A stretch of DNA of 63,938 bases, filler included, from Jimgerdemannia flammicorona (taxonomy: Eukaryota): NCBI GenBank assembly GCA_003990765.1. It is 2 parts of 2 records of this genome, joined end to end, with 100 filler letters (N's around TTAATTAATTAA, not from the genome) between each part and the next. Parts side by side here need not be neighbours in the genome. Positions count along the whole stretch, not along the records: positions 32,043 to 63,938 come from RBNJ01000373.1; 1 more part is not named here. One strand, 5' to 3'. Made by a program: the position numbers and the translations under genes. The notes beneath the pieces were generated by a model. The model saw nothing but the letters and a program-made list of their open reading frames with translations, searched no databases and was not told where the DNA came from. Below are positions 1-63,938 of this stretch, one piece after another. Position 1 is the first letter of the stretch. Every line of letters begins with the position of its first letter.

Positions 1-1220
1 TTTTAACAGACTCATGTCCCGCAGAATTTTATTGGAAGGGAACCTAGACTATATAGGCCAAAACCCTCCTCCACTACTCACCAAGCACTGCCCCCCCATT
101 AACCTAGATTAGCTATTGTCTAGCAGCTCAACTATGCTAGGTGCAGCAGGGCCTATATTGGCCTGCACCTCATTTTGTGCACCATACTCTCCCTACTATC
201 AGGGAAAACCCAACCATATGCCAACAACCAAAAGCACATGCCTGAGAACCCAATGTATGTACAAGGCCATGCCCAAGCCAAATAGAATAGCCCCTGCCAC
301 CCCAAAGAGAATGACAGGCAAAGAAAAACCCTCATCAAAGCACAACATAGTGGGTAGGGCCTAGTTCTCTCAGTTGAGATGAGTAAAGGACTTATACGTG
401 AGGTGGGAGGAAGCCTCCAATACCCCACTACTCAAGCCTATGGGTCTTGATCACATTGCCATATCAGCTCTCAGTTCTAGTTGAGTGCAGCCAAGACATC
501 TGAAATGGGTAGCCTCCAGCCCCCTGACCCTCTCTGATGACTGGGGCCCAACCCTGCTAACCGCCAAAAGAAGCCGAGAGTGATACCTACTACCTAACTA
601 TGCCACATCAATCAAAAGGCTCTACCAAAGCAGCACCTGCCCCAGCCCTGATGACTGCCCCCAGCCTGGTACCCTACTGGTTCACTGTTATCACTCTTTC
701 TCCTATCTGTGATGGCCATCTCCCCTCCCATCCTGACAATACCTGAAAAGTAGTCACCTATGCCAGAACTGTACTCACTGGGAAGCTCGCCAAAGCCAGA
801 GGGCTCCACCACAGGCACTGAAGACCTGTAGGTAACCTACACTGAGTACTTGATGCCCAAGGTCAGCTGACTCCCTATGTAGCCTGAGATACACTGAGAT
901 AACACCTTGTTGGTGATGGCAAAAGGAAGAAGGTGCCACACCAAAACAAGTATACCCCAGATGCAGCTGAAGGCACTAGAATCTATGAAAAAGTGGAGGA
1001 AGCACCGATCTGACACCAATAAAGAGGCAACTCATCACCATTGCCCTCCTCCCACTATGCCCCTGTAGGCACAGCAAACCAACTCGAGGTAGAGGGGGTA
1101 ATATTAGGGAAAAGGTGACTCAGAAGGTCACCTACCAAACCTTGTGACTAGTAAGGTAGTGGAGAAAGAAGCGACTGCCCTCTCTTTGCTATATCTGATA
1201 CTTTAAACTGAACCCTATAT
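1..1220 (+). mobile_element. 3' end of a decayed LTR retroelement: internal tail, polypurine tract and short putative 3' LTR (~1102-1220)
   Basis: Strongly CpG-depleted. Purine tract AGAGGGGGTAA (1091-1101) is followed by TATTAGGG and later by CCCTATA, which fits decayed TGTTAGGG...CCCTAACA termini. An ATAT run follows. No diagnostic protein motif was recognised. Confidence 0.4.
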
Positions 1221-2224
1221 ATATATACTCATCTTCACATTCTTCACTATTATCCTTTTCTGAATATTAGTCTATACTGTATAATTCTTCTTCTTCTCTT
1301 AGATCTCAAGTATACTATTATTATAGTACTACTGACTCTTCATCTCTCTGATTAATACTATTTTCTCCTTCTTCTCTCTCACTCTATCTCTAGTCTAATC
1401 ACTCATTTTTACTCCTTCTGAACCCTCTCTGGCCTCAGTTATCATTCTCTTCTTCAGACTAGCCAGCAGATCCCTCTGTCTCTTTCTCTTCTGAGCCTTC
1501 TCTTATATTATCTTATTTATATATATTGGCTTATCATTCACTATCTCCAAATATATTAATACTACATATATAAGCTTATTATACTACTATTTGATACTCT
1601 ACTATCTCACTGAGTTCTTTTAGAACCTTCAGCAAATTCTTCTTCTCTTCTTTACTCTCTTTTACCCTTATTATCTTATAAATAAAGATGTCTCACATTA
1701 GAACTAAAGACTAGTTCTTAGCCTTTCTAGTAGTCTCTCTTTCTATAAGCTGGAGCTATATATCTACATCTCCTATTATAAATGAGATCTCCTTCTATAC
1801 TCAGAATCCAATATCTATTATCTCTCTATATTCTTTTATAATCTTCTCAACCTTTCTCTTTATCTTGATAGTAGTTACTATAGATATCTCTTTTATTCAA
1901 AACTATACAATTCTTAGATTTTATCTCAGATACTGAGCCATTAGTACTATTACTTCACTAACTGATAACTCAGTCCTCATAATCTCTACTAATAGCTCCT
2001 CTTTCTTAAACTTCACCTCAACTCCCTTTAGCCTATATAAGAACTTCACCAAGATAGCTCTAGTCAGCTAGTTTGCAATTAGACCTAAGACCATCTTGAC
2101 TATTATTATCAGTCTCCAGAAATATAATATAATAGTGAATTCTAAGATTGACTTCTTGAGTAATAGAGCTATTACCAGGTCCATTATACTATTTATCAGA
2201 TTTCTCTTTCTTGTATACTCCATC

Positions 2225-2596
2225 TAGTACTCCCAATGAATTAAATCAAAGGTCTAATTTAATTTATTTCAAATCAAATCAAAGATTCAATTTGATTCAA
2301 GATTTGATTCAAACTCTATTTTTTGAAATATAATAACTTAATAAAAATATGTCTAAATTTAATAATCTTTAGCTTGTTAGATTTCTCTATATAAAAGAAA
2401 TTAAACAAGCCAAAGATTATTAAATTTTGACATATTTTTATTAAGTTATTATATTTCAAAAAATAGAGTTTGAATTGGACCCTCAATTTAATTTGATTCA
2501 ATTCAATTTAAACTTGATTTGAATTGAAAAATTCTCAATTTAATTTAATTCAAATGACTATTAATTCAATTTAATTCAATTTATTTGAAAGTACTA
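2225..2596. mobile_element. hAT-type foldback MITE (C-to-T decayed)
   Basis: Termini TAGTACTCCCAATGAATT / AATTTATTTGAAAGTACTA are inverted repeats. The centre (~2312-2470) is a near-perfect hairpin. The 8-bp flanks ACTCCATC / GCTCTATC differ by two transitions, consistent with a decayed 8-bp TSD. Confidence 0.75.
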
Positions 2597-3099
2597 GCTC
2601 TATCTACTCAGTCTTATTATCAATAGTTATATGTATATCTGGATTTTTTTCCAGATCTACTATTATTTTTTTATTAGCAGTTACACTCTGACTACTTATC
2701 TTAGACTCTCTATCCTCTATATTAACTCTACTAGATAAAATCTCTTCAGCTTTCTACACTCTTAACTTTCTCTTCTCCTCTTATCATTTACCTCTAGTAC
2801 TATTAGACCAATTTTCCATCTTTATCTTATTGGTAAAACTCAACTACTCTGACTCCTTACTGCCCAAGCTCTCTTTAGTATCTCTCTACTCATTAGTACT
2901 ACTGAAAAAGCCTATCTCTATATTATATCTCCTCCTGACATACTGCTAGCTGAATACTTCAAGTTCATCTAACTCAGTATATCTATTAGAACTCTTAGTC
3001 ATTATTATATTATTAATATATTTTCTCTAAAAATTATATAAAAAATATTATAAGTTATTTATATAATATAAATTATATTAGAGAAAGACATACTTATCT

Positions 3100-3470
3100 G
3101 GCTTATTTATTTATTTATTTTATTTATCTATTCTATTTATCTCAATTATTAATCTTAAGTATCTATCTCAATTATCTATTATCTATCTTATTTATCTTAT
3201 TTATCTATCTATTCAGTTTATTTATTTTATTTATCTTAATTATCTATCTTAATTATCTATTATCAATATATCTTATCTATTTTATTTACATATCTATCTC
3301 ATCTATCTCATTTATATATTCATCTTATTCATTTATCTTATTTATCTATCTATCTCTATCTATCTATCTCTATCTATCTATCTTATTTATCTCTATCTCA
3401 ATTATCTATTTATCTCATTCATCTGTTTATCTTATCTATCTGTCTATTTTTATTATTTATCTCAATTATT
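3100..3470. repeat. Low-complexity (TATC/TTAT)n microsatellite-like tract at the start of an extremely AT-rich block extending to ~4360
   Basis: Directly visible repeats of tatc and ttat. Confidence 0.85.
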
Positions 3471-4399
3471 TATTTTACTAATATATTCTAAGTTTCTACT
3501 TATATATTTAATATATATTTAGTAGTTATATAGTAATTAGCTTCTTTATCATTTTAGTCTCAGTTTTATTTATTAAATTTTTATTTATTAATCTTAATTA
3601 TTAATCATTTTAGTTTTAGTCTTATTTCATTAATTTTTAGTATTTTACTAATTAAGAATTAATAGTTATAAAATAAAGTTATGCAAATTTATTCTATATC
3701 TTATTCAGCTGAAAACCTCTATAGCTAAGATAAGATACTTAATATTGAGAAAAGATAAAAATATTCTGATAGAGTTTTAATACTAAGAGAAGATTTTTAG
3801 ATATTTAAAAAGTATTAAAACATTATAGAATATTTAAGAAAAGATAAGAAATAACTAGAGTAAAGAAATAATAATAAACTATATTGACAAATCTAATATA
3901 ATAAAAAATATTAAATTTAAATATATATTTTTATTATTTATTATACTTTAAAGTTTGAAAAAAAATTTAAATTAAATTTAGAACTATAGTAGTTATAATA
4001 TTTTTAATAAATTATATTATATTTAAAAAACTCAAATAAAAATTTTAATTAAATCTAATTTAAATAACTTATTAATATTAAGATAATATTAACTTTTATT
4101 TAAAATTTAATAATTTTACTTTTTAAATAAAATTTCATAAATTATATTAAATATTAATTTTAATTATATAAATATATTCCTAAAACTATAATATATTACT
4201 TAAAAAATATATATATTTATTTTTATTTTTATTTATTTATATGGTCCAATTTGGCTGTAAAATATATGATAATTCAGATATATTATAAATTCTCATTTTA
4301 GTCTTAATAGTAATATTATTTAGAATATTTAATAAAATTAATATTATAGAAAATAATTATCAACTCGGATAAGCCACACAACGTCCACAAGGTGGTCAT

Positions 4400-6275
4400 G
4401 TGTTCTGTCAGCTGATATACAAGCCACTAATATCAACAAGTGCTGGCCGATCGTCCCCAGCCTTCAAAGCACTGCTAATAAGAATCGGAATGTACACAAG
4501 GCATATTGATCGACCCGCGTCGATCATTTGATTCGAGGATTCTGGATTGGCCTAGTCCTGCGAGATTTTATCTCTGAAACGATACTAAGATTGTTCGATT
4601 ATATCTAGATGAAACGATTTATTCAGTTATAGAGGGTCTTCTTAGTACTCGATTATCTCTACGCTGTACTCAACTGTTACCACAACGACATACATATACC
4701 GAACTGTAGTCCTACGACCAGTCACATTTGTAGATTACGATTTATATAAACAATACAGTTTTCTCACATACCTGCATACAATCCTTCATAATTGTGCTTT
4801 TTATTTGATTACATTTTCTATGTTGTATGTACTCTGGACGTGGGACTGGGAAATAATGGTGTATTTGACACACTCTCACGCGAGCCAATTTACTCGTTGT
4901 CAATACACATCGCTGTAGTTGCACCCACCAGCGCAAATAACAAAGAATTCGACAGGGTCCTATCCGCAGCGCAAGGGGCCTGGGAGAACTACGTCGGCCA
5001 AATAGTAATCGTCCACCCAACCTAGTTCGGCCACAGTCGCTCAAGTATTTGGACAGCAAGACCTGACTCCTACACCAATAACCCGTTCGTCGCCACCAAT
5101 ACTTACCTAATGCAGCAATTCCGATCGGTACGACTACACCGATCACGCCTTGGCAACGCTAGCAATGAGGATATAACGGGGGTAGTAAGAAAGGCGGTAA
5201 GTGCGGCAATGAACAAAAAATACAACAGCGACGAATGACCAACATCCGCCAGTACTATGGATGCATGTTGCTGAGCTCTGTCCACTCAGGAACGGCAACC
5301 ACGGGAGCCAGTAGTAGCCCAAACCCAACCCGATTACCGGCGCGAACTGCTTGCCCGTCACGGTTACCTCTATAATTCTGACCCCCACCGCATATCACGT
5401 AAGCGTCCCCTAACTAATGAAGCTTACCTGACAAGAATGTCCGTCCGTTTCAAACCCATAGCATGAAAACCGACGTATAAGTGTCAAGGACGATAGGCGG
5501 AGCACTTGACAGCAGGACGGCAATACCTCGGATGACGACGACGAAGGAGGCGGAGAGGTCGACACGCAGTCTATCACTTTGAAAGTGGAGCCATCAGTCA
5601 ATACGGAACTGGCCGCTGACCTAGAGAAGACCCAGCTCACGACCTTATGACCGTCATTAATGACACTTCGACGATGAAGAAACGGTCAGCACGCAAGTAA
5701 TCAATAGGAGGACAGTCGTCTCCAGTCAAGAACACTCGTTAGTAATGGAGACAGTTCGCGAACCATACTCCACGAAGAAGAGGAAGTCAGTGTGCAAGCA
5801 TTCGACACGGAGCCAAACCCTTGTCAATACGGATATCAAAGTTAACCGCCGCGGACGATCTAGACGAAAGACCAATGGGCATTAAGAAAAAGATCAGCAC
5901 GGAAGCCGACAATGCTCGCAGACCCTGAAATAACTGACGCCGAGCGATGAACTCTCCCTTAAACCCTCTCACGGTGGCGGAAATAACATTTTGGCAAGAC
6001 TCCTGGTCCACCTCATTATATGGGACTCATTTTCACAAGCAACGATGCGTCATTTCCCATTCTCATTCGCACTTACCTATGTCCGAAAGCTCAGGTACCT
6101 GTGGATCATCCGTCATTGACGTCCGCGACGAAGAGGTAACTCATCGTGTTAGCAAACAGGTGCGCTTACGACGCTCATGGTTTCCGCTAGTCGTCGAAGG
6201 AGATCAGGAGCCGCCGTGGGAAGTGTTCGACAGAATTGTGTGGTCCCTTCCTCGTGGTGATAAGGTTTGCCCCAA
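4400..6275 (+). pseudogene. Module X copy A: degenerate Gag-like/zinc-knuckle-like coding segment
   Basis: Colinear similarity to 12995-15140 and 28660-30470, e.g. cagctgatat.caagccac, SREPIYSLSIHI, VNTELAADLEKTQL, gtggtgataaggtttgcc. Multiple frameshifts and stops. Confidence 0.7.
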
Positions 6276-7049
6276 TGAGGAAATTTTTGTATGCAGCCAT
6301 AACACGTCACGTAACTAACCTCTTGCATAGCTGCCCCTCGAATAATGTCACTTGAGGCGACTGTGTGATGAACTAGCAATAACGTTACACTGTTCAAATG
6401 CAAAAAGGAGAAGTGGGTTGGGGACGTGTTGCTAACTTGGATGGCAGCTGATGCATCTTTAAATACCAGAACTGTGAATGTGTAAAAGAGAAAGGGCCTT
6501 ATGTATACAAAATTTTCTAATAGTTATAAATAGACTTTGTTACTTGCAAACAGGAACTGTCACCTGGCTTCAGAGATAAAATCTCCGGTTATTCTGAACA
6601 CTGCCGATCTCCCAAGATAATAGAACCAGACATCTAATTAAAATGATCGACGAGGGTGCTGCCAAGGAAACACATATTGCGAGTTCGGTTAGACAGATCG
6701 ACGAGAGACACTTGTTGACATATATCGGTCTACATGCTCCAAACCAATACTCGAAGCGAAATAACTCACCTACACATTTATTCGAAATGCTCTGTTGCAA
6801 TGTTAAAACCCTTTAAATATATTAATGTTATGTGGAAGTATAAAATTCACACTTTTGGTTGGTAATAGTCTCGGAATGTCCCGTTGGTGCTGATCATATG
6901 ACGGGGAAATTGTACATCTCCATTGTCCATTGTTGTTGCTTCGTCGTACATCTCTATCAGTCATATCGACCTTTTGCGCGTGCATAAAGGACTACTTTGC
7001 ATTTAAACCGATAGTCCTGACTACAGGGTACATTATATACTTAACCAGC

Positions 7050-7751
7050 ATGTCCTCACTACAAGAGACATTGTCAACAACCCTCGGGGAAAATTTTTTG
7101 AACGAACCTTTCGAAAGTTACGACTTGAGAGAATTCTACTCCGAGATATCCCTCGCCCAGTCGCGGCGGCGCCCGACCTCACCCATCCCCCCAGCTGCCG
7201 ATACCGCCAATGCTGGTGCCAGTTCCGAGCCTATGTCCACCACACTGGCCAATACTTCGTCCGCCCCACTGACTAATCCTTCGTCCGCACCACTGGCTAA
7301 TTTTTTGTCTGCTCCACTGGCCAATCCTTCGTCCACTCCACTGGCCAACCCTTTGTCCGTCCCATTGGCCAATCCTTCGTCCGTCTCACTGGTCAATCCT
7401 TCGTCCGTCTCACTGGCGAATCCTTCGTCCTTTTCACTGGCGAATCCTTCGTCCACCCCACTGGCCAAGCTTTCGCCCACCCCACCGGCCAAGTTTTCGT
7501 CCACCCCACAGGCCAAGCTTTCGTCCACCCCACTGGCCAAGCTTTTGCCCGCTCCACTGGCCAATCCTTCGCCCGCCCCACCGGCCAATCCTTCGTCCCG
7601 TTCGAAGCCCGAAGCTTTACGGTATATTCCTTATGAACACGGGCACAGGAGGACGATAAATATTACCGAACCAAAATCGCCTAAAGCCTGTGAGGTCTGT
7701 CGCAAAGCACATAGACGGTGTAATGGAAAGCAGGCTAATTGCGAAAACAAG
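7050..7751 (+). CDS. First exon of a putative Zn-cluster (Zn2Cys6-like) protein with a Pro/Ser octapeptide repeat
   Basis: ATG at 7050 (MSSLQETL), about 15 PLANPSSx repeats, then ACEVCRKAHRRCNGKQANCENK, matching the first four Cys of the fungal binuclear cluster. A GT donor follows at 7752. A possible acceptor TTTGTAG at ~8179 would add EPGSESCVD. Downstream structure is uncertain. Confidence 0.6.
7243..7600 (+). repeat. 24-bp coding tandem repeat (about 15 copies)
   Basis: Unit ~CCACTGGCCAATCCTTCGTCCACC; frame preserved throughout. Confidence 0.95.
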
Positions 7752-8629
7752 GTCTGATCGGCGATGCTCGACCTTTCTATGCAAAAAAATAATCTATTTT
7801 GCGCCTATGCCTTTGCGATATTAACCATATAATATCTCGAAAAATAGCCTATGTCTTTCGAAGAATATCCAATTTATGCCTATTATTTGCTTCGTAATCA
7901 ATTTGTGATATTCTTCAATATGTAAATAATTTATGAACACGAAGCATATATGCCGCAAAAGTGGCCTATTGATTACACATTTTCAAAGTTGTAGTTAAAA
8001 AGCAATAACACCTTCTTACCGGAAGAATTATGACAGTAATTGGGTCTTTGTCACGGACGATAATTGACAAGAAAGCTTGATAATTTAAATGTTGAACAAA
8101 AGTGCTGCTTTACCCAAGCTCAAAAGAACATTTATGCCATTGAAATAAAACAATCTACAGAACTTCCGTGCATTTGTAGGAACCAGGATCCGAATCTTGC
8201 GTTGACGTATGAGTCTGTGTCGATTGGACAGAGGAATTGCAAAACGGAGTGCGGTGAGCGGTTTCAAACCGAATCGATAGGGCAATCAGACCAATAGCGT
8301 CCCCGATAGCAAAGGGAGCACAGTGTTCACCCATCAAACCCAATGATATTTTCATCGAATTAGACACGTTGTATTGGATGTGATACTCATCCCTGGGTTG
8401 GGCCTAGAGATGTATCTGTCGGCTGGCGGTCATCGCATAGATACAATGAACATTTCAAACTTTTGCATGAACGCATATTGCTCTTATTTATGATAGACCC
8501 AACAAAATCTGATCGCGAACAAGGTGACTTGGCGTGTGCAAAATCAGGACAACTCAACCAGTTTGCGGACCCTCATCGGGAATAGCTCACCAAAACGTAT
8601 GAGTTTTCCCAAGCCGCGTTTCCCGATAG

Positions 8630-10460
8630 AATTCTTGTTTCAGTTCCGCATCTTGTGCCCCTTGCGGACCTCTTTTTGGTTCCGCATCTTGTGCGCCTTC
8701 CGGATCTCTTTTTATTTCAGCATTTTGTACCCCTTGCGGATCTCGTTTTGGTTCCGCATTCTGGGGCCTTGCAGGATCTCTTTTTGATTCCGCATTCTGA
8801 ATCCTTGCAGGATCTCTTTTTGGTTCCGCATTCTGAAGCCTTGCAGGATCTCTTTTTGGTTCCGCATTCTGAAGCCTTGCAGGATCTCTTTTTGGTTCCG
8901 CATTCTGAATTCTTGCAGGAGCTCTTTTTGGTTCCGCATTCTGAATCTTTGCAGGATCTCTTTTTGGTTCCGCATTATGAATTCTTGCAGGATCTCTTTT
9001 TGGTTCCGCATTCTGAATTTTTGCAGGATCCTTTTTCTGAATTTTTGCAGGATCCTTTTTGGTTCCGCATTCTGAATTCTTGCAGGAACTCTTTTTGGTT
9101 CCGCATTATGAATTCTTGCAGGATCTCTTTTTGGTTCCGCATTTTGAATCTTTGCAGGATCTCTTTTTGGTTCCGCATTCTGAAGCCTTGCATGACCTCT
9201 TTTTGGTTCCGCATTCTGAAGCCTTGCAGGATCTCTTTTTGGTTCCGCATTCTGAAACCTTGCAGGATCTGTTTTTGGTTCCGCATTCTGAAGCCTTGCA
9301 GGTTCTCTTTTTGGTTCCGCATTCTGAATCCTTGCAGGATCTATTTTTGGTTCCGCATTCTGAGTTCTTGCAGGAGCTCTTTTTGGTTCCGCATTATGAA
9401 TTCTTGCAGGATCTCTTTTTGGTTCCGCATTTTGAATCTTTGCAGGATCTCTTTTTGGTTCCGCATTCTGAATCCTTATAGGATCTTTTTTTGGTTCCGC
9501 ATTTTGAATCTTTGCAGGATCTCTTTTTGGTTCCGCATTCTGAATAATTATAGGATCTCTTTTTTGTTCCGCATTCTGAATCCTTGCAGGATCTCTTTTT
9601 GGTTCCGCACTCCTTGCAGGATCTCTTTTTGGTTCCGCATTCTGAGATCTCTTTTTGGTTCCGCAATCTGAATTCTTGCAGGATCTCCTTTGGTTTCGCA
9701 TTCTGAATCCTTGCAGGATCTTTTTTTGGTTCCGCATTCTGAATTCTTGCAGGATCTCTTTTTGGTTCCGCATTCTGAGATCTCTTTTTTGGTTCCGCAT
9801 TCTGAGATCTCTTTTTGGTTCCGCATTCTGAATTCTTGCAGGATATCTTTTTGGTTCCGCATTCTGGGCCTTGCAGGATCTTTTTTTAGTTCCGCATTCT
9901 GAATTCTTGCAGGATCTCTTTTTTGGTTTCGCATTCTGAATTCTTGCAGGATCTCTTTTTGGTTCCGCAATCTGGGCCTTGCAGGATCTCTTTTTGGTTC
10001 CGCATTCTAGGCCTTATAGGATCTCTTTTTCTGGCTCTTACATGATTTCTTTTTGGTTCCGCATTCTGGGCCTTGCAGGATCTCCTTTTGATTCCGCATT
10101 CTGGGCCTTGCAGGATCTCTTTTTGGTTCCGCATTCTGGTTCTTGCGGGATCCCTTTTTGGTTCCGAATTCTGGGCCCTTGAAGGATTTATTTTTGGTTT
10201 CGCATTCTGGGCTCCTTGCAAGATCTCTTTTTAATTCCGCATTCTGAGCCCTTGTAGGATTTCTTTTTGGTTCCGCATTCTGGGGGGTTTTTGTGGATCC
10301 TCACGAGCAACTTATTTGGGTTCCACATTCTGGACCCTTGTAGGATCTCTTTTTGGTTCCGCACCTGGGGTTTTTTGAGATCTTCATGAGCAACTTATTT
10401 GGGTTCCACATTGTAAGATCTCTTTTTGGCTCCGCATTTTAGTATGTCTTTTGGTTCCGC
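8630..10460. repeat. 36-bp minisatellite array, roughly 50 units
   Basis: Consensus TTGCAGGATCTCTTTTTGGTTCCGCATTCTGAATTC. A variable hexamer (GAATTC/GAAGCC/GAATCC/GGGCCC-like) and some shortened units occur, but there are no unique spacers. Confidence 0.95.
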
Positions 10461-10789
10461 AATGTGTGACTCGTAAAAATTTATGGACTGCGAACCCATT
10501 TTTGGGGGGAGGGGGGACAAGGATCCCATAAGAAGCAAATTTTAACGCATTCCTGTTTTAGCTCCGCAAGACTACGATGCCGCAATGCCGCGCCCACACC
10601 ATTTGATTCAGGATCCCAGTTGTCAGTACTTAGCGATGGAATTTGTAGACCCTTTTTTGGCTTCTGCATTTATTACGCGATCCTCATGTGATTACGCCCA
10701 GCTTGAGGTTATTGTCTTATAAATGACTCCCCAACACCGTGGAAAATCGGTTTGGCACTGCCAATACATTCTGACAAGAGATATTCCGC

Positions 10790-12710
10790 AGAATTCGACA
10801 CGGTACCGCAAATCTCTGATAGTAGCTCTCAATACGCGGAACCGTCGGGAACACTTGCCTGAAGATCTTTTCAACGTGGAGATTTTGACACGCTATAGCC
10901 ACTTATATCCGATCATTCAATTCACCAACCACGTCGAATTCCCCAACAGCAGTGTCTTGTATGCGTTTTCTGCTTTTCCCTGTGGATTCGGGTGGTGTTT
11001 CAAGTATTCAGCAGAAGCTGTTGAGGAAACGGTTTCCAATGTTTAGGCCTCAGATGACGTCTGTGTTGTTTATTTTCTCAATCTTTGTTCCTACGAAGGA
11101 ACTAGGAGTACGTTTGTCCGCATTGCCGGGAGAACAGCCGAGTGAATTGTGTTGAGATTGCAGAACCGTTTTTGGAGGCCGTCGTACCAAGTAAGTATGA
11201 GTACAAGCTACGCTCACTGGTGTTGATCCCCGGGAAATATGGTGACTGAAATTTAACATCCGCTCGCACGAAGTTCTTCGTGATATTCGCGTTCTATTTT
11301 GTCTACTGTGCGCTCTTCACAATGTCACTCGAACTCGAAAAGAAAGAGCCCAAAAAAAATCAAATGTCTGAAGAGCCGAAACGGTATTCTGGGGTCGTTT
11401 GTGAGATGGCAGTCCTGTCCATCATTACAGAGTTGCCATGGTTTCCGAGGATACATTGTCACTCCATCCAACGTCTTTGAGCTCGGTACATTCATCCTAC
11501 CAATCGTATACGTAAGAAACCTCATGCTTGGTGAACCCATGCCAATTCTTCTCCGTCCAACAAGTGCGCTTTTAGGCTGGTTTCGGCTGGTGAGTGTGTT
11601 TCCATGTGTGTGTGTGTGTGTGGGGGGGGGTTAGGGTAGAGAGCAGTGGCTTGCCGTCATCTGGCCAAGTGACTTATAATTGAACCTTGCTTCACAACAC
11701 ATGTGCGTAGATACCAATCGGACCCCAGCATTACGTGCGTGATGTTTATCTTTGTCGTGGTAACCAACACCCTGTCCCTTAACATCTTCATCGCACTTCG
11801 TGAGTAGACAGATCTTATTTATTCAGAGAAGGTTTGTGAATTTTGCATTTAATTAAATCAAGTGAATATTCGGATTGCATTGAGGAAAAAAAACCTAAAC
11901 TAATCGCACTTTTCCAAAATTACTGCCCTAGTCGAATCTGGACAACGTCTTTGACTCCTCCTGTTTGTCCAAACTGTTGCCGATATTAAGCTTCACCCAT
12001 TTCTCGATGTTTATTGGCAGCGGCATGCTGGTTCCCACCTTGTGTTTACTACATCAGTATGTATGCGCCTGATTGTATTTAATTGACTTCGAGAAAACCT
12101 GATGTCTTATGTTTTATTTATTTTATTTATTTATTTTTCCAAATGGTAGCGCATGATGTTGAAATCGAAGCTTACGGAAAACAGCCCACAAAAATCAGGA
12201 GGACCAAGATGAGGTTCAACAACGGAAAATCCTGACGTGGGGCCCGGCCGAGCAGTTCAGGTTTCGCACCATCATAACTGACCCAATGTTTCATATTCAT
12301 CGCCTCTTTCATATACACAGCATTTGAAAATATTCTCGACGTAGTCGAGGCTCTGTTTAACTGGATCGATTGGACCATCTTCCCTTCAAACGGGGACAGA
12401 CGATCGACAGGCCTTCTCCTCAGATTGGTGGTACGGTGAGTGCAAGAGCAGGTAGGGGATTTTTCCCTCTAACTTTTTTGGTCTCTGCACAGAGGAATCG
12501 CAATATCTTTCCATGGTTTCAGAACCTAACATGTCCAATATGAGGTTGAGCACTGAGGCGCTGACCAACGTGCAGAATGACGGGAGGATATTGAGACTAA
12601 GATAATCGTGCCTGTTGCCATTTGCGCTTGGGGGCTGGGTTGCGTTTGTGTATTTTCTGGAAAAATGTGGTATATTTCTAATTTTTTGAAGCATCAATGA
12701 CGCTGTAGAC
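10790..12710 (+). pseudogene. 5'-truncated, frameshifted copy of the TRP-like/SH3 gene lacking exons 4-5
   Basis: Matches 19660-22250 (VEILTRYSHLYPIIQFTNHVEFPNSS, YIVTPSNVFELG, LRPTSALLGWFRL, SH3 remnant WWYGECKSR*GIFPSNF). Introns are retained. Frameshifts and stops present. Confidence 0.9.
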
Positions 12711-12714
12711 AATA

Positions 12715-12805
12715 TGACGTGGCCACTTTTAAAATCTTACCTCTGGTGGCTTAGTATGACTAAGAAAAACAGGAAGAAAATAAGATTTTAAAAGTGGCCG
12801 CCTCA
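12715..12805. mobile_element. 91-bp MITE with TA target-site duplication (Tc1/mariner-type)
   Basis: TIRs TGACGTGGCCACTTTTAAAATCTTA / TAAGATTTTAAAAGTGGCCGCCTCA, flanked by TA on both sides. The paralogous sites at ~28460 (gacaacatgtcatc) and ~22266 are empty. Confidence 0.85.
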
Positions 12806-12994
12806 TATGTCATCAAAAGCTGTACCATTGTCAAGCGATCTGTTTTAACACAATAAAGATTCTAACAATTCTGCCATTCTGAAGGATCTTAGAATATGAA
12901 AAGAGTTTTACATCATTCTCTTATTTATTTATTTTACCACAAACGAGACTCTTATTATAAAAATGGCATTGTTCCAAGTTTCGACACCGGAATC

Positions 12995-15140
12995 ATGTGT
13001 CACGTCAGCTGATATCTAAGCCACTAACGTCAACAAGTGTCCCGCGAAAGGATGGAAGGTTTCACCGACCGTCCCAGTCCATGACAGCACAGCTAATCAT
13101 AATCGGAATGTACACATGGCGTATTGATCGACCCACGTCGATCATTTGCATTGAAGACTTTGAATTAGTCATATTATTTAAAGATGGACACCAGTTCCTG
13201 TTTCCTAGCATAAAACCCGACGGCAAGTAACAAAATATCTTATGAGGAGGAAACAAGCAAAAGGGGACCTTGTTCTGCTATATTGGTCAAACCTGTAGTA
13301 AGTTGGCCTGCTCGGTATGAAAGTTGTGCGATATCACGTGGCCGCATCACTTCTCTTTTGCCCATTACTCCTATTTAAAGATACGTGCAGGAACCAGGAA
13401 CGGAAGACAGGCTTGGATTCCTTTTACATAGCAGTGTCACAACTATTGTTTTTTTTTTTTCTTTGTCAATGACGTTAGTTCTCTTCCCAAAATGTATTTC
13501 GTCGCTTTTCGTTCACAGCATTTCTTTTTCCCGGCCCTCTCCTTAGTTTCAACGTTGTAGCATATAATTAATGTGTTAGAATCAGGAGAGAGGGCATTCA
13601 AAGAGACTGCCCTATTATCTTTACGCTTTGGTGTCATGTTGTATTCAATGATTGCCACAACTACATATGTATGCAGTCAATTTAGAAAGACGTGACCGAA
13701 CTGGTTGCGATTTTATAGTTTCTCACGTATCTGAAATAATGAACACGCAACCCTTCATAAAGTGCTTTTTATTTGGATTGTGTTTTAGCTTACAACACTG
13801 TGTTTTTTTTACTCTGACGTTGCGAATGGGAAATAATGGTGTACTTGACACACTCACATAGCCAGGGACAGTCATTCACGCCAGCCAAATTACTCTTTGT
13901 CACTACACATCGATATTGTTGCACCAACCAGTGTAAATAACGAAGAATTCGACAAGGTCCTATCCGCAGCACAAGACTACGTTGATCAAATAGGAAATCT
14001 TCCACTCAACCCTGTTCGTCCCCACAGTGTCTCCACACTTCGCTCGAGCCTTTGGACAGCAAGGCCACCCCCCTACGCCAGCAACCCGTTCGCCGCCACT
14101 AATCCTTACATAATGCGCAGCCGAATTTTTCGACGAACCTTTTGGCAGCTCTGCCAAGGACAGGTTCCGATCAGCATGACTACACCGATCATGATGGCCT
14201 CTCAACAACGAAGCCCGTGTCTAGCAGTGAGAAAATAATGGAGACAGTACAAAAGACAGTTAGTGGGGCAATGAACGAGCAGATGCAACAGCGGCGAACC
14301 ATCAATGTCCAGTACTATGAATACGAAGAAGCGCATATTGCTAGGCTCTGTACGGCAACCACGAGAGCTGGCGTAGCCCAAGTCCAACCCGGCGAAGAAG
14401 CGCATATTGCTAGGCTCTGTACGGCAACCACGAGAGCTGGCGTAGCCCAAGTCCAACCCGGTTACCGGCACAAACTGCTTGCCCGTCAGGGTTAGCTCCA
14501 CAGTTCTGACCCCCATCGCACATCATGCAAGCATCCTTGAATTAATGAAGCTTACCCGTTTCAACGCATAGCATGAAAGCCGACGCGCAAGGAATCAGAG
14601 ATCATAGTAGAGGTGCCAAGGACGATATACGGAGGCCTTGAGGAAGACAACAGCAGGATGGAAAATACCTCGGACGGAGAGAATGACGGTGACGAAGATG
14701 ACAGAGGGGTCGGCACGCAGGCGTTCGCTATGGAAGCGGAACTATCAGTCAATACGGGACTGGTTGCTAACCTAGACAAGACCCAGCTGCACGACCTTAT
14801 GACCGTCCTTAACGACACTTAGACGACGAAGAAACGATTAGCACGCAAACACTCAATAGGAAGACAGTCATCCCCAGCCAAGAACACTCAGTCCAACGAC
14901 CCGCAGACTCTGATTCGCGACGAAGAGACCCTGGTCGAAACGATAGCTAGACGTGCTAAGGTAGCTCATCCTTCTAGCAATATCCGCAAGACGGCACGAA
15001 TCAGAAGGGAGCAGATACACTTACGACACGTATGGTTTCCGCCAGTGGTCGAAGGAGTTCGGTACCGCCGTGGGAAGCATCTATAGGACGGCGTGGCCGG
15101 CGTGGCCGGCGTGGCCGTAGTGTGTGGTGATAAGGTTTGC
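12995..15140 (+). pseudogene. Module X copy B
   Basis: Similar to copies A and C. Contains an exact 69-bp tandem duplication (14324-14461, EEAHIARLCTATTRAGVAQVQPG twice), plus stops and frameshifts. Confidence 0.7.
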
Positions 15141-15344
15141 CAAATCAGGGCGGGTGCATATAAATTATCTAATTAATTACATATTATGATATCCCTTTGG
15201 GTTGTGGTTCTTAGTCCAGAGCTTCCAGAAGGCCCAGAACTACGTGCCCAAGCCATTTGTTCAGATCGCTCGCCCCCCAGGAATATGACAAGGACACACG
15301 TTTAGTCCGAATTGAGGTTCATCCCTTTCTGTACTCCTTCAACT

Positions 15345-15960
15345 ACGTTCACCACCGCCCGCCGTCCAGCCAACGCCTTTGTCCATGTCGACACCACCCG
15401 CCCCCCTGTCTCGACAGACATTGCGACATCAGTGTTTTTTAAATGGGCTCCGCAAGGCGTCGTCCACGACCCTACCAAACTCGCCGCATCCCCATCCCCC
15501 TCGTCACTCCCTCGACGTTCGACATTCCACATCCATATGTTCTCGCCGCCGGGGGCGCTTTTCGCTCTTATTCTCCTCAACGCACCACCGCGTCGCGGGC
15601 GAGGACGGGTCTCATGTGGCATACACGTTCTGGAGTCTTTTCCGCAGAGGGAGCTCCTACGCCGACCTGTCCTCGCCGGATTCTTCCACCCCAATCCCGA
15701 TAGTTATTAAACCCAGAAGCAAGATCGATGAAAATGTTGAAAACACAAAACTCGAACGTCGGCGAAGCGCACACAAAACCGCAAAGGAGGAGTACCAGAG
15801 AAAAGAAGACCAACTGATGCAGAACGAACGAGAACGCGAGTGACGCTCAAACAAATGATTACCGTAGATATTGAACATTTACGTCATCGCGTTTGCCACC
15901 TTCGTATCATTTAATGAATACAATAGTCGACTAATGCTAAGATTTGATTTCCTCATCTCT
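15345..15960 (+). pseudogene. Module Y copy: Ser/Pro-rich segment ending ENTKLERRRSAHKTAKEEYQRKEDQLMQNERERE*, with 3' flank
   Basis: Homologous to 24250-24940 (minus) and 30525-31060 (plus); frameshifted. Confidence 0.6.
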
Positions 15961-17334
15961 GCATTTCTCCCACCACGCCTCCCTCTACCCTTGTTATCTG
16001 CTCCTCCTAACATATATTAGATAATTTCAAAAAGATGAAGTCGTGGTTTTGGGATCTGATATGGTGTGTCCGTGGCAGTTGTCTTTTCTGCGGACATAAG
16101 GTATACGTATATCCGCGGCACGCGCTTTTTCTCCTTGTATCTACACGCCGCAGGAAATCCAGTAGTCATAGAAATATTATTTATAATTTATGAAGCGACA
16201 TACTCCAATAGAGCTGCAAAAATAAAGATTTTTATTAAGTATGTTGAGATTGGAATTGCCTTGCACGATGTCAAAATGCGAACTGTCTTTTGCTAGCCAC
16301 GAAGGATCTAGGGACAAGACAATTATAGAATGACGGTTGAATTGTTGTTCTTCAGATAGTTAATCGGCGCTCGTTAATCGTCATTCTTTTATGTAGTTAA
16401 CCGTCATTCTTTTGTGTAGTTAATCGTCATTCTTCTGTAGTTAATCGTCATTTTATAATCATATTCAAGGGTTGATCGCCATTCTATAATCGCCGTGTTC
16501 TGGTGTTAGAGTTTCGGATTATCTGATGCAGATCCTGTACCAGTTTAGATCCGATTCAAAGGATTACCTGGTATCAGTTTCTGTTTCCCTAGCATGAACA
16601 TTGTTCGGATCATCCAAGCTCAGCAACACGTCCGCCAACCCACTTCTCCTTTTGCGTGGCGGAACGTATTGTTATTGCCCTTGGAACCTTCCACCAAGAT
16701 CATTTCACTACAGTCGCCTCAAGTGAACAACTTCGAAAGTCAAGGTACAGCCATGTCACAACATCGAAAGTAAGATATTACGTAAAGAGAAATTGGTTTT
16801 CGTACACAGTAAACGTGCTAGAATTTTCTGATCAGAAGAGGGTTTCAACGACAGTCATTAAAGATGTACGACGAAACCGATATTGGCAGTCAATTTCATG
16901 ACCCGCTGTGGCGTGTGAAATGGCATCCCCCTATGACCACGAAGCCACAAATATTTCTATCCCAAACGCCACCGCCATCGCCAAAGCACGAATGATAGAG
17001 GGTATATTCAATGTACGCCACTTGTATAATTCAAACTGCGGTCGACGGATGATACCAAACTGATGTAATGCTGCGCCTTAAGTGTAACAAGATAGGATAA
17101 CAAATATGCGAAGTCGGTAGAGAAAAATTGAACACGATGATTAGGTTGGTTTTAAGAATTCAAACCGCGCAAATGCCACCGTGGCTGTACTAAGGAAAAA
17201 AAAAAAAAAGAACTCGGGCCAACCTAACAGCTCAAAAGCCCGCAGTATCACTTCTGTCAACCTCTATGCCAGTCTCGACAGCACCTGATTCCTAGCCCAT
17301 CATTATCCACTATCCGCAACAAGTTCCAACCCTA

Positions 17335-20300
17335 ATGATGTCTGACGGTAATGACGACATCGGATTGCAACATATGCCATCACACGGCTCGTCGTCAGCA
17401 TCGGCATTGAATTCTCCACAGAGCAAAGAAGGTGACATCCTGTGTATAAAAACGTCAAATAACGGCGATTTCGTAGCTTCGCTAAGCAAAGAAGATGAAC
17501 AAGCTGTGGTTCGGATCTGGCGGGCTCCCAAAGAGGGCAAACAGACAACGACGCTCGAAACCGAAGCTGCTCTGCACAAGACAAAAATCGACATTCACAA
17601 AATTCTCCAAACTGGCGAGTTCGTAAACATGTCCATCACCGTGGCCAATTCGGGAGACATCTGCGCTGTGTCGTTTGTACCCAGGAGAAATCCGCACAAT
17701 GATAGCTACGACGATCGCGACAAGCCGGTGATGGATGGCCATATCCTATACACCTACAAACGTTGGTGTGCTGAAGGTGACTGGCTTGTGCCACATAAAG
17801 ACAATTTCGGGCCTATCATCATCAAATTCGTCAACGCTAGCGGTATCGGCACCGACCATCCTCCTGCCTCACCAGTTTTCAGAAGTGCCGAGGAAGGGCA
17901 ACATACAGATGGCCAGATACAAGAACTCCAACTGCGCAGCGGCACCGTTTTCTTTGGCGATGATAACCTCCTCGGCATCGAAAGTATGATCCTCTGTTGC
18001 CCGCCTTACCTACGAGTGTATCGCCTGCCAGACCTTATCGTCACTCGTACAATCTACTTCGACATTTGCAACATCGTCCGTTCGCTTGACCTCGATCCAA
18101 ATGTCGCAGCCCTACACCGGAAAATGGACCGTTTATCGCTCATGTATCAGTCAATCCCACAGCTTCACAAAAGTCCGTACCAACTTCGCGAATTGATGCT
18201 GCGCAACATTGCTCCTATGGATTCCCGCTGGCAGTCCCGTTTTGCCTTGTCATCCGATGGATCCCGCCTCGCTGTTCTTTCAAATGTTGATAAAGCTATT
18301 ATCAACAGGTATTTTGTCTATTCTCATTTATTTATTTATTTATTTTTTTTTTTTTGCTGTTTCTTCACTAACTCGATCCTCATTCCTATGTACTGGGAAG
18401 TTTGTATATAACTGTGCATATTCTACACATGAAGACCGGACTCGAAATTATGCGATGGAGGGCCAAGATAAAACCCAAAAAGTTAGGCTTCCACGACGTA
18501 GGCGACAAACTCACCATCGTAGCTTCTGAAGGAATCTATGTCTACGACGTCAACACAGGCGCACAAATCACAGTCGAGCGACCAAATGAATGCTGGCTTC
18601 ACAGCCAAAGGCAATACAGCCTTAGTCAAGTGGAAGGTGGGATTGTGATCAAACCGCTGATGCAAAATGTTTCAGATGCAAATCTCCAGCTGAGGGAGTT
18701 GACGGCGGCCAAAGGGGAGGTACGGTTTGGAGACACTGAATGGTCATTGCAAGTTGAACGTGATGAAGACCAGTATTTCTACATCTGCTGCGTAAGAAGT
18801 GTGTCGAAACCACCTGTTTCCGAACCGAAAAGGTTTGCGTTTCAGCCGCTCAGCAATGATCATCCTTTCCGTCTACCGTGTCATTTTGCAGTGACCGAGG
18901 AAGGCGCCATCCTCGTCATTACGGCCATGACTGTACAGCTGTGGTCGCGACCGACAACTAAATGCAACTACCAGCTTCAAGATTTCTGGTGCATCTCCAA
19001 GCCAGGCCGGATCCGCAGCAAACAGCCAAACGCGATCGACAAATGGCAGACGAAGGCCTTTAAGGAGAATGCGAATACTGGCGCGGGCCACATCAATGTG
19101 AGAGTGTTCCTGTGCGTAACTACTCCGGAGAATGGTGATCAACCGGAATTCAATTCACATCACGAAATCGTCATGGGGGCGTCAACTCAAGTGCAAAAGG
19201 CATTCAGTGGCTGCCGCTATTTCTTATTACTTTCGAAGGGGATCACGGAAAGGAGTTGCAAGTGGACCTTGCCACCGAAGACCGAAAACATTACGCACCT
19301 CACGGATCAAATTGCCCAGATTCTCTCTGAATACATACCAAGGCATCGGTTTCCTCGCATCGACATCCGCCTATTTGACTCTCCCATTTTGTATCTCTTT
19401 AACTTTCAAGATCTCGATGCTGTCTTTGCCGCCTACCGAAACTACCGCCGTTGCATCTTCTCCTGGATTTACGAATCGGACGACATCCCAAACACCTTGT
19501 TCTCTTACGTGAGCGACCCTGTCGTCGAGGGAAAGATTATTCGATGGATGATTCGCCAGATCCAACGTGGAGAAATCGCGTACGGCCTTATACTCCAGCA
19601 GCAGATTCCGGACTTGATGGATGAAAACCCGGCGCTAGTTGGAGAAATTGCGCGAGCGTTATCCTACCAAGTTTGCATCGTTCCCAATGTCCAGAACCCC
19701 ATTTTTCTGCGTCAGGAACGCTCTCCTGAAGAAGGTCTTTCGAACCGCGACGTGGAGATTTTGACACGCCACAACCACTTATATCCGATCATTCAATTCA
19801 CCAACCACATCGAATTCCCCAACAGCAGCATCTCGTATGCGTTGTCTGCTTTCCTCTGTGGATTCGGGTGGTGTTTCAAGTATTTGGCAGAGTTGCCATT
19901 GAGGCAGTTGAGAGAATGGTTTCCAATCTTTAGGCCCCGGCTGAGGCCTGCGCATGTCTGTGTTGTTCCTTTTCTCAATCTATGTTCCTACGAAGGAACT
20001 AGAAGAAGTACATTTGCCCACATTGCCGGGAAAATGGCAGAGCAAAAAGTGGTTGAGATTGCGGAACCATTTTTGGAGGCCGTCGTATACCAAGTAAGTA
20101 CAATACAAGCTACACTCACTTGCGTTCCACGGAAAGTATGGGCTTAAATCCTTAATGTGTCCTTTACCTCTTTCTAGAAATGGCGAGCATTTGCTCGCAC
20201 GAGGTTCTTTGCAATATTCGCGTTCTATCTTGTCTACTATGCATTCTTCACAATGTTACTCGAAACGGAAGCGCCCATAGACAACCAACTGTCCGAAGTG

Positions 20301-20559
20301 CAGAAACGGTATTCTGTGGTCGTTTGTGGGATGGCATCCGTGTCCATCGTTATGGAGTTGTTAAAATGCTGCCATCGTTTCAGAGCATATATTGTCACTC
20401 CATCCAATCTTTTCGAGCTCGGTGCATTCATTCTACCAATTGTATACGTGAGGTACCTCATATCTGGTGACCCCATGCCAATTCTTCTCCGTCCAACTAG
20501 TGTGCTTCTAGTCTGGTTTCGGCTGGTGAGTGTGTTTACATATGTGGTACTTTGGGCCC

Positions 20560-20594
<35 letters not shown>

Positions 20595-21577
20595 AATACC
20601 CAGAACAAACTCGAATTTCGTCCTCTTATAGATGATGCTACTTCGCGTTTTTAAACCTATTGGAATATTTGTTGCCGTAATGAGCGAGGTATGATCCTGT
20701 ACTGACTTGCACCGAAATCATTTCTTCAAGACATTACCACTTACGTTTAATGCTAAACCCGATTTTAATCCCGCATGCAAAGATCATTAAAAGGATGGCC
20801 CCTTTCCTGATTGTGCTTGCGATGGCCCTTTTAGGTTTCGCACAAGCCTTATATGAACACCTGAAGCATTCCTGCCCAAACACCACGGCTTTCAACATCA
20901 TTAATGGCACCATAGGCAATGAAAATGTCAGCTTGAGTGCATTTCCATTCGATGCATCTGGCAATGATTTCCATCAGGACTTCAAAACGGTCTTGGGTAA
21001 TGTTTTCTTTTTCACATCTCAAAACTATGCAACGATGGCAATGTAAGTTTATTTGTTTATGTTGTGTTGCATCTTTTTTCGGGTGGGGATGGGAGACAAA
21101 AGGTTGTTAGGGTAGATAGCAGTGAAATTTACTTTACAACACATGCGCAAAGATTCCAATCGGACCCCAGCATCATGGGCGTGATGTTTATCTTTGCCGT
21201 GGTAACCAACATCCTGCTCTTGAACGTCCTCATCGCTCTCCGTGAGTAGACAGACCCTATTTATTCGGAGAAGGCTGTGAATTTTGCATTTAATGAAATC
21301 AAGCGAAAATTCAGATGGCTCTGAAGAACAATCCCGAAACTAATCGCACTTGCCCGATATTACCTAGTCAACAATGTCTACAACAAAGCTCTCGAATCTG
21401 GACAACGCCTTTGGCTTCTCCTGTTTGTCCAAATTGTTGCCGATATTGAGCTTCATCCGTTTCTCGATGTTTATTGGAAGCGGCACGTCAGGGAGGACTG
21501 GTTCCCGCCCTATGTTTACTACATTGGTATATATGCACCCGATTGTCTATTGTAATTGGTTAAACAAAACCAATGTC

Positions 21578-21629
<52 letters not shown>

Positions 21630-22148
21630 AACGATAGCGCACGATGTTGAAATAGAGGCTTACAGAAAAACAGCCCACAAAAATCAAGGGGATCAGGATG
21701 AGGCTCAACAGCGGCAAATTCTAAAGTGGGGCCCAGCCGAGCAGTTCTCAGATGGTAGGTTTCGCAACATCATAGCTGACCCCAATGTCTCTTATCCATC
21801 GCCACTCACACACAGCCTCTTTCAAATACAGTGTTTGAAAATATTCCCGACGTAGTCGAGGCTCTGTTCGACTACAATCCAACTGAGAACCAATCGGATC
21901 ACCTTCCCCTCAAGCGGGGACAGACGATCGATGTTGTCCGGGCCTTCCCCTCAGGCTGGTGGTACGGCGAGTGTGAGAGCAGACAGGGGCTTTTCCCTTC
22001 CAACTTCGTTGGCCCCTGCACAGAAGAGTCGCAATATTCGGAACCTAACATTCCCGATACGAAAGAGGCGCTGATCAACGTGCAGAATGACGGAAGGAGA
22101 TTGTGGTTCCCATCCATGGACTCGTTGCCCAATATTCCTAGAGATTAA
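17335..22148 (+). CDS. TRP-like 6-TM cation channel with beta-rich (WD40-like) N-terminus and C-terminal SH3 domain; 9 exons, ~1337 aa
   Basis: Exons 17335-18308, 18401-20093, 20178-20525, 20632-20688, 20783-21042, 21153-21241, 21368-21526, 21638-21754, 21832-22148. All introns are GT-AG, phases join, total 4014 nt with one open frame. Motifs: pre-S1 FLEAVVYQKWRAF, S4-S5 WFRLMMLLRVFKPIGIFVAVM, S5 FLIVLAMALLGFAQAL, S6 TNILLLNVLIALLNNVY, TRP-helix-like WLLLFVQIVADIEL...DWFPPYVYY, SH3 VEALFDY...HLPLKRGQTI...SGWWYG...GLFPSNFV. The WD40 call is weaker (RFALSSDGSRLAV, VRIW). Confidence 0.9.
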
Positions 22149-23050
22149 GACTGAAGTAATTTGATTGTACCTGCTGCCATTTGCACTGGGGACTGGGCTG
22201 AGTTGTATATTTCTAGAAAAATGTTGATACATTTTTATTATTTCGATACGTCAATGTTACACTCAACAATGTCATCAAAAGGGTGTGCTATTGTCAGGTG
22301 ATCCGTTTTCAACAGGGGGAAATTCGGCCATTCTAAAGAACGTCATATTGTAGAATACGGAAAGAGTTCTCTCTTTTTTTTTTCTTTTTTTTTTTTTTTT
22401 TCTTCTCTTCTTTTTTTTTTTGGTAATTTTTATATATTTTTTTATTTATAATAATAATAATAATATATTATTATGATATTGATATCACATTTTTATTTTA
22501 TTTTTTAAATAAATATTATATTTCAAATATATTACTAAAAATTAGAAAGTTTATTATTATTACATTCAGTATTTTATTTAATGAAGAGATGGACTCACTG
22601 AACATTGTATGACTTTCTATTTCCCTTGCACCGCTCTTTTTCAAAATTATCTGCTCAGTTTCGATAAGAATTAATCATCTAGATTTATCTTAAAGATAAT
22701 TATAAGTAAATATGTCCATTTTGTCATCTAACTAGGGAAAGAAGAAAAGAATTACGTGATGGTCGGGTACTGTTCCACTTTAAAAAAGTTAATTTCGAGA
22801 TCAGACTCTTGAACATATTTTATTATTTTTTTTATGACAATTGCATTCCCCATAGAGATTACCCAAATTATATCGTTATGCCCTCCATCCTTTCTGTGTG
22901 ACTCTAAACAACATATACTTTTTTTTTTCTTTGTTTTTCTTGGTTCCGCACCAATGGCCGCGATTTGAGCTCAATCTTTTCTATTTGGTATTTTTTTTTT
23001 TCTCCCTTGCTCCCAATGTGCATGTACCCGTGTTTTGCTACTCTCAATGG

Positions 23051-23281
23051 CAGTGCTCAGAACGAATCGAATCAAGGATCCAATTCGATTCGAAGTTCAA
23101 TTCGAACCTAATTTTTCAAAATTCAATGATTCAACCAAAATGTGACCAAATTTAATGAATTTTAGTTTGTTGGATTGGCCTTATATAATTAGGTGAATCC
23201 AGTACAACAAAGAATATTAAATTTGGACGAGTTATTGTATTTTGAAGTTCCAATCGAATTAATTCGATTCGTTTGTATATA
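23051..23281. mobile_element. CpG-intact relative of the hAT-type foldback MITE
   Basis: Begins CAGTGCTCAGAACGAATCGAATC and ends ...ATTCGATTCGTTTG. Its internal sequence resembles 2310-2470. The right end and TSD (CTCAATGG / CTCAATTT) are imperfect. Confidence 0.6.
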
Positions 23282-23491
23282 CTCAATTTCACTCCAGCAG
23301 AGACACCCTCTGATTTTTAATATCACTTGCTTCTCCGAACACTGTGCTCAAAAGCTACCATTGCCACGGTCGTCAACGAGGCAGGTTAGTGTTGGGTATT
23401 ACATCATGAAAGGAATCTATCCCCGTTGAAAGGTACCAGTTTCTTTGTCCGGTAAGGCTCGCCCTTTGTGGCCTCTGACGGTAGGTAGTCC

Positions 23492-23614
23492 AGCCCAACG
23501 TATACCTCTCCGGCCCGACGTATACCTCTCCGGCCCGACGTATACCTCTCTGGCCCGACGTATACTTCTCCGGCCCGACGTATACCTCTCCGGCCCGACG
23601 TTATACCTCTCCGG
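23492..23614. repeat. 20-bp tandem repeat (about 6 copies)
   Basis: Unit CCGGCCCGACGTATACCTCT. Confidence 0.95.
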
Positions 23615-24413
23615 AAGTCTGATTATCCTCGACCAACACTGCGAATCGGCTTTAGCAAACACGACGTTACCTGGGTGGTGATCGTTGCGGTTAGAACCCA
23701 CATCGCAGATCTTCTTTGCTCATGACGACGCCTTTGGATCCTCTTCATCCACCTTATAAGTACGACTCTTTAAGTACGACTCCAGGACGTCTTGGAAAAC
23801 GTGTCCTCTTCGCCTGCTGTCTAACAGTCATTTTGACTCGATGATCCGGCTTGGCAGCCTATTCCAAAAAAAAAAAACTTTAGGTTGTATTTCGGCAATA
23901 CCCGAATGACAACCACTAAGGTCGCACCAGAATTTTCGTGTTCCCTTCCACTCTTACGCCATTCGTTCTTCACAGGACTGCGTCGATTCTTCCGCGGAAC
24001 AAGAATATTTAGAATATTTGGGCGCATTATCAAAAGGACCAACGATTATGTGCCGTCGTCCGATCACGGACAAGGGAGTATACCTTTGCCCGCAGTAAAG
24101 ATGAAGATGGCAGTGAATGGACTTCACAGTGCGCGCGAGTTAACCCATCACCCACAAATTGACACACGCCATGGATACACACATAATCCTGATTCTATCT
24201 TTTTGATATTCTCTATTTGTTTACGAGGAAAGTAAAGCCGGGAACATGAGGGAAATACAGAGATGAGGAAAACAAATCGGCTAATCGACTATTCTATGAA
24301 AGAAAATCAAACTATAATATATTATGAATGCAATATTAATACAATTGTTAAAAATGAGATGACAAAAATGGTTATGTTTTCCAGAGCGAATTTCTAGAGT
24401 CACTCGTGACGCA

Positions 24414-24940
24414 TTAGGTGCGTGTCCGTTCGTTCTGCTTTATAAGTTCTTCTCTCCTCTGGTACTCCTTCTTTGCGTTTTCGTGTGCGCTTTGCCGACG
24501 TACGAGTTTACTATTCTCGATGCCGAGGCTGGGTTTATCATCTTCCACGAGGGCGACGTGAATAATAGGCGGGGACGGGTCAACGGAGGAGCTCTTTCTG
24601 TGGAAAATCCCCCAGAACGAAGTGCTTGATGATCTTGTGAGTATAAGCGAAAGGCGGCGGCCGCGGCGAAAATTCGGCAGGGAACGAGAGGGACGAGGAT
24701 GCAGCGAGATGGAACTGATTTTGGGTAAGGACGACGTCCTGCTATGGCTCCTAGTTGTGTTGATGTCAGTGGAGTCAGAAGGAGGCCCGGTGTCGCTGGA
24801 GGTCGAGCCAGGCGGGCGGGCGGTGTCGCTCGAGGTCGAGCCAGGCGGGCGTGCGGTGTGAGCCAGGTGGGCGGGTGGTGTCGCTGAAAGTCTCGACACC
24901 GACAAAGACGTTTTGTTGATGCGGTGTACGGGGATGTGGT
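24414..24940 (-). other. Module Y copy with an open 163-codon Ser/Pro-rich frame; possibly the 3' part of the adjacent kinase gene
   Basis: ORF 24414-24905 ends ENSKLVRRQSAHENAKKEYQRREELIKQNERTRT*. Homologous to 15345-15960 and 30525-31060. Same strand as, and directly downstream of, the kinase remnant. Confidence 0.5.
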
Positions 24941-24989
24941 TGGAAAGTTGGGGGAGGGCAGAGGTCTGTCGATTTGTGTTCCATCTCCT

Positions 24990-26010
24990 ATAACTTGTTG
25001 TAGCTTATTGGGGATTCCAAAGGAGCGGTGGATTCGGACACTTGTTCCTCCATGAAACTCGATGACGAATCGCATGGCCCCAGTTCTCGTGAGAACGGCA
25101 TAGAAATTTTCTTGAACAACTTTCGCCATTTCTCTAACCGCGCATAGACTTGCTGCATGCATGCCACCACTCTTGGAACAGAGACGCAAACTCGTGCGGT
25201 GCATCGGGAATCATTTGCTCGCGTAATGTGTCCGGGTTTTCCTCGATAGCTGTGGATGTGTCGCCTTTCGGTGAGATGCCGGTGGCATATTAGTAGCGAG
25301 GCAATATACGTCCTCTGCAGACGTTTGTGGCATGTTGGCAAAAAATTCTGGTGATAGGTACTGCGGCGGCCACAGTATCCCGTTTGGATGACGGGTTCAT
25401 TGAAGGGCATGGCGAGGCCAAGATCAATTAGGAGCGGGTAGTGTGGGGTCATATACATGACGTTTCCAGGGTGGAGGTCGTGGTGGGCGTAGCCGAATGT
25501 GTGAAGGTCGGCTAGACGGTGGGCGAGGCGGGAGGATAGCTGGACGATAAGGTGCCAGTCGTCTGAATAGTGGGAAATGGTGGCTACGAGGGTGGGGAGC
25601 GAATTCGAATGTCATCAAGTATTTGTGGGTGGTTGGATGTTGAGAGAGACCGATTAGAAAGACAGTAGAGCCTACGTTATAGGCGGTCAGGCAGACATTT
25701 AAAACCAGTAATGTGAGGCGAATTTGAATTAGGAAGTGGCGGTACGAGTTGAAATACGACAAAGTTGAATGTTCTTGTCATACACATATGAATTTATCAC
25801 CAAAACTACACGACCAGAAGGGTAAGACTCGTATATACCTCCTCCTTTCCGTCGTTCAATTCCTTGAGTGCAAAATGCTCTTCGGCGTCCTCAAGTTTTG
25901 CAGCAATGGTTCCTTTATATACCTTGGCGGATCCACTCTCGTAAACAGAGTCGATATTTATGAAGTGATTGGGTGATCCAGACGATATAATCTGCAAGCT
26001 GTGGGACTCC
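24990..26010 (-). pseudogene. Protein kinase pseudogene (tyrosine-kinase-like type)
   Basis: Subdomains appear in order across frameshifts: ESGSAKVYKG, FALKEL, IGLSQHPTTHKYLMTFEFA, LADLHTFGYAHHDLHPGNV, LLIDLGLA, YLPPEF...TSAEDVYCL. At least two frameshifts and a stop. Confidence 0.85.
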
Positions 26011-26208
26011 AAGCAAGAGAGGGAACATTGAAGGGGGTTACTAGGGTCGGGGAAACGGGTTTTGTGACGATGGATGCGTGCTGTTGGAGAATTTGTTAGG
26101 GTTTCGAGCAACGGAAGGCGGCCTCGTAGTGAAGTGAGGCGGGATTCGATCATTTGAAGGTGAAAAAGAAACAGAGCTTGCGTTAATAGTCTTAGGTGCC
26201 AATGGAGT

Positions 26209-26282
26209 ACGCTTTAGACCACTTGTGGTCAACGGAGAACGCTTTAGACCACTTGTGGTCAACGAAGTACGCTTTTGACCGA
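26209..26282. repeat. 30-bp tandem repeat (about 2.5 copies) at the PL14 breakpoint
   Basis: Unit ACGCTTTAGACCACTTGTGGTCAACGGAGA, containing a small GACCAC/GTGGTC hairpin. Confidence 0.8.
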
Positions 26283-26289
26283 TGCGACG

Positions 26290-26600
26290 GCATCCAAGGT
26301 GATGGTTTGACATAACGTGTTCCACTGTCCGTCCTTCAACTGGAAATGGCCAATGGTGATCCCATACTCGGAGTTGCAGTTGGTCTCGGCGCAAAGCGTC
26401 GGGTCTTGGGGCGTCCGCGGGAGGTAGGCATACGCGATACCGCCACCCACCTTCTGCTACATGTAACGTATGCTCCAGCCGAGTGCATCGTTGCCGCCGG
26501 AGCAGGTGACGTGACCAGCAATGAGGCCGGGGAGTTTGCCACCTAATCCGATGATGAAGTGACAGAAGCTTTTGCATTCGTGATTTGGGTGAATGATACG
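26290..26600 (-). pseudogene. Polysaccharide lyase family 14-like fragment
   Basis: GGKLPGLIAGHVTCSGG...WSIRYM*, then after a frameshift AYAYLP...LCAETNCNSEYGITIGHFQLKDGQWNTLCQTITL. This follows the PL14 pattern GGKLPGL / RxMWR / YxYLP / C..xYG. Truncated. Confidence 0.8.
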
Positions 26601-26789
26601 ATAAGGCACACCCAGAAATACCCACCAAAAAATGAACACGTTTTTTACGAACCTTTGACCCAAACGAACCCAGCAGGGAAGTAAACTTGGTATTCGAGAA
26701 TTAACGTGTGATTTCCGTCAGGGATATCTATCGGCTATGCGAGGAAGCCGGTTCCTCCAACAGAGATGGATGGAGAAAATTGATATCTC

Positions 26790-27395
26790 AACAGAAATCA
26801 ATTACAATACAATCAGGTGCACATATACTAATGTAGTAAACATAAGGTAGGAACCAGTCCGCCTGACGTGCCACTGCCAATAAACATCGAGAAACGGATG
26901 AAGCTCGATATTGGCAACAACCTGGATAAATATGGCGTTGTCCAGAATTCAAAAGCCGTGTTGTAGACATTGTTGACTAGGGTAGTAATTTCAGGAAAGT
27001 GCGATTAGTTTGGGGTTTGTTCCTCAAAGCCATCGGAAAATTCACATGATTTAATTAAATGCCTGTCTACTCACGAAGTGCGATGAGGACGTTAAAGAGC
27101 AGAGACCACGACAAAGATAAACATCACACACGTAATGCTGGGTCCGATTGGTATCTACGCACATGTGTTGTGTGCATATATGTATAAGTCACTTGGACAG
27201 ATGACAAGTCACGGCTCACATGGAAACACACTCAGCCGAAACCAGCTTAAAAGCGCACTTGCTAGATGGAGATAATTGGCATGGGTTCAGCAAGCATGAG
27301 GTTGCTTACGTATACGAATGTACCGAGCTCGAAGAGGTTGGATAGAGTGACAATGTATGCTCGGAAACGATGGCAACTCTGTAATGAGAGGGATA
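26790..27395 (-). pseudogene. Inverted fragment of a third TRP-like copy (exon 3, 6 and 7 remnants)
   Basis: Minus-strand CHRFRAYIVTLSNLFELG, the exon-6 nucleotide match gataccaatcggacccagc, and RQADWFLPYVYYI. Homology ends in intron 7. Confidence 0.85.
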
Positions 27396-27844
27396 TCTCG
27401 TAACCTTTTCTGGAATTTAAAATTCTGGCGGAGTTCCGTTCAGACATACTGCGGAACAGTTGAAGATATAAAAGAAAGGACCTACTTGAGATCTAATAAT
27501 TTATTCCACTTCAGTTTACCACCCACCTTCGACATTCTTCAAAATGACTCGCACTCGCGCTTGGCTCCGCGGCCGACGCAATCGTTCACCCAAAAGTTGT
27601 AGCCACCAAGAGGTTTGAGCATTCCATCTTGGTCCTCCTCAAATGGAACGGTCATCAAAGTACCTGGAAGAAAGATTGGGGCATCACTCACAACTCGTTC
27701 GGTCAGAGTGAGTGACTTGGTGTTACTCACTGTAAGCACGTGACATTTGTCTATGTCATTCTATAAACGTCATCAATTACTACGTCACGTAAATACTAGA
27801 CTCTAGCTCCTTCTCCCTCCACTTCATCCGAATTACAACAATTT

Positions 27845-28460
27845 CAACAAAACCAATGTCTTACTTTTTTTTTTTGCTTTTCTTTTTTTGTTGTTTTTTG
27901 TTTTTTTATTTTGTTTTTTTTCTCCTTCTCCGAACGATGATGAAATGGAAGCTTACGAAAAATAGCCACAAAAATAAAGAGGATCTCAACAGCGACAAAA
28001 ATCCTAAAGTGGCATTTCTCGGATGGTAGGTTTCGCACCAGCATAGTTTTCCATCCATCGCCTCTTTCACATACACAGTGTTTGAAACTATTCCCAACGC
28101 AGTCGAGGCTCTGTTCGACCAGAATCCAACTGAGGATCAATTGGATCACCTTCGGGGGACTGACAATCGACGTTGTCCGGGCCTTCTCCTCAGGTTGGTG
28201 GTACGGCGAGTACGAGAGCAGGCAGGGGATTTTTCAATCTAACTTTGTTGGCCCCTGCACGGAGGAGTCGCAATATCTCTCTGTGGTCTCAGAACCTACC
28301 ATGTCCGATACGAGGTTAAGCACCGAGGCACTGATCAACGTGCAGAATGACGGGAGGAGATTGAGACTGAAGTAATCTGATTGCGCCTGTTGGGGGCCTG
28401 GGGTGCGTTTGTGTATTTTCTGGAAAAATGGGGTATATTTCTATTTTTCGAAGCTTTAGA
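27845..28460 (+). pseudogene. Remainder of the third TRP-like copy (intron 7, exon 8, SH3 exon 9)
   Basis: Matches 21560-22250: TIDVVRAFSSGWWYGEYESRQGIFQSNFVGPCTEESQY. Frameshifted. Confidence 0.85.
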
Positions 28461-28659
28461 CAACATGTCATCAAAAGCTGTGCAATTGTCAAACGATCTG
28501 TTTTTTTTTTTTTTTAATGTAACAAAGATGGTAGCAATTCTGCCATTCTGAAGGATCTTAGGATACGAAAAGAGTTTTATTTATTTTACCATAAGCAAGG
28601 TTCTTAGTATGGCCGTTTCATAATGTAATATAATTGTATAACCGTTCCAAGTTTCGACA

Positions 28660-30470
28660 CAGCTGATATCCAAGCCACGATCTGCTAACCGTACTCGCCG
28701 ATCGATGCGATTCCTTGACAACACGGCTAATCGCGATCATTTGCATTAAACACATTTGACTTAGATTGCGATTTTATATAAATAACATACCTCCGAAATA
28801 ATGAGCACACAACGCTTCATAATCGCGCTTTTTATTGGATTATATTTTAGCTTACAACACTGTGTTGTGTGTACTCTGGACTTTGGGACGGTGTACTTGA
28901 CATTGCGGACAGTCATTCACGCGAGCCAATTTACTCTTTATCAATACACATCGATGTAATTGCGCCCACCAGCGTGAATAACGAAAATTCGACAGGTCCT
29001 ATCCGTAGCACAAGGGACCTGGGAGGACTACTTCGGTCAAATAGCAATCTTCCGCCCAACCCTGTTCGCCCCACAGTGTCTCCACACTTCGCTCGAGCAT
29101 TTGGACAGCAAGGCCCGACCCCCTACACCGGCAGCTTACCTAATGCCGCAGCCGAATTTTTCGACGAACCCTTTGGTAGTTTTGTTGATACAGAGACGAC
29201 TGCGCCGATCACAATGGCCGCCTCGGCAACAAAGCGCGATGAGGAGATAATGGAGATAGTATGAAAGGCGGTTAGCGCGGCAATGAACGAGTAAATGTAA
29301 CAGCGACGGACGGCCAATGTCCAGTACTATGAATGCGAAGAAGGGCATATGCTAGGCTCTGTTCGCTTAGGAACGGCAACTACGAGAGCCGGCGTAGCCC
29401 ACGCCCAACCCGGTTACCGGCGCGAACTATTTGCCCATCTATAATTCTAACCCCCACCGCATATTACGTAAGCATCCCCTAACTAATAAAGCTTACCCGA
29501 CGACGATGCCTGTCTGTTTCAAACCTATAGCGTGAAAATAATGCGCAAGGAATCAGAGATCATCGTAGAGGTGCCAAGGACAATGGACGGAGGCCTTGAC
29601 AGAAGGACAAGCAATACCTCGGACGGAGAGAATCACGATGAAGAAGACAAAGATGGCGTTCTCTATGGAAGCGGATCCATCAGTAATACGGAGCTGGTTG
29701 CTGGCCTAGACAAGACCCAGCTGCACGACCTTATGACCGTCCTTGACGACACTTCGACGATGAAGAAACGATCAGCATGCAAGCATTCAGGCTTCCTCAG
29801 CCCAGAACACATTGCCCGTGGAGACAATTCGTGAATCATACTTCACCCAAAGAAGGCGAGGAAGAGGAAGTCAGTGTGCAAGCATTCGACGCGGAGCCCG
29901 AAACCCTTGCCAATACGGAGTTGACCGCCGCAGACGATCTAGATGAAAGACCGATGGATGTTGAGAAAAAGATCAGCACGGAAGTCGACAATGCTCAACC
30001 CCCAGACCCCGCAGACCCCGAGACTCCGAAATAACTGACGCCAATTTTTCCAAACGATAGACCTTCCCATAAACCCTCTAACGGTGACGGAAATGACGTT
30101 TTGGTAAACCTTCCCTAACAGTGACGGGAATAACGTTTTGGCAAGGCGCCTAGCCCACCTCCACTATATGGGTTTATTTTCACCCAGGCAACGATGCGCA
30201 CCTACCTATGTCCGAAAGGTCAAGGTGCCCGTTTGGTCCTGGTCGAGACAATCGGTATACGTGCCGAGGTAGCTCCTCCTGCTAGCAAGATGGCACGAAT
30301 CAGAAGCGAGCAGACACGCTTATGACACATATGGTTTCCGCCAGTCATCGAAGGAGATGACGCGCCGCCATGGGAAACGCAACGGGCAAGTGAAGATGGG
30401 CCATGAGAATGGATCTACGGGGGTAAGGCGTGGCGTGGCATACGAAAGCGGTCGAGATCTGATAAGGTTT
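28660..30470 (+). pseudogene. Module X copy C
   Basis: Similar to copies A and B. Knuckle-like cag tac tat gaa tgc gaa gaa ggg cat at gct agg ctc tgt at ~29320-29362. Confidence 0.7.
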
Positions 30471-30524
30471 ATCTGACGAAGCATTGCGTCACCATGCCGC
30501 CTTCAACTAATTATATATATATAT

Positions 30525-31060
30525 ACAACACCGCCCACCGTCCCAGCCAACGTTTTTGTCCATGTCGAGACTTCTACCGATATCGTTATTCAGTCACCCG
30601 TTATATCTCGACATTCAGCCGCCTCCCTGGCTAAACCGACATTAACCCAACCACTTTTGCTGAATGGGGCTCCGCGAGACGTTGTCCTTGCCCAACACCA
30701 GTTCCCCGACTCGCCGCCATTCCCATCCCCATCTCCCTTGACGTTCGACTTCATCATCGCTCCCTAGACGTTCGACTTCATCGTCACTCCCTAGACGTTC
30801 GACTTCATCGTCGCTCCCTAGACGTTCGACTTCATCGTCGCTCAGTCCCCGCCTGGATAATAATGTTCGAAACACAAAACTCGCACATCGGCAAACCGCA
30901 CAGGAAACAGCAAAGGAGGAATACCAGAGGAAAGAAACTCGGCAGGAGCAGAATAGTCGACTAATGCTACGCTTTGTTTTCTTCATTCCTGCATTCCTTC
31001 CTACCTCGCCTCTCTCTACCCTTGTTCTCTGTTCCGCATATCAAATAATAATGAATTTCA
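30525..31060 (+). pseudogene. Module Y copy with a 24-bp tandem expansion
   Basis: Homologous to 15345-16040. Unit GACGTTCGACTTCATCGTCGCTCCCTA-like is repeated four times at ~30740-30843. Confidence 0.6.
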
Positions 31061-31854
31061 AAAAAGATGGCACGATCGGGGTGGTCGGCGACGGACAGGA
31101 GCTGCCATAGATGGTCATGTTCAGAATCATCCGTCGTTGACATTCTTCCGAAGTGTATTCAAATCTTTGTGCTTTTTATCCTTGTTCTCTACCGACCCTT
31201 CGTAACCTAGTGATCACTAGATATGGCAAAAAGGCCTCATAGAAATATTATTTAGTTGTTATTATATATATGCATGAGGCAATATTCTCTAGTTATACTC
31301 TAACAGAGCTTCAATAATAATAATAATAAGGTTCGTTAAGATTGGAATGGCCTGTGTGTTGTCAAAGTGCGAACTGTCTTTTGCTAGACCATATTAACCG
31401 CAGAACGGCGATTATGAAATGATTACTAACCACAAGGCGATGATTAACCTCACGATCAACCGCAATTAGGTTGATTGGTATTATGCAGATAGTCTAGTCG
31501 GCGCTCATTCTTTTCCGCAGTTAATCGGCATTGCTCGTCGTTCTATAATCGTCGTTCTGTCGTACTGCTGGACCTGATTCGAATACTAAGATGGGCATTC
31601 GGAATATTCTGGAATATGGAAGTTCTCGAATTGATCAGTATTTCCCAGCGTCTGGAAAGAAGCAGCCGAAATTCTTCAAACAGCATATCATGTATCGTGC
31701 GTCGTCAACATTTCAAATTTTCTGGTATCCGCTCCAGGTGTATCTGCTTTGGTTGTATCTGCATAGAAATTGGCTGCAGAGAAGGTAAGATCTCGATGTA
31801 TATTCAAAAAAAAATCGAGAATTTTAATTACACATGACTTTGCCACTTCACTAT

Positions 31855-31942
<88 letters not shown>

Positions 31943-32042
31943 NNNNNNNNNNNNNNNNNNNNNNNNNNNNNNNNNNNNNNNNNNNNTTAATTAATTAANN
32001 NNNNNNNNNNNNNNNNNNNNNNNNNNNNNNNNNNNNNNNNNN
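31943..32042. other. Assembly gap / artificial contig linker
   Basis: 44 N + TTAATTAATTAA (stops in all six frames) + 44 N, flanked by long poly-T and poly-A runs. Confidence 0.97.
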
Positions 32043-32161
32043 AAAAAAAAAAAAAAAAAAAAAAAAAGTCTAAAAAAACATAAAAACTAACCCAAAAATT
32101 AAATAAAAATTATTATAAGAAAAAAAAAAAAATTTAAAAAAAAAAATAGGTGAGGAGGGGT

Positions 32162-32192
<31 letters not shown>

Positions 32193-33606
32193 CTTCTGTC
32201 TTATAGTAGAGAGATGAGAATTGAGTAACTGATATATTTGTAAAGATATACTCCTTATCTTTATATTCTCAGATATTCAGAGATCTCTATAGTACTTATA
32301 GACTCTTCTCAAATAACTGTTCTTACTATCTAACTTATAATATATAGCAGCTATATTTGATATATCTGTTAAATATATAGAAGCAGTATATAGTACTAGT
32401 CAAAGCTAAGATAAGATAGTGAGCAGACAGATTTGAGACAAATGAGAGACTAGCTAGTAATTAGAGTAAAGAGAGTAGTAGAGATGAGAAGATAGTATAG
32501 AGAGAAGTAGTATGAAGAAGACATCATTAGGATAAGATAGAGTTTATAGGAGTCATATCTTTTCATTGATATGGATTTATAAATTAGAAATTTAATAATT
32601 AATTTATTTGCAATTTGTAACAAAATATTTATAATTTAATATATAGTTTATTATTCTGAATTCTACTAATATAGATAATAATTCCTCTATCAAATTCTTC
32701 TACTTCAAGCCCTAGATATGTCTGCAAGGTTAATTGTACTAGCTATGTTTAATATTAAGTATTGTGTGACTCTTTTAGTATAGTATGATAAATTTGAATC
32801 AGAGATTAATGATCTCTTATTAAGGCTATATACTTAGATCTGAGGCTAAGAAGATAGTCATTTATAGGGTTTATATGAAAGTAGTTAAAGAGATTTATAT
32901 TTATATATCAATATTCTTCAGTTAGTTGAAGATATTTATTTAGAGAGAAAAAAATACCTAGTTTAGGTTCTTAATTCTTTTATAGTCCTTTGACCTCTAT
33001 ATAAACAATTATTACACTTTGGTCAGTCCTATGCTCAAATCTGATAATGTTATAGGATATTGTAGAAATATATCATATATATTATATCTAAGACCACCAG
33101 CTACTAGTTAATTAGCTACTATAATACTAGGGTTATAATTCTCTACTTTTTTAAGATATCATCTTATAGGCCTTATCTATAGAGAAGAGAGATATGAAAA
33201 AGATATAAGTGTTGGCATTATTTTTTTATTTATTATAATTTTTAGAAGAGTATAAGAGGGTGAGATAATTCTAGTAAATATAAGATATATTTGAGAATAT
33301 ATATTTATACTTAATAATAATAGGGAGAGATTAGTATATTGAGTTTATTTCAGATTTAATATACTTTGTTCTTCTTTTCATCTCTGATCAGTACTTATAT
33401 CTCAATATCAAATATATATAAGAATTCTAGTCTACCAAATCTGACTTCCTCTAGTAACTCTATCTACTCAGATAACTGCTAAGTCTAAATGTGTCCATAG
33501 TTTTATACCATTCCAATATCATCTAAGACTAAATTAAAATACTATATAAGTATACCTAATTAATATTTCAGAGAAGTCAAAGGACTGAGATCTATATTAT
33601 TTATAT

Positions 33607-35159
33607 TGTTACATAGTGATCACTGAGTCCTTCAAATATGTCAGATTCTTTTCAAGATATATCTCTTAGACTAACCACAAGTTTGTTATAAGCAAGTTCT
33701 TATTGGAGTATCTTCCTAAGATGTTATAGTCCTCAAATTTCTTATCTTTAAATTGTCTTATTATCTCTTATATTGTTTGCATAGAATTGAGTATAAGTAA
33801 ACTGGAACTAGAACTGACTTTATTTCAAAGAAAATAAGAGGGGTATTTATACAAAAAATATAATTCAATAGTTGTTAATTATGTATAAAGCTAAATATAA
33901 ATTCCAATAATTAAATAAAATACTAGAATATTGAAAACTATGGTTATAAGTATAAATTCAAGTATCTGACAAATAGTTATACAAGTTCAGGATATCAGTA
34001 GATTTCAGTAGTATAGGAAAAAAATATCTGAAGCTTCAGGTGTTATAGAAAAAGAATGCTAGTAGAATTCAGTTATACAGAAAAAGAATACCAGAAGATT
34101 TTGTTGTTATCAAGAACTTAAAGCAGAATGTTCAGAACCATGAAGGCTTTATTTTCATCACTGCTGAAGGAAATGAGATCTGTGAACATTATGTCTATTT
34201 TGTATATTTTGTATATATTATACAGAATGATATTATCACTGATGACATCATTATGTTTAGCAGTAGTAGAAGCTCTCCAATCTATGACATTCTCTTTCAC
34301 AAAATAAGGAACAAATGTGGGGTCTTCAGAAGCTCTAATCTAGATGCTGGGGCCTTAGAATACTGAGATCAATCCTTATATAAATTGATCTGAATTATCC
34401 TAAAGAATGGGATACTAGAACTCTTCTACTTTATCACTATTAAGAGTGATAGTGGACTGGACTTCTGTGGCCACCATAGCCTCCAGTACATCAGTATAGC
34501 AGGCTGACAGTTTCTTGAAATCTGAGATTCTAGTGTACTCTAAGTTGGAGATTGACCATAGTATATACCTGAAGACCTGATAAATCTTCTTGATTGTTCT
34601 TATTTTATATGTATCTATGAGAGTGGTATCTTATATTTCTTAGAGACTGGCCTGAGAGAATTCTCATTAGAGGAGGTTCTCTATTTTATATTCCTGCCAT
34701 ATTCAGAGACATTCAGTAGTAATAGTGATCCTTGTTTCCATTTTATAGTAGTAGAGAATATAATGATAAGAGTCACTAGTATCCAGATTGAGACTAGGAG
34801 TCCATCTTGTCCAGATTCTCATGGCTCTTCTGATATCTTAGAACATCCTTTTCTAGACTGAGGGACCTTGGTAGTTCCTGGACCTTGAGGTTTAGTGAGC
34901 AGCAGGCATTTGTTTGTAGTAAGTCTTTGGATCTATTTCTGTGAGCTTTGTTTAGGTTGCTACTACTGCAGTTTCTTGATTCTTCTTTTATATTTTATAA
35001 GATATCTATCTATGGTCATGATGACTTATAGTTGGTCATCATTACTCATCTTATAGTCTGGGTGAGTCATGTCATATAATCTTCTGTACTCTGATCTGAT
35101 TACTTGTAAGAAAAGGCTGTCTCCTATATTAATGTCATCATTCTGAGATCACTATTACA
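33607..35159 (-). repeat. 3' LTR of Gypsy family 1
   Basis: TG...CA termini, direct repeat of 40832-42380, adjacent to the PPT. Confidence 0.93.
34118..34909 (-). pseudogene. Decayed 263-aa ORF encoded inside the LTR
   Basis: ATG at 34909 to TAA at 34118 is exactly 264 codons with no indel. Internal stops are TAA/TAG/TGA, and several are CAA or CAG in the sister LTR (41335-42130). Confidence 0.75.
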
Positions 35160-35202
35160 TCTTTCTCCTGAATAAGGATCTTCTCTTAAATATCCTTATT
35201 TA

Positions 35203-35499
35203 TTAGTCCAGTGCTGATTCCATAACCTCTATCAGAGAGTCAAAAAGTGATATTTATGGACTGGTATCTTCTTTATATATTTTGATATGATGGTTAAGGG
35301 TTGCTCCATTCATATAGAGCAAGAATCTAATTCTGATCTTGACCAATCAGTTGACAGTTCAAACTTCTCTAGCTTTGAAAGTTTCATGGATAAGTAGTTA
35401 CTAGTGCCATATCTCTTAGAAAATAGTCCAGACAGATTGCCTGCTGGTCACAGGACATGCTGTTATGATTTATGGACTCAGAACCTCATGGGTAATCAT
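35203..35499 (-). pseudogene. Decayed ~98-aa accessory ORF between integrase and the PPT
   Basis: MITHEVLSP*IITACPV...LIEVMESALD*, 99 codons in one frame. All internal stops are explicable as CAA/CAG/CGA to T. Confidence 0.55.
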
Positions 35500-38218
35500 T
35501 ATGTTTTACTTCTCTTATATAGGTTCATGGTACTTCTTGAGTCTGTTTCTATATATCATAATAGGCAGTATAGTTCCTGAGAGTTTTTTAAGCCAGAAGA
35601 TAGTTCTCTTGATATCTTGCATGTAGAAGGGTCTGTCTCATTTGGGCTCCAGTTTTTGTAACTATGAGACTTTTATTATATTTTAATACAATAGGACCTT
35701 TTCTCTGATTTGGATGGATTTTAGGGTCTTGTAATTATTTTCTGCCTTCTTTCTTATCAGTACTTGTGACTTGATGATATAATATTTAGTCTTCTTTCTG
35801 ATTTAGTATAGTCTCCAGATTTCTGAGTCAATCTATCTTCAAGTTAGGTCTAGATTTATGGCTGAGGTTCCATTGGAATCTTCTTCTCTGAAGAGCAGTT
35901 CTCTTGGAGTCAAGTGTGTACTATGTAACTATATATCTCATAGGACAGAGAGAGAAGTTGGGAGGTAGTTATCTCAATTGTCATATGTGTCTGAGATCTT
36001 TGCCAGAATATTCTTGAGAGTCTTATTAGTTCTCTATCTATCTATTTCCTTGAGGGTGGTATGCAGTGGTCTTGATATGCTGAATCTTATTTTTATGATA
36101 TATTATCTCATAGAATCTATTGACAAATTCTATACTATGGTCTGTTGTGATTTGTTTTGGTATCTTATAGTAGCAGATGATTTCTTGGTATAGAAAGTCA
36201 GCTATAGAGAGAGCATTGACTTCTTGTAATACTCCTGCTTCTATCCATTTAGTAAAGAGATCTATAATAACTATAATATAGCAGTTTTCTGATAGTATTA
36301 CTGGTAGTAGTCTAATGATATCTATTGCAATGTGGTAGAAGAGGATAGGCTCAATTCTTGATGACCCAAGTGCCTGATCTTACTGATCTTATTTCTGTTT
36401 TTGGTACTTGTCACATCTTTTGACAAATTGGCACAGATCTTCTTTCATCTAAGGTCACCATATGGTTCTTCTTACTTTGTTGTATGTGTTGGTTCCTTCT
36501 AGGTATCCTTGTTTATGTACTTTCTTCATTACTTGATACTTCTTATGTTTGGGTATTATAAGCTTTCCTTCTTTTCTGAGTATAGTATTGTCTAGTTAAA
36601 TTTTTTCTAAGTCTAGTTGATGATAGTGATAGTCTAGAGTTCAAGGTGGTTGGGCATCTTCTACTGCCCAAGATAGCTGATTATTCATAGTATATCTCCT
36701 TATTCATATTAAGTAGTCTTGATGGGAGTATTTTGAGATATTCTTAAGAGTGCATCAGCATCAGCATTGATTCTTTCTAAGTGGTACTTGACAGTATAGT
36801 TATACTTTTGCAGCCTGTAGATTCATCTGACATATATTTCCTTAGAGTTCAGTATGTGAAATAGCTAGGTGAGAGTAGAATGGTCTGTTTAAATAGAGAG
36901 ATATTTCATAACTAGGTAGTAGTAGATCTTGTCTACTACTCAAACTACTACTAGTATTTAAGCTTATATGTATGACTCATAGTTCTGTTCTGCTCTACAG
37001 ATATCTTAGCTTATATAGGAGATAACATATTTATGTTCATCTTTCTTCTGAGCTAGGACTGCTCTAAGTTCTATAGTACTTACATCTGTCTGCAGGATGA
37101 ACTCTAGATTTCAATCTGGTCTTCTGAGAATAGGTGTTTGGGTCAATCTAGTCTTGAGTTTATTGAAGGTTTCTTGACATTCCTTGGTCCATTCAAATTT
37201 GGTCTCCTTCTTCAGTAGCTTATAGATAGGTGCTGTAATGTTGGAGTATTCTTTGATGAATCTTCTATAGTAAGAGGCCAGTCTAAGGAAGACATAGACT
37301 TCTATAGTTATTTTGGGTCTTGGGGAGGCTGCAATAGTCTCAATTTTCATCGGATCTGTGTGAATTCTAGTCTGGTTGATAATGTGTCCTAGGTAGGTGA
37401 TTTCCTGAGCTGCAAACTTATATTTCTTAGTCTTGATGTAGAGGCCATGCTCTTTGAGCTTCTTGAGAGCCAGCTGTATATAGTTGATATGTTCCCATGC
37501 AGTGTTGCTGAAGATGATCACATTATCAATATAGACAAAGAGCTATTTTCCAATCTCATTGCTGAAGACTCTGTTCATTATTTACTAAAAACTTACTGGA
37601 GTATTATATATTCCAAATGGCATTCACATAGACATAGGTGGTATTAGGTGTGATGAAGGTTGATTTCTCACTAGTATCTTGAGTGAGACCAATTTAATGG
37701 AAGCCTGAGAACAGATCTAAGATAGTGTAGTATTTGGCTTTACTTTCAAGGGTAGTAAGGATTTTTTAAATATTTGGTAAGAGCTGCCTATCCTTCTTAG
37801 TAATTGTATTGAGCTTTCTATAATTAATGCAGAGTCTTGGGGCAAACTCTCCAGGCTTGCTTCCTTTCTTTGAGGTAAGAACAATGGGTGAAGCCCCAGG
37901 GCTGATAGCTTGCTTATTGATTTCAGCTTCTTCTATTTCCTTGAGTTCTGCTTGCAGCCATTCACTGTAGACTGGTGGTATGGGTCTGGCTTTCTGGTAG
38001 ATGGGCTTAGTATTGCTGGTGTCAACTTTATGATAGTCCTTGGGTTCTTGATTGTAGATGTCTCTAAAGTCTGTAGCAAGTACTTGATTCTGGTACAGAA
38101 TCTTGAGAAGTTGTTCTTCTAGAGAAAAGTTTTCTCCAATGGTATATGTGTACTTATTCTGATTCTTTTTTTTCTTGTGCTCAAGTTTGGTAATCTTGAT
38201 AGCAGTATAGGCTTCTCT

Positions 38219-38610
38219 TCAAGTAGATCCAAAGCCTTGTTCTCCTCTCTTAGTCTTGATAAGTTCAATGGCTTCAGTGATTTTAGGCTTCTTGACTTTA
38301 TGAATCAGCATCTGGCCAATCCTGTTATACTTCTGAACTTTGAATGGAGTGGTGGGGTTGTGATTTCTGACTATGAGGAAGATCTCACCAGTATAATCAG
38401 AGTCAATTACTCCTCCTGTAACTGAGATTTTGCTTTTGGCCAGACTGCTCCTGGTCTTGATAATTCTGACATAGTTCTCTAGCAATCTAACTTCAAGTTG
38501 AGTGGTGGTCTGTGGTTTGAGGATAGCATTTTGAATGCTGGCAAGATCCATTCCTATGGCTCCTTTAGTCTTGTATTCTGGGATCTTGGCTTTAGAGTGA
38601 AACTTTTTAT
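38219..38610 (-). pseudogene. dut: Retrotransposon-encoded dUTPase domain between protease and RT
   Basis: All five dUTPase motifs: GAIGMDL, TRSSLA, GGVIDSDYTGEI, RIGQMLI, KRGEQGFGST. Confidence 0.93.
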
Positions 38611-40831
38611 CCTTGAGAGTGATGTCTAGTTCTTGTTCCTTCTCATCATCACTATCAGCTTGAAGCTCTGGGGGCTGGTCATCTTCTTCAGCTTACTTTT
38701 TTACTTTAACAGCTTCTTGTTTATGCCTTTATTGATAGATTTTTCTGACTTCACTGATGTAGGACCAGTAGTCATTCAGATGTTCAGAGCAGTATATTCT
38801 AGTATCATGGGGGCATCTTTCTTGAGGGGCATAGCCATTGATGATCTTATTGTACCACTGCTCATCTGTAAGCTTGGGTGTCTTGCTCTTATTCTTATAT
38901 ACTGAGTGCATGAAGACTTCTGTGTCCTCTTTATCTCCTTTCTCTATATCTGATAGTACTCCTTTATAGACATTAATAGAGACTCCTACCTTTCTTTCTC
39001 TATAGTTGATCTATATCTTCTGGGCATTGAGGTCAATGATAGCCTTGGCCTTATGAAGTCATTGGTTGTCAATAAGGATGTCATAGTTAATGGTACTTGT
39101 AACAATCATATCTACTGAGATAGTAGCTTCTCCAATCTTGATGGAGACTTCTCAGATCTTGTCTAGAAGGGTAGCTTATGTACCATCTTCTGTAACATAG
39201 ACTATTTTGATAGACTCTTCAATGTTCTAGCCTAGGCAGTTAATTGTCTTCTTACTTATGAGGTATCCTCCAGCACTAGTATCAATGATGGCATCAAAGA
39301 TACAATCTTCAATCTGACATAAAGTATAGGCTGATGTCTTGTACTGGTATTTAGATTCTTTTCTCAAGTCTTTTTAATCATCTTCTTATGCATTGTGAAC
39401 TTCTATAATCCTGTGCTCTTGGTTCTTAATAGTGGTTGCAAGTCTTACTCTCAACCACTATCTGAAGGGAAAGACTTTAGCTAGTTGTCCAAAAGTAGCA
39501 TTGATCTTCTGTTTCTTGAGGTCTTTGTAGATATCATACTGATAGATCTTGATCTTATATAGCTTCTGTTCTTTCTTGCTTTTACTTTCTCCTAAGACTG
39601 GAGTGGTGTCTTTAATGATTTGGTAGGTAGCTTCATCTAACTCCATATCTTGATCAATCTCCTTAAGTTAGGTCTTGCTTTGAATAGTAACAGCTGAGGT
39701 CTTCATTGGTCTTCCAACTGACTTGCTGTTGCCCTTCTTATCATAGAGCTTGGATTGAGTTCTGGTACTTTCAGTAATAGAGTAGAATTTGGACTTCTCA
39801 TAGTATTCTTCATCATCAGTATCACCAATCTCCTCAATGATCACTATATTGGTTTGTTCTCTAGTTCTAGTAGTATTGCTTAATTGGACATTGTGTCTTG
39901 TTTCAGTCATACAACTCTTTACATAGTGGCCTTCTTCTCTACATCTGAAGTATATAATATTGCATTTTCTATAGTAATTGTAAATCTCTGTACTGGCCTC
40001 CTATTAGTGCTTTAGACTTCTCTAATAACATCACTAAGGTATATAGTCATCTCAGCAAACTACTTAGTGAGTTCCTCCACTAGATCAGCTTTGGCTACCT
40101 TGGGAGTAGGTGGGGATAGTTATCTGATTATGACTGTGGTAAGTATAATACTAGTTGCCTTTTGTGGCTCTATCTTGATACTAGTTATTTTCTCTATTGA
40201 GTGGTTGGCAGAGTGTCTGGCAGTCTAATATCTCTATGCAAAGACCATTTTCTGATCAAGGATCAGAGTAGCTGGGGTAGACTAGATTGTTAGGGCAATT
40301 TCAGAGTGAACTTCTTAAGGAAGATTGAATCAGCTATTTGTTTCTTAAGGGCATCATCATAGTCAGCTAAGACAATCTAGTGGCAGATTCAGGTGTAGAA
40401 TGAGGGGGGATCTTCACTGAGTCTCTAGTAGATAGTATTGAGTAGATCCTTGAGAGCTTGCTTGATCTCTTCAGTATAGTATGTAGTTCTGAGGAAGGTC
40501 TTCATATTGACAAGTTTGGCTGCACCAGCATTAGTAATAGTGGCTATATTAAACTTATCTCTGGCAGATCCTCTGAGGCTCACAGGTAGAAGGGCCAATT
40601 GTGCATCCATATAAGAGCTCATATAGTGGCAAATTGTTCAAAGTCTTCAATAAAGATCAGGATTGACTTTTCAGCAATATATCTACAGAATGTGGGGAGA
40701 TATATTTCTATCTTATCTTGAATTCTTACAGGAGTGACTCTTGTAGTCAGTGTAGTTATTGTGGTAGTTGTTCATTTTTCAGTTTGAAAGTGAGGGATTC
40801 ATCTTAAATTACCAGCCAATGGATACTAAGT

Positions 40832-42380
40832 TATCACATAGTAGTCACTAAGTCATTCAAATATATCAGATTCTCTTAAAGGTATATCTTTTAGACTAAC
40901 CACAAGTTTGTTATAAGTAAGTCCTTATTGAAGTACCTTCCCAAGGTTTTATAGTCCTCAAACTTCTTATCTTTAAATTGTCTTATTATCTCTTAGATTG
41001 CTTGTATAGAATTGAGTGTAAGTGAACTAGAACTGACTTTATTTCAAAGAAAATAAGAGGGATATTTATATAAAAAATATAATTCAATAGTTGCTAAGTT
41101 ATAAAGCTAAATATAAATTTCAATAACTAAATAAAATACTGGAACACAGAAAACTATAGTTGTAAGTACAAATTCAAATATCTGTACAAATGATTGTACA
41201 AGTTCAGAATGTCAGTAGATTTTGGTAATATAGAAAAAGAGTGTCTGAAGATTTAGATGTTACAGAAAAAAGATATTGATAGAATTCAGTTATACAGAAA
41301 AAGGAGGCTAGAAAATTTTGGTGTTACCAAGAACTTATAGCAGAATGTTCAGAACTATGGAGACTTTATCTTTATTACTGCTAAAGGAAATGAGATCAAT
41401 GAATTTTTCATCTATTTTGTGTGTTTTGTATATGTCATGTGGGATGATATCATTGCTGATGATGTCATCATATTCAGTAATGGTGGAAGCTCTTCAATCT
41501 ATAACATTCTCTTCTACAAAATAAGGAACAAATGTGGGATCTTTGGGAGGTCTAATCTAAATACTGGAGCCTTGAAATGCTGAGATCAATCTTTGCATAA
41601 ATTGATCTGAATTATCCTGAAGGATGGGATATGAGAATTCTTCTACTTCATCACTATTGAGGGTGATGGTGGAATGGGCTTCTGTGGCCACCATAGCCTC
41701 CAGTATATTAGTATAGTGAGCTAACAGTTTCTTGAAGTCTGAGATTCTAGTATACTCTAAGTTGGAGATTGACTATAGTATATGCCTGAAGACCTGATGA
41801 ATCTTCTTAGCTGTACTTATTTTATATATATCTATGGGAGTAGTATCTTGTATTTCTTGGAGACTAGTCTGAGGGAATTTCTGATAGAGGAGATTTTCTA
41901 TTTCATATTCCTGTTACATCTAGAGGTATGTATTCAGTAGCAATAGTAATCCTTGTTTCCATTTTATAGTAGTAGAGAATATAATGATAAGGGTGACTAG
42001 TATCCAGGTTAAGGTTAGGAGTCCTTCTTGTATGGATTCTCATGGCTCTTCTGATATCTTAGAACATCCTTTTCTAGACTGAGGGGCCTTGGTGGTTTTT
42101 GGATCTTGAGGTTTGGCAAGCAGTAGGCATTTGTTTGTGGTAAGTCTTTGGAACTATTTTTGTGAGCTTTGTTTAGATTGCTGCTACTGCAGTTTCTTAA
42201 TCCTTCTTTTATATTCCTCAAGATATCTGTCTATAGATACAATAACTTATAGTTAGTCATTATTACTCATCTTGTAGCCTGGGTGAGTTATGCTATATAA
42301 TCTTCTATACTTCAATCTGGTAGCTTGTAAGAAAAGACTGTCTTCTGTATTGATATCATCATTTTGAGATCACTATTACA
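40832..42380 (-). repeat. 5' LTR of Gypsy family 1
   Basis: Direct repeat of 33607-35159. On minus it is followed by TAGTATCC (decayed TGG-type PBS) and a gag ATG at ~40775. Confidence 0.93.
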
Positions 42381-42976
42381 ATATTTATAAAGCTTGAAAA
42401 TCATTATAATTTAATAAGAATCTTTTATTATTATAGGTATTCTAATTAAATATTTTCCTCTTTAATATATTTACTTTTCTAATTATACTATTTATTCACA
42501 ATAATTCTAGATTACCTTACTTCTATCTTCTGATATATCACAAATTAACTAATAACAAAGATAATAATAATAAGCCTGATATAGTGATACTAATCCATAT
42601 CAAGAGTAAATCTGCAGCTATTCAGGACTACTGATATCTGAGTGATAGACATACTCAGATGATAATAAGAAACAGATTTTTGATAACTGCTATATATTTA
42701 GAAATAAGTGACTTGTACTCAGTATAGACAGCTAATTTAGAGATTCAGATTACTATATAAGAAGAAGAAGTAGATAAATCTAACAGATATAAGTATAAAA
42801 AAGAATAGTTTTGATGAGGGTCTGTCATGTATGGAAAAGGAAAAGGAGGGTTAAAGTATATCTAGTTTGGCAGAGAGAAGAGGAGGCTAGATTAGAAAAA
42901 GAGTAGTATTCTGGACATAGCTTGAGCTGGAGTTAGAGGTGAGTCAGCTGGGTTAACTGATAATAATGTGTAGAAG

Positions 42977-43556
42977 TAGTACTCTGAATGAGTTAATTTG
43001 GATCAGATTTGAATCCCATCTAGATCAACTTGGAAGAAATTTGAATCTCATCTGGATGGAATTTGAATTCCATCTGGATGGATTCATATTAACTATTATT
43101 TTGATTTCCAAATTAGACAATTAAATATTTTCATCAATAACTTAATGAATAATCATTCAAATTAATGATCTTAGTGTCATTTGAAAGCCCTTAATAAGAC
43201 TTATTTAATGATATCAAGAATATTAAAATCAGATCATGTGTTGTTGAGTTATTAAGGAAAATATCATACTTGCTGATTTTGAAAATTATTTGACTTGCCA
43301 ATATTGGAAATTTTGTCAAAAGAATGGTTTCCTTAATAGCTTGGCAATGTGTAATCCAATTTTAACATTCTTGATATCATTAGAAAGGGCTTATTAAGGG
43401 CTTTCCGAAGGCACTATGATTATCAAAATTAGATGATGATTCATCAAGTTATTGATATAAACATTTAATTATCTAATTTTTGAATCAATCCAGATGGGAT
43501 TCAATCTGAATCAATCTGAATCCATTCTGGATTAAATTGACTCATTTGGAGTACTA
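42977..43556. mobile_element. hAT-type foldback MITE (580 bp)
   Basis: TIRs TAGTACTCTGAATGAGTTAATT / AATTGACTCATTTGGAGTACTA. 8-bp TSD TGTAGAAG (42969-42976) / TGTGGAAG (43557-43564). The two arms are complementary over most of the length. Confidence 0.88.
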
Positions 43557-45904
43557 TGTGGAAGGATTATCAAATTTAATATCTATAATGATATCTTCTT
43601 AGTATATTGAAAAGTGTAACTATTAGACATGAAGGTTACTAGTAATAATGAAGATGAGAAAGAGATACTAGATATAATAGATAATTAGAGCCATGAATGA
43701 GAGATAAAAGCTCAAAATTGAGAGAGTATGGTAAGATTTCAGAGATTAGAGAAGGGGAAAAGTAGCAGAAGAGGACAAAGAGATATATAAATGAAATGAG
43801 ACAAGAGATAAAAGAATGATATTTATATAGGTTTTTGTCTGTTTAACATCTAGCTGCAATATTTCAGATAATATATCTCTCTCTTATCTGGTTAAATATA
43901 ATTTTCTCTTTATTTTATTTTATTTTTTATTCTTTTAATGAATTAGTCAGTATAATTATAATTATTAAATTAATAATAATTAATCAAAGTTACTATACCA
44001 TCTTATATATATCTCTCTTATATGTAATGATAATAAAGTAATACAATTTATATATAATGATATTTATACAATATTTATTATATTATTATACTCACAATCT
44101 ACTAGAGTATCAAAAACTAAAGAAAAAGAGGGTATATCAGGAGCTATAGGGAGAGAAAGAAGAGTAAACCCAAAGTCAGTATCAAAGATATAATATATAA
44201 AAAAAGACAGTAAAAGGATAGAATAAAGAATTAAGTAGAAATTGTATCAGCTATTTATTATTATATAAAAGAATAGTCCTAATATACAAAAATGAAGTTC
44301 TAAAAAGAAATAATATACTACAATACAGAGTTAACTATATTAGAAACCAAATGTCACATAAAGAGCTAATCTTAAAGCAAGAATAAAAATCATAAACAAA
44401 TAAATCCAAATCAATATTAAAAATATCTTCAGATCTCAGAGAGATAAGTAAGAGCAAGAGGTAAAGATTAAGTAAAGTGAGATACAGCAAGTCTGAGGTA
44501 AAGCTGAGGGACTGAAGATAGTAGAGAAGAGCAAAGTGAAAACTGAATATCTCAGAGCAAACATAAGATCCCAGAGAGGGTCAGGATTTTTTTAATCTTT
44601 TCTAGCAGATATAAAGAGATCTAAGATAACAAAAATACAAAATGAGAGAAGAAAGATGCAATTTATAATAAAAGGGTATTGGAAAAGAGAGAAAAGTGCA
44701 GAACAGTATTAGAGTATTTTATTTTTTTTCTTTTAATTTCTTTATTAACTAATCTACTATAATAAATATACTATCCTCATACCACACCAGTAGCCCCACC
44801 CTAACTCATTCTACTTTACTCTACCCTAATACACTCTCTCTTTTCTACTTCAACTCTCTTAAAAATAACTATATTATTAATTACTCCAACCTATCTACTA
44901 TTCTTCTCATATATTGTTTCTATCAGATATCTATAGTGACCTCTCTGACAGCATCAGGATATTGTATAGTATAAAGCTCAGCAAGTATAAATGAATAATA
45001 TAATAAGAATCAGGAGAGAGAAGAAGAGAAGACACAAAGTAGATAAGGAGAGAGAGAGGAAAGCATGGGGAGTAGAGGAGAGAGAGAAGAGAGGAGACTA
45101 TAATAGACTATTCTATAAAGGTACGTAATTAACAAATGATAGAAATAGAATATATATAGTAATGGATCACAAAGTTGTCAAAAATCCAAACTACCAATAC
45201 TTAATCAGAATATAGGAATAATATAATACAAGATATCAAACTTTACCTTAAGTATATTTATGAAGAGTACAATGAGAATAATTAGAATAATAGTCAGAGA
45301 ACTATTAAGAATGAGTAAACAATAGTTCAGAAAGAAGAAAGAGAAATAAAAAGATCCAAAAAGAGAATACTAGTCGACTTAAGTACCCAGTAATAGAATA
45401 ATAGAGAGAGTAGATACTATTAAACATATTAGAGATATCATGACCAGAAATAGTGAAAATAATAAAGTTATTAATATAGTAGCAAAAGAAGATATTTCTA
45501 GTCCCAAAGGTGATGACAAGTAGTGAAGAAGGATTATATAGTATATGGAGCTCATGGGCTATGCCAATAAGGTAGTAAGAGTGGGGGTACAATTCATTCT
45601 TATGATAATACCAGAAATCTAATAATAAGAGTCAAGAGCTGACTTAAAAAAGTTTAAGTAGTAAATAAGAAGTATGAGCTCAATAATTGAGATTAAAGAA
45701 ACTGAAGAATCCAAATAGTAAATAATAGGGCTAAGTAAGTATAGGCCATCATCAATCTTTTCAAAATAAATAGTAGTATAGAAGGAAGAAAAATCACCAA
45801 AAGCCAAATAGAAAAAATGAGTAATAGATATAATAGTAGAATACAAAAGGGCAAAGCTCTAAATATTATAAAGAATAGTGAGAAGTACTATTCAAAAGAG
45901 GAAG

Positions 45905-47736
45905 TGTTAAAATATCTTGGTTATAACAACTTGATTATATAGTGGTTATATAGTAGTGTGGTCTGACTATGTCATTATATAAGTATTATCAATACATATA
46001 AAAGTATATAAGTTAGTATTAATAAATAATATCTCTCTTTCTACTCTTTCAAGTATTCTACAACAAAAGGTTATAAGTCTTGCTAGCAAAAGTAGATAAC
46101 AAATATACCTCTCTTATATATATACTATACTATACTATAATATTGATCAATATTAGTAATGCAAGCAGTATGCTAAGTTTAAGTAGTATAAGCAGAATGA
46201 GACCTAAAATGGGTACTAGTAGTATAAGTATATAATAGACACATCTATAGCAGTACTAAAGACAATAAAGAGAATGATTTCTGTCTTTATTGATAAAGAA
46301 TATACCATATAGATATACTATATAAAGAACCCCTTAGAAGAATGTAGTTAGAAGATTATTGGAAGCCACAGATATAAGTAATGATATACAAAGCTGTGAA
46401 GGATCACAGAGCACTAAGAGAGATTATGTTCACTCTTTCAAATATATAAATAAAACTTGTCATCAATTCTATAATAGTGAACAAAGTCTGAGAGATCTTA
46501 TATAATCACTACTAGTAGATATCTATATTAAAAAGATTCTATCTAAAAGTATAACTATTTAATTTCTAAATAAATTTCTAAAAGAGTATCCAGAACTATA
46601 CCAACTATATTAATGATCTGCAAAATCTAGTGAACTCTCTTTCTATGATAACAGATCTCATCAAGGATGAAGACAAGGTTCTGGTTCTTATACATAATAT
46701 TCCCAAGATATTCAATATAGTTATCACTGCTATGAGAGAATCTGACAAACTATCAGACTATAATTATATTTTCATGAGCCTTTTAAATAAGAAATCAAGA
46801 TTGAGTGATAATGATAATGATGATAGTGATGAGAATGCTTTCTATAAAGTACATAGATGAGACAAAGGTAAGCTGAGCAAAGGATGAGACCAAGGCCAGT
46901 AATATGAGAAATTTGATAGTAAATACTTCTATTGTAATAAGTGTAAACATCATGAGTAAGATTGCAACCATAAGAAAAAGAAAAAGAGTGATCAAAGTGA
47001 GCAATATAGAAAATAGTAAGTGAATGTTATAGATAACAACAGTAATAATGAAAATAGTGAAGGTAATAGAGACTTGTTTTTTACAGAAGCAGTAATCTAT
47101 CTATATACAAAAGGAGTTATAGGAATAAAAAATATTGACATAAGCACTAGCATGAATGTAAGCTATATACCAAGTGTTTATACATATAGCAAAGAAGTCT
47201 GGCTTATGGATTCTGGAACAATATTGTCTATAATAGCTTACTATAAGTAGTTCTTTATGTATGAGAAGTTTGAGTACCCCATATCTATCAAACTAGATAA
47301 CAATAATGTTATTTACACTCAAGGCAAAGGAAATGTTGATATATATCTATATAAGAAAGTTAATAAACCCTCAGACATCTTTGTAGACATACTATATACT
47401 CTAGATATTACCAAGAACCTCTTCTCAATAGCTCAGATGATGGCTCAAGGAGATAAAGAAGTAAATATATGACTAAATGGTATAATAATAACCAATCTAA
47501 AGTACAATAAGGAGTTAATATATATATTAAAAAAGAGAAACCTATATGCAATTAATAGTATACTGAGTAGTATATTATTCAAATATTCTACTATAACTGA
47601 AGAGGATCTCTGATATATATAGTATAAATACTTAGAACACATCAGCAAGATGAGCTTGGAATAGATGATAAGGAGTAAATCTATATATGGCTTACCAAAC
47701 TGTATATTACTGAACTTTAGCTTTTGTATTAGATAT
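45905..47736 (+). mobile_element. 5' part of a decayed Ty1/Copia element, interrupted by a Gypsy insertion
   Basis: Short LTR TGTT...AACA (45905-46065) followed by PBS-like GGTTATAAG. Gag-like IKDEDKVLVLIHNIP, knuckle YFYCNKCKHHE*DC, protease WLMDSGT, TQGKGNV...KNLFSIAQM, and a pre-integrase HHCC remnant (YKYLEHISKMSL...YGLP...FCIRY) cut at 47736. Confidence 0.85.
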
Positions 47737-50700
47737 TGTAATGGACCAAAATATACCATCCGAATTATAACTTAGCCAGATGATGTGAACCATCAGCATA
47801 CTTACTCAGCATGATGTGACTTCTAGTATATCATAGCTACCCATGCCTGCCACACTTATAATTAGCCAAGACACCAGATCAGGAGTGTTTATCTGTATCC
47901 TGTGGACACACTTATGTCCTGTGGACATACTTATATCCTGTGGACACACTTATGTCCTGTGGACACACTCATGTCCTGCAGACACACTCATATCCTGTGG
48001 ACACACCTGTACCCAGAAGACACACTCAAACATTACCAGAAGTAGTAAATCTATAGTTAGCTGCATAGCAACCAGATAGCAACCAATCTGTATAAATTAC
48101 CTCAGAGATAAGAGTAAATAAACCTCAGTCCAAAATACAAACACCAAAGAAGCCTCTAAAGATTGAGCATTGGTCTTCTTTCCACTCTGGTCCACTTTCT
48201 GATACAAAGAAGAGTTTGTTATGTTTTTGGTTCACTTGCCAGATAAGCCTGAAGATTTGCCACCTAAGTTCAAGGAGAACTTCGCCACCTTTTGAGTAAT
48301 CTGCCATTTAAGGAATAAGCTGCCATTTCTAAGTTATCTGCATTCCCAGAAAGCCACCTTGCACAAGCCAGTTTCTGATGCAACTTCGCAGTAATCTGTC
48401 ATGCAAACAAAGCCAGTCTTTAACACAACTTTGCCAAGAGACCCTTTCCAAGCTGTCAGTTATATTTCCCAAAGAATTCACTATCTATTGTTCATATCTC
48501 CAGTTGAAGCCAATTCAGGAGAATCTACACCATTGTATTTTCAGAAGAACCTGATTTGGAAGAACTCATGCCATTTGAGTAGTATTCCTAGTTGTCTGAA
48601 TTATCCACACCATCCAGAGTTATTCATTGTTCCCAGTGAGCCCGGCATAGAGAATCTGCCACCAGTATTATTCTCAGTAAGAAGAATCTATGCCATACAA
48701 TTCCCAGTGAGCCAAATCAAGTTATCCATCAGATCATCAGAACATCCTGCATAAGGAACCCACCACACTACACAAAGATCGCCCACTCCCAAGAAGGAGA
48801 ACTGCTAAATTGCCAGACTGTCATGCACAAGATTGTCACACTACACAGAAATCACCTGCTACTCAAGAAGGAAACTGCTTGTACTATATATAAAATCCTA
48901 CTATTCCCAGTTGACTCAAGAAGGAAAGATACAAATCGCCACTATACTTAGAGAACTATCCCAATAAGGAAACCACTCACAGATATCCAGCTTGACTATT
49001 ATACCACTAAACACCAAGGACCTCAGGAATCTTAGAACATTTTGTTGCTTTTTGACATAGTAACTGAGGGCTCAAGCCAAACTACATCAATCCCCAACCT
49101 TGTAATTTGCCTCCATTGAGCCAGGCACATTATATCTGGGGGCTCAACTGGGAAGATTTTTTTTTTAAAATCAATGTGACATTTCAGCTCACAAGAACCC
49201 ACAGTCAAACTGGATACATTTGATACAACACCAACCTCTGCTACTACAAGAGAACCAGTTATCACCAGCATCTGGACAGGAAGAGAAGTAATCACTTCAA
49301 GACTTGCCAATTACCCAATATCAGAAGGATCCCAACTAGAGCCAGAAGGCAGTACAGCTTGAAATCTCCAACCAGATCAACCAGACAATACAGGCAGCCC
49401 TGCTGGAGATTTTGGAGAACTTGCACAAGAACTAGAAGATCTTATTACATGGACCCAATACTTTACAGCCAGACACCCCACACCAGTCTCACCAATCTTG
49501 TCAATAGAACCCCTACCACAACCCCTTGCAGAACCAGAAGTAGCTCCTACAAGAATACCTAGGCCTATTCCACTCCATCCAAGGACCAGAACACCATCTT
49601 CAAGATACCCAAGCACCCCCATCTCCAGTGACAGTTCAGAAAGTGAATCAGAACCGGAATCAGAAGAAAGTGATGATGAAATGGCCACCTCATTGCCAAC
49701 TTTTGCAGGATATCCAGAAGAAGACCTCAGAGAATTTCTTAATGGGATTGAAGGAATCGTAGTCTTGAGAAATCTCTCAGATGAAAGAAAAATTGCCATC
49801 TACAAAGCTCAGCTCAGGGAACCAGCCAGAGGAATTTTCTATTAAACAGCAAACAACTGAGATTCAGAATTAGCAAGACAGATACAAGCAGCAATATCTG
49901 ATGAGCTAGAATATGAGGCCATGGTCCACTGGCTCATTGAAAAATATGCAGGAAATGAAACCTGCTACAAGGCTCAAGAATCTATCGTAGGATGAAGATG
50001 AATCTTGGAGAATCACCTAGAGCCGTCTTCATAAGAATCCAGAAGAGAATGTATATTGCTGGGTTCAATACCACCAACCAAGACATCATAGGTCCAATGA
50101 TCTTTATGAATAGATTTCCACCAAATATTGCCCAGCATATCTGTACTCTAGGTATCAGAAGATCCAAAGAGCAAGTAGATGCAGCCTAAGAATTCTTTGA
50201 TATCAGACAAGGAACTACCTGGAGTGACCATGGTAAGAAAGATAATAAGGAAGAAATCCTAGTCAAAGCTCTACAAAGACTCCTTCAAGGACAAGAGAAA
50301 TCCAAAGAAAGAAGACCAGCTAAGAAAGGAAAGAAGAATAGAAGCAAAATCTAAGACCTCAGCTCCAAGTTGGATCAATTGGTTGGACAGATTGAAAAAC
50401 TCACCATATATAAAAATCGAAGCTACTAAGATAACAGAGGATACCCACCACAGAGGAGCCAAGGTTATCCATCAAGAGATAACAGGAACTACCAGCAAGA
50501 GGAAAGAAGATACTCTGCCTGAAATAGAGCCCAAGTCCAATGCTTCTACTGTGAATAATTTGGACACTATACTACTGAATGTGACAACAAAAGAAGTGAC
50601 TGAAGGGACTCAGAACTACCAAACTGAAGGAATGACACTCAGTACAAGAAGACTGAAGCCCATCCTATTAAGGATTTCAAAGAGACAAGCAACAGTGAAG

Positions 50701-52860
50701 ACTACAGTGACCTATACTTATACTCTACCAAAGTCACTACCTAAAAGACAGTCTATTCAGCAGAGAAAAGGAAGAGACTTATTGGAAGGCCATCCAGGAA
50801 TATCAGCAGAAGAATCATTTAAGAAGAAGATGAAGAACATGAAGAAGAATAAGTAGAAATACCTCCCCAGACTCTCTCACCTTTTGTTCTCAAGATAAAT
50901 GAGTTGCTACAAGAGGATGGAGAAATAGAACAAAAAGAATGAGAACCCACTGCCCCAAAGCCCAAGAAGAAGTATACTCTGAAGACTATGCCCAGAGACA
51001 TCTATAATGAAGTCTGACAAAAAATTCAAGAAGCCAAGATAGAAGTCCCTCTTCTGCAGTTCCTGCAACTGATACCAGCTGGAGTCTGAAATAAATTGCT
51101 ATAAACTACTAGGTCTAGCACTGGCTGAGTTCCAATCCCACAATAAGAGCCAGCTTTCATTTCTATCTAAGTTGCAGAAAGACTTGTCAGCACCTACCTA
51201 CATGGAGATATTAGAGAACAAAAGGTGAAAATCCTCATAGATACAAGAGCAGCTGTCTGTATCATTGTTAAACAATTTCTGGATACCCTCTAATGGCCCA
51301 TTGATGGCCCATTGATGGACCATCCAATCTCAGCATCATAGTAACAGATGGAGCCTAAACTCAACCCCTTGGTGAAGTATGAAACATCACCATTTCTCTT
51401 GGACACATTCTGTTCTCTATCCTGAAAGCTGTTATCACTGAAGCTATCACTTATAGTATAATCCTAGACATCAACTGGATGAAGAAAATGAATGCAGTTG
51501 TTGATATCAGTCAATAAGTACTCAAGTTTGATTACTGAGGCAAGAAGTACAGAGTTAAGATGACCAGCTATGAGCAATTAAAGAAGAAGAAGAAGATCAC
51601 TATCTAGGAGAAATACACCAGTAGTGAAGAATCTACTACAGAAGAGAAGGAGGAATCTTAAGATAGAAATGATCCCAGACTCAATCCTCAGATCAATCTA
51701 GTAGACAACAGACCAGAGGATAATGTATAGGCCAAGAACACTAACTCCATCACCATTGGAGCCATTGCAGGAGAAATCAAAGGATGCTCCACCTGCCTCA
51801 AAAGACATAAGTGTCTCAAGCACTTCTCCAAGATCATTGGGATAAGGAATTCGCCTGGCATAGCCTGCCCAGAGTGCAGAAAGAAGAAGAAGAAATACAG
51901 ACATGTTCCAGAAACACCTGCAGCCAAAGCTGCAGAAGTATAGGCAATTTGGGGTCAAGAATCATCTGAGTAAGAAGAAGTTTCTGACCAAGAAGTTCCT
52001 GAACAAGAAGCACCTGAAGAAGAAGAGGTCTCTAAACTCATTCTCTGGAATGACCCTCACTGGATACCATCTGAGAATAATGACCTTTGGATTATGGAAG
52101 AAGGACCCAGCACAATCTCCATTATTCCCAAGAAAGAAACATACCAAGAAAGAGCTTTTCAGCTAGGAAGATGTCTACACCAAATGATCTTCTACTCTCC
52201 CTAAGACTACTGCTACTAATGTCATCTACAGGATCAATAGGAAAGACAGAGGCCCCAAAGACCAGAACCCCCAAATATAGTTGTATAGTTAACTACTTTT
52301 TTAGAAGTTACCACCAGGTTGTAAAGCTGATTCAGAGGACAAGGTCTCTTTACCTGAACATTAATATACTGTCTATCCACTCTTCCTACAACTTATGATG
52401 AAGATGGATACTGATTCCCAAGACAATAAGAGGTCAACAATCAAGAATAGCATTTCTGAGCAATGGAATATTGCAATTATAGAAGACATCCAGACTGCTG
52501 AGACTGCAAGCATCAGAAGATTCACCTCAGTCATGATATTGCAATTCACACTTTAAAGAGAGGAGAAAACAGAGATCAGATCCAAAAAAGCCAAACCAAG
52601 AAGCCAGGAAGAAGAATCCTCAAGATCTATGATTTAGGAGAAGACATCCTAGCCCTTATCAGACATGCAATCCACTAAGGATGGGCAGAAGATGCCACCA
52701 ACTTCATAGAAGCCCTAGACCCCACAGGAAGAAGAGAAATTAATTATCTCTAAGATCCCTCTACTGTAGCTAGATGGCTAAACCTCAACCTTAGAGCCTA
52801 GAGGCTCTCTGCTAGTAGAGCTTCAGTACTAGGACAGCCTGAACTTAGTAAGAATATTGC

Positions 52861-53270
52861 CCAGTATGCTCTGCTGCATCTCAAGGCCAAACCCTCAACC
52901 AAAGTACACCCAGAAGATATAGGATATGATCTTTACAGTCTGGAGGATGAATCCATAAAGCCTGGAAAAACATTTATGATCAGAACTGGACTAGCTATAT
53001 AGTCACTCTAAGGAACTTACATTCAACTGACCTCAAGGTCTGGACTTATCAGACAAGGAATAACTATAGAAGGAGGAACCATTGACCTAGGATATATAGC
53101 TGAAATCAAGGTCATCCTACACAATAGAAGTTCAGAATAATACTGAATCATCAGAGGACAGAAGATTACCCAAGCAGTCTTTATGAAGGTTAAGACTCCA
53201 CAATTATAAAATATCTCTGAACTGACTGAAGGAATGAGACAAGCTAATGGATTTAGAAGTTCAGATAAGA
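52861..53270 (+). pseudogene. dut: dUTPase domain of Gypsy family 2
   Basis: HPEDIGYDL, IRTGLAI, TSRSGL, GGTIDLGYIAEIKV, GQKITQAVF, RQANGFRSS, with internal stops. Confidence 0.9.
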
Positions 53271-56229
53271 AGAAAGTATATCTCCTTTAAGTCAACCACC
53301 TTAAGAGGAATATTCCTCAGCAAGTATACTACCAATCAGTCAAACTGCACAAGAATCTCATCCTGGAGGCTGGAGAACAAACCACCTTCGAAATCTTTGC
53401 ACCACTTGACCCCAGAAATCTTTTCTTTGAACCCAATGAAGATATCTCACATCTGGACATAGAAGGACACACATTCTCTGACAAGATAAATCCAGTATAT
53501 TCCCAAGCAACCAACCAAAGTTGAGAAACCATCATCTTGCCAAAAGAAAGCATCATAGAATATCTGGTGCCTTTTCTCAACCAAACCTATAGAGAAGTTT
53601 ATGAACTAAACTTATCAGAAAATGGCAAAAGATCCCAGAAGAAAGGAAAGGCCCCTCTGTGACCCAGGAGACAGTGAAGCCTTCTACCAATATTGGAGAA
53701 GAATTGACACCCCAGTAATGACAACAACTAGTAGAACTCCTCAACAAATACCAAGATATCTTCACTACTGATTATGGCAACCTGCTATATAATCCGTTAT
53801 ATCACTATAGCATAAATATAGGAAATATAACACTCATTTGGCAGAAACCTTACAGAATACCCCATTACTTAAAAACATTCAAAAAGGAGCACATTCAAGA
53901 AATATTAGATAATAGAGTCATCCAACTGTCTACCAGCCCCTGGGCCAGCTCTATACTTATTATATCAAAGAAAGGAGGATGGAGACTTTGTATAGACTAC
54001 AGGAAACTCAATTCAGTCACTGAAAAAGATGCCTATCCTTTGCCAAGAATTGATGACCTTTTGGATCAGTTACAAGATGCCAGATACTTCAGCAGTATGG
54101 ATCTTTTCACAGAATTCCATGAGATTCCCATAAACCCTAAGGACATTCAGAAAACAGTCTTTCTTGCACTAGAAAAACTGTTTGAATATCTCTGAATACC
54201 CTTTAGACTTAGCAATACACCTCTTATCTTCCAGAGGATGATGAATTTACTCTATACCCCCTTGATCCACTACTGCCTGATTGTATATATGGATGATTCC
54301 AATATCTATTTAGCAAATTTTAAATAATATCTATACTATTTAGAGGAATTCTTCAATCTCACCTACAAGAACCACCTGAGACTCAATGCAAAAAAATGCT
54401 ACTTTAAGAAACAGAAACTTGAATTCCTTGGATTCATAGTTTTAAAAGAAGGAACCCATACATATCTCAAGAAAATCAAGGAGATCAACAATTGGCCAGT
54501 ATCCAAGACCCCAAGGGAAACATTATCATTCTTGATACTAGTATCTTACTATAGAATATTTATCAAGGACTTTGCTCAAATCTCTGCCCTAATTCAGATC
54601 TTTCTCAAGAAAGGAGTACCTTACAAATAGACAGAATCACAAAAGAAAGCCTTCAAAGAACTTAAGAACTGTATGACCACAGCATCAATCCTTGTGTACC
54701 CCAATCTACAGAAGCCATTCATCTTATATACAGATATTTCCAAAGATGGCCTAGGAGCAGTTCTTGCCTAAGAAGGACCTGACCAATAGTATCATATGAT
54801 AGCTTATGCAAACCAAGCTACCAATCAGCAGTAGATGAACTATGGTAGCACCAAACTAGAATACCTTACAGTTATATGAGTGGTCACTCTGTTCAAGCAT
54901 TACCTCATTGGAAAAAGATTTACCTTAATCACAGACCATACAGCCCTCAAATGGCTATTCAACTATAAGGAACCTATCAGAATCCTAGTCTGCTAGATCC
55001 TTATCCTTTAAGATTACAAAATCACCATCATCCACAAAGCAGGGAAAGCCCATAACAATGTTGATATACTTTTCTGCCAGCTCCAACGAACCAGAAGAAG
55101 AGTGTCCCAAGAAACTACACCCTAAAGGACACTCCTCAGACCATCAAGGCACAAGAAGATCTTATTCAAAAAAAATACCAGAAAGCTTACTAAGAATAAG
55201 AAAACATAGAAGAAAAGTTGTGAACAATATACCAACATTGGCCCAATCTTAGAACACAAGTCTGGGACATCCTCAAGAAATGTGACATCTACCAGAAATA
55301 CCAAGGAAGGAAGAACTACCAAGTACCACTGCAACCAATCATACCACCAGACAACATCTTTTGGAGATAGAAAGTAGATATAATTGGACCCTTATCAGTT
55401 ATACTAAGAAGAAACAAATACATCCTTAATATCTGACAAAGTGGCCCAAGGCTTTCCCAATAGAAATCACAAATGCCTTAACTATTGTAGGCCTTCTCTA
55501 TAGACTCACCCTCAGATATAGACACTCAGAAGAACTTATCTCTGACTGAGGTACAGAATTCATCAATAACATAATTACCAGTTATACCTAAATTCACAAG
55601 ATTCACCTCAAATAGACTATATTATACCACTCTTAGACCAATGGTATGATAGAAAGAATGAGCCAGACCATTAAGAAAGAACTTGCCCAAGTCAATCCTA
55701 TTAACTGGGACCTCTGCTTACCTGAGATCTTATGGGAAATTCAGAACACCCCTATAGCCTCTATCAAACAAAAGTCATTTGAAATGATGTTTACTAAGAG
55801 AACTAGAACTACTGATCATAAGGATCTCAGGAACCTCCTCAAGAAGGCAGAATAGTTATATAATCAAGCCCAAGCTCAGATTATCAAAGCTCAAGAAAGA
55901 CAAAAGAAGTACTATAACCAGAAACAGAAGAATTAGGAGATCAAGATTAGAGATCAAGTACTAGTGTAGAGAAGTATGATTGAACTGAATTTTGCCACCA
56001 AACTAGAGCCCAAATGGGAAGGATCTTATCTTGTACACAATATCAAAGAAACCAGTATCTATTTAAGAAGTATAGATGGACAGACCCTCAGGACACTAGT
56101 ATATATCAATCATCTCAAGATATATCTATCTCCATACCATAAACTAGAGAGTTGACAACTGCCTTCAGACTCTTGTCCTTAGCTCATTTCAATCACTACT
56201 AGTTCCCCTACCCTAATTCCAAGAAGTCA

Positions 56230-56590
56230 ATGGAAATGCTATCCAGAAAATTCAGATTCATTAAGAGAATCTTGTCCTGACCAGATGATTGTTACAGGTC
56301 CATCAACTTCAGGCCCATTATGCAATAGAGAATAATTACAGAACCTCCTAGTTCTGGAACAAATATATGTATATTAGAAACACCACAGAACTATCAAGAA
56401 GAGATGTCACCACTACAGATAGGCTCTACACTCTTTATAAATGAAACCTCACAGCTCTGATACAAGCACAATTCTCCTGGTATAATGTATGAGGAATGAA
56501 GCTAGCCACCTACCTAAGCATCATCAATACTGTCAAAATCCTGTTCCCAGAAGAATAAAAAGAACTTGGAATAGAGCAGACATAGTACAG
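56230..56590 (+). pseudogene. Decayed accessory ORF between integrase and the PPT of family 2
   Basis: One frame reads GNAIQKIQIH*ENLVLTR*LLQVHQL...TTDRLYTLYK*NLTALIQAQFSWYNV*GMKLATYLSII, with stops explicable by single transitions. Confidence 0.45.
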
Positions 56591-58628
56591 ATGACAAAGA
56601 TGATAGAATAGGTATTGATACAGAAGATGCTTATCCATACTGGGATGATGACTAAAGGATAGTCTGAGGACAGACCATCCTTTAGTGGGGGCTGATGTGA
56701 CAAACCAAAATGTACCACCTAAATTATAACTTAGACAGATGACATGAGCAATTAGTAACTTAGCCAGATGACTTGAACACATAGCATAGTAACCAGACAC
56801 AGTAACCATTGCTGTGGAAAACTATATAAATAGCCAGACTACCAGATAAGGTATATTTATACAGGACCTATATACCTGTGCTGGATCTGCACAACTTGCC
56901 ATAAGTAGCAAATCTATAGTTAGCCATATAGTAACCAGATAGCAACAACAATGTATAAAATACCCCAGAGACAAGAGTGAATAAACCTCAGTCCAAATTG
57001 AAGTACAAACCAAAGAAGCCTCTAAAGATTGAGCATTGGTCTCCTTATTCCCACTTTGGTCTACTTTCTGATAGAAGAGTCTGAATTGAATCCAAAGTAA
57101 AAGTCAAGTCTGCATACTACACTTCAAGAGGAACTCTACAGCCACTGCTTGGAGATTGTGAGCAAAGCATTCCTTTCCACTCCAGTCCACTTTCCAATAC
57201 AAAGAGTTTGTTATGTTTTTGGTTTGCTTGCCAGATAAGCCTGAAGAATCTGAGTTTGCCACCTAAGTTCAAGGAAGAACTTCACCACCTTTTGAGTAAT
57301 CTGCCACTTAAGGAATAAGCTGCCATTTCCAAGTTATCCGCATTCCCAGAGAGCCCTTAAGGAACCTTACCACAAGCCAGTCTCTTGATGCAACTTCGCA
57401 GTGATCTGTTCCTGCAAACAAAGCCAGTCTTTGATATAACTTGCCAAGAACCCGAGTTATTATTCCCAGAAGCCCGCCAATTCAGGAAGAATCCACAACA
57501 TCCAAGTTATCCACGACATCTGAGATTATCTGAGCTATCCGAGTTATTGAATTATCTGTCTTCCATGCTATCTGAGTTATTATTTTGTTCCCAGTGAGCC
57601 CGATTCAGAGAATCTGCTGCCAGCATAATTCCCAGTGAGCCGATTCAGAAGAATCCACGCCATCTGCTATTCCCAGAAGAACTGCTGCCTTTGAAGAGCT
57701 TGGTATCAGTCAGAATGTGCAGAATTTAAAGTATGAAGATAAGAAAGAAGTCATCTCTTTGATTACAAAAACTCTTCTGATCTGAAAATAACAACCTACT
57801 CTTGACCAGATAGTTTTGAGATTCAGTATTGGTAACTTCATCAATAAGTTCATCTATTAAACTCAAATATTCTAACCAATTGTACAATTTTTTTACTCTT
57901 TAGTTCTCTATAGTGAGAAAGATGTCACTAATACAATTAATTGGCCATCATGCTCAGCTTCTGGAATAATGATTGGCATTGTATTCAGCTTTTCAAGAAT
58001 GTTCTATACAGATGATCTACCAATGATTCTTAACTTCTTAGTTGGTTGGTACAGTTCTGGAGTAGTATATAAAATATTCTAATTCAAAAATGATTGCAGC
58101 TTAATTCACCATTTTGGAACAACTAGCTCATATTGGCCAGTGGCTTATACCTGTAAACTAATGATGGAAATTAGAGATAACTATGAAATAGAAAAATAGC
58201 TTACAGATAGCTTAGTTGCTACATTTAATAAGAGAAGTATCATGACACTTCTCTGATTCTTTATATTTCTCCTATGTAATTCTCTATCTTTGCTCCTGTG
58301 ATTTTTTACATCTTGTATTTTCTGTTTCTATAATTTTTTAAATCTTGAATTTTCTGCTACTGCAATTTTTTACATCTTACATTTTCTGCTTCTGCAATTT
58401 TTTACATCCTGTGTTTTTTTTTACCTCTCTGCTTATACAGTTGTAGTATATAGTCCTTTTCTTCTACCTCTGCAATTTTTTACATCTTGACTGATGTGAT
58501 TCTTTTGCATCTCTGTCTTACAGTTCTTTGTATCTCTACTATACAATTTTGCACTTTTTGTATCTACATTCATTTGTACCTCCTAAGCTATTATTTGATC
58601 ATGAACTGATAATTATAATAATATATAT

Positions 58629-61600
58629 TGTGACAAACCAAGACGTACTACCCGAATCATATCTTTACCAGATGACGCGAACAAGATGACGTGAACACTC
58701 AGCTTAGTAACCAGCAACCACTTGCTGTGGAAACTGTATAAATAGCCAGACATACCAGAAAGGGTCTGTTTATCTGTACAGACTCTGTACACCGTACAGA
58801 CTCTGTATACTGTACAGGTCCTATACACCGTACAGACTCTGTACACCTGCCATAAGTAGCAGATCTATAGTTAGCCACATAGTAACCAGATAGCAACCAA
58901 CTTGTATAAATTACCCCAGTGGCGAGAGTGAATAAAACCTCAGTCCGAATTGAAGTGCAAACCAAAGAAGCCTCTAAAGATTGAGCAATTGGTCCCCTTA
59001 TTCCCACTCCAGTCCACTTTCTGATACAAAGCCTGAAGATTTGCCGCCTAAGTTCAAGGAGAACTTCGCCGCCTTTTGAAGAGAAACCCACTGCTTAAGG
59101 AATAAGCCGCACTATGTTTTGGTTCGCTTGCCAGATAAGCCTGAAGATTTCCGCCTTTTCCGCTGCCTAAAGGAAAGCCGCCTTGCTCAAGCCAGTTTCT
59201 GACGCAACTTCGCAGTGATTCGTCACGCAAACGAAGCCAGTCTTTGACATAACTTTGCCAAGAGACCCTTTCCCAAAAAAGCCGCCATCCGGTTTCCCAG
59301 TTGAAGCCGCCATTCTCAAGTTACCCATATTCCCAGTTAAAGCCGCTGATTCAGGAAGAATCCGCGCCATCCGAGTTATTTCCCAGAAGCCCGCCGATTC
59401 AGGAGAATCCGTGCCATCCACCGTTTTCGAGTTATCCGCATTCCCAGAAAACCCACGCCATCCGAGTAGTATTCCCAGTTAAAGCCGAAACCGCGACATC
59501 TAAGTTATTCGTCATTCCCAGTGAGCCCAGTATAGAAGAATCCGCGCCATACGATTCCCAGTGAGCCAAATCGAGCTATCTGCCAGAGATCGCATACTTT
59601 TGGAGATTGTTGCGCTATACAAGAAATCGTCTGCCACCCAAGAAGGAGAACCGCTAAATTACCAGACCGTCATGCACAGAGATCGTCGCGCTACACAGAG
59701 ATCGTCACGCAGAAATCACATACTTTTGGAAACCCGTCGCACTACACAAAGATCGCTGCACTACACGAAGATCGCCCGCCACCCAAGAAGGAGAACCGTT
59801 AAATTGCCAGACCGTCACGCACAAGGAGATCGTCGCGCTACACAGAAATTGTGCCATTCCCAGTTGACCCAAGAAGGAAACCCATTCACACAAATCGCCG
59901 CTACACCTAGAGAACAGTCCCAATAAGGAAACCACTCGCACAGTATCCAGATCTTGACTATTATACCACTAAACACCAAGAACATTTTGTTGCTTTTAAC
60001 AAAGTAACTGGGGGCTCAAGCCAAACTACATCAACCCCCAATCTTGTAATTTGCCTCCATTAAGCCAGCACATTACATTTGGGGGCTCAACTGGGAAGAT
60101 TTCAAAATCGACGTGACTTTTCAGCTCACAAGAACCCACAGTCAAACTGGATACATTTGATACAACACCAACCTCTGCTACTACAGGAGAACCAGTCATC
60201 ACTAGCATTTGGACAGGAAGAGAAGTAATTACTTCAAGCCTTGCCAACTATCCAGCATCAGATGGATCTCAACCAGAAGCAGGAGGCAGTACAGCCCGAA
60301 ATCCTCAACCAGATCAACCAGATCAACCAGACAATACAGGCAGCCCTGCTGGAGATTTTGGAGAACTTGCACAAGAACTAGAAGACTTTATTACCCGGAC
60401 CCAACACCCCACACCAGTCCCACCAATTTCACCAATAGAACCCCTACCACAACCTCTTGCAGAACCAGAAGTAGCTCCTACAAGGATACCTAGACCTACT
60501 CCACCTCATCCAAGGACCAGAACACCATCTTCAAGATACCCAAGCACCCTGGTCTCTAGTGACAGTTCAGAAAGTGAATCAGAATCAGAATCCGAATTTG
60601 AACCAGAATCAGAAGAAAGTGACAAAGAAATGGCCACCTCATTGCCAATCTTTGCAGGATACCCAGAGGAAGACCCAAGAGAATTCCTTGATGGAATCGA
60701 AGGAATCACAGCCCTGAGGAATCTCTCAGACGAAAGGAAAATCGCCATCTACAAAGCTCAGCTCAGAGAACCAGCCAGAGGGATTTTCCATCGAACAGCA
60801 AACAACCCAGATTCCGAACTAGCAAGACAGATATAAGCAGCAGTCTCCTATGAGCTAGAATATCAGGCCATAGTCTACTGGCTCATAAAAAAGTATGCAG
60901 GAAATGAAACCCGCTACAAGGCCCAGGAATCCATCATGGGAATGAAGATGAATCTTGGAGAATCACCCAGAGCCTTCTTTACAAGAATCCAGAAGAGGAT
61001 GCACTCTGCTGGGTTCAATGCCACCAACCAAGACATCATAGGTCCAATGACCTTCATGAATGGGATTCCTCTGAATATTGCCCAGCATGTCCACAACCTA
61101 GGCATCAGAAGGTCTGAAGAGCAAGTAGATGCAGCCCAAGAATTCTTTGATGTCAGGCAAGGAACTACCTGGAGTGACCATGACAAGAAGAAAGATAAAG
61201 AAGATATCCTGGTCAAAGCCCTACAAGGACTCCTTCAAGGACAAGAAAGGTCTGAAGAAAGAAGGCCAGCCAAGGAAGAAAAGAAAGACAGAAGTGAAAT
61301 TCAAGACCTCAGCTCCAAGTTAGACCGATTGGTTGGGCAGATTGAAAAACTCACCACACGCGAAAATCGGGATTACCAAAACAACAGAGGATACCCATCA
61401 CAGAGGAGCCAAGGTTATCCACCAAGGGATAACAGGAATTACCAGCAAGAAGAAAGAAGGTACCCTGCCCAAGACAGAGCCCAAGTCCAATGCTTCCACT
61501 GTGGACAATTCAGACACTATGCCACTGAATGTGACAACAAAAGAAGTGACCGAAGGGACTCAGAACCACCAAACCGAAGGAATGACACCCAGTACAAGAA

Positions 61601-63938
61601 GACTGAAGCCCATCCTGTTGAAGATTTCGAGGAAGCAAGCAACAGTGAAGACTACAGTGACCTAGACTTGTATCCCACCAAGGTTACTACCCAAAAGACA
61701 GTCTACCCAGCAGAAAAAAGAAAGAGACCTGTGGGAAGACCATCCAGGAACATCAGCAGAAGAATTATTCAAGAGGAAGATGAGGAACATGAGGAGGAAC
61801 AAGTTGAAACACCCCCCCGAACTCCCTCACCTTTTGTGCCTGAGACAAATGAGTTGCCACCAGAAGATGAAGAAATGGAACAAGAAGAATGGGAACCTGT
61901 TGCTCCAAAACCTAAAAAGAAGTACACCCCGAAGACCATGCCTAGGGATATTTACAATGAAGCCTGGCAGAAGATTCAAGAAGCCAAGATGGAAGTTCCT
62001 CTCCTGCAGTTCTTGCAATTGACACCAGCTGGAGTCCGAAACAAATTGCTGAGAACCACCAGGTCTAGCACTGGGCGAGTTCCAATCCCACAGCAAGAAC
62101 CAGCCTCCATCCCTGTCCAAGCAGCTGAAAGACATGTCAGTACCTACTTACATGGAGACATTGGAGTACAAAAAGCAAAAATCCTCATAGATACAGGAGC
62201 AGCTGTCTGTGTCATTGCCAAACGATTCCTGGACACCCTCCAATGGCCCATTGATGGACCATCCAACCTCAGCATCATAGTAGCAGATGGAGCCCGAACT
62301 CAACCTCTTGGAGAAGTACGAAATATCACCATCTCCCTTGGACACATTCAGTTCTCCATCCCCAAAGCTGTTGTCACCGAAGCTGTCACCTATGATATGA
62401 TTCTTGGCACCAACTGGATGAAGGAAATGAATGCAGTTGTTGATATTGGCCAACAAGTACTCAAGTTTGACTACCAAGGCAAGAAGTATAGAGTTAAGGT
62501 GACCAGCTATGAGCAATCGAAGAAGAAGAAGAAGGTCACCATTCAAGAAGAGTATGCCAGCAGTGAGGAGTCTACTACAGAAGAAGAAGAAGAATCTGAA
62601 GATGGAAATGATCCCAGACTCAATCCACGAATTAACCTGGTGGATGACAGACCAGAAGACAATGTGTGGGCCAAGAACACTATCCCTATTACCATTGGAG
62701 CCATCGCAGGAGAAGCCAAAGGATGCCCCACATGCCTCAAGAGACACAAGTGTCCCGAGCACTCCTCCAAGATCATGGGAAAGAGGAAATCGCCTGGTGC
62801 AGCTTGCCCAGAATGTAGAAGAAGAAGAAAAAATGCAGACATATTCCAGAAACACCTGCGACCAAAGCTGCAGAAGTACAAGTAATTTGGGGTCAAGAAT
62901 CATCTGAGGAAGAAGAAACTTCTGACCAAGAAGTTCCTGAACAAGAAACACCTAATGAAGAAGAAGTCCCCAAACTCATCCCCTGGGATGACCCCCACTG
63001 GACACCACCTGAAGACAATGACCCCTGGAATACAGAGGAAGGACCCAGTACCATCACCATTATCCTCAAGAAAGAAACCCACCAAGAGAAAGCTTTTTGG
63101 CTAGGAAGATGTCCACATCAAATGGTCTTCCACTCTCCCCGAGACTACTGCTATCAGTGTCATCTGTTGGACCAACAAGAAAGACAGAGGCCCCAGAGGC
63201 CAGAACCCCCAACTACTCTTGCACAGTCTACTACCTTCCAAGAAGTCACCACAAGGTTACAAAGTTGATTTAGGGGACAAGGCTTCTTCACCCGAACAGA
63301 AATATACCCCTTGTCTACCCTTCCACCAACCTATGACCAAGATGGGTACCGATTCCCCAGACAACAAGAGATAAACAGCCGGGAACATCATTTCGGAGCA
63401 ATGGGATATTGCAACCATGGGAGACACCCTGATTGCCGAGACTGCAGACATCAGAAGATTCACCTCAGTCATGATGTTGCAGTACATACCCTGAAGAAAG
63501 GAGATAACCGAAGCCAGATCCGAAAAAGCCAGATTCGAAAAAGCCAGACCAAGAAGCCTGGAAAAAGAATTCTCAAGATCTACGATTTGGGAGAAGACAT
63601 CCTAGCTCTTATCAGACATGCAACCTGCCAAGGATGGGCAGAAGATGCCACCAACTTCATGGAAGCCCTTGATCCTACAGGAAGGAGGGGAATCAATTAC
63701 CTCCGAGACCCCTCTACTGGAGCCAGATGGCCACACCTCAACCTTAGAGCTTGGAGGCTTTCTGCTAGTGGAGCTTCAGCCTTAGGAAAGCCAGAACTCA
63801 GCAAAGATATTGCGCAGTATGCCCTGCTGCACCCCAAGGCCAAACCCCCGACCAAAGCCCACCCAGAGGATGTAGGATATGATCTTCACAGCCTGGAGGA
63901 TGAAAATATCAAGCCAGGAAAAACCTTCATGGTCAGAA
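58629..63938 (+). mobile_element. Less decayed Ty3/Gypsy family 2 element running off the window end
   Basis: LTR 58629-60077 (TG...CA) preceded by ATAT; PBS TGGGGGCTCAACTGGGA at 60080; colinear with 47737-52990 throughout. Confidence 0.95.
60111..63938 (+). pseudogene. gag-protease-Cys/His insert-dUTPase polyprotein (partial, disabled)
   Basis: Capsid-like LPIFAGYPEEDPREFL, knuckle CFHCGQFRHYATEC, protease ILIDTGAAV...ILGTNWM, dUTPase start YALLHPKAKPPTKAHPEDVGYDL (~63818). Lesions: start ACG TGA (ATG in the sister copy), TAA at 60834, a short frameshifting deletion near 62820, TGA at ~63265. Confidence 0.9.

Follow-up and report, generated by a model that had tools for sequence, protein, structure and literature searches.

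TRP channels have been studied intensively, including the gating of their pore by cytosolic domains and tethers, and to our knowledge every characterised TRP subfamily depends on partners in trans. In the case of TRPV4 and PACSIN3, contact between an SH3 domain and a proline motif tunes both the location and the gating of the channel; there, the proline-rich region belongs to the channel and the SH3 domain to the partner. A C-terminal SH3 domain also occurs in Sho1, a fungal osmosensor with four transmembrane helices that holds Pbs2 through this domain and is not a channel. The fungal TRP channels covered in the available part of Prole and Taylor (2012; PMC3410928), namely the TRPY1/Yvc1, TrpY1-like, Trp2 and Trp3 groups, are from Dikarya. 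The same part of that source notes a Gly-Phe pair in S5 of TrpY1 and a C-terminal acidic patch for its activation by Ca2+.

Here we describe a gene from Jimgerdemannia flammicorona (assembly GCA_003990765.1, record RBNJ01000370.1) that lies in an analysed stretch of 63,938 nucleotides, filler included (hereafter the window). What is new is the combination of a TRP-type channel subunit with a terminal SH3 domain, which is not known from the TRP channels studied so far. With the Group-I TRP channels of solved structure (TRPV1-6, insect Inactive and Nanchung, and the TRPM2 chanzyme) the window family has in common a six-helix core, a 12-residue fingerprint that can be placed and an alignment over S6 and the TRP helix. 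Unlike these channels, the window protein has neither ankyrin repeats nor a melastatin homology region, but instead a region of ~890 aa without a Pfam family; it carries a C-terminal SH3 domain, the filter glycine is not evident, and beyond S6-TRP the similarity does not reach Pfam thresholds. Like TRPY1/Yvc1, so far as the available part of the TrpY1 literature describes it, it is a fungal TRP-type channel with a Gly-Phe pair, here placed in S5 by context, and it differs from TRPY1/Yvc1 in having an SH3 domain. It is about twice the size of TRPY1. Relative to TRPV4 and PACSIN3 the arrangement is reversed, with the SH3 domain built into the channel. The sole named relative is a hypothetical protein of Endogone sp. 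FLAS-F59071 (BC937DRAFT_87543, RUS22732.1, 1287 aa; hereafter P0001).

Gene structure, transcription and neighbourhood

Enumeration of in-frame GT..AG introns and translation yielded nine exons (Table 1) that join into 4014 nt, or 1337 codons plus a TAA stop. A stop codon lies in frame directly upstream of the first ATG of exon 1, and all nine exons have an open frame and canonical splice sites. The model agrees exactly with the nine in-phase exons, ~1337 aa and phase-1 last intron of a preliminary description made from the sequence. Intron 8 is the sole in-frame GT..AG pair within the range searched, and neither a separate start nor a promoter-like gap was found ahead of exon 9.

Table 1. Exons and other features of the gene, in window positions.
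Feature	Position	Strand	Content
Exon 1	17335..18308	+	aa 1-325; first portion of the N-terminal cytosolic region; exact-locus cDNA 17305-18075
Exon 2	18401..20093	+	aa 326-889; remainder of the probable beta-rich region, then helical pre-S1 region
Exon 2, cDNA cover	18437..19174 and 19523..19991		exact-locus contigs
Exon 3	20178..20525	+	aa 890-1005; pre-S1 Trp891, S1 (Phe899, Tyr906), S2, S3, start of S4
Exon 4	20632..20688	+	aa 1006-1024; end of S4, S4-S5 linker with Gly1016
Exon 5	20783..21042	+	aa 1025-1111; S5 with Gly-Phe pair, extracytosolic turret, predicted pore helix with three Phe
Exon 6	21153..21241	+	aa 1112-1140; S6 with Phe1125, lower-gate Asn1135, Leu1137, Ile1138, Ala1139
Exon 7	21368..21526	+	aa 1141-1193; helix of the TRP domain (Trp1156) followed by conserved Trp-Phe-Pro-Pro-Tyr
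Exon 8	21638..21754	+	aa 1194-1232; charged linker from TRP region to SH3
Intron 8	21755..21831	+	phase 1; seven codons 5' of the SH3 core
Exon 9	21832..22148	+	aa 1233-1337 and stop; SH3 nt 21855-22016; 43-aa tail nt 22017-22145
3' UTR	22149..22200 at least	+	exact-locus contig extends past this end

The transcript evidence consists of cDNA contigs from two runs that contain spliced forms, compared with the window; the runs may derive from the sample behind the window assembly and hence are not independent of it. Contigs without a single difference from the window cover the parts of exons 1 and 2 given in Table 1 and positions 21839-22200, and contigs identical to the window copy span exons 1, 2, 3, 4, 5 and 9. 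Introns 2 (20093^20178), 3 (20525^20632) and 4 (20688^20783) are removed in exact-copy contigs, the joints for the latter two being cut in the exact-locus contig at 20524/20631 (+1) and 20686/20781 (+2). Over exon 5 the exact-locus contig runs from 20781 to 21063. One exact-locus contig enters intron 5 by 21 nt, and thus some of the RNA was unspliced or some DNA was present in the run. The locus is a real, transcribed and spliced gene.

Removal of introns 1, 5, 6 and 8 was observed only in contigs of paralogues, those with the joints 21042^21153 and 21236^21368 being present in both runs. A fully spliced paralogue contig of 950 nt, ~89% identical to the window (28 differences in 262 nt), runs from exon 3 to exon 9 with the introns homologous to introns 3-8 all removed. 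For intron 7, removal follows from length arithmetic (89+159+117-3+37 = 399 letters 3' of exon 5), as the comparison tool skipped a poly-T repeat there and reported no joint. The spliced paralogue contig extends over exon 8, with differences from the window at 21687-21721, and the channel-to-SH3 joint appears in a paralogue contig as 21754^21833, with the intron homologous to intron 8 gone. The junction 21754/21832, which the preliminary description proposed to check with RNA reads, is spliced in the ~89%-identical paralogue contig and does not appear in the exact-copy contigs. Of 115 differences to transcribed paralogues, 40 are listed; 23 of these 40 are synonymous and 20 fall at third codon positions.

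It is very improbable that the window copy is decaying or non-functional, or that its SH3 exon stays unjoined to the channel in its mature mRNA. Such decay would be in keeping with the two degraded copies that lie within 10 kb either side of the gene, in a region rich in retroelement relics, and with the deeper transcript cover, which belongs to a paralogue rather than to the window copy. However, the open exons and canonical splice sites, the identical contigs over six exons with three introns removed, and the lack of a start or promoter-like gap ahead of exon 9 all argue against it, as does the fact that the SH3 domain is joined in the paralogue as well as in the gene model from Endogone. 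The degraded copies nearby bear out the preliminary description; the features in favour of its comparison to non-self-recognition loci are limited to two decayed copies and retroelement relics.

A TRP-type membrane core

Hydropathy peaks at aa 899-917, 936-954, 965-985, 991-1009, 1029-1047 and 1123-1141, with a loop of 60 aa preceding S6, indicate six transmembrane helices and, between the fifth and the sixth, a re-entrant pore loop. The AF2 model of exon 3 shows four helices at low confidence (pLDDT 52.5). The TRP fingerprint, as given in the available part of Cabezas-Bratesco et al. (2022), comprises 12 residues in rat TRPV1 numbering. All 12 can be placed in the window protein, and for nine the spacing is the same as in rat TRPV1. 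Phe1125, Asn1135, Leu1137, Ile1138, Ala1139 and Trp1156 (at +10/+12/+13/+14/+31) reproduce the spacing of positions 666/676/678/679/680/697, and this S6-TRP pattern turned up only twice when the protein was shuffled 20,000 times. Trp891, Phe899 and Tyr906 (at +8/+15) have the spacing of positions 426/434/441; the pre-S1 pattern W-x7-F-x6-Y is by itself frequent in shuffled sequences (2385 of 20,000) and occurs again at aa 150. The other three were placed by context, without structural alignment: Gly1016 in the S4-S5 linker, Gly-Phe at aa 1042-1043 in S5, and Phe at aa 1099-1101 in the pore helix.

Searched with phmmer against PDB sequences, the pore-S6-TRP stretch of P0001 returned TRP channels (among them solved TRPV and TRPM2 chains) for 58 of the 60 matches listed, the best being Drosophila Inactive (E 7.4e-5) over S6 and the TRP helix; no TRPY1 chain was among these 60. 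For an independent relative of 84 aa (P0007), all 15 matches at E<=1 are to TRP channels (best E 0.0079). Exon 7 of the window alone had 0 matches to solved chains. The significant matches come from relatives in which no intron interrupts S6-TRP; in the window, intron 6 separates S6 from the TRP helix. Pfam Ion_trans (PF00520) stays below its gathering score of 25 bits in exon 3 (11.2), a piece of P0001 (14.5) and P0001 (11.7); the weak matches are colinear, exon 3 aligning to profile positions 2-84 (E 0.21) and the P0001 pore-S6 region to 168-236. Precomputed matches to YVC1_C (PF23317) are given for P0001 and P0007; hmmscan with a limit of E<=10 did not return them. By Atlas features, the similarity to Ion_trans, YVC1_C and PKD_channel clusters is 0.94, which we take as a lead only.

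Three N-x-S/T sequons (aa 1057, 1065 and 1072) lie within 18 residues of the exon 5 turret, in the S5-pore loop, out of ten in the whole protein, and their clustering fits a topology in which both termini are cytosolic. The evidence supports assignment of the predicted core to the TRP type, at superfamily level. The six-helix TRP-like core and TRP helix of the preliminary description are thus borne out by hydropathy, fingerprint residues and the TRP matches of relatives; in the profile check, TRP chains were matched by the S6-TRP stretch of relatives and Ion_trans remained below its gathering score.

A glycine of the selectivity filter is found in 86% of TRPs, according to the available part of an eLife paper. 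In the putative filter of the window protein, located by context, this glycine is absent and no acidic residue is obvious by sequence reading, so that selectivity, and even conduction, are only putative. The protein might accordingly be a TRP fold that does not conduct, a membrane-anchored scaffold or receptor with a propeller-like N-terminus and the SH3 domain as its working parts. Besides the filter, which has no clear acidic ring, the large cytosolic share (~1000 of 1337 residues) would suit a scaffold. We nevertheless consider it quite unlikely, as the published gating set is kept in the window (lower-gate Asn-x-Leu-Ile-Ala, S4-S5 linker Gly, TRP-helix Trp). Its S6-TRP part is kept in Endogone as well, at an overall identity of 49%, the rest falling in a region absent from the public model. 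Retention of these residues in both proteins fits selection on gating.

The N-terminal region

No Pfam family was found in window exons 1 and 2 at E<=1. The AF2 secondary structure of exon 2 places strands in exon residues 1-260 and helices after ~300 (pLDDT 42.5 only), and P0001 has sub-threshold matches to WD40-type Pfam families (e.g., Beta-prop_THOC3, at 22 bits where 305 are required). Similarity to propeller clusters of the Atlas is 0.80-0.81, which is rated a lead only. The N-terminal region probably consists of a beta-propeller with WD40-like blades and, after it, a helical pre-S1 region. The beta-rich N-terminus of the preliminary description finds some backing in the low-confidence strands and the P0001 matches, and none in Pfam searches of exons 1 and 2; as to structure prediction in general, the models cover exons 2 and 3 and are too poor to use.

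The SH3 domain and tail

By profile matching, exon 9 certainly encodes a canonical SH3 domain. Pfam identifies SH3_1 (PF00018; 3.5e-13, 49.4 bits against a cutoff of 22.9), SH3_2 (7e-11) and SH3_9 (1.2e-10), and at E<=0.001 there are matches to 165 SH3 domains of solved structure, led by the C-terminal SH3 of Grb2 (1.7e-13). What we take to be the ligand-groove positions (an aromatic, Trp-Trp and Pro-x-Asn-aromatic) can all be read in the sequence. These matches, and the phase-1 intron that precedes them, confirm the SH3 domain in a terminal exon of its own that had been proposed. The position of that intron is compatible with an origin of the fusion by exon shuffling. The linker at aa 1193-1240 is 21% Asp+Glu.

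The suggestion that the channel could be gated by, or recruit, PxxP partners remains an inference, and a contact in cis should be weighed beside it. PxxP occurs only three times in the 1337 aa: at aa 177-181 (exon 1, nt 17863-17877), where it aligns with a PxxP of the Endogone homologue, and twice in the tail after the SH3 domain. The SH3 domain could bind the loop at aa 177-181 or the tail as an autoinhibitory latch or a clasp between subunits, which would open in response to a stimulus or to a partner that competes for the site. In favour of such a contact, the last part of the tail is conserved between the window, Endogone and a transcribed paralogue (whose contig has a loose end at 22115). 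However, three PxxP per 1337 residues is about what we estimate from composition alone, and in Endogone the last motif is a shifted proline pattern rather than PxxP, and we judge regulation in cis to be unlikely.

Proposed function

The analysis shows how the gene is built and that it is transcribed and spliced, that its product bears a TRP-type sequence signature and an SH3 domain, and that the whole arrangement is retained in Endogone. Our preferred reading, to which we give a probability of about 0.6, is that an Endogone-like (Mucoromycota) fungus here carries an intact, transcribed gene for a TRP-superfamily cation channel subunit with an unusual cytosolic outfit, in which the SH3 domain likely docks proline-rich partners. 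From N- to C-terminus the subunit would comprise a lineage-specific cytosolic domain of ~890 residues, a six-helix TRP core with a re-entrant pore, a TRP helix, a short charged linker, the SH3 domain and a conserved tail of 43 residues. By analogy with known TRP channels, four subunits would form a non-selective, Ca2+-permeable cation pore with both termini in the cytosol, and the tetramer would present four SH3 domains beneath the membrane. These would most likely dock cortical actin, endocytic or polarity proteins, or a kinase scaffold. Docking could tether the channel to a particular part of the membrane and let Ca2+ entry or membrane stress feed into a signalling complex, much as Sho1 uses its C-terminal SH3 domain to hold Pbs2. 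The likeness to Sho1 would be one of function only: Sho1 is an oligomeric multi-pass membrane sensor that recruits a proline-motif partner through a cytosolic C-terminal SH3 domain, and the window protein is predicted to follow the same design. Homology to Sho1 was rejected: the window protein has a six-helix TRP-type core, and the unrelated membrane domain of Sho1 has four transmembrane helices and no pore.

A broader scenario is tentative and, on balance, doubtful. Endogonales may possess a private clade of group-I-type TRPs, which are otherwise associated with animals and protists. In these a beta-propeller would replace the ankyrin or melastatin N-terminus and an SH3 domain would form the C-terminus, combining Ca2+ conduit and scaffold in one protein held by four SH3 domains to the cortical cytoskeleton or a MAP-kinase scaffold. 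The turnover seen as transcribed paralogues and decayed copies would then reflect adaptation of hyphal sensing in root-associated fungi.

A natural TRP with a built-in SH3 domain and a non-ankyrin N-terminus would be a test case for whether anchoring through proline motifs sets location or gating, and for how far the cytosolic outfit of a TRP core is swappable. It would also show that non-Dikarya fungi keep TRPs with the full animal-type fingerprint, which bears on reconstruction of the opisthokont channel repertoire.

Relatives and rarity

P0001 is identical to the window protein at 576 of 1180 columns (49%), with the N-terminal region, S6-TRP, SH3 and tail in common. Exon 1 is 41% identical to it and exon 2 matches it at E 4.5e-138. 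The presence of the same SH3 domain and tail in Endogone implies that the fusion is old and conserved. Judged by this homologue, the window protein is not a one-off chimera: the sensor-channel-adaptor chimera of the preliminary description stands as regards the SH3 domain joined to a TRP core, but not as a singular event, since P0001 has the same SH3 domain and tail.

Full-text literature searches returned no characterised TRP channel with an SH3 domain, in agreement with the earlier claim, and no paper on the family; the term SH3 has 0 occurrences in the available parts of PMC3410928, PMC9242649 and bioRxiv 10.64898/2026.06.15.732245. A sequence search of 1.84 billion representatives gave four matches. 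The family is very rare, apparently small and lineage-restricted, and a TRP core with an SH3 tail is known to date only from soil fungi that resemble Endogone. The public gene model of P0001 lacks S1-S5 and reads through the position of the window's intron 2; the deposited protein therefore does not resemble a complete channel, and the family is invisible to domain-architecture surveys. P0001 itself is unannotated and undescribed. A further relative, P0008, is exon-sized and corresponds to exon 5.

Gene model and transcription

The channel gene lies on the forward strand at 17335-22148. Translation of its nine spliced exons (4014 nt) gives 1337 codons and a terminal TAA, and the first ATG has an in-frame stop directly before it. 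Exons were chosen by enumerating all GT..AG pairs near the eight breaks between open frames and keeping the stop-free combinations. Enumeration and translation reproduce exactly the model of the preliminary description, including its phase-1 intron at 21755-21831.

Coordinates of the channel gene and neighbouring features (positions in the window)
Feature	Position	Strand	Basis or description
Exon 1	17335-18308	+	in-frame GT..AG enumeration
Exon 2	18401-20093	+	in-frame GT..AG enumeration
Exon 3	20178-20525	+	in-frame GT..AG enumeration
Exon 4	20632-20688	+	in-frame GT..AG enumeration
Exon 5	20783-21042	+	in-frame GT..AG enumeration
Exon 6	21153-21241	+	in-frame GT..AG enumeration
Exon 7	21368-21526	+	in-frame GT..AG enumeration
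Exon 8	21638-21754	+	in-frame GT..AG enumeration
Exon 9	21832-22148	+	in-frame GT..AG enumeration
Copy A, decayed partial copy	10843-11610 + 11681-12593	+	74-76% DNA identity, introns included
Copy B, rearranged pieces	27375-27217, 27171-26796	-	S3-S4 and S6-TRP fragments
Copy B, further piece	27843-28491	+	linker, SH3, 3' end
Minisatellite	8660-10282		~47 copies of a 36-bp unit, 83% matches
Retroelement relic	38222-38692	-	
Retroelement relic	53722-54192	+	
Retroelement relic	60837-62882	+	

Two public sequencing runs (X1 and X2) cover the locus. Their RNA origin is a guess in their records, and we treat them as derived from spliced RNA because the contigs lack introns at GT..AG borders. Contigs from X1 with 0 differences to the window span 17305-18075, 18437-19174, 19523-19991 and 21839-22200. 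Such exact-copy contigs also bridge 20093^20178, 20525^20632 and 20688^20783, the last two apparently within one 457-nt contig. Thus, introns 2, 3 and 4 are removed in transcripts of the window copy. The 457-nt contig extends 21 nt into intron 5, and therefore some unspliced RNA or DNA is present. Among the 14 contig matches listed of 44, no exact-copy contig bridges introns 1, 5, 6, 7 or 8.

A contig of 950 nt with deeper cover carries 28 differences from the window among 262 exon 5 positions (~89% identity), i.e., it represents a paralogue. The contig is joined at the borders corresponding to introns 3, 4, 5, 6 and 8, and the intron 8 joint (21754^21833, with one substituted letter) is followed by 36 letters inside the SH3 exon. 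Downstream of exon 5 the contig has 399 letters, which is the sum of exons 6, 7 and 8 (365) and 37 letters from exon 9, less the 3 nt deleted at 21487. Given this arithmetic, intron 7 must also be missing; no joint is listed for it because a poly-T run was skipped in the comparison. Removal of intron 1 is seen in a paralogue contig only, among the matches listed.

The channel-to-SH3 junction is documented in transcripts of the organism's gene family, and the window copy is transcribed. For the junction 21754/21832, named in the preliminary description as a check, a spanning contig exists in the ~89% paralogue; the junction is absent for the window's exact copy among the contig matches listed. 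Of 115 differences between the window and its transcribed paralogues 40 are listed, 23 of them synonymous and 20 at third codon positions. Such a distribution is typical of genes under purifying selection.

At least one ~89% paralogue, absent from the window, has deeper contig cover than the window copy, and its deletion at the place of 21487 is in-frame. Further variants with a shorter S5-pore loop were identified in run X2 (joints 20688^20911 and 20987^21153). Long poly-T runs (up to ~50-90 nt) occur in intron 1 (18319-18367), intron 3 (20549-20602) and intron 7 (21572-21637), and also between genes (22372-22421 and 31850-31942); the X1 and X2 contigs are broken at these runs.

Channel core

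Hydropathy identifies six helices between residues 899 and 1141, the last preceded by a 60-residue loop. Searched exon by exon, the only Pfam Ion_trans match is a weak one in exon 3 (E 0.21, profile positions 2-84). Against PDB sequences, exon 7 alone had 0 matches and exon 3 alone gave two, both at chance level. Two relatives were also used, since S6 and the TRP helix are contiguous in them: P0001, a hypothetical protein of Endogone sp. FLAS-F59071, and P0007, an independent 84-aa fragment covering the TRP-helix region. When the pore-to-linker stretch of P0001 was compared with all PDB sequences, 58 of the 60 matches listed were TRP channels. Drosophila Inactive led the list (E 7.4e-5, with an alignment spanning S6 and the TRP helix), followed by TRPV3, Nanchung, the TRPM2 chanzyme, TRPV1, TRPV4 and an OSM-9-like protein. 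The same stretch matches Ion_trans (E 0.02, profile positions 168-236) colinearly with the exon 3 match. All 15 PDB matches of P0007 at E<=1 are TRP channels. In a PDB search, a profile from alignment A2 was swamped by SH3 matches because it spanned all 1287 columns.

A published survey places a TRP fingerprint at positions 426, 434, 441, 563, 591, 638, 666, 676, 678, 679, 680 and 697 of rat TRPV1 (PMC9242649, 2022). In the window protein, Trp891, Phe899 and Tyr906 have the +8/+15 fingerprint spacing directly before and in S1, and Phe1125, Asn1135, Leu1137, Ile1138, Ala1139 and Trp1156 have the +10/+12/+13/+14/+31 spacing in S6 and the following helix. The S6-TRP pattern recurred in 2 of 20,000 shuffled versions of the protein. 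The pre-S1 pattern, which 2385 of the 20,000 reproduced, is common by chance, and only its location gives it weight. The remaining three fingerprint residues, placed by context, lie in the expected segments (S4-S5 linker Gly, S5 Gly-Phe and pore-helix Phe).

As leads only, the pore-S6-TRP part scores 0.94 beside Ion_trans, YVC1_C and PKD_channel clusters in the protein atlas. An AF2 model of exon 3 from 4 sequences has a pLDDT of 52.5, too low for use; Foldseek found nothing for it at E<=0.001, and 28 of 33 matches at E<=10 are TRPV-family chains, a hint at most. From the residue patterns and homology, we conclude that the core is that of a TRP channel with a group-I type signature. The hydropathy, the fingerprint spacing and the PDB matches of the relatives uphold the six-helix TRP-type core and TRP helix previously read from the DNA.

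The filter glycine that 86% of TRPs are reported to have (PMC9242649) is, where placed by context, absent from the window protein. Three of the ten N-x-S/T sequons fall within 18 residues in the S5-pore loop. This cluster fits a predicted loop outside the cytosol and termini within it, which would make the SH3 domain cytosolic.

SH3 domain and N-terminal region

The canonical SH3 domain ascribed to the terminal exon is borne out by Pfam, where the exon 9 protein matches SH3_1 (E 3.5e-13, 49.4 bits, cutoff 22.9) as well as SH3_2 and SH3_9. At E<=0.001 it also matches solved SH3 sequences, 165 in all, best among them the Grb2 C-terminal SH3 (1.7e-13), p47phox and Sem-5. By sequence reading, all positions of the ligand-groove motif carry the usual residue types.

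No Pfam family was identified in the first 890 residues of the window protein. P0001 matches several WD40-type propeller families, all far below cutoffs, and propeller clusters in the atlas score 0.80-0.81 for the N-terminal part (leads only). An AF2 model of the exon 2 part from seven sequences has strands in the first 260 residues and then helices (pLDDT 42.5, an unusable model). The N-terminus is probably beta-rich and propeller-like, followed by a helical pre-S1 region. The large beta-rich N-terminus proposed earlier is partly supported by the low-confidence strands and the sub-cutoff WD40 matches of P0001, and lacks a Pfam match in the window protein itself.

Relatives and age of the fusion

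Among longer proteins, a search with the exon 2 protein recovered one relative, P0001 (1287 aa, RUS22732.1, E 4.5e-138). An HMMER search of 1.84 billion representatives yielded four proteins, each an exon-size fragment, and searches with the pore-S6-TRP region found P0001 itself, two more exon-size fragments and nothing else. The spliced window model and P0001 are identical at 576 of 1180 aligned columns, and the common parts include the SH3 domain, the tail end and the sequence flanking the exon 8-9 junction. Because these are shared, the channel-SH3 fusion was in place before the two fungi diverged and has since been kept. The public gene model of P0001 reads on (residues ~953-1010) where the window has its intron 2, and thus lacks S1-S5, i.e., most of the channel core, which is why the deposited record does not resemble a whole channel.

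To date, the family appears limited to a few sequences of Endogone-like fungi. The atlas entries nearest to the N-terminal part are two Mucoromycota clusters named 'Ion transport domain-containing protein' (0.85 and 0.82), a lead that a wider family may exist. A metagenome scan with the exon 2 protein found no match. With P0007 it found one locus (contig L001, 6001-6063; 21 residues of the TRP-helix fragment), which we rejected as a chance match: the contig is 72% G+C, and tblastn with the whole protein finds no match in it.

Full-text literature searches turned up no TRP channel with an SH3 domain of its own, nor any paper that deals with TRP channels in Endogonales or Mucoromycota. The term 'SH3' does not occur in the examined passages of three TRP surveys. 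Within these sources, the earlier statement that characterised TRP channels lack an SH3 domain holds. By its signature the protein belongs to a known class, the TRP channels; within the same sources, its N-terminal module and C-terminal SH3 have not been described for the superfamily.

Proposed mechanism

The evidence establishes the gene and its transcripts, the TRP signature and SH3 domain, and the conservation of their arrangement. If it behaves as established TRP channels do, the protein would form a tetrameric cation channel, and its four cytosolic SH3 domains, acting as SH3 domains are established to act, would dock partners with proline motifs. Through such docking, the channel may be positioned and its activity linked to a signalling or cytoskeletal complex. 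The main rival is a cis variant, in which the SH3 domain would bind the protein's own conserved proline loop or tail. Complex prediction of the SH3 (exon 9 residues 1-66) with the tail (67-104) gave 0.09 against a mark of 0.34, a value that weighs neither for nor against this variant. By analogy, docking of partners is the most likely mechanism for such a channel. Its design would be similar to that of the osmosensor Sho1, and with its built-in SH3 it would be the reverse of the arrangement of TRPV4 with PACSIN3.

Genomic neighbourhood

Two decayed copies of the channel gene lie in the window. Copy A matches 19710-20546 and 21123-22103 of the gene; it is frameshifted and lacks the N-terminal exons and exons 4-5, and its SH3 exon remains recognisable. 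The SH3 piece of copy B retains 77% protein identity. Retroelement relics encode dUTPase (9.4e-23), reverse transcriptase (6.9e-08) and a retroviral-type aspartyl protease (1.6e-09). With two decayed copies and relics nearby, the birth-and-death pattern noted in the preliminary description stands; about the non-self recognition also suggested there, the pattern alone says nothing. The minisatellite, just upstream of copy A, is open in several frames on both strands. AT-rich DNA (G+C 0.28-0.40) makes up the window's second half.

Follow-up and report, generated by a model that had tools for sequence, protein, structure and literature searches.

The window analyzed here, that is, a 63,938-nucleotide stretch of DNA from Jimgerdemannia flammicorona, contains on its minus strand a Ty3/Gypsy retrotransposon, the pol of which specifies protease, dUTPase, reverse transcriptase (RT), RNase H, and integrase. 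As delimited by blastn of the repeats, alignment, and junction read-out, the 3' LTR is located at 33607..35159 (1553 nt, TG...CA) and the 5' LTR at 40832..42380 (1549 nt, with its terminal CA now TA, i.e., a C>T change), both on the minus strand. LTR ends read TGTAAT...GTAACA, and four extra homologous bases extend both repeats. By blastn and alignment, the two LTRs are 84.8% identical across 1555 aligned columns, with differences consisting of 200 transitions, 25 transversions, and 4 indels. Between them is the internal gag-pol region (35160..40831, minus strand), which is decayed, possessing both stops and frame changes. Pfam matches to its X-read frames, all minus strand and with coordinates converted from the residue ranges of those matches, consist of a protease at 39005-39319 (RVP_2, E 0.002), a dUTPase at 38222-38593 (E 4e-21), an RT at 37378-37837 (RVT_1, E 1.7e-13), an RNase H at 36802-37191 (RT_RNaseH_2, E 3.7e-21), and an integrase at 36053-36556 (Integrase_H2C2, E 9.6e-10; rve, E 7.7e-8). 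The domains by which the element is recognized as Gypsy, that is, are all found and with their order kept, while gag displays a zinc-knuckle-like YX2CX4HX4C.

Reading out the junctions also supplies a polypurine tract, AGGAGAAAGA, at 35160..35169 (minus strand), which abuts the 3' LTR, along with a putative 4-bp target-site duplication, the unstranded ATAT at 42381..42384 with its partner at 33603-33606, which is weak evidence as the flanks are AT-rich. No clear tRNA-complementary primer-binding site was recognized following the 5' LTR, no Pfam chromodomain match was seen at E<=0.01 in three X-read frames of what is a heavily decayed region, and no further copies of the element are present elsewhere within the window. 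Relatives of its pol, as obtained from a pol search, are at most 43% identical and come from plants, algae, fungi, and animals. Of 54 genic ORFs scanned, one only, an SH3 exon, matches Pfam.

Each LTR contains, in sense orientation relative to the element, a decayed protein-coding frame occupying positions 251-1042 of the LTR's 1553. In the 3' LTR, translation from 34909 to 34118 (34118..34909, minus strand) yields 263 codons plus a stop, with 13 internal stops and no frameshift, which is the indel-free, 264-codon frame within an approximately 1.55-kb LTR that the original prediction had described. The sister frame in the 5' LTR reads from 42130 to 41335 (41335..42130, minus strand) and possesses, as based on LTR alignment and tblastn, 7 internal stops along with a 4-nt frameshift. 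That 4-nt insertion, which also had been anticipated, is a duplication of ATAC at approximately 41930-41933, with tblastn matches breaking at 41933 and 41925-41931; because it is a duplication, it is the derived state.

Intact relatives of this LTR-borne ORF exist in environmental DNA. Searching 1,835,955,588 representative proteins with a profile of the two decayed copies returned five proteins at E<=1e-3 (3.9e-99, 2e-36, 1.3e-34, 4.5e-27, and 2.9e-4). An intact environmental protein, P0008, is 271 aa in length, with residues 1-271 aligning to 34909->34121 within a single tblastn HSP (61.6% identity, E 1.5e-99). P0008 spans the frame from Met1 to its stop, and P0003, P0004, and the contig-encoded homologue L001 begin with the same MP...R motif. 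The claim that a once-open protein gene resides within the LTR, and consequently in both LTRs, is upheld by this matching of intact homologues from ATG to stop. With a family profile, 12 of 6234 candidates score at E<=1e-3. In total the family consists of 15 proteins of 87-342 aa, all encoded on metagenome contigs, with their ORFs intact at 27-47% identity and displaying conserved blocks; by tblastn, all 15 match both LTR copies, and none has a match elsewhere in the window.

The 17 listed family records are all unnamed JGI or ENA metagenome predictions, on contigs of 0.6-4.8 kb (600-4848 nt), with annotated genome sources (NCBI, UniRef) contributing none of the 17. The contigs encoding P0004 and P0006 are 4848 and 2375 nt long, respectively. 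Family members were absent as well from viral contigs (queries being alignment A3, P0004, and P0008), from prokaryote genome contigs, and from PHROGs. Pfam supplied chance-level rows only, both for six frames of both LTRs and, at E<=1, for all 15 family members, and a profile search of PDB returned nothing at E<=10. Nor is there a relation, by hhalign, between the family profile and the element's own gag. Among 7999 candidates there were no longer, fused forms, including fusions to gag or pol, though as evidence this is weak. The intact relatives, in short, form a family lacking a name, a Pfam domain, or a recognizable fold.

Among metagenome contigs a single locus was found, L001, which is 1535 nt long, lacks a terminal inverted repeat, and encodes a homologue at 42% identity. 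The sole stretch over which the window's LTR can be aligned with L001 consists of a short leader plus the ORF (LTR 232-847 versus L001 355-977). Mismatches there by first, second, and third codon position number 146, 100, and 172 (p=1.4e-9), and transversions alone 79, 53, and 94 (p=3e-4), which is the predicted codon-position bias, as obtained with a protein-guided alignment that favours positions 1 and 2, and to be read against the 46, 25, and 52 differences that distinguish the two LTR copies from each other without any selection.

Against P0008, the 13 stops of the 3' copy line up, by tblastn, with glutamine (nine), tryptophan (three), and cysteine (one). In the 5' copy, nine of the 13 are instead sense codons, 6 or 7 of these being CAA or CAG, so restoration of such codons by the sister LTR, as had been proposed, indeed is seen; the remaining four stops, at codons 19, 24, 69, and 190, are common to both copies. 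That the stops are all C-to-T products is correct for 12 of the 13, each of which derives from a Q or W codon by one C>T or G>A change, but not for codon 81 (Cys in P0008 and TAT in the 5' copy), as there the stop also requires a transversion. The commonest residue changes of the decayed ORF versus P0008 are E>K, P>S/L, T>I, H>Y, and R>Y.

Raw stop counts over these 792 nt do not by themselves single out the ORF frame, which has 14, the five remaining frames having 12, 25, 9, 24, and 30. With transition correction based on the two copies, as was proposed originally, stops in the ORF frame fall to 6 versus 11, 22, 9, 19, and 22, with the other frames thus not equally rescued. A codon-usage score, as trained on the decayed pol of the same element, is positive for the ORF frame (+0.08 in the 3' copy and +0.20 in the 5' copy) and negative for all five others. 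The antisense frame with 9 stops is the codon-aligned one, and L001 as well has an ORF there, of 149 aa; I take this low-stop antisense frame to be a by-product of sense-strand codon choice.

The LTR frame, then, very probably is what is left of a real and conserved, now dead, protein-coding gene that lies wholly inside of a Gypsy LTR, with LTR residence of the family seen in one element only, that of the window. Such a gene would have been of approximately 260-290 codons and, by being located entirely within the LTR, would be present as two copies in a full element and as one copy in a solo LTR. The two copies were inactivated following insertion by C>T/G>A hypermutation, resulting in 13 and 7 premature stops, and one of them also carries the ATAC duplication.

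A candidate cause of this decay is repeat-induced point mutation (RIP), which involves C>T/G>A changes in repeats with a preference for CpA, and which is associated with high TpA/ApT and low (CpA+TpG)/(ApC+GpT). The share of C that is variable is 44% at CpA, 53% at CpC, and 8% at CpT, with CpG lost completely. TpA/ApT is 0.96-0.99 and (CpA+TpG)/(ApC+GpT) is 1.22, the latter not being RIP-like. Observed over expected CpG is approximately 0 in all transposon stretches versus approximately 1 in the genic stretches of the window, a contrast which fits methylation-driven deamination equally as well as it fits RIP.

Upstream of the ORF is a TATA-like motif, GATATC-N9-ATAAAAGAA, found by pattern search at 34983..35006 in the 3' LTR, where it ends 73 nt before the ATG, and at 42204..42227 in the 5' LTR, both minus strand. 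Within the window this pattern, which was derived from the same sequences that were then searched, occurs at those two LTR sites only, and it occurs also 70 nt before the ATG of L001. Directly 5' of the ATG is a 19-nt leader (34910..34928 and 42131..42149, minus strand), which as aligned to L001 is identical to L001 355-373 in the 5' LTR and differs by a single C>T change in the 3' LTR. An exact IMG/VR match to this leader (L002) is rejected as chance, since the contig concerned is from a phage and encodes HNH and integrase. TATA-like as well as AATAAA-like strings are frequent in AT-rich, decayed DNA. Nearer than the ORF to the LTR start, a second, shorter, helical-looking frame had been suggested. 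That suggestion is not supported and is rejected, as the frame has stops, overlaps the TATA-like motif, and falls in a stretch which is unalignable to L001.

The placement of the TATA-like motif 70-74 nt before the ATG suggests, as a matter of sequence motifs, a promoter for the gene close to the LTR's 5' end. As motif and leader are both shared with the 42%-identical L001, each LTR looks like a self-contained gene, i.e., it may be a transcription unit in its own right that would not require splicing from genomic RNA. More broadly, though tentatively, each LTR could be an autonomous gene, possessing promoter, ORF, and poly(A) signal, whose product is a nuclear factor acting in trans across the element family, whether as a transactivator or in counter-silencing.

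A much less likely alternative is that this is a U3 gene with expression in the retroviral style. The promoter in that case would lie downstream of the ORF, e.g., at TATAAATA plus AATAAA (LTR positions ~1314 and ~1343), and protein would come mainly from the 3' LTR copy via spliced or read-through RNA, as with MMTV sag or lentiviral nef, the analogy drawn in the original prediction. U3 usually is the longest portion of an LTR, and by alignment both copies retain TATAAATA followed approximately 29 nt on by AATAAA, within the last third of the LTR. That pair, however, has no counterpart in L001, direct reading of the window copies provides no evident splice acceptor before the ATG, and the conserved TATA-like motif and leader just prior to that ATG point to a start site of the gene's own.

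Less likely still is that the ORF is a passenger, that is, a member of a cellular or other-mobile-element gene family which was captured into the LTR of one Gypsy lineage. The window supplies the sole family member for which genomic context is in hand, a second dUTPase-bearing Gypsy family in the window lacks the ORF (there being no tblastn match outside of the two LTRs), and gag- or pol-fused forms were not found, all of which would be consistent with capture. On the other hand, that the 17 listed records are without exception from metagenome contigs is as one would see with repeat-derived, annotation-masked sequence and unlike a conserved cellular gene, promoter motif and leader accompany the ORF in L001 despite only 42% identity, and the L001 length of 1535 nt is near the 1553 nt of the LTR. 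Finally, that the ORF is a chance by-product of AT-rich, transition-decayed sequence may be dismissed, for even though two other raw frames are more open and any stop codon can be reached from a sense codon by one transition, making the C>T argument alone not falsifiable, the full-length intact homologues (E 1e-99 to 1e-27) already refute it, the sister copy rescues the ORF frame only, and only that frame has pol-like codon usage.

Returning to the interpretation of a conserved gene borne by the LTR itself, the encoded protein has a net charge of +8/+4 over its first 45 residues and of about -17 over its last 70, with D and E making up 27-31% of the latter, and within this acidic C-terminal tail two hydrophobic motifs, DLI(S/T)F and P.VLNFLL, are conserved. 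AF2 models of P0008 and P0009, based on a 15-row alignment, predict the first two thirds to be helical and leave the tail without confident structure. The architecture accordingly modelled is a basic N-terminus, a putatively alpha-helical core at approximately residues 45-215 of P0008, and a strongly acidic, apparently disordered C-terminal tail, though what is said of the fold is weak because both models are poor (mean pLDDT 48 for P0008 and 53 for P0009). Structural searches were negative in ESM Atlas (no score >=0.9 and no structural match >=TM 0.5) and, for PDB and BFVD alike, with Foldseek (nothing at E<=0.001), the best Z with VIA-align wide was 4.2, and no match from these fold and family searches backs any function. 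Basic N-terminus, helical core, and an acidic disordered tail with hydrophobic motifs together are a layout suggestive of a nuclear regulator whose activation domain is acidic, perhaps one that acts in trans to boost or protect LTR transcription, an assignment of low confidence. For the transactivator or anti-silencing factor offered in the original prediction, the one feature consistent with an activator is this arrangement of charge.

Accessory genes are what define ‘complex’ retroviruses. LTR retrotransposons, by contrast, usually are taken as consisting of gag and pol only, with the few that carry extra ORFs having them placed between the LTRs. A conserved gene found fully within an LTR would be present twice per insertion and would outlive LTR-LTR recombination, as a solo LTR. 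It also would be masked out of genome annotation, which may explain why the listed family records are all unnamed metagenome predictions. If the LTR gene truly is autonomous, then it would be expressed from full copies and solo LTRs alike, and it would be a gene that can multiply via solo LTRs even after loss of the coding core, a ‘complex retrotransposon’ strategy which is not known to have been described for LTR retrotransposons. The conserved protein would be a candidate for a regulator, encoded by the transposon, that acts on its own promoter or on host silencing. The approach, too, is reusable, i.e., decayed copies aligned as a profile and compared with very large protein sets can recover genes from hypermutated repeats.

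In terms of known systems, small accessory proteins can act on an element's RNA or promoter, and foamy-virus Tas possesses an acidic C-terminal activation region. CERV of C. elegans Cer1 (PMC10309623) likewise is a small accessory protein of an LTR element. Neither Tas nor CERV is homologous to the LTR ORF, the likeness being in charge distribution only. Among fungal elements, the brtn gene according to Zhao et al. reportedly is antisense and found between the 5' LTR and gag, i.e., not within the LTR. The Boty-like (BcGypsy1) Gypsy elements of Botrytis cinerea carry brtn in addition to their other genes (bioRxiv 10.1101/2021.04.13.439636), and like the present ORF it is an extra gene of a fungal Gypsy element, with function unassigned, that was missed by genome annotation. 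Closer in pol organization are the dUTPase-bearing chromodomain Gypsy elements discussed in passages of PMC2864245, i.e., PosPlaTy3-5 (Postia placenta) and elements of Phanerochaete and Tuber, in which dUTPase lies between protease and RT just as it does here. Those passages describe no LTR-internal gene, although a figure legend indicates, for some elements, an ‘add. ORF’ without assigned function, and no chromodomain was detected in the present element at E<=0.01. No report of a gene inside of the LTR of an LTR retrotransposon was found in the literature as covered; in PMC12037069 ‘LTR ORF’ denotes polyprotein ORFs, and the portion of the crapaud LTR paper (PMC10787394) consulted describes no LTR gene.

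Sag and Nef, from the retroviral side, have no sequence relation to the LTR ORF (no Pfam match among the 15 members and none in PDB at E<=10). The likeness instead is one of arrangement, a gene inside of an LTR being known otherwise mainly from complex retroviruses, where lentiviral nef and foamy-virus bet are coding frames that overlap U3. The sag gene of MMTV, i.e., the superantigen ORF of the 3' LTR, likewise is a coding frame in the LTR which is duplicated along with it (e.g., PMC2118998). What distinguishes the present case from sag, nef, and bet is that the host is a Ty3/Gypsy retrotransposon lacking env, and that the LTR ORF is preceded by a conserved TATA-like motif, so that it may not need splicing for its expression.

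That the 264-codon reading frame studied here is a decayed gene, carried within the long terminal repeats of a retrotransposon, is supported. The LTR-flanked unit is a Ty3/Gypsy element on the minus strand. It is bounded by a direct repeat (33611-35159 versus 40836-42380, 84.8% identity over 1555 columns), the copies of which differ in alignment by 200 transitions, 25 transversions, and four indels. Four further end bases of both repeats are homologous through transitions, placing the LTR limits at 33607-35159 (3' LTR) and 40832-42380 (5' LTR), with TGTAAT as start and GTAACA as end. A Pfam scan of the inter-LTR minus strand, with stops read as X, gave in order RVP_2 (E 0.002), dUTPase (4e-21), RVT_1 (1.7e-13), RT_RNaseH_2 (3.7e-21), Integrase_H2C2 (9.6e-10), and rve (7.7e-8). 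A zinc-knuckle-like YX2CX4HX4C is found upstream of these pol domains, the polypurine tract AGGAGAAAGA directly adjoins the 3' LTR, and ATAT is present on either side of the whole element. There is no third copy within the window, and the nearest relatives of the element's pol are at most 43% identical and spread over many kingdoms.

The frame lies in sense orientation with the element, at LTR positions 251-1042. In the 3' LTR it runs from 34909 to 34118 on the minus strand, i.e., 264 codons from an MPAAH start to an NILL-stop end, with 13 internal stops. The original prediction was of just this indel-free frame, in an LTR of about 1.55 kb, along with a sister LTR that has a 4-nt insertion and turns several of the stops to sense; translation and alignment bear all of this out. 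At 9 of these 13 positions the sister copy (42130 to 41335) has a sense codon, while codons 19, 24, 69, and 190 are stops in both. The insertion is an ATAC-ATAC duplication, so the indel-free 3' LTR state is the older, and tblastn matches of homologous proteins in the 5' LTR are interrupted at that point.

Raw stop counts do not set the frame apart from chance, there being 14 in the frame and 12, 25, 9, 24, and 30 in the other five frames of the same 792 nt. Nor can a claim that all stops are C-to-T products fail by itself, as any stop codon is one transition from sense. Three controls do separate it from the other frames: sister-copy correction, codon usage, and the 4-nt difference. When each transition difference between the LTRs is resolved to C or G, giving a transition-corrected consensus of two copies, the frame alone is rescued, dropping to 6 stops versus 11, 22, 9, 19, and 22. 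A codon-usage log-odds score, trained on the decayed pol of the element itself (1007 codons; 26 stops, 2.6%, versus 7.6% out of frame), is +0.08 bits per codon in the 3' LTR copy and +0.20 in the 5' LTR copy after its frameshift, and is negative in the other five frames with stop codons included or left out. The codon-aligned antisense frame (34118-34909, plus strand) is unusually open, with 9 stops, and a homologue-bearing metagenome contig, L001, has a 149-aa ORF in the same antisense frame (922-1371, minus strand); this openness is taken to follow from codon choice on the sense strand, where TTA, CTA, and TCA codons are few.

Judged by protein similarity, it is homologues that settle the frame as more than chance. 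A profile of the two LTR copies, with X at stops, was searched against 1,835,955,588 representative proteins and recovered five at E<=0.001 (3.9e-99, 2.0e-36, 1.3e-34, 4.5e-27, and 2.9e-4). A family-profile search returned 12 at that threshold among 6234 candidates, giving, cluster members included, a family of 15 proteins of 87-342 aa. All 15 are encoded on metagenome contigs (JGI or ENA, 600-4848 nt), bear the name ‘hypothetical protein’ or none, and by tblastn match the two LTR copies but no other part of the window. One of them, P0008 (271 aa), aligns from first to last residue with 34909 to 34121 as a single tblastn segment (61.6% identity, E 1.5e-99), and this end-to-end span upholds the predicted decayed protein gene. 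The start codon originally proposed is supported as well by like N-termini, MPAARQTSRSRN... in P0008 and MPALR/MPPIR in the distant members P0003, P0004, and L001.

The decay itself is C>T hypermutation of repeats. Transposon stretches (1-4000 and 32000-58000) have essentially no CpG, i.e., 0-9 per 2 kb, versus an observed/expected ratio of 0.8-1.3 in genic stretches; at 60000-63938 there are 20-25 per 2 kb (ratio about 0.2). The CpG landscape of the window is sharply two-state. Between the LTRs no CpG is left, 12 TG/CA pairs being former CpGs, and the fraction of C that varies is 53% at CpC, 44% at CpA, and 8% at CpT; for C>T to be frequent at CpC and not just at CpA is unusual in classical RIP. 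TpA/ApT is 0.96-0.99 and (CpA+TpG)/(ApC+GpT) is 1.22. The process may have been either RIP proper or deamination driven by methylation. Aligned with P0008, the 3' LTR copy has 9 of its 13 stops at Gln residues, 3 at Trp, and 1 at Cys; the prediction that all are C-to-T products holds for 12, these being single C>T or G>A changes, but not for codon 81, which is Cys in P0008 and TAT in the sister LTR and requires a transversion as well. In the 5' LTR copy, all seven stops are matched by Gln or Trp. The most frequent residue changes, namely E>K (11), P>S/L (9), R>Y (5), T>I (4), and H>Y (3), are all transition products.

Intact family ORFs, conserved blocks, and codon-position mismatches together are evidence that the protein probably was once under selection. 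Open frames of 200-340 codons persist in family members whose identity to P0001, one of the metagenome homologues, is 27-47%, and the members share the blocks W.EYEI, AKK.HQ.FRH.P, LEA.VA.EA.S, and W.P.LQDNPDQ.LQGL, as well as F.GP.I, DP..PY, I.WR, DLI.F, and P.VLNFL. One homologue, on L001 (1535 nt; intact 291-codon ORF at 376-1251), is available as DNA. In transition-tolerant local alignment only LTR 232-847 aligns with it, at 355-977, a stretch made up of the ORF and the 19 nt preceding its ATG; there is no alignment over the remainder of the LTR. The anticipated codon-position bias is seen, with mismatches of 146/100/172 at positions 1/2/3 (p=1.4e-9), as read from a protein-guided codon alignment that favours positions 1 and 2, and given that the two LTR copies themselves differ by 46/25/52 with selection not involved. 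Transversions, counted apart as not a product of the hypermutation, are 79/53/94 in the same guided alignment (p=3e-4).

Those 19 nt directly before the ATG are identical between the 5' LTR copy and L001. Upstream of the ATG, the motif GATATC-N9/10-ATAAAAGAA ends at a distance of 73 nt in both window copies and of 70 nt in L001. It occurs nowhere else in the window, the pattern having been derived from these same sequences. Conserved leader and TATA-like motif thus suggest a gene that brings its own TATA-type promoter, seemingly starting about 150 nt into the LTR. Two readings of this arrangement remain. That promoter may be the element's only one, with the ORF residing in R/U5 as first cistron of the genomic RNA. 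Alternatively, the genomic RNA may start further down, the ORF then being a nested U3 gene using the LTR poly(A) signal; TATAAATA followed about 29 nt later by AATAAA (LTR ~1314 and ~1343), kept in both copies, would fit this, but the pair is without counterpart in L001. In that contig a 33-nt motif (GTCAGGCGGAAC...CAGAACA...) is repeated at 170-202 and 1481-1513 (82% identity, 1311 nt apart), once upstream of the TATA-like motif and once near the contig end. A second, shorter, helical-looking frame had been suggested near the LTR start; it has stops, overlaps the TATA-like motif, has no alignable similarity to L001, and is not supported.

Searches of Pfam, PHROG, PDB sequences, and Atlas returned no match for the family; comparison with the element's own gag showed no relation, and longer fused forms were not found. 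AF2 models from a 15-row alignment are poor (mean pLDDT 48 and 53), in both, the first two thirds contain helices, a small hairpin is also present, and the tail is unstructured. Foldseek gave no match at E<=0.001 in PDB and BFVD, and the best Z from VIA-align wide was 4.2. Net charge over the first 45 residues is +8 in P0008 and +4 in P0001 and L001, versus about -17 over the last 70 (27-31% Asp/Glu), where the tail ends in a conserved DLISF...P.VLNFLL. Transcription activators typically combine a basic head, a helical core, and a disordered acidic tail studded with hydrophobic residues, foamy-virus Tas being a retroelement example. The likeness is of layout only, and by this analogy a regulator is conceivable, if rather doubtful.

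Elsewhere in the window, a different dUTPase-bearing Gypsy family occupies 48000-63938 on the plus strand, as two copies about 10.94 kb apart (49163-52876 versus 60100-63829, 85-91% identical) accompanied by LTR-like repeats at about 48006-48450, 56869-57355, and 58820-59273; RT, RNase H, and dUTPase are matched in this family, but it is without a homologue of the LTR gene. A decayed Copia-type fragment (~46400-47500, plus strand; Retrotran_gag_2 2.9e-9, Pol_BBD 1.3e-10) sits in a very AT-rich block (GC 0.26-0.30). At 8000-10000, TpA observed/expected is only 0.30 and AT skew is -0.5, with several long overlapping open frames on both strands (8586-9671 plus, 8712-10013 minus, and others), probably low-complexity or repeat-rich coding sequence. 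An SH3-domain exon (21780-22145, plus strand; SH3_1 6e-13) gave the single Pfam match in a scan of 54 genic open frames.

Retroviral genes resident in or overlapping the LTR include nef and bet. The fungal gene brtn is said to be antisense and located between 5' LTR and gag. MMTV sag is a retroviral LTR-resident gene (PMC2118998), brtn is an extra gene of the Botrytis LTR retrotransposon BcGypsy1 (bioRxiv 10.1101/2021.04.13.439636), and CERV is an extra gene of Cer1 (PMC10309623). A full-text search (main texts, few subscription journals) yielded no description of an LTR retrotransposon with a conserved gene lying entirely within its LTR, and the protein family is undescribed. As to the element, published work describes dUTPase between protease and RT in Gypsy elements of Postia, as here, and dUTPase-bearing elements in Phanerochaete and Tuber, with an ‘add. 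ORF’ in a figure legend on fungal Gypsy elements (PMC2864245). On this ground the eukaryotic host is likely a fungus. Already known, that is, are LTR-resident or LTR-overlapping genes in retroviruses and extra genes in some LTR retrotransposons.

Follow-up and report, generated by a model that had tools for sequence, protein, structure and literature searches.

Transposon relics and genes in the window

The window, a 63,938-nucleotide stretch made of two parts joined end to end, contains a genic block and the remains of several transposons, among them one family-1 element and two family-2 copies that we term copy a and copy b:

1..4000, no strand: second CpG-free block; CpG o/e 0.00-0.10, GC down to 0.15, CpT/ApG o/e up to 1.84
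4001..31800, no strand: genic block used as internal control; CpG o/e ~1.0, paralogous segments with a ts/tv of 2.09
33611..35159, minus strand: low-coordinate LTR of family 1, on the 3' side when read in element orientation; no CpG remaining
35160..40835, minus strand: family-1 internal region, protease-dUTPase-RT-RNaseH-integrase; degenerate, many stops
40836..42380, minus strand: family-1 LTR at the high-coordinate end
42381..47736, no strand: AT-rich CpG-free relics; GC 0.26-0.32
47737..48853, plus strand: 5' LTR of family-2 Ty3/gypsy-type copy a; LTR start motif at 47737, start exact, end approximate
48854..56695, plus strand: internal region of copy a (gag, protease, RT), with RVT_1 at 53722-54192; CpG o/e 0.00-0.12, heavily mutated
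56696..57676, plus strand: 3' LTR of copy a; end approximate
58629..59760, plus strand: 5' LTR of copy b, with an internal tandem duplication of ~100 nt; end approximate
59761..63938, plus strand: internal region of copy b, truncated by the end of the window; CpG o/e 0.17-0.22

The 5' LTR of copy a is homologous to sequence from 56696 and from 58629. The gag-protease frame of copy b (60117-62885) is open save for one stop, a TAA at 60834 that is CAA in copy a. Domains recognized in family 1 are a dUTPase (38222-38692), RVT_1 (37114-37542) and rve (36041-36379). Among the relics at 42381..47736 lies a Ty1/copia remnant, with gag at 46582-46857 and Pol_BBD at 47251-47469, which reaches the LTR start of copy a. 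Bearing on MITEs, for which CAGT-to-TAGT ends had been noted, we found a single foldback element (42977-43556), with no second copy within the window; its arms align poorly and differ by 38 transitions and 29 transversions. Purine/pyrimidine-collapsed self-BLAST yielded no further copies from the AT-rich relics, and Rfam and tRNA scans returned no match.

CpG depletion is confined to transposons

Genes (4400-31800) have a CpG o/e of 1.03, against 0.00-0.04 for transposons, and the borders of the depletion are sharp, at ~4.0 and 32.0 kb. The block at 1..4000 appears to be the end state of the same decay. This confinement of CpG depletion to transposons, with genes unaffected, resembles the decay of CG-methylated transposons. 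We considered an explanation by CG methylation only, in which the excess of non-CpG C-to-T changes would come from a different neutral spectrum of heterochromatic DNA free of constraint, such as AT-biased mutation with context-dependent repair, and not from any dedicated non-CG methylation or mutagenesis; we judge it unlikely. In line with it, no other effect in our data comes near CpG loss in strength, and host intergenic stretches are AT-rich too (GC 0.30-0.36 at 4001-5000, 22001-23000 and 31001-32000). However, relic GC falls to 0.15-0.27, below that of this intergenic DNA, where CpG o/e still stands at about 1.0-1.35. Canonical RIP is marked by a high TpA/ApT, a low (CpA+TpG)/(ApC+GpT) and a positive composite index. 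The relics have lost CpA and ApC to a similar extent (0.67 and 0.66), and among 1-kb windows the composite RIP index exceeds zero in 7 of 35 from transposons and 1 of 28 from the genic block.

Transitions are in excess and directional

A sequence-only reading of this DNA had described the differences between the family-2 copies as dominated by transitions, and our alignment bears this out. Across 4124 ungapped columns (copy a, 48766-52985, versus copy b, 59759-63938; 84.9% identity), we counted 537 transitions and 86 transversions, and an example quoted in that reading is present at homologous positions, as TTCCATCGAAC at 60786 in copy b and TTCTATTAAAC at 49837 in copy a. The family-1 LTRs (33611-35159 versus 40836-42380), for which the same pattern had been claimed, indeed differ by 200 transitions and 25 transversions in 1540 columns (85.4% identity). 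Ten host gene paralog pairs, our control, gave 745 transitions and 357 transversions, a ratio of 2.09; transposons, at 6-8, reach three to four times that value, which counts against the CG-only explanation. Transversion divergence in the two transposon alignments is 1.6-2.1%, indicating that the insertions are old.

The changes have a direction, and the gradation proposed between the two copies is evident: copy a has T/A where copy b has C/G at 384 sites (on the family-2 coding strand, 221 C>T and 163 G>A), against 153 sites of the opposite kind. Within the gag-protease frame of copy b, copy a has 27 premature stops and copy b has one. The two were also called sister copies; they are homologues, but not simple sisters, since they differ by 165 synonymous and 173 non-synonymous codon differences. 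These numbers suggest that a share of the a-b divergence arose before insertion, under selection. The pairwise comparisons are polarised only in part.

For polarisation we used P0006, an uninterrupted family-1 relative that served as protein reference (76.7% identity over 506 aa, without frameshift). Relative to P0006, 79 of 99 single-base changes in the family-1 coding region are C>T or G>A (26 and 53, respectively), and the rest are 10 reverse transitions and 10 transversions. The LTR triple likewise has 21 C>T or G>A changes, with 7 in reverse. A metagenome scan with P0006 recovered relatives that are only 38-42% identical, and no uninterrupted family-1 DNA copy was found in it. Sequencing-run contigs of diverged relatives, aligned to 47737-63938 at 80% likeness, are short and cover LTR parts only, too little for polarising mutations, and their differences are mostly transitions; the two runs share 0.38 and 0.19 of words in one genic stretch. 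Our evidence comes from this one window, with two transposon families and a single protein reference.

Both DNA strands are affected, as seen from the 114 purine-type and 86 pyrimidine-type transitions between the family-1 LTRs, and per-context rates are equal on the two strands. These data bear on whether an AID/APOBEC-like deaminase edits retrotransposon cDNA during reverse transcription, with the element dUTPase as a counter-measure, which we consider highly improbable. The family-1 dUTPase does sit between protease and RT, and the non-synonymous changes on the family-1 coding strand favor G>A over C>T (53 versus 26). On the family-2 coding strand, however, C>T outnumbers G>A. Moreover, the LTRs of one insertion are identical at integration, and those of family 1 are now separated by 200 transitions that involve both strands, a divergence that largely refutes cDNA editing. 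CpG saturation is not known as an APOBEC trait. We rejected APOBEC-type cDNA editing on the basis of the LTR-LTR divergence and the strand symmetry.

CpA and CpC are mutated alike and CpT is largely spared

We determined the changed fraction of C columns by context. In family 2 it is 0.84 for CpG, 0.25 for CpA, 0.28 for CpC and 0.18 for CpT. The surplus in copy a relative to copy b is confined to CpG (40 versus 3), CpA (121 versus 32) and CpC (89 versus 26), whereas CpT is symmetric (53 versus 53). Between the family-1 LTRs, all 24 C columns that precede a G/A column are changed, and the fractions elsewhere are 0.448 for CpA, 0.463 for CpC and 0.112 for CpT (CpA versus CpT, p = 3.9e-15; CpC versus CpT, p = 2.7e-10; CpA versus CpC, p = 0.89). 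The family-1 coding region polarised with P0006 gives a like pattern, with 12/12 CG, 37/135 CA, 22/101 CC and 8/142 CT changed. In family 1, CpA and CpC are therefore mutated about 4-6 times as often as CpT. CpA and CpC also do not differ in family 2 (p = 0.38) or in the polarised family-1 set (p = 0.36), although in the small LTR triple CpC (3/29) lies below CpA (8/35). Calculated per lineage, the CpA/CpC/CpT rates are ~0.29/0.30/0.06 in the LTRs and 0.27/0.22/0.056 in the internal region of family 1, so that the two parts are mutated to a like degree. The earlier proposal that CpG and CpA/TpG are the dominant contexts stands insofar as both are affected; in three data sets, however, CpA is not above CpC, while it is clearly above CpT.

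The 5- to 6-fold contrast in family 1 also bears on the CG-only explanation, in that host paralogs show no such contrast (CpA 0.18, CpT 0.17), a control that is imperfect because it is mostly coding and under selection. In favor of that explanation, cytosines at CpT still outpace A:T sites, with 8/142 CpT changed against 10 reverse transitions in total.

Flanking bases modulate the rate. It is higher with a pyrimidine at +2 (0.393 versus 0.226, p = 9e-10), an effect present in both families, and with A or C at -1 (0.355 versus 0.244, p = 5e-5). For cytosines in family 2 that are followed by a G or G/A column, the changed counts by preceding base are TCG 34/58, CCG 27/32, ACG 11/16 and GCG 10/18. 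Plant CHG methylation affects CAG and CTG alike; here both are among the least mutated contexts (0.21 and 0.145), and we rejected plant-like CHG methylation for this reason.

The signature differs from that of RIP

Our data establish a real C-to-T process that is directed at transposons and spares neighboring genes. They do not match the classical CpA-specific signature of RIP, which the sequence-only reading had invoked: CpA equals CpC, the composite index is mostly negative, and C>T and G>A are interleaved at random along the sequence (z ~0 in 4/4 lineages). Single rounds of RIP give strand-coherent tracts, and such tracts are absent here.

A RIP-like process could still be imagined in which homology triggers enzymatic hypermutation at a particular life-cycle stage, through a RID/Masc1-like or other enzyme with the preference CpG > CpA = CpC >> CpT; we regard this as unlikely. 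The window shares with canonical RIP (in Pezizomycotina such as Neurospora and Leptosphaeria, RID-dependent) C:G-to-T:A change on both strands limited to repeated elements, massive inactivation by stop codons, and AT-rich relic blocks that adjoin GC-normal genes, and the restriction of the copy a surplus to particular contexts also fits. Outside Dikarya, RIP-index signals and RID-architecture methyltransferases are described in Entomophthorales, whose genomes are enriched in dUTPase and aspartic-protease retroelement domains, both also present in the window (bioRxiv 10.1101/2023.09.13.557621). As described in the literature, however, RIP prefers CpA, or CpT or CpG in some species (PMC4352252; PMC3318451), and the preference seen here, with CpG saturated and CpT spared, differs from every described RIP. 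The 5' LTR of copy b, its most repeated part, also retains CpG (o/e 1.02 in 59001-60000, versus ~0.2 in the interior). Canonical RIP, which is premeiotic and involves a RID/Masc1-type gene, targets any duplication of a few hundred bp, including genes and tandem repeats. Host duplicates of 0.4-1.4 kb have normal CpG and a ts/tv of 2.09, which selection, age or sub-threshold divergence could explain, and an in-frame 36-nt tandem array (8530-10440, 1.9 kb) keeps its CpG, although selection or sub-threshold divergence could mask earlier action there.

Slow, single-site decay is favored over a homology-triggered burst by four observations: the random order of C>T and G>A, the CpG retained in host duplicates and the 36-nt tandem repeats, the equal mutation of LTRs and internal region, and the transversion divergence of 1.6-2.1%. 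With a transposon-specific, directional C-to-T process beyond CpG decay, the broader suggestion of repeat mutagenesis or strong non-CG methylation stays viable, but not in the form of CpA RIP.

A proposed model of transposon-targeted cytosine methylation

In the explanation we favor, to which we would give roughly an even chance, cytosine methylation would be targeted to transposons, densely at CG plus C[A/C], and deamination would follow. The data themselves show the direction of change, its restriction to transposons, its context, its presence on both strands and the absence of strand-coherent tracts; both methylation as the cause and the responsible enzyme are what we infer from the mutation pattern. 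In this model, decay would be chromosomal, post-integration and transposon-restricted, acting on both DNA strands. The host would place 5-methylcytosine on transposons and not on genes, nearly completely at CG and substantially at non-CG cytosines before A or C, with [A/C]-C-[A/C]-[C/T] as the best non-CG context and C before T left mostly without methylation. As 5mC deaminates spontaneously to T, changes would then accumulate site by site, such that old insertions would lose all CpG first and then most CpA and CpC cytosines. The end state would be DNA of 15-30% GC with its remaining C mostly in CpT/TpC, and stop codons would fill the frames through CAA>TAA, CGA>TGA and TGG>TGA/TAG. Copy a would be older, or longer exposed, than copy b.

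Several fungi show parts of this pattern. Tuber melanosporum transposons are described as having a CpG plus secondary CpA C-to-T signature, and those of Microbotryum, Puccinia and Melampsora a CpG-only signature (Amselem et al. 2015, PMC4352252). As in these fungi, transposon copies in the window have a Ti/Tv that exceeds 2, and the signature that dominates is CpG, there ascribed to methylation and deamination; unlike in them, and unlike in CG-only 5mC decay, which lacks the excess at CpA and CpC, CpC is as strong as CpA. PMC4352252 lists no CpC signature, and the term CpC has 0 occurrences in its text. The TpCpG specificity of Pucciniomycotina (PMC3318451) is missing in the window, where TCG is changed less often than CCG. 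In Zymoseptoria tritici, C-to-T mutation of transposons depends on Dim2 and occurs in ordinary growth, meiosis not being needed (PMC8016269). The window shares the C-to-T decay of transposons, which is methyltransferase-dependent in that species, but Dim2 is described there as affecting CA and not CG, whereas the window has saturated CG and equal rates at CC and CA.

Neurospora DIM-2, the sole fungal non-CG methyltransferase that PMC13297926 characterizes, prefers CpT, the opposite bias, and non-CG methylation in CG-preferring Basidiomycota is given there as low (0.38-2.47%). If the host is fungal, the enzyme specificity required would thus match none described in that text. We raise, as a doubtful proposal, that an undescribed host system modifies or mutates transposon C at CG plus [A/C]-C-[A/C]-[C/T], skipping CpT, and may act outside Pezizomycotina; a zygomycete-grade fungus and a protist are examples of hosts in which such a system might occur. 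As the cited texts describe them, RIP signatures, DIM-2 (CpT) and Zymoseptoria Dim2 (CA) do not include this specificity, and a limited literature search found no paper that describes CpC as co-dominant while CpT is spared.

Implications and the host

Context signatures are a means of recognizing RIP and methylation-driven decay in genomes without experiments. Standard RIP indices mostly fail here, while aligned copies show strong, transposon-limited C-to-T change under the rule CpA = CpC >> CpT atop total CpG loss. In Entomophthorales, whose genomes are Ty3-rich, RIP outside Dikarya has been suggested (Stajich et al., bioRxiv 10.1101/2023.09.13.557621), with a composite dinucleotide index in 1-kb windows as the described measure, in contrast to the aligned copies and sequence context used here. 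If the host lies outside Pezizomycotina, our alignment-based signature would offer a testable criterion for "RIP outside Dikarya", so far argued from dinucleotide indices, and would indicate which sequence preference to expect of the enzyme sought. Should the host be an ordinary methylating fungus, the window would represent a well-documented, though unsurprising, case of transposon decay.

In Pfam searches with 118 genic ORFs, an SH3 domain was the sole result apart from weak matches. Two homologues were found for the host ORF at 18372-20147 and one for the copy b gag-protease ORF. The top clusters for a kinase family in Atlas are from Ascomycota and Basidiomycota, the other entries being unrelated. 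Cluster look-ups gave only distant relatives (~30% identity), from a dinoflagellate and a sea urchin, and a homology search gave one from Orpinomyces. Two putative introns look fungal-like, with GTAAGT and CTAAC motifs. We take these observations together as a lead only.

Transposons in the window are depleted in CpG

Transposons occupy 32-64 kb, the right-hand half of the window, as well as the initial 4 kb; the block at 4-32 kb is genic. We annotated the following elements:

33611-35159 and 40836-42380, minus strand: LTRs (~1.55 kb each) of family 1, a complete but degenerate LTR retrotransposon with the pol domain order protease-dUTPase-RT-RNaseH-integrase
38222-38692, minus strand: family-1 dUTPase (Pfam E=9e-23), encoded between the protease and RT domains
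Between family 1 and family 2: AT-rich relics, including a copia remnant
46582-47469: Ty1/copia remnant with gag and Pol beta-barrel domains, stopping a little short of 47737, where the LTR of copy a starts
47737 onward: family-2 copy a, Ty3/gypsy-type; 5' LTR from 47737, internal region up to 56695, 3' LTR from 56696
53722-54192: RT remnant of copy a
58629 onward: family-2 copy b; 5' LTR from 58629, gag and aspartic-protease frame, truncated by the window end

Family 2 thus has two copies in the window, and the copia remnant ending just before 47737 suggests that it is nested in an older copia element. A 580-bp MITE-like foldback (42977-43556; termini TAGTACTC..., subterminal short repeats) occurs once in the window. 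At the gene-transposon border (31843-32075), a run of ~100 T is followed by N stretches at 31943-31986 and 31999-32042 around TTAATTAATTAA, and then by poly-A; jointly these parts form a near-perfect palindrome, perhaps an artefact of assembly or masking, perhaps a genuine foldback.

The ratio of observed to expected CpG is 1.03 over 4400-31800. It drops to 0.00-0.04 in family 1, the relics and copy a, with copy b at 0.39; viewed at 1-kb resolution, the change is sudden, at ~4.0 kb and ~32.0 kb. Within copy b, the ratio is 1.02 in the 5' LTR region (59001-60000) and 0.17-0.22 in the interior (60001-63938); either this LTR escapes the process, or family-2 coding sequence has long been CpG-poor.

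Differences between copies are mostly transitions, with net C-to-T change

Copies a and b are 84.9% identical over 4124 ungapped columns and differ by 537 transitions and 86 transversions; the family-1 LTR pair (85.4% identity, 1540 columns) differs by 200 transitions and 25 transversions. This agrees with the sequence-only reading, which had described inter-copy differences as mostly transitions and whose quoted sequence example is real, lying at homologous positions of both copies. As an internal control of similar divergence we used 10 paralogous host segment pairs (78-87% identity), which show 745 transitions and 357 transversions. Their ratio of 2.09 is far below that of the transposons, making the excess three- to four-fold and transposon-specific.

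Four lines of evidence show that the net change in the transposons is C-to-T. First, copy a has T or A against C or G in copy b at 384 sites, and the reverse holds at 153, which is too asymmetric for any reversible process at equilibrium. Second, scored in the gag-protease frame of copy b, copy a carries 27 premature stops, mostly CAA>TAA, CGA>TGA and TGG>TGA/TAG, whereas copy b carries 1, a TAA where copy a retains CAA. The grading between sister copies that had been proposed from sequence is thus evident in both sites and stops. Third, we polarised changes in family-1 pol with P0006, an uninterrupted 514-aa relative encoded on a 3.4-kb metagenome contig, which aligns without stop or frameshift at 76.7% identity over 506 residues. 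A single unique base change accounts for 99 of the 113 codons that differ; these changes comprise 53 G>A and 26 C>T, 8 A>G and 2 T>C, plus 10 transversions. Because P0006 is intact on an environmental contig, a less decayed family-1 copy exists somewhere in the environment. Fourth, an alignment of three family-2 LTRs with copy b as outgroup gave 21 C>T or G>A changes and 7 reverse changes in 325 usable columns.

CpA and CpC are lost equally and CpT is largely spared

We tabulated the fraction of C columns changed by following base.

Fraction of C columns changed in each context (P0006-polarised rates are events/(events + survivors) at non-synonymous sites)
Comparison: CpG; CpA; CpC; CpT
Family 2, copies a and b: 0.84; 0.25; 0.28; 0.18
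Family-1 LTR pair: zero CpG remaining; 0.448; 0.463; 0.112
Family-1 coding, P0006-polarised: 12/12; 37/135 (0.27); 22/101 (0.22); 8/142 (0.056)
LTR triple (small, deviating data set): 8/28; 8/35; 3/29; 2/50
Host paralogs: 0.29; 0.18; 0.235; 0.17

Hits at both CpG and CpA, as claimed from sequence, do occur, but CpA is not above CpC in family 2 (p=0.38), the family-1 LTRs (p=0.89) or family-1 coding sequence (p=0.36). CpA does exceed CpT, with p=0.0016, p=3.9e-15 and p=1e-6, respectively, and so does CpC in family 2 (p=1.4e-4) and in family-1 coding sequence (p=2.6e-4). All 24 of 24 family-1 LTR C columns preceding a G/A column are changed. Copy a exceeds copy b only at CpA (121 vs 32), CpC (89 vs 26) and CpG (40 vs 3); at CpT the copies are exactly even (53 vs 53). 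Per-lineage loss in the family-1 LTRs, calculated as f/(2-f), is ~0.29 at CpA, ~0.30 at CpC and ~0.06 at CpT, close to the coding-region rates, so the whole family-1 element is evenly affected.

Flanking bases have further effects. Where the cytosine precedes A or C, the rate is 0.393 with a pyrimidine at +2 and 0.226 otherwise (p=9e-10; significant per family), and A or C at -1 lifts the rate from 0.244 to 0.355 (p=5e-5). Context rates are equal on both strands. The tabulation of transposon alignments revealed neither TpCpG specificity nor a CHG-type pattern (CAG 0.21, CTG 0.145).

In the host paralogs the CpG effect is mild and there is no CpA-CpT contrast. One reading of the transposon pattern, CG methylation combined with a neutral spectrum specific to heterochromatin, we consider unlikely.

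The oldest relics (GC 0.15-0.27) are depleted in CpA (0.67), ApC (0.66) and CpC (0.78) and enriched in CpT/ApG (1.66), the expected outcome of prolonged loss of all cytosines save those before T. Since CpA and ApC fall together, classical RIP indices barely react: the composite index exceeds 0 in 7 of 35 transposon windows, against 1 of 28 among genic ones. The RIP-like CpA label given earlier does not hold; the non-CpG part is real, but unlike canonical RIP it is not CpA-specific. We consider it unlikely that an enzymatic process resembling RIP, but with unusual context preference, is at work.

The process acts on integrated transposon DNA

The two LTRs of a retrotransposon are identical at insertion. 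Those of the single family-1 insertion are now 200 transitions apart, with both strands affected, so editing while the RNA is reverse-transcribed is excluded as the main cause and cDNA editing is a highly improbable explanation; the process works on integrated DNA. Its targets appear to be transposons, not duplications as such: the host paralogs are untouched, and so is an in-frame array of 36-nt units spanning 1.9 kb, although selection, or divergence below a recognition threshold, could mask past action. Along each copy, C>T and G>A changes succeed one another in random order (runs-test z -0.24 to 0.39, 4 lineages), and divergence at transversions, 1.6-2.1%, shows that the insertions have long been resident.

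We therefore favour, with confidence evenly balanced, slow deamination of 5-methylcytosine. The host would methylate transposons densely at CG and substantially at C[A/C], and the methylated cytosines would gradually decay to T. On this reading CG methylation would be almost complete in the elements and absent from genes, while methylation of CA and CC would exceed that of CT several-fold and peak in [A/C]C[A/C][C/T]. The weak point of this methylation reading is that the two fungal non-CG enzymes compared here differ in preference. Neurospora DIM-2 prefers CpT according to a review (PMC13297926), whereas the transposons here largely spare CpT. Zymoseptoria Dim2 drives mutation at CA, not CG (PMC8016269); here CpG is lost and CpC equals CpA.

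Other fungal signatures also differ. For ten fungi, Amselem et al, 2015 (PMC4352252) tabulate signatures at CpA, CpT and CpG, with CpG and secondary CpA in Tuber and CpG only in three basidiomycetes; CpC, hit here as strongly as CpA, goes unmentioned in that text. The TpCpG specificity described for Pucciniomycotina by Horns et al, 2012 (PMC3318451) is absent from the window transposons. For Entomophthorales, Stajich et al. (bioRxiv 10.1101/2023.09.13.557621) describe RIP-index signals, methyltransferases of RID architecture, and genomes enriched in retroelement domains of the dUTPase and aspartic-protease types; the latter resemble the elements here, which is only a lead.

The transposon-restricted C-to-T decay is real and strong. 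Its CpG part is ordinary, and the rule CpA = CpC >> CpT is an unusual variant, with no report found in the limited literature searched, that merits a genome-wide test.

Host repeats and gene content

Tandem arrays within ORFs (24-nt units at 7182-7646, 36-nt units at 8530-10440) encode 8- and 12-residue protein repeats and are not CpG-depleted although they are repeats. Triplicate host segments lie at 4723-5997, 13705-14889 and 28751-30107, and also at 10843-12692, 19710-22103 and 26794-28454. They share 70-87% identity, include an SH3-domain exon (21780-22145), and look like a lineage-specific multigene family. Few named relatives of the host and transposon proteins, almost none, exist in databases; a 591-aa ORF (18372-20147) lacks Pfam domains, and just two homologues match it. 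Short putative introns (GTAAGT/CTAAC) and a kinase with fungal clusters closest to it in the Atlas give weak hints on the taxon.
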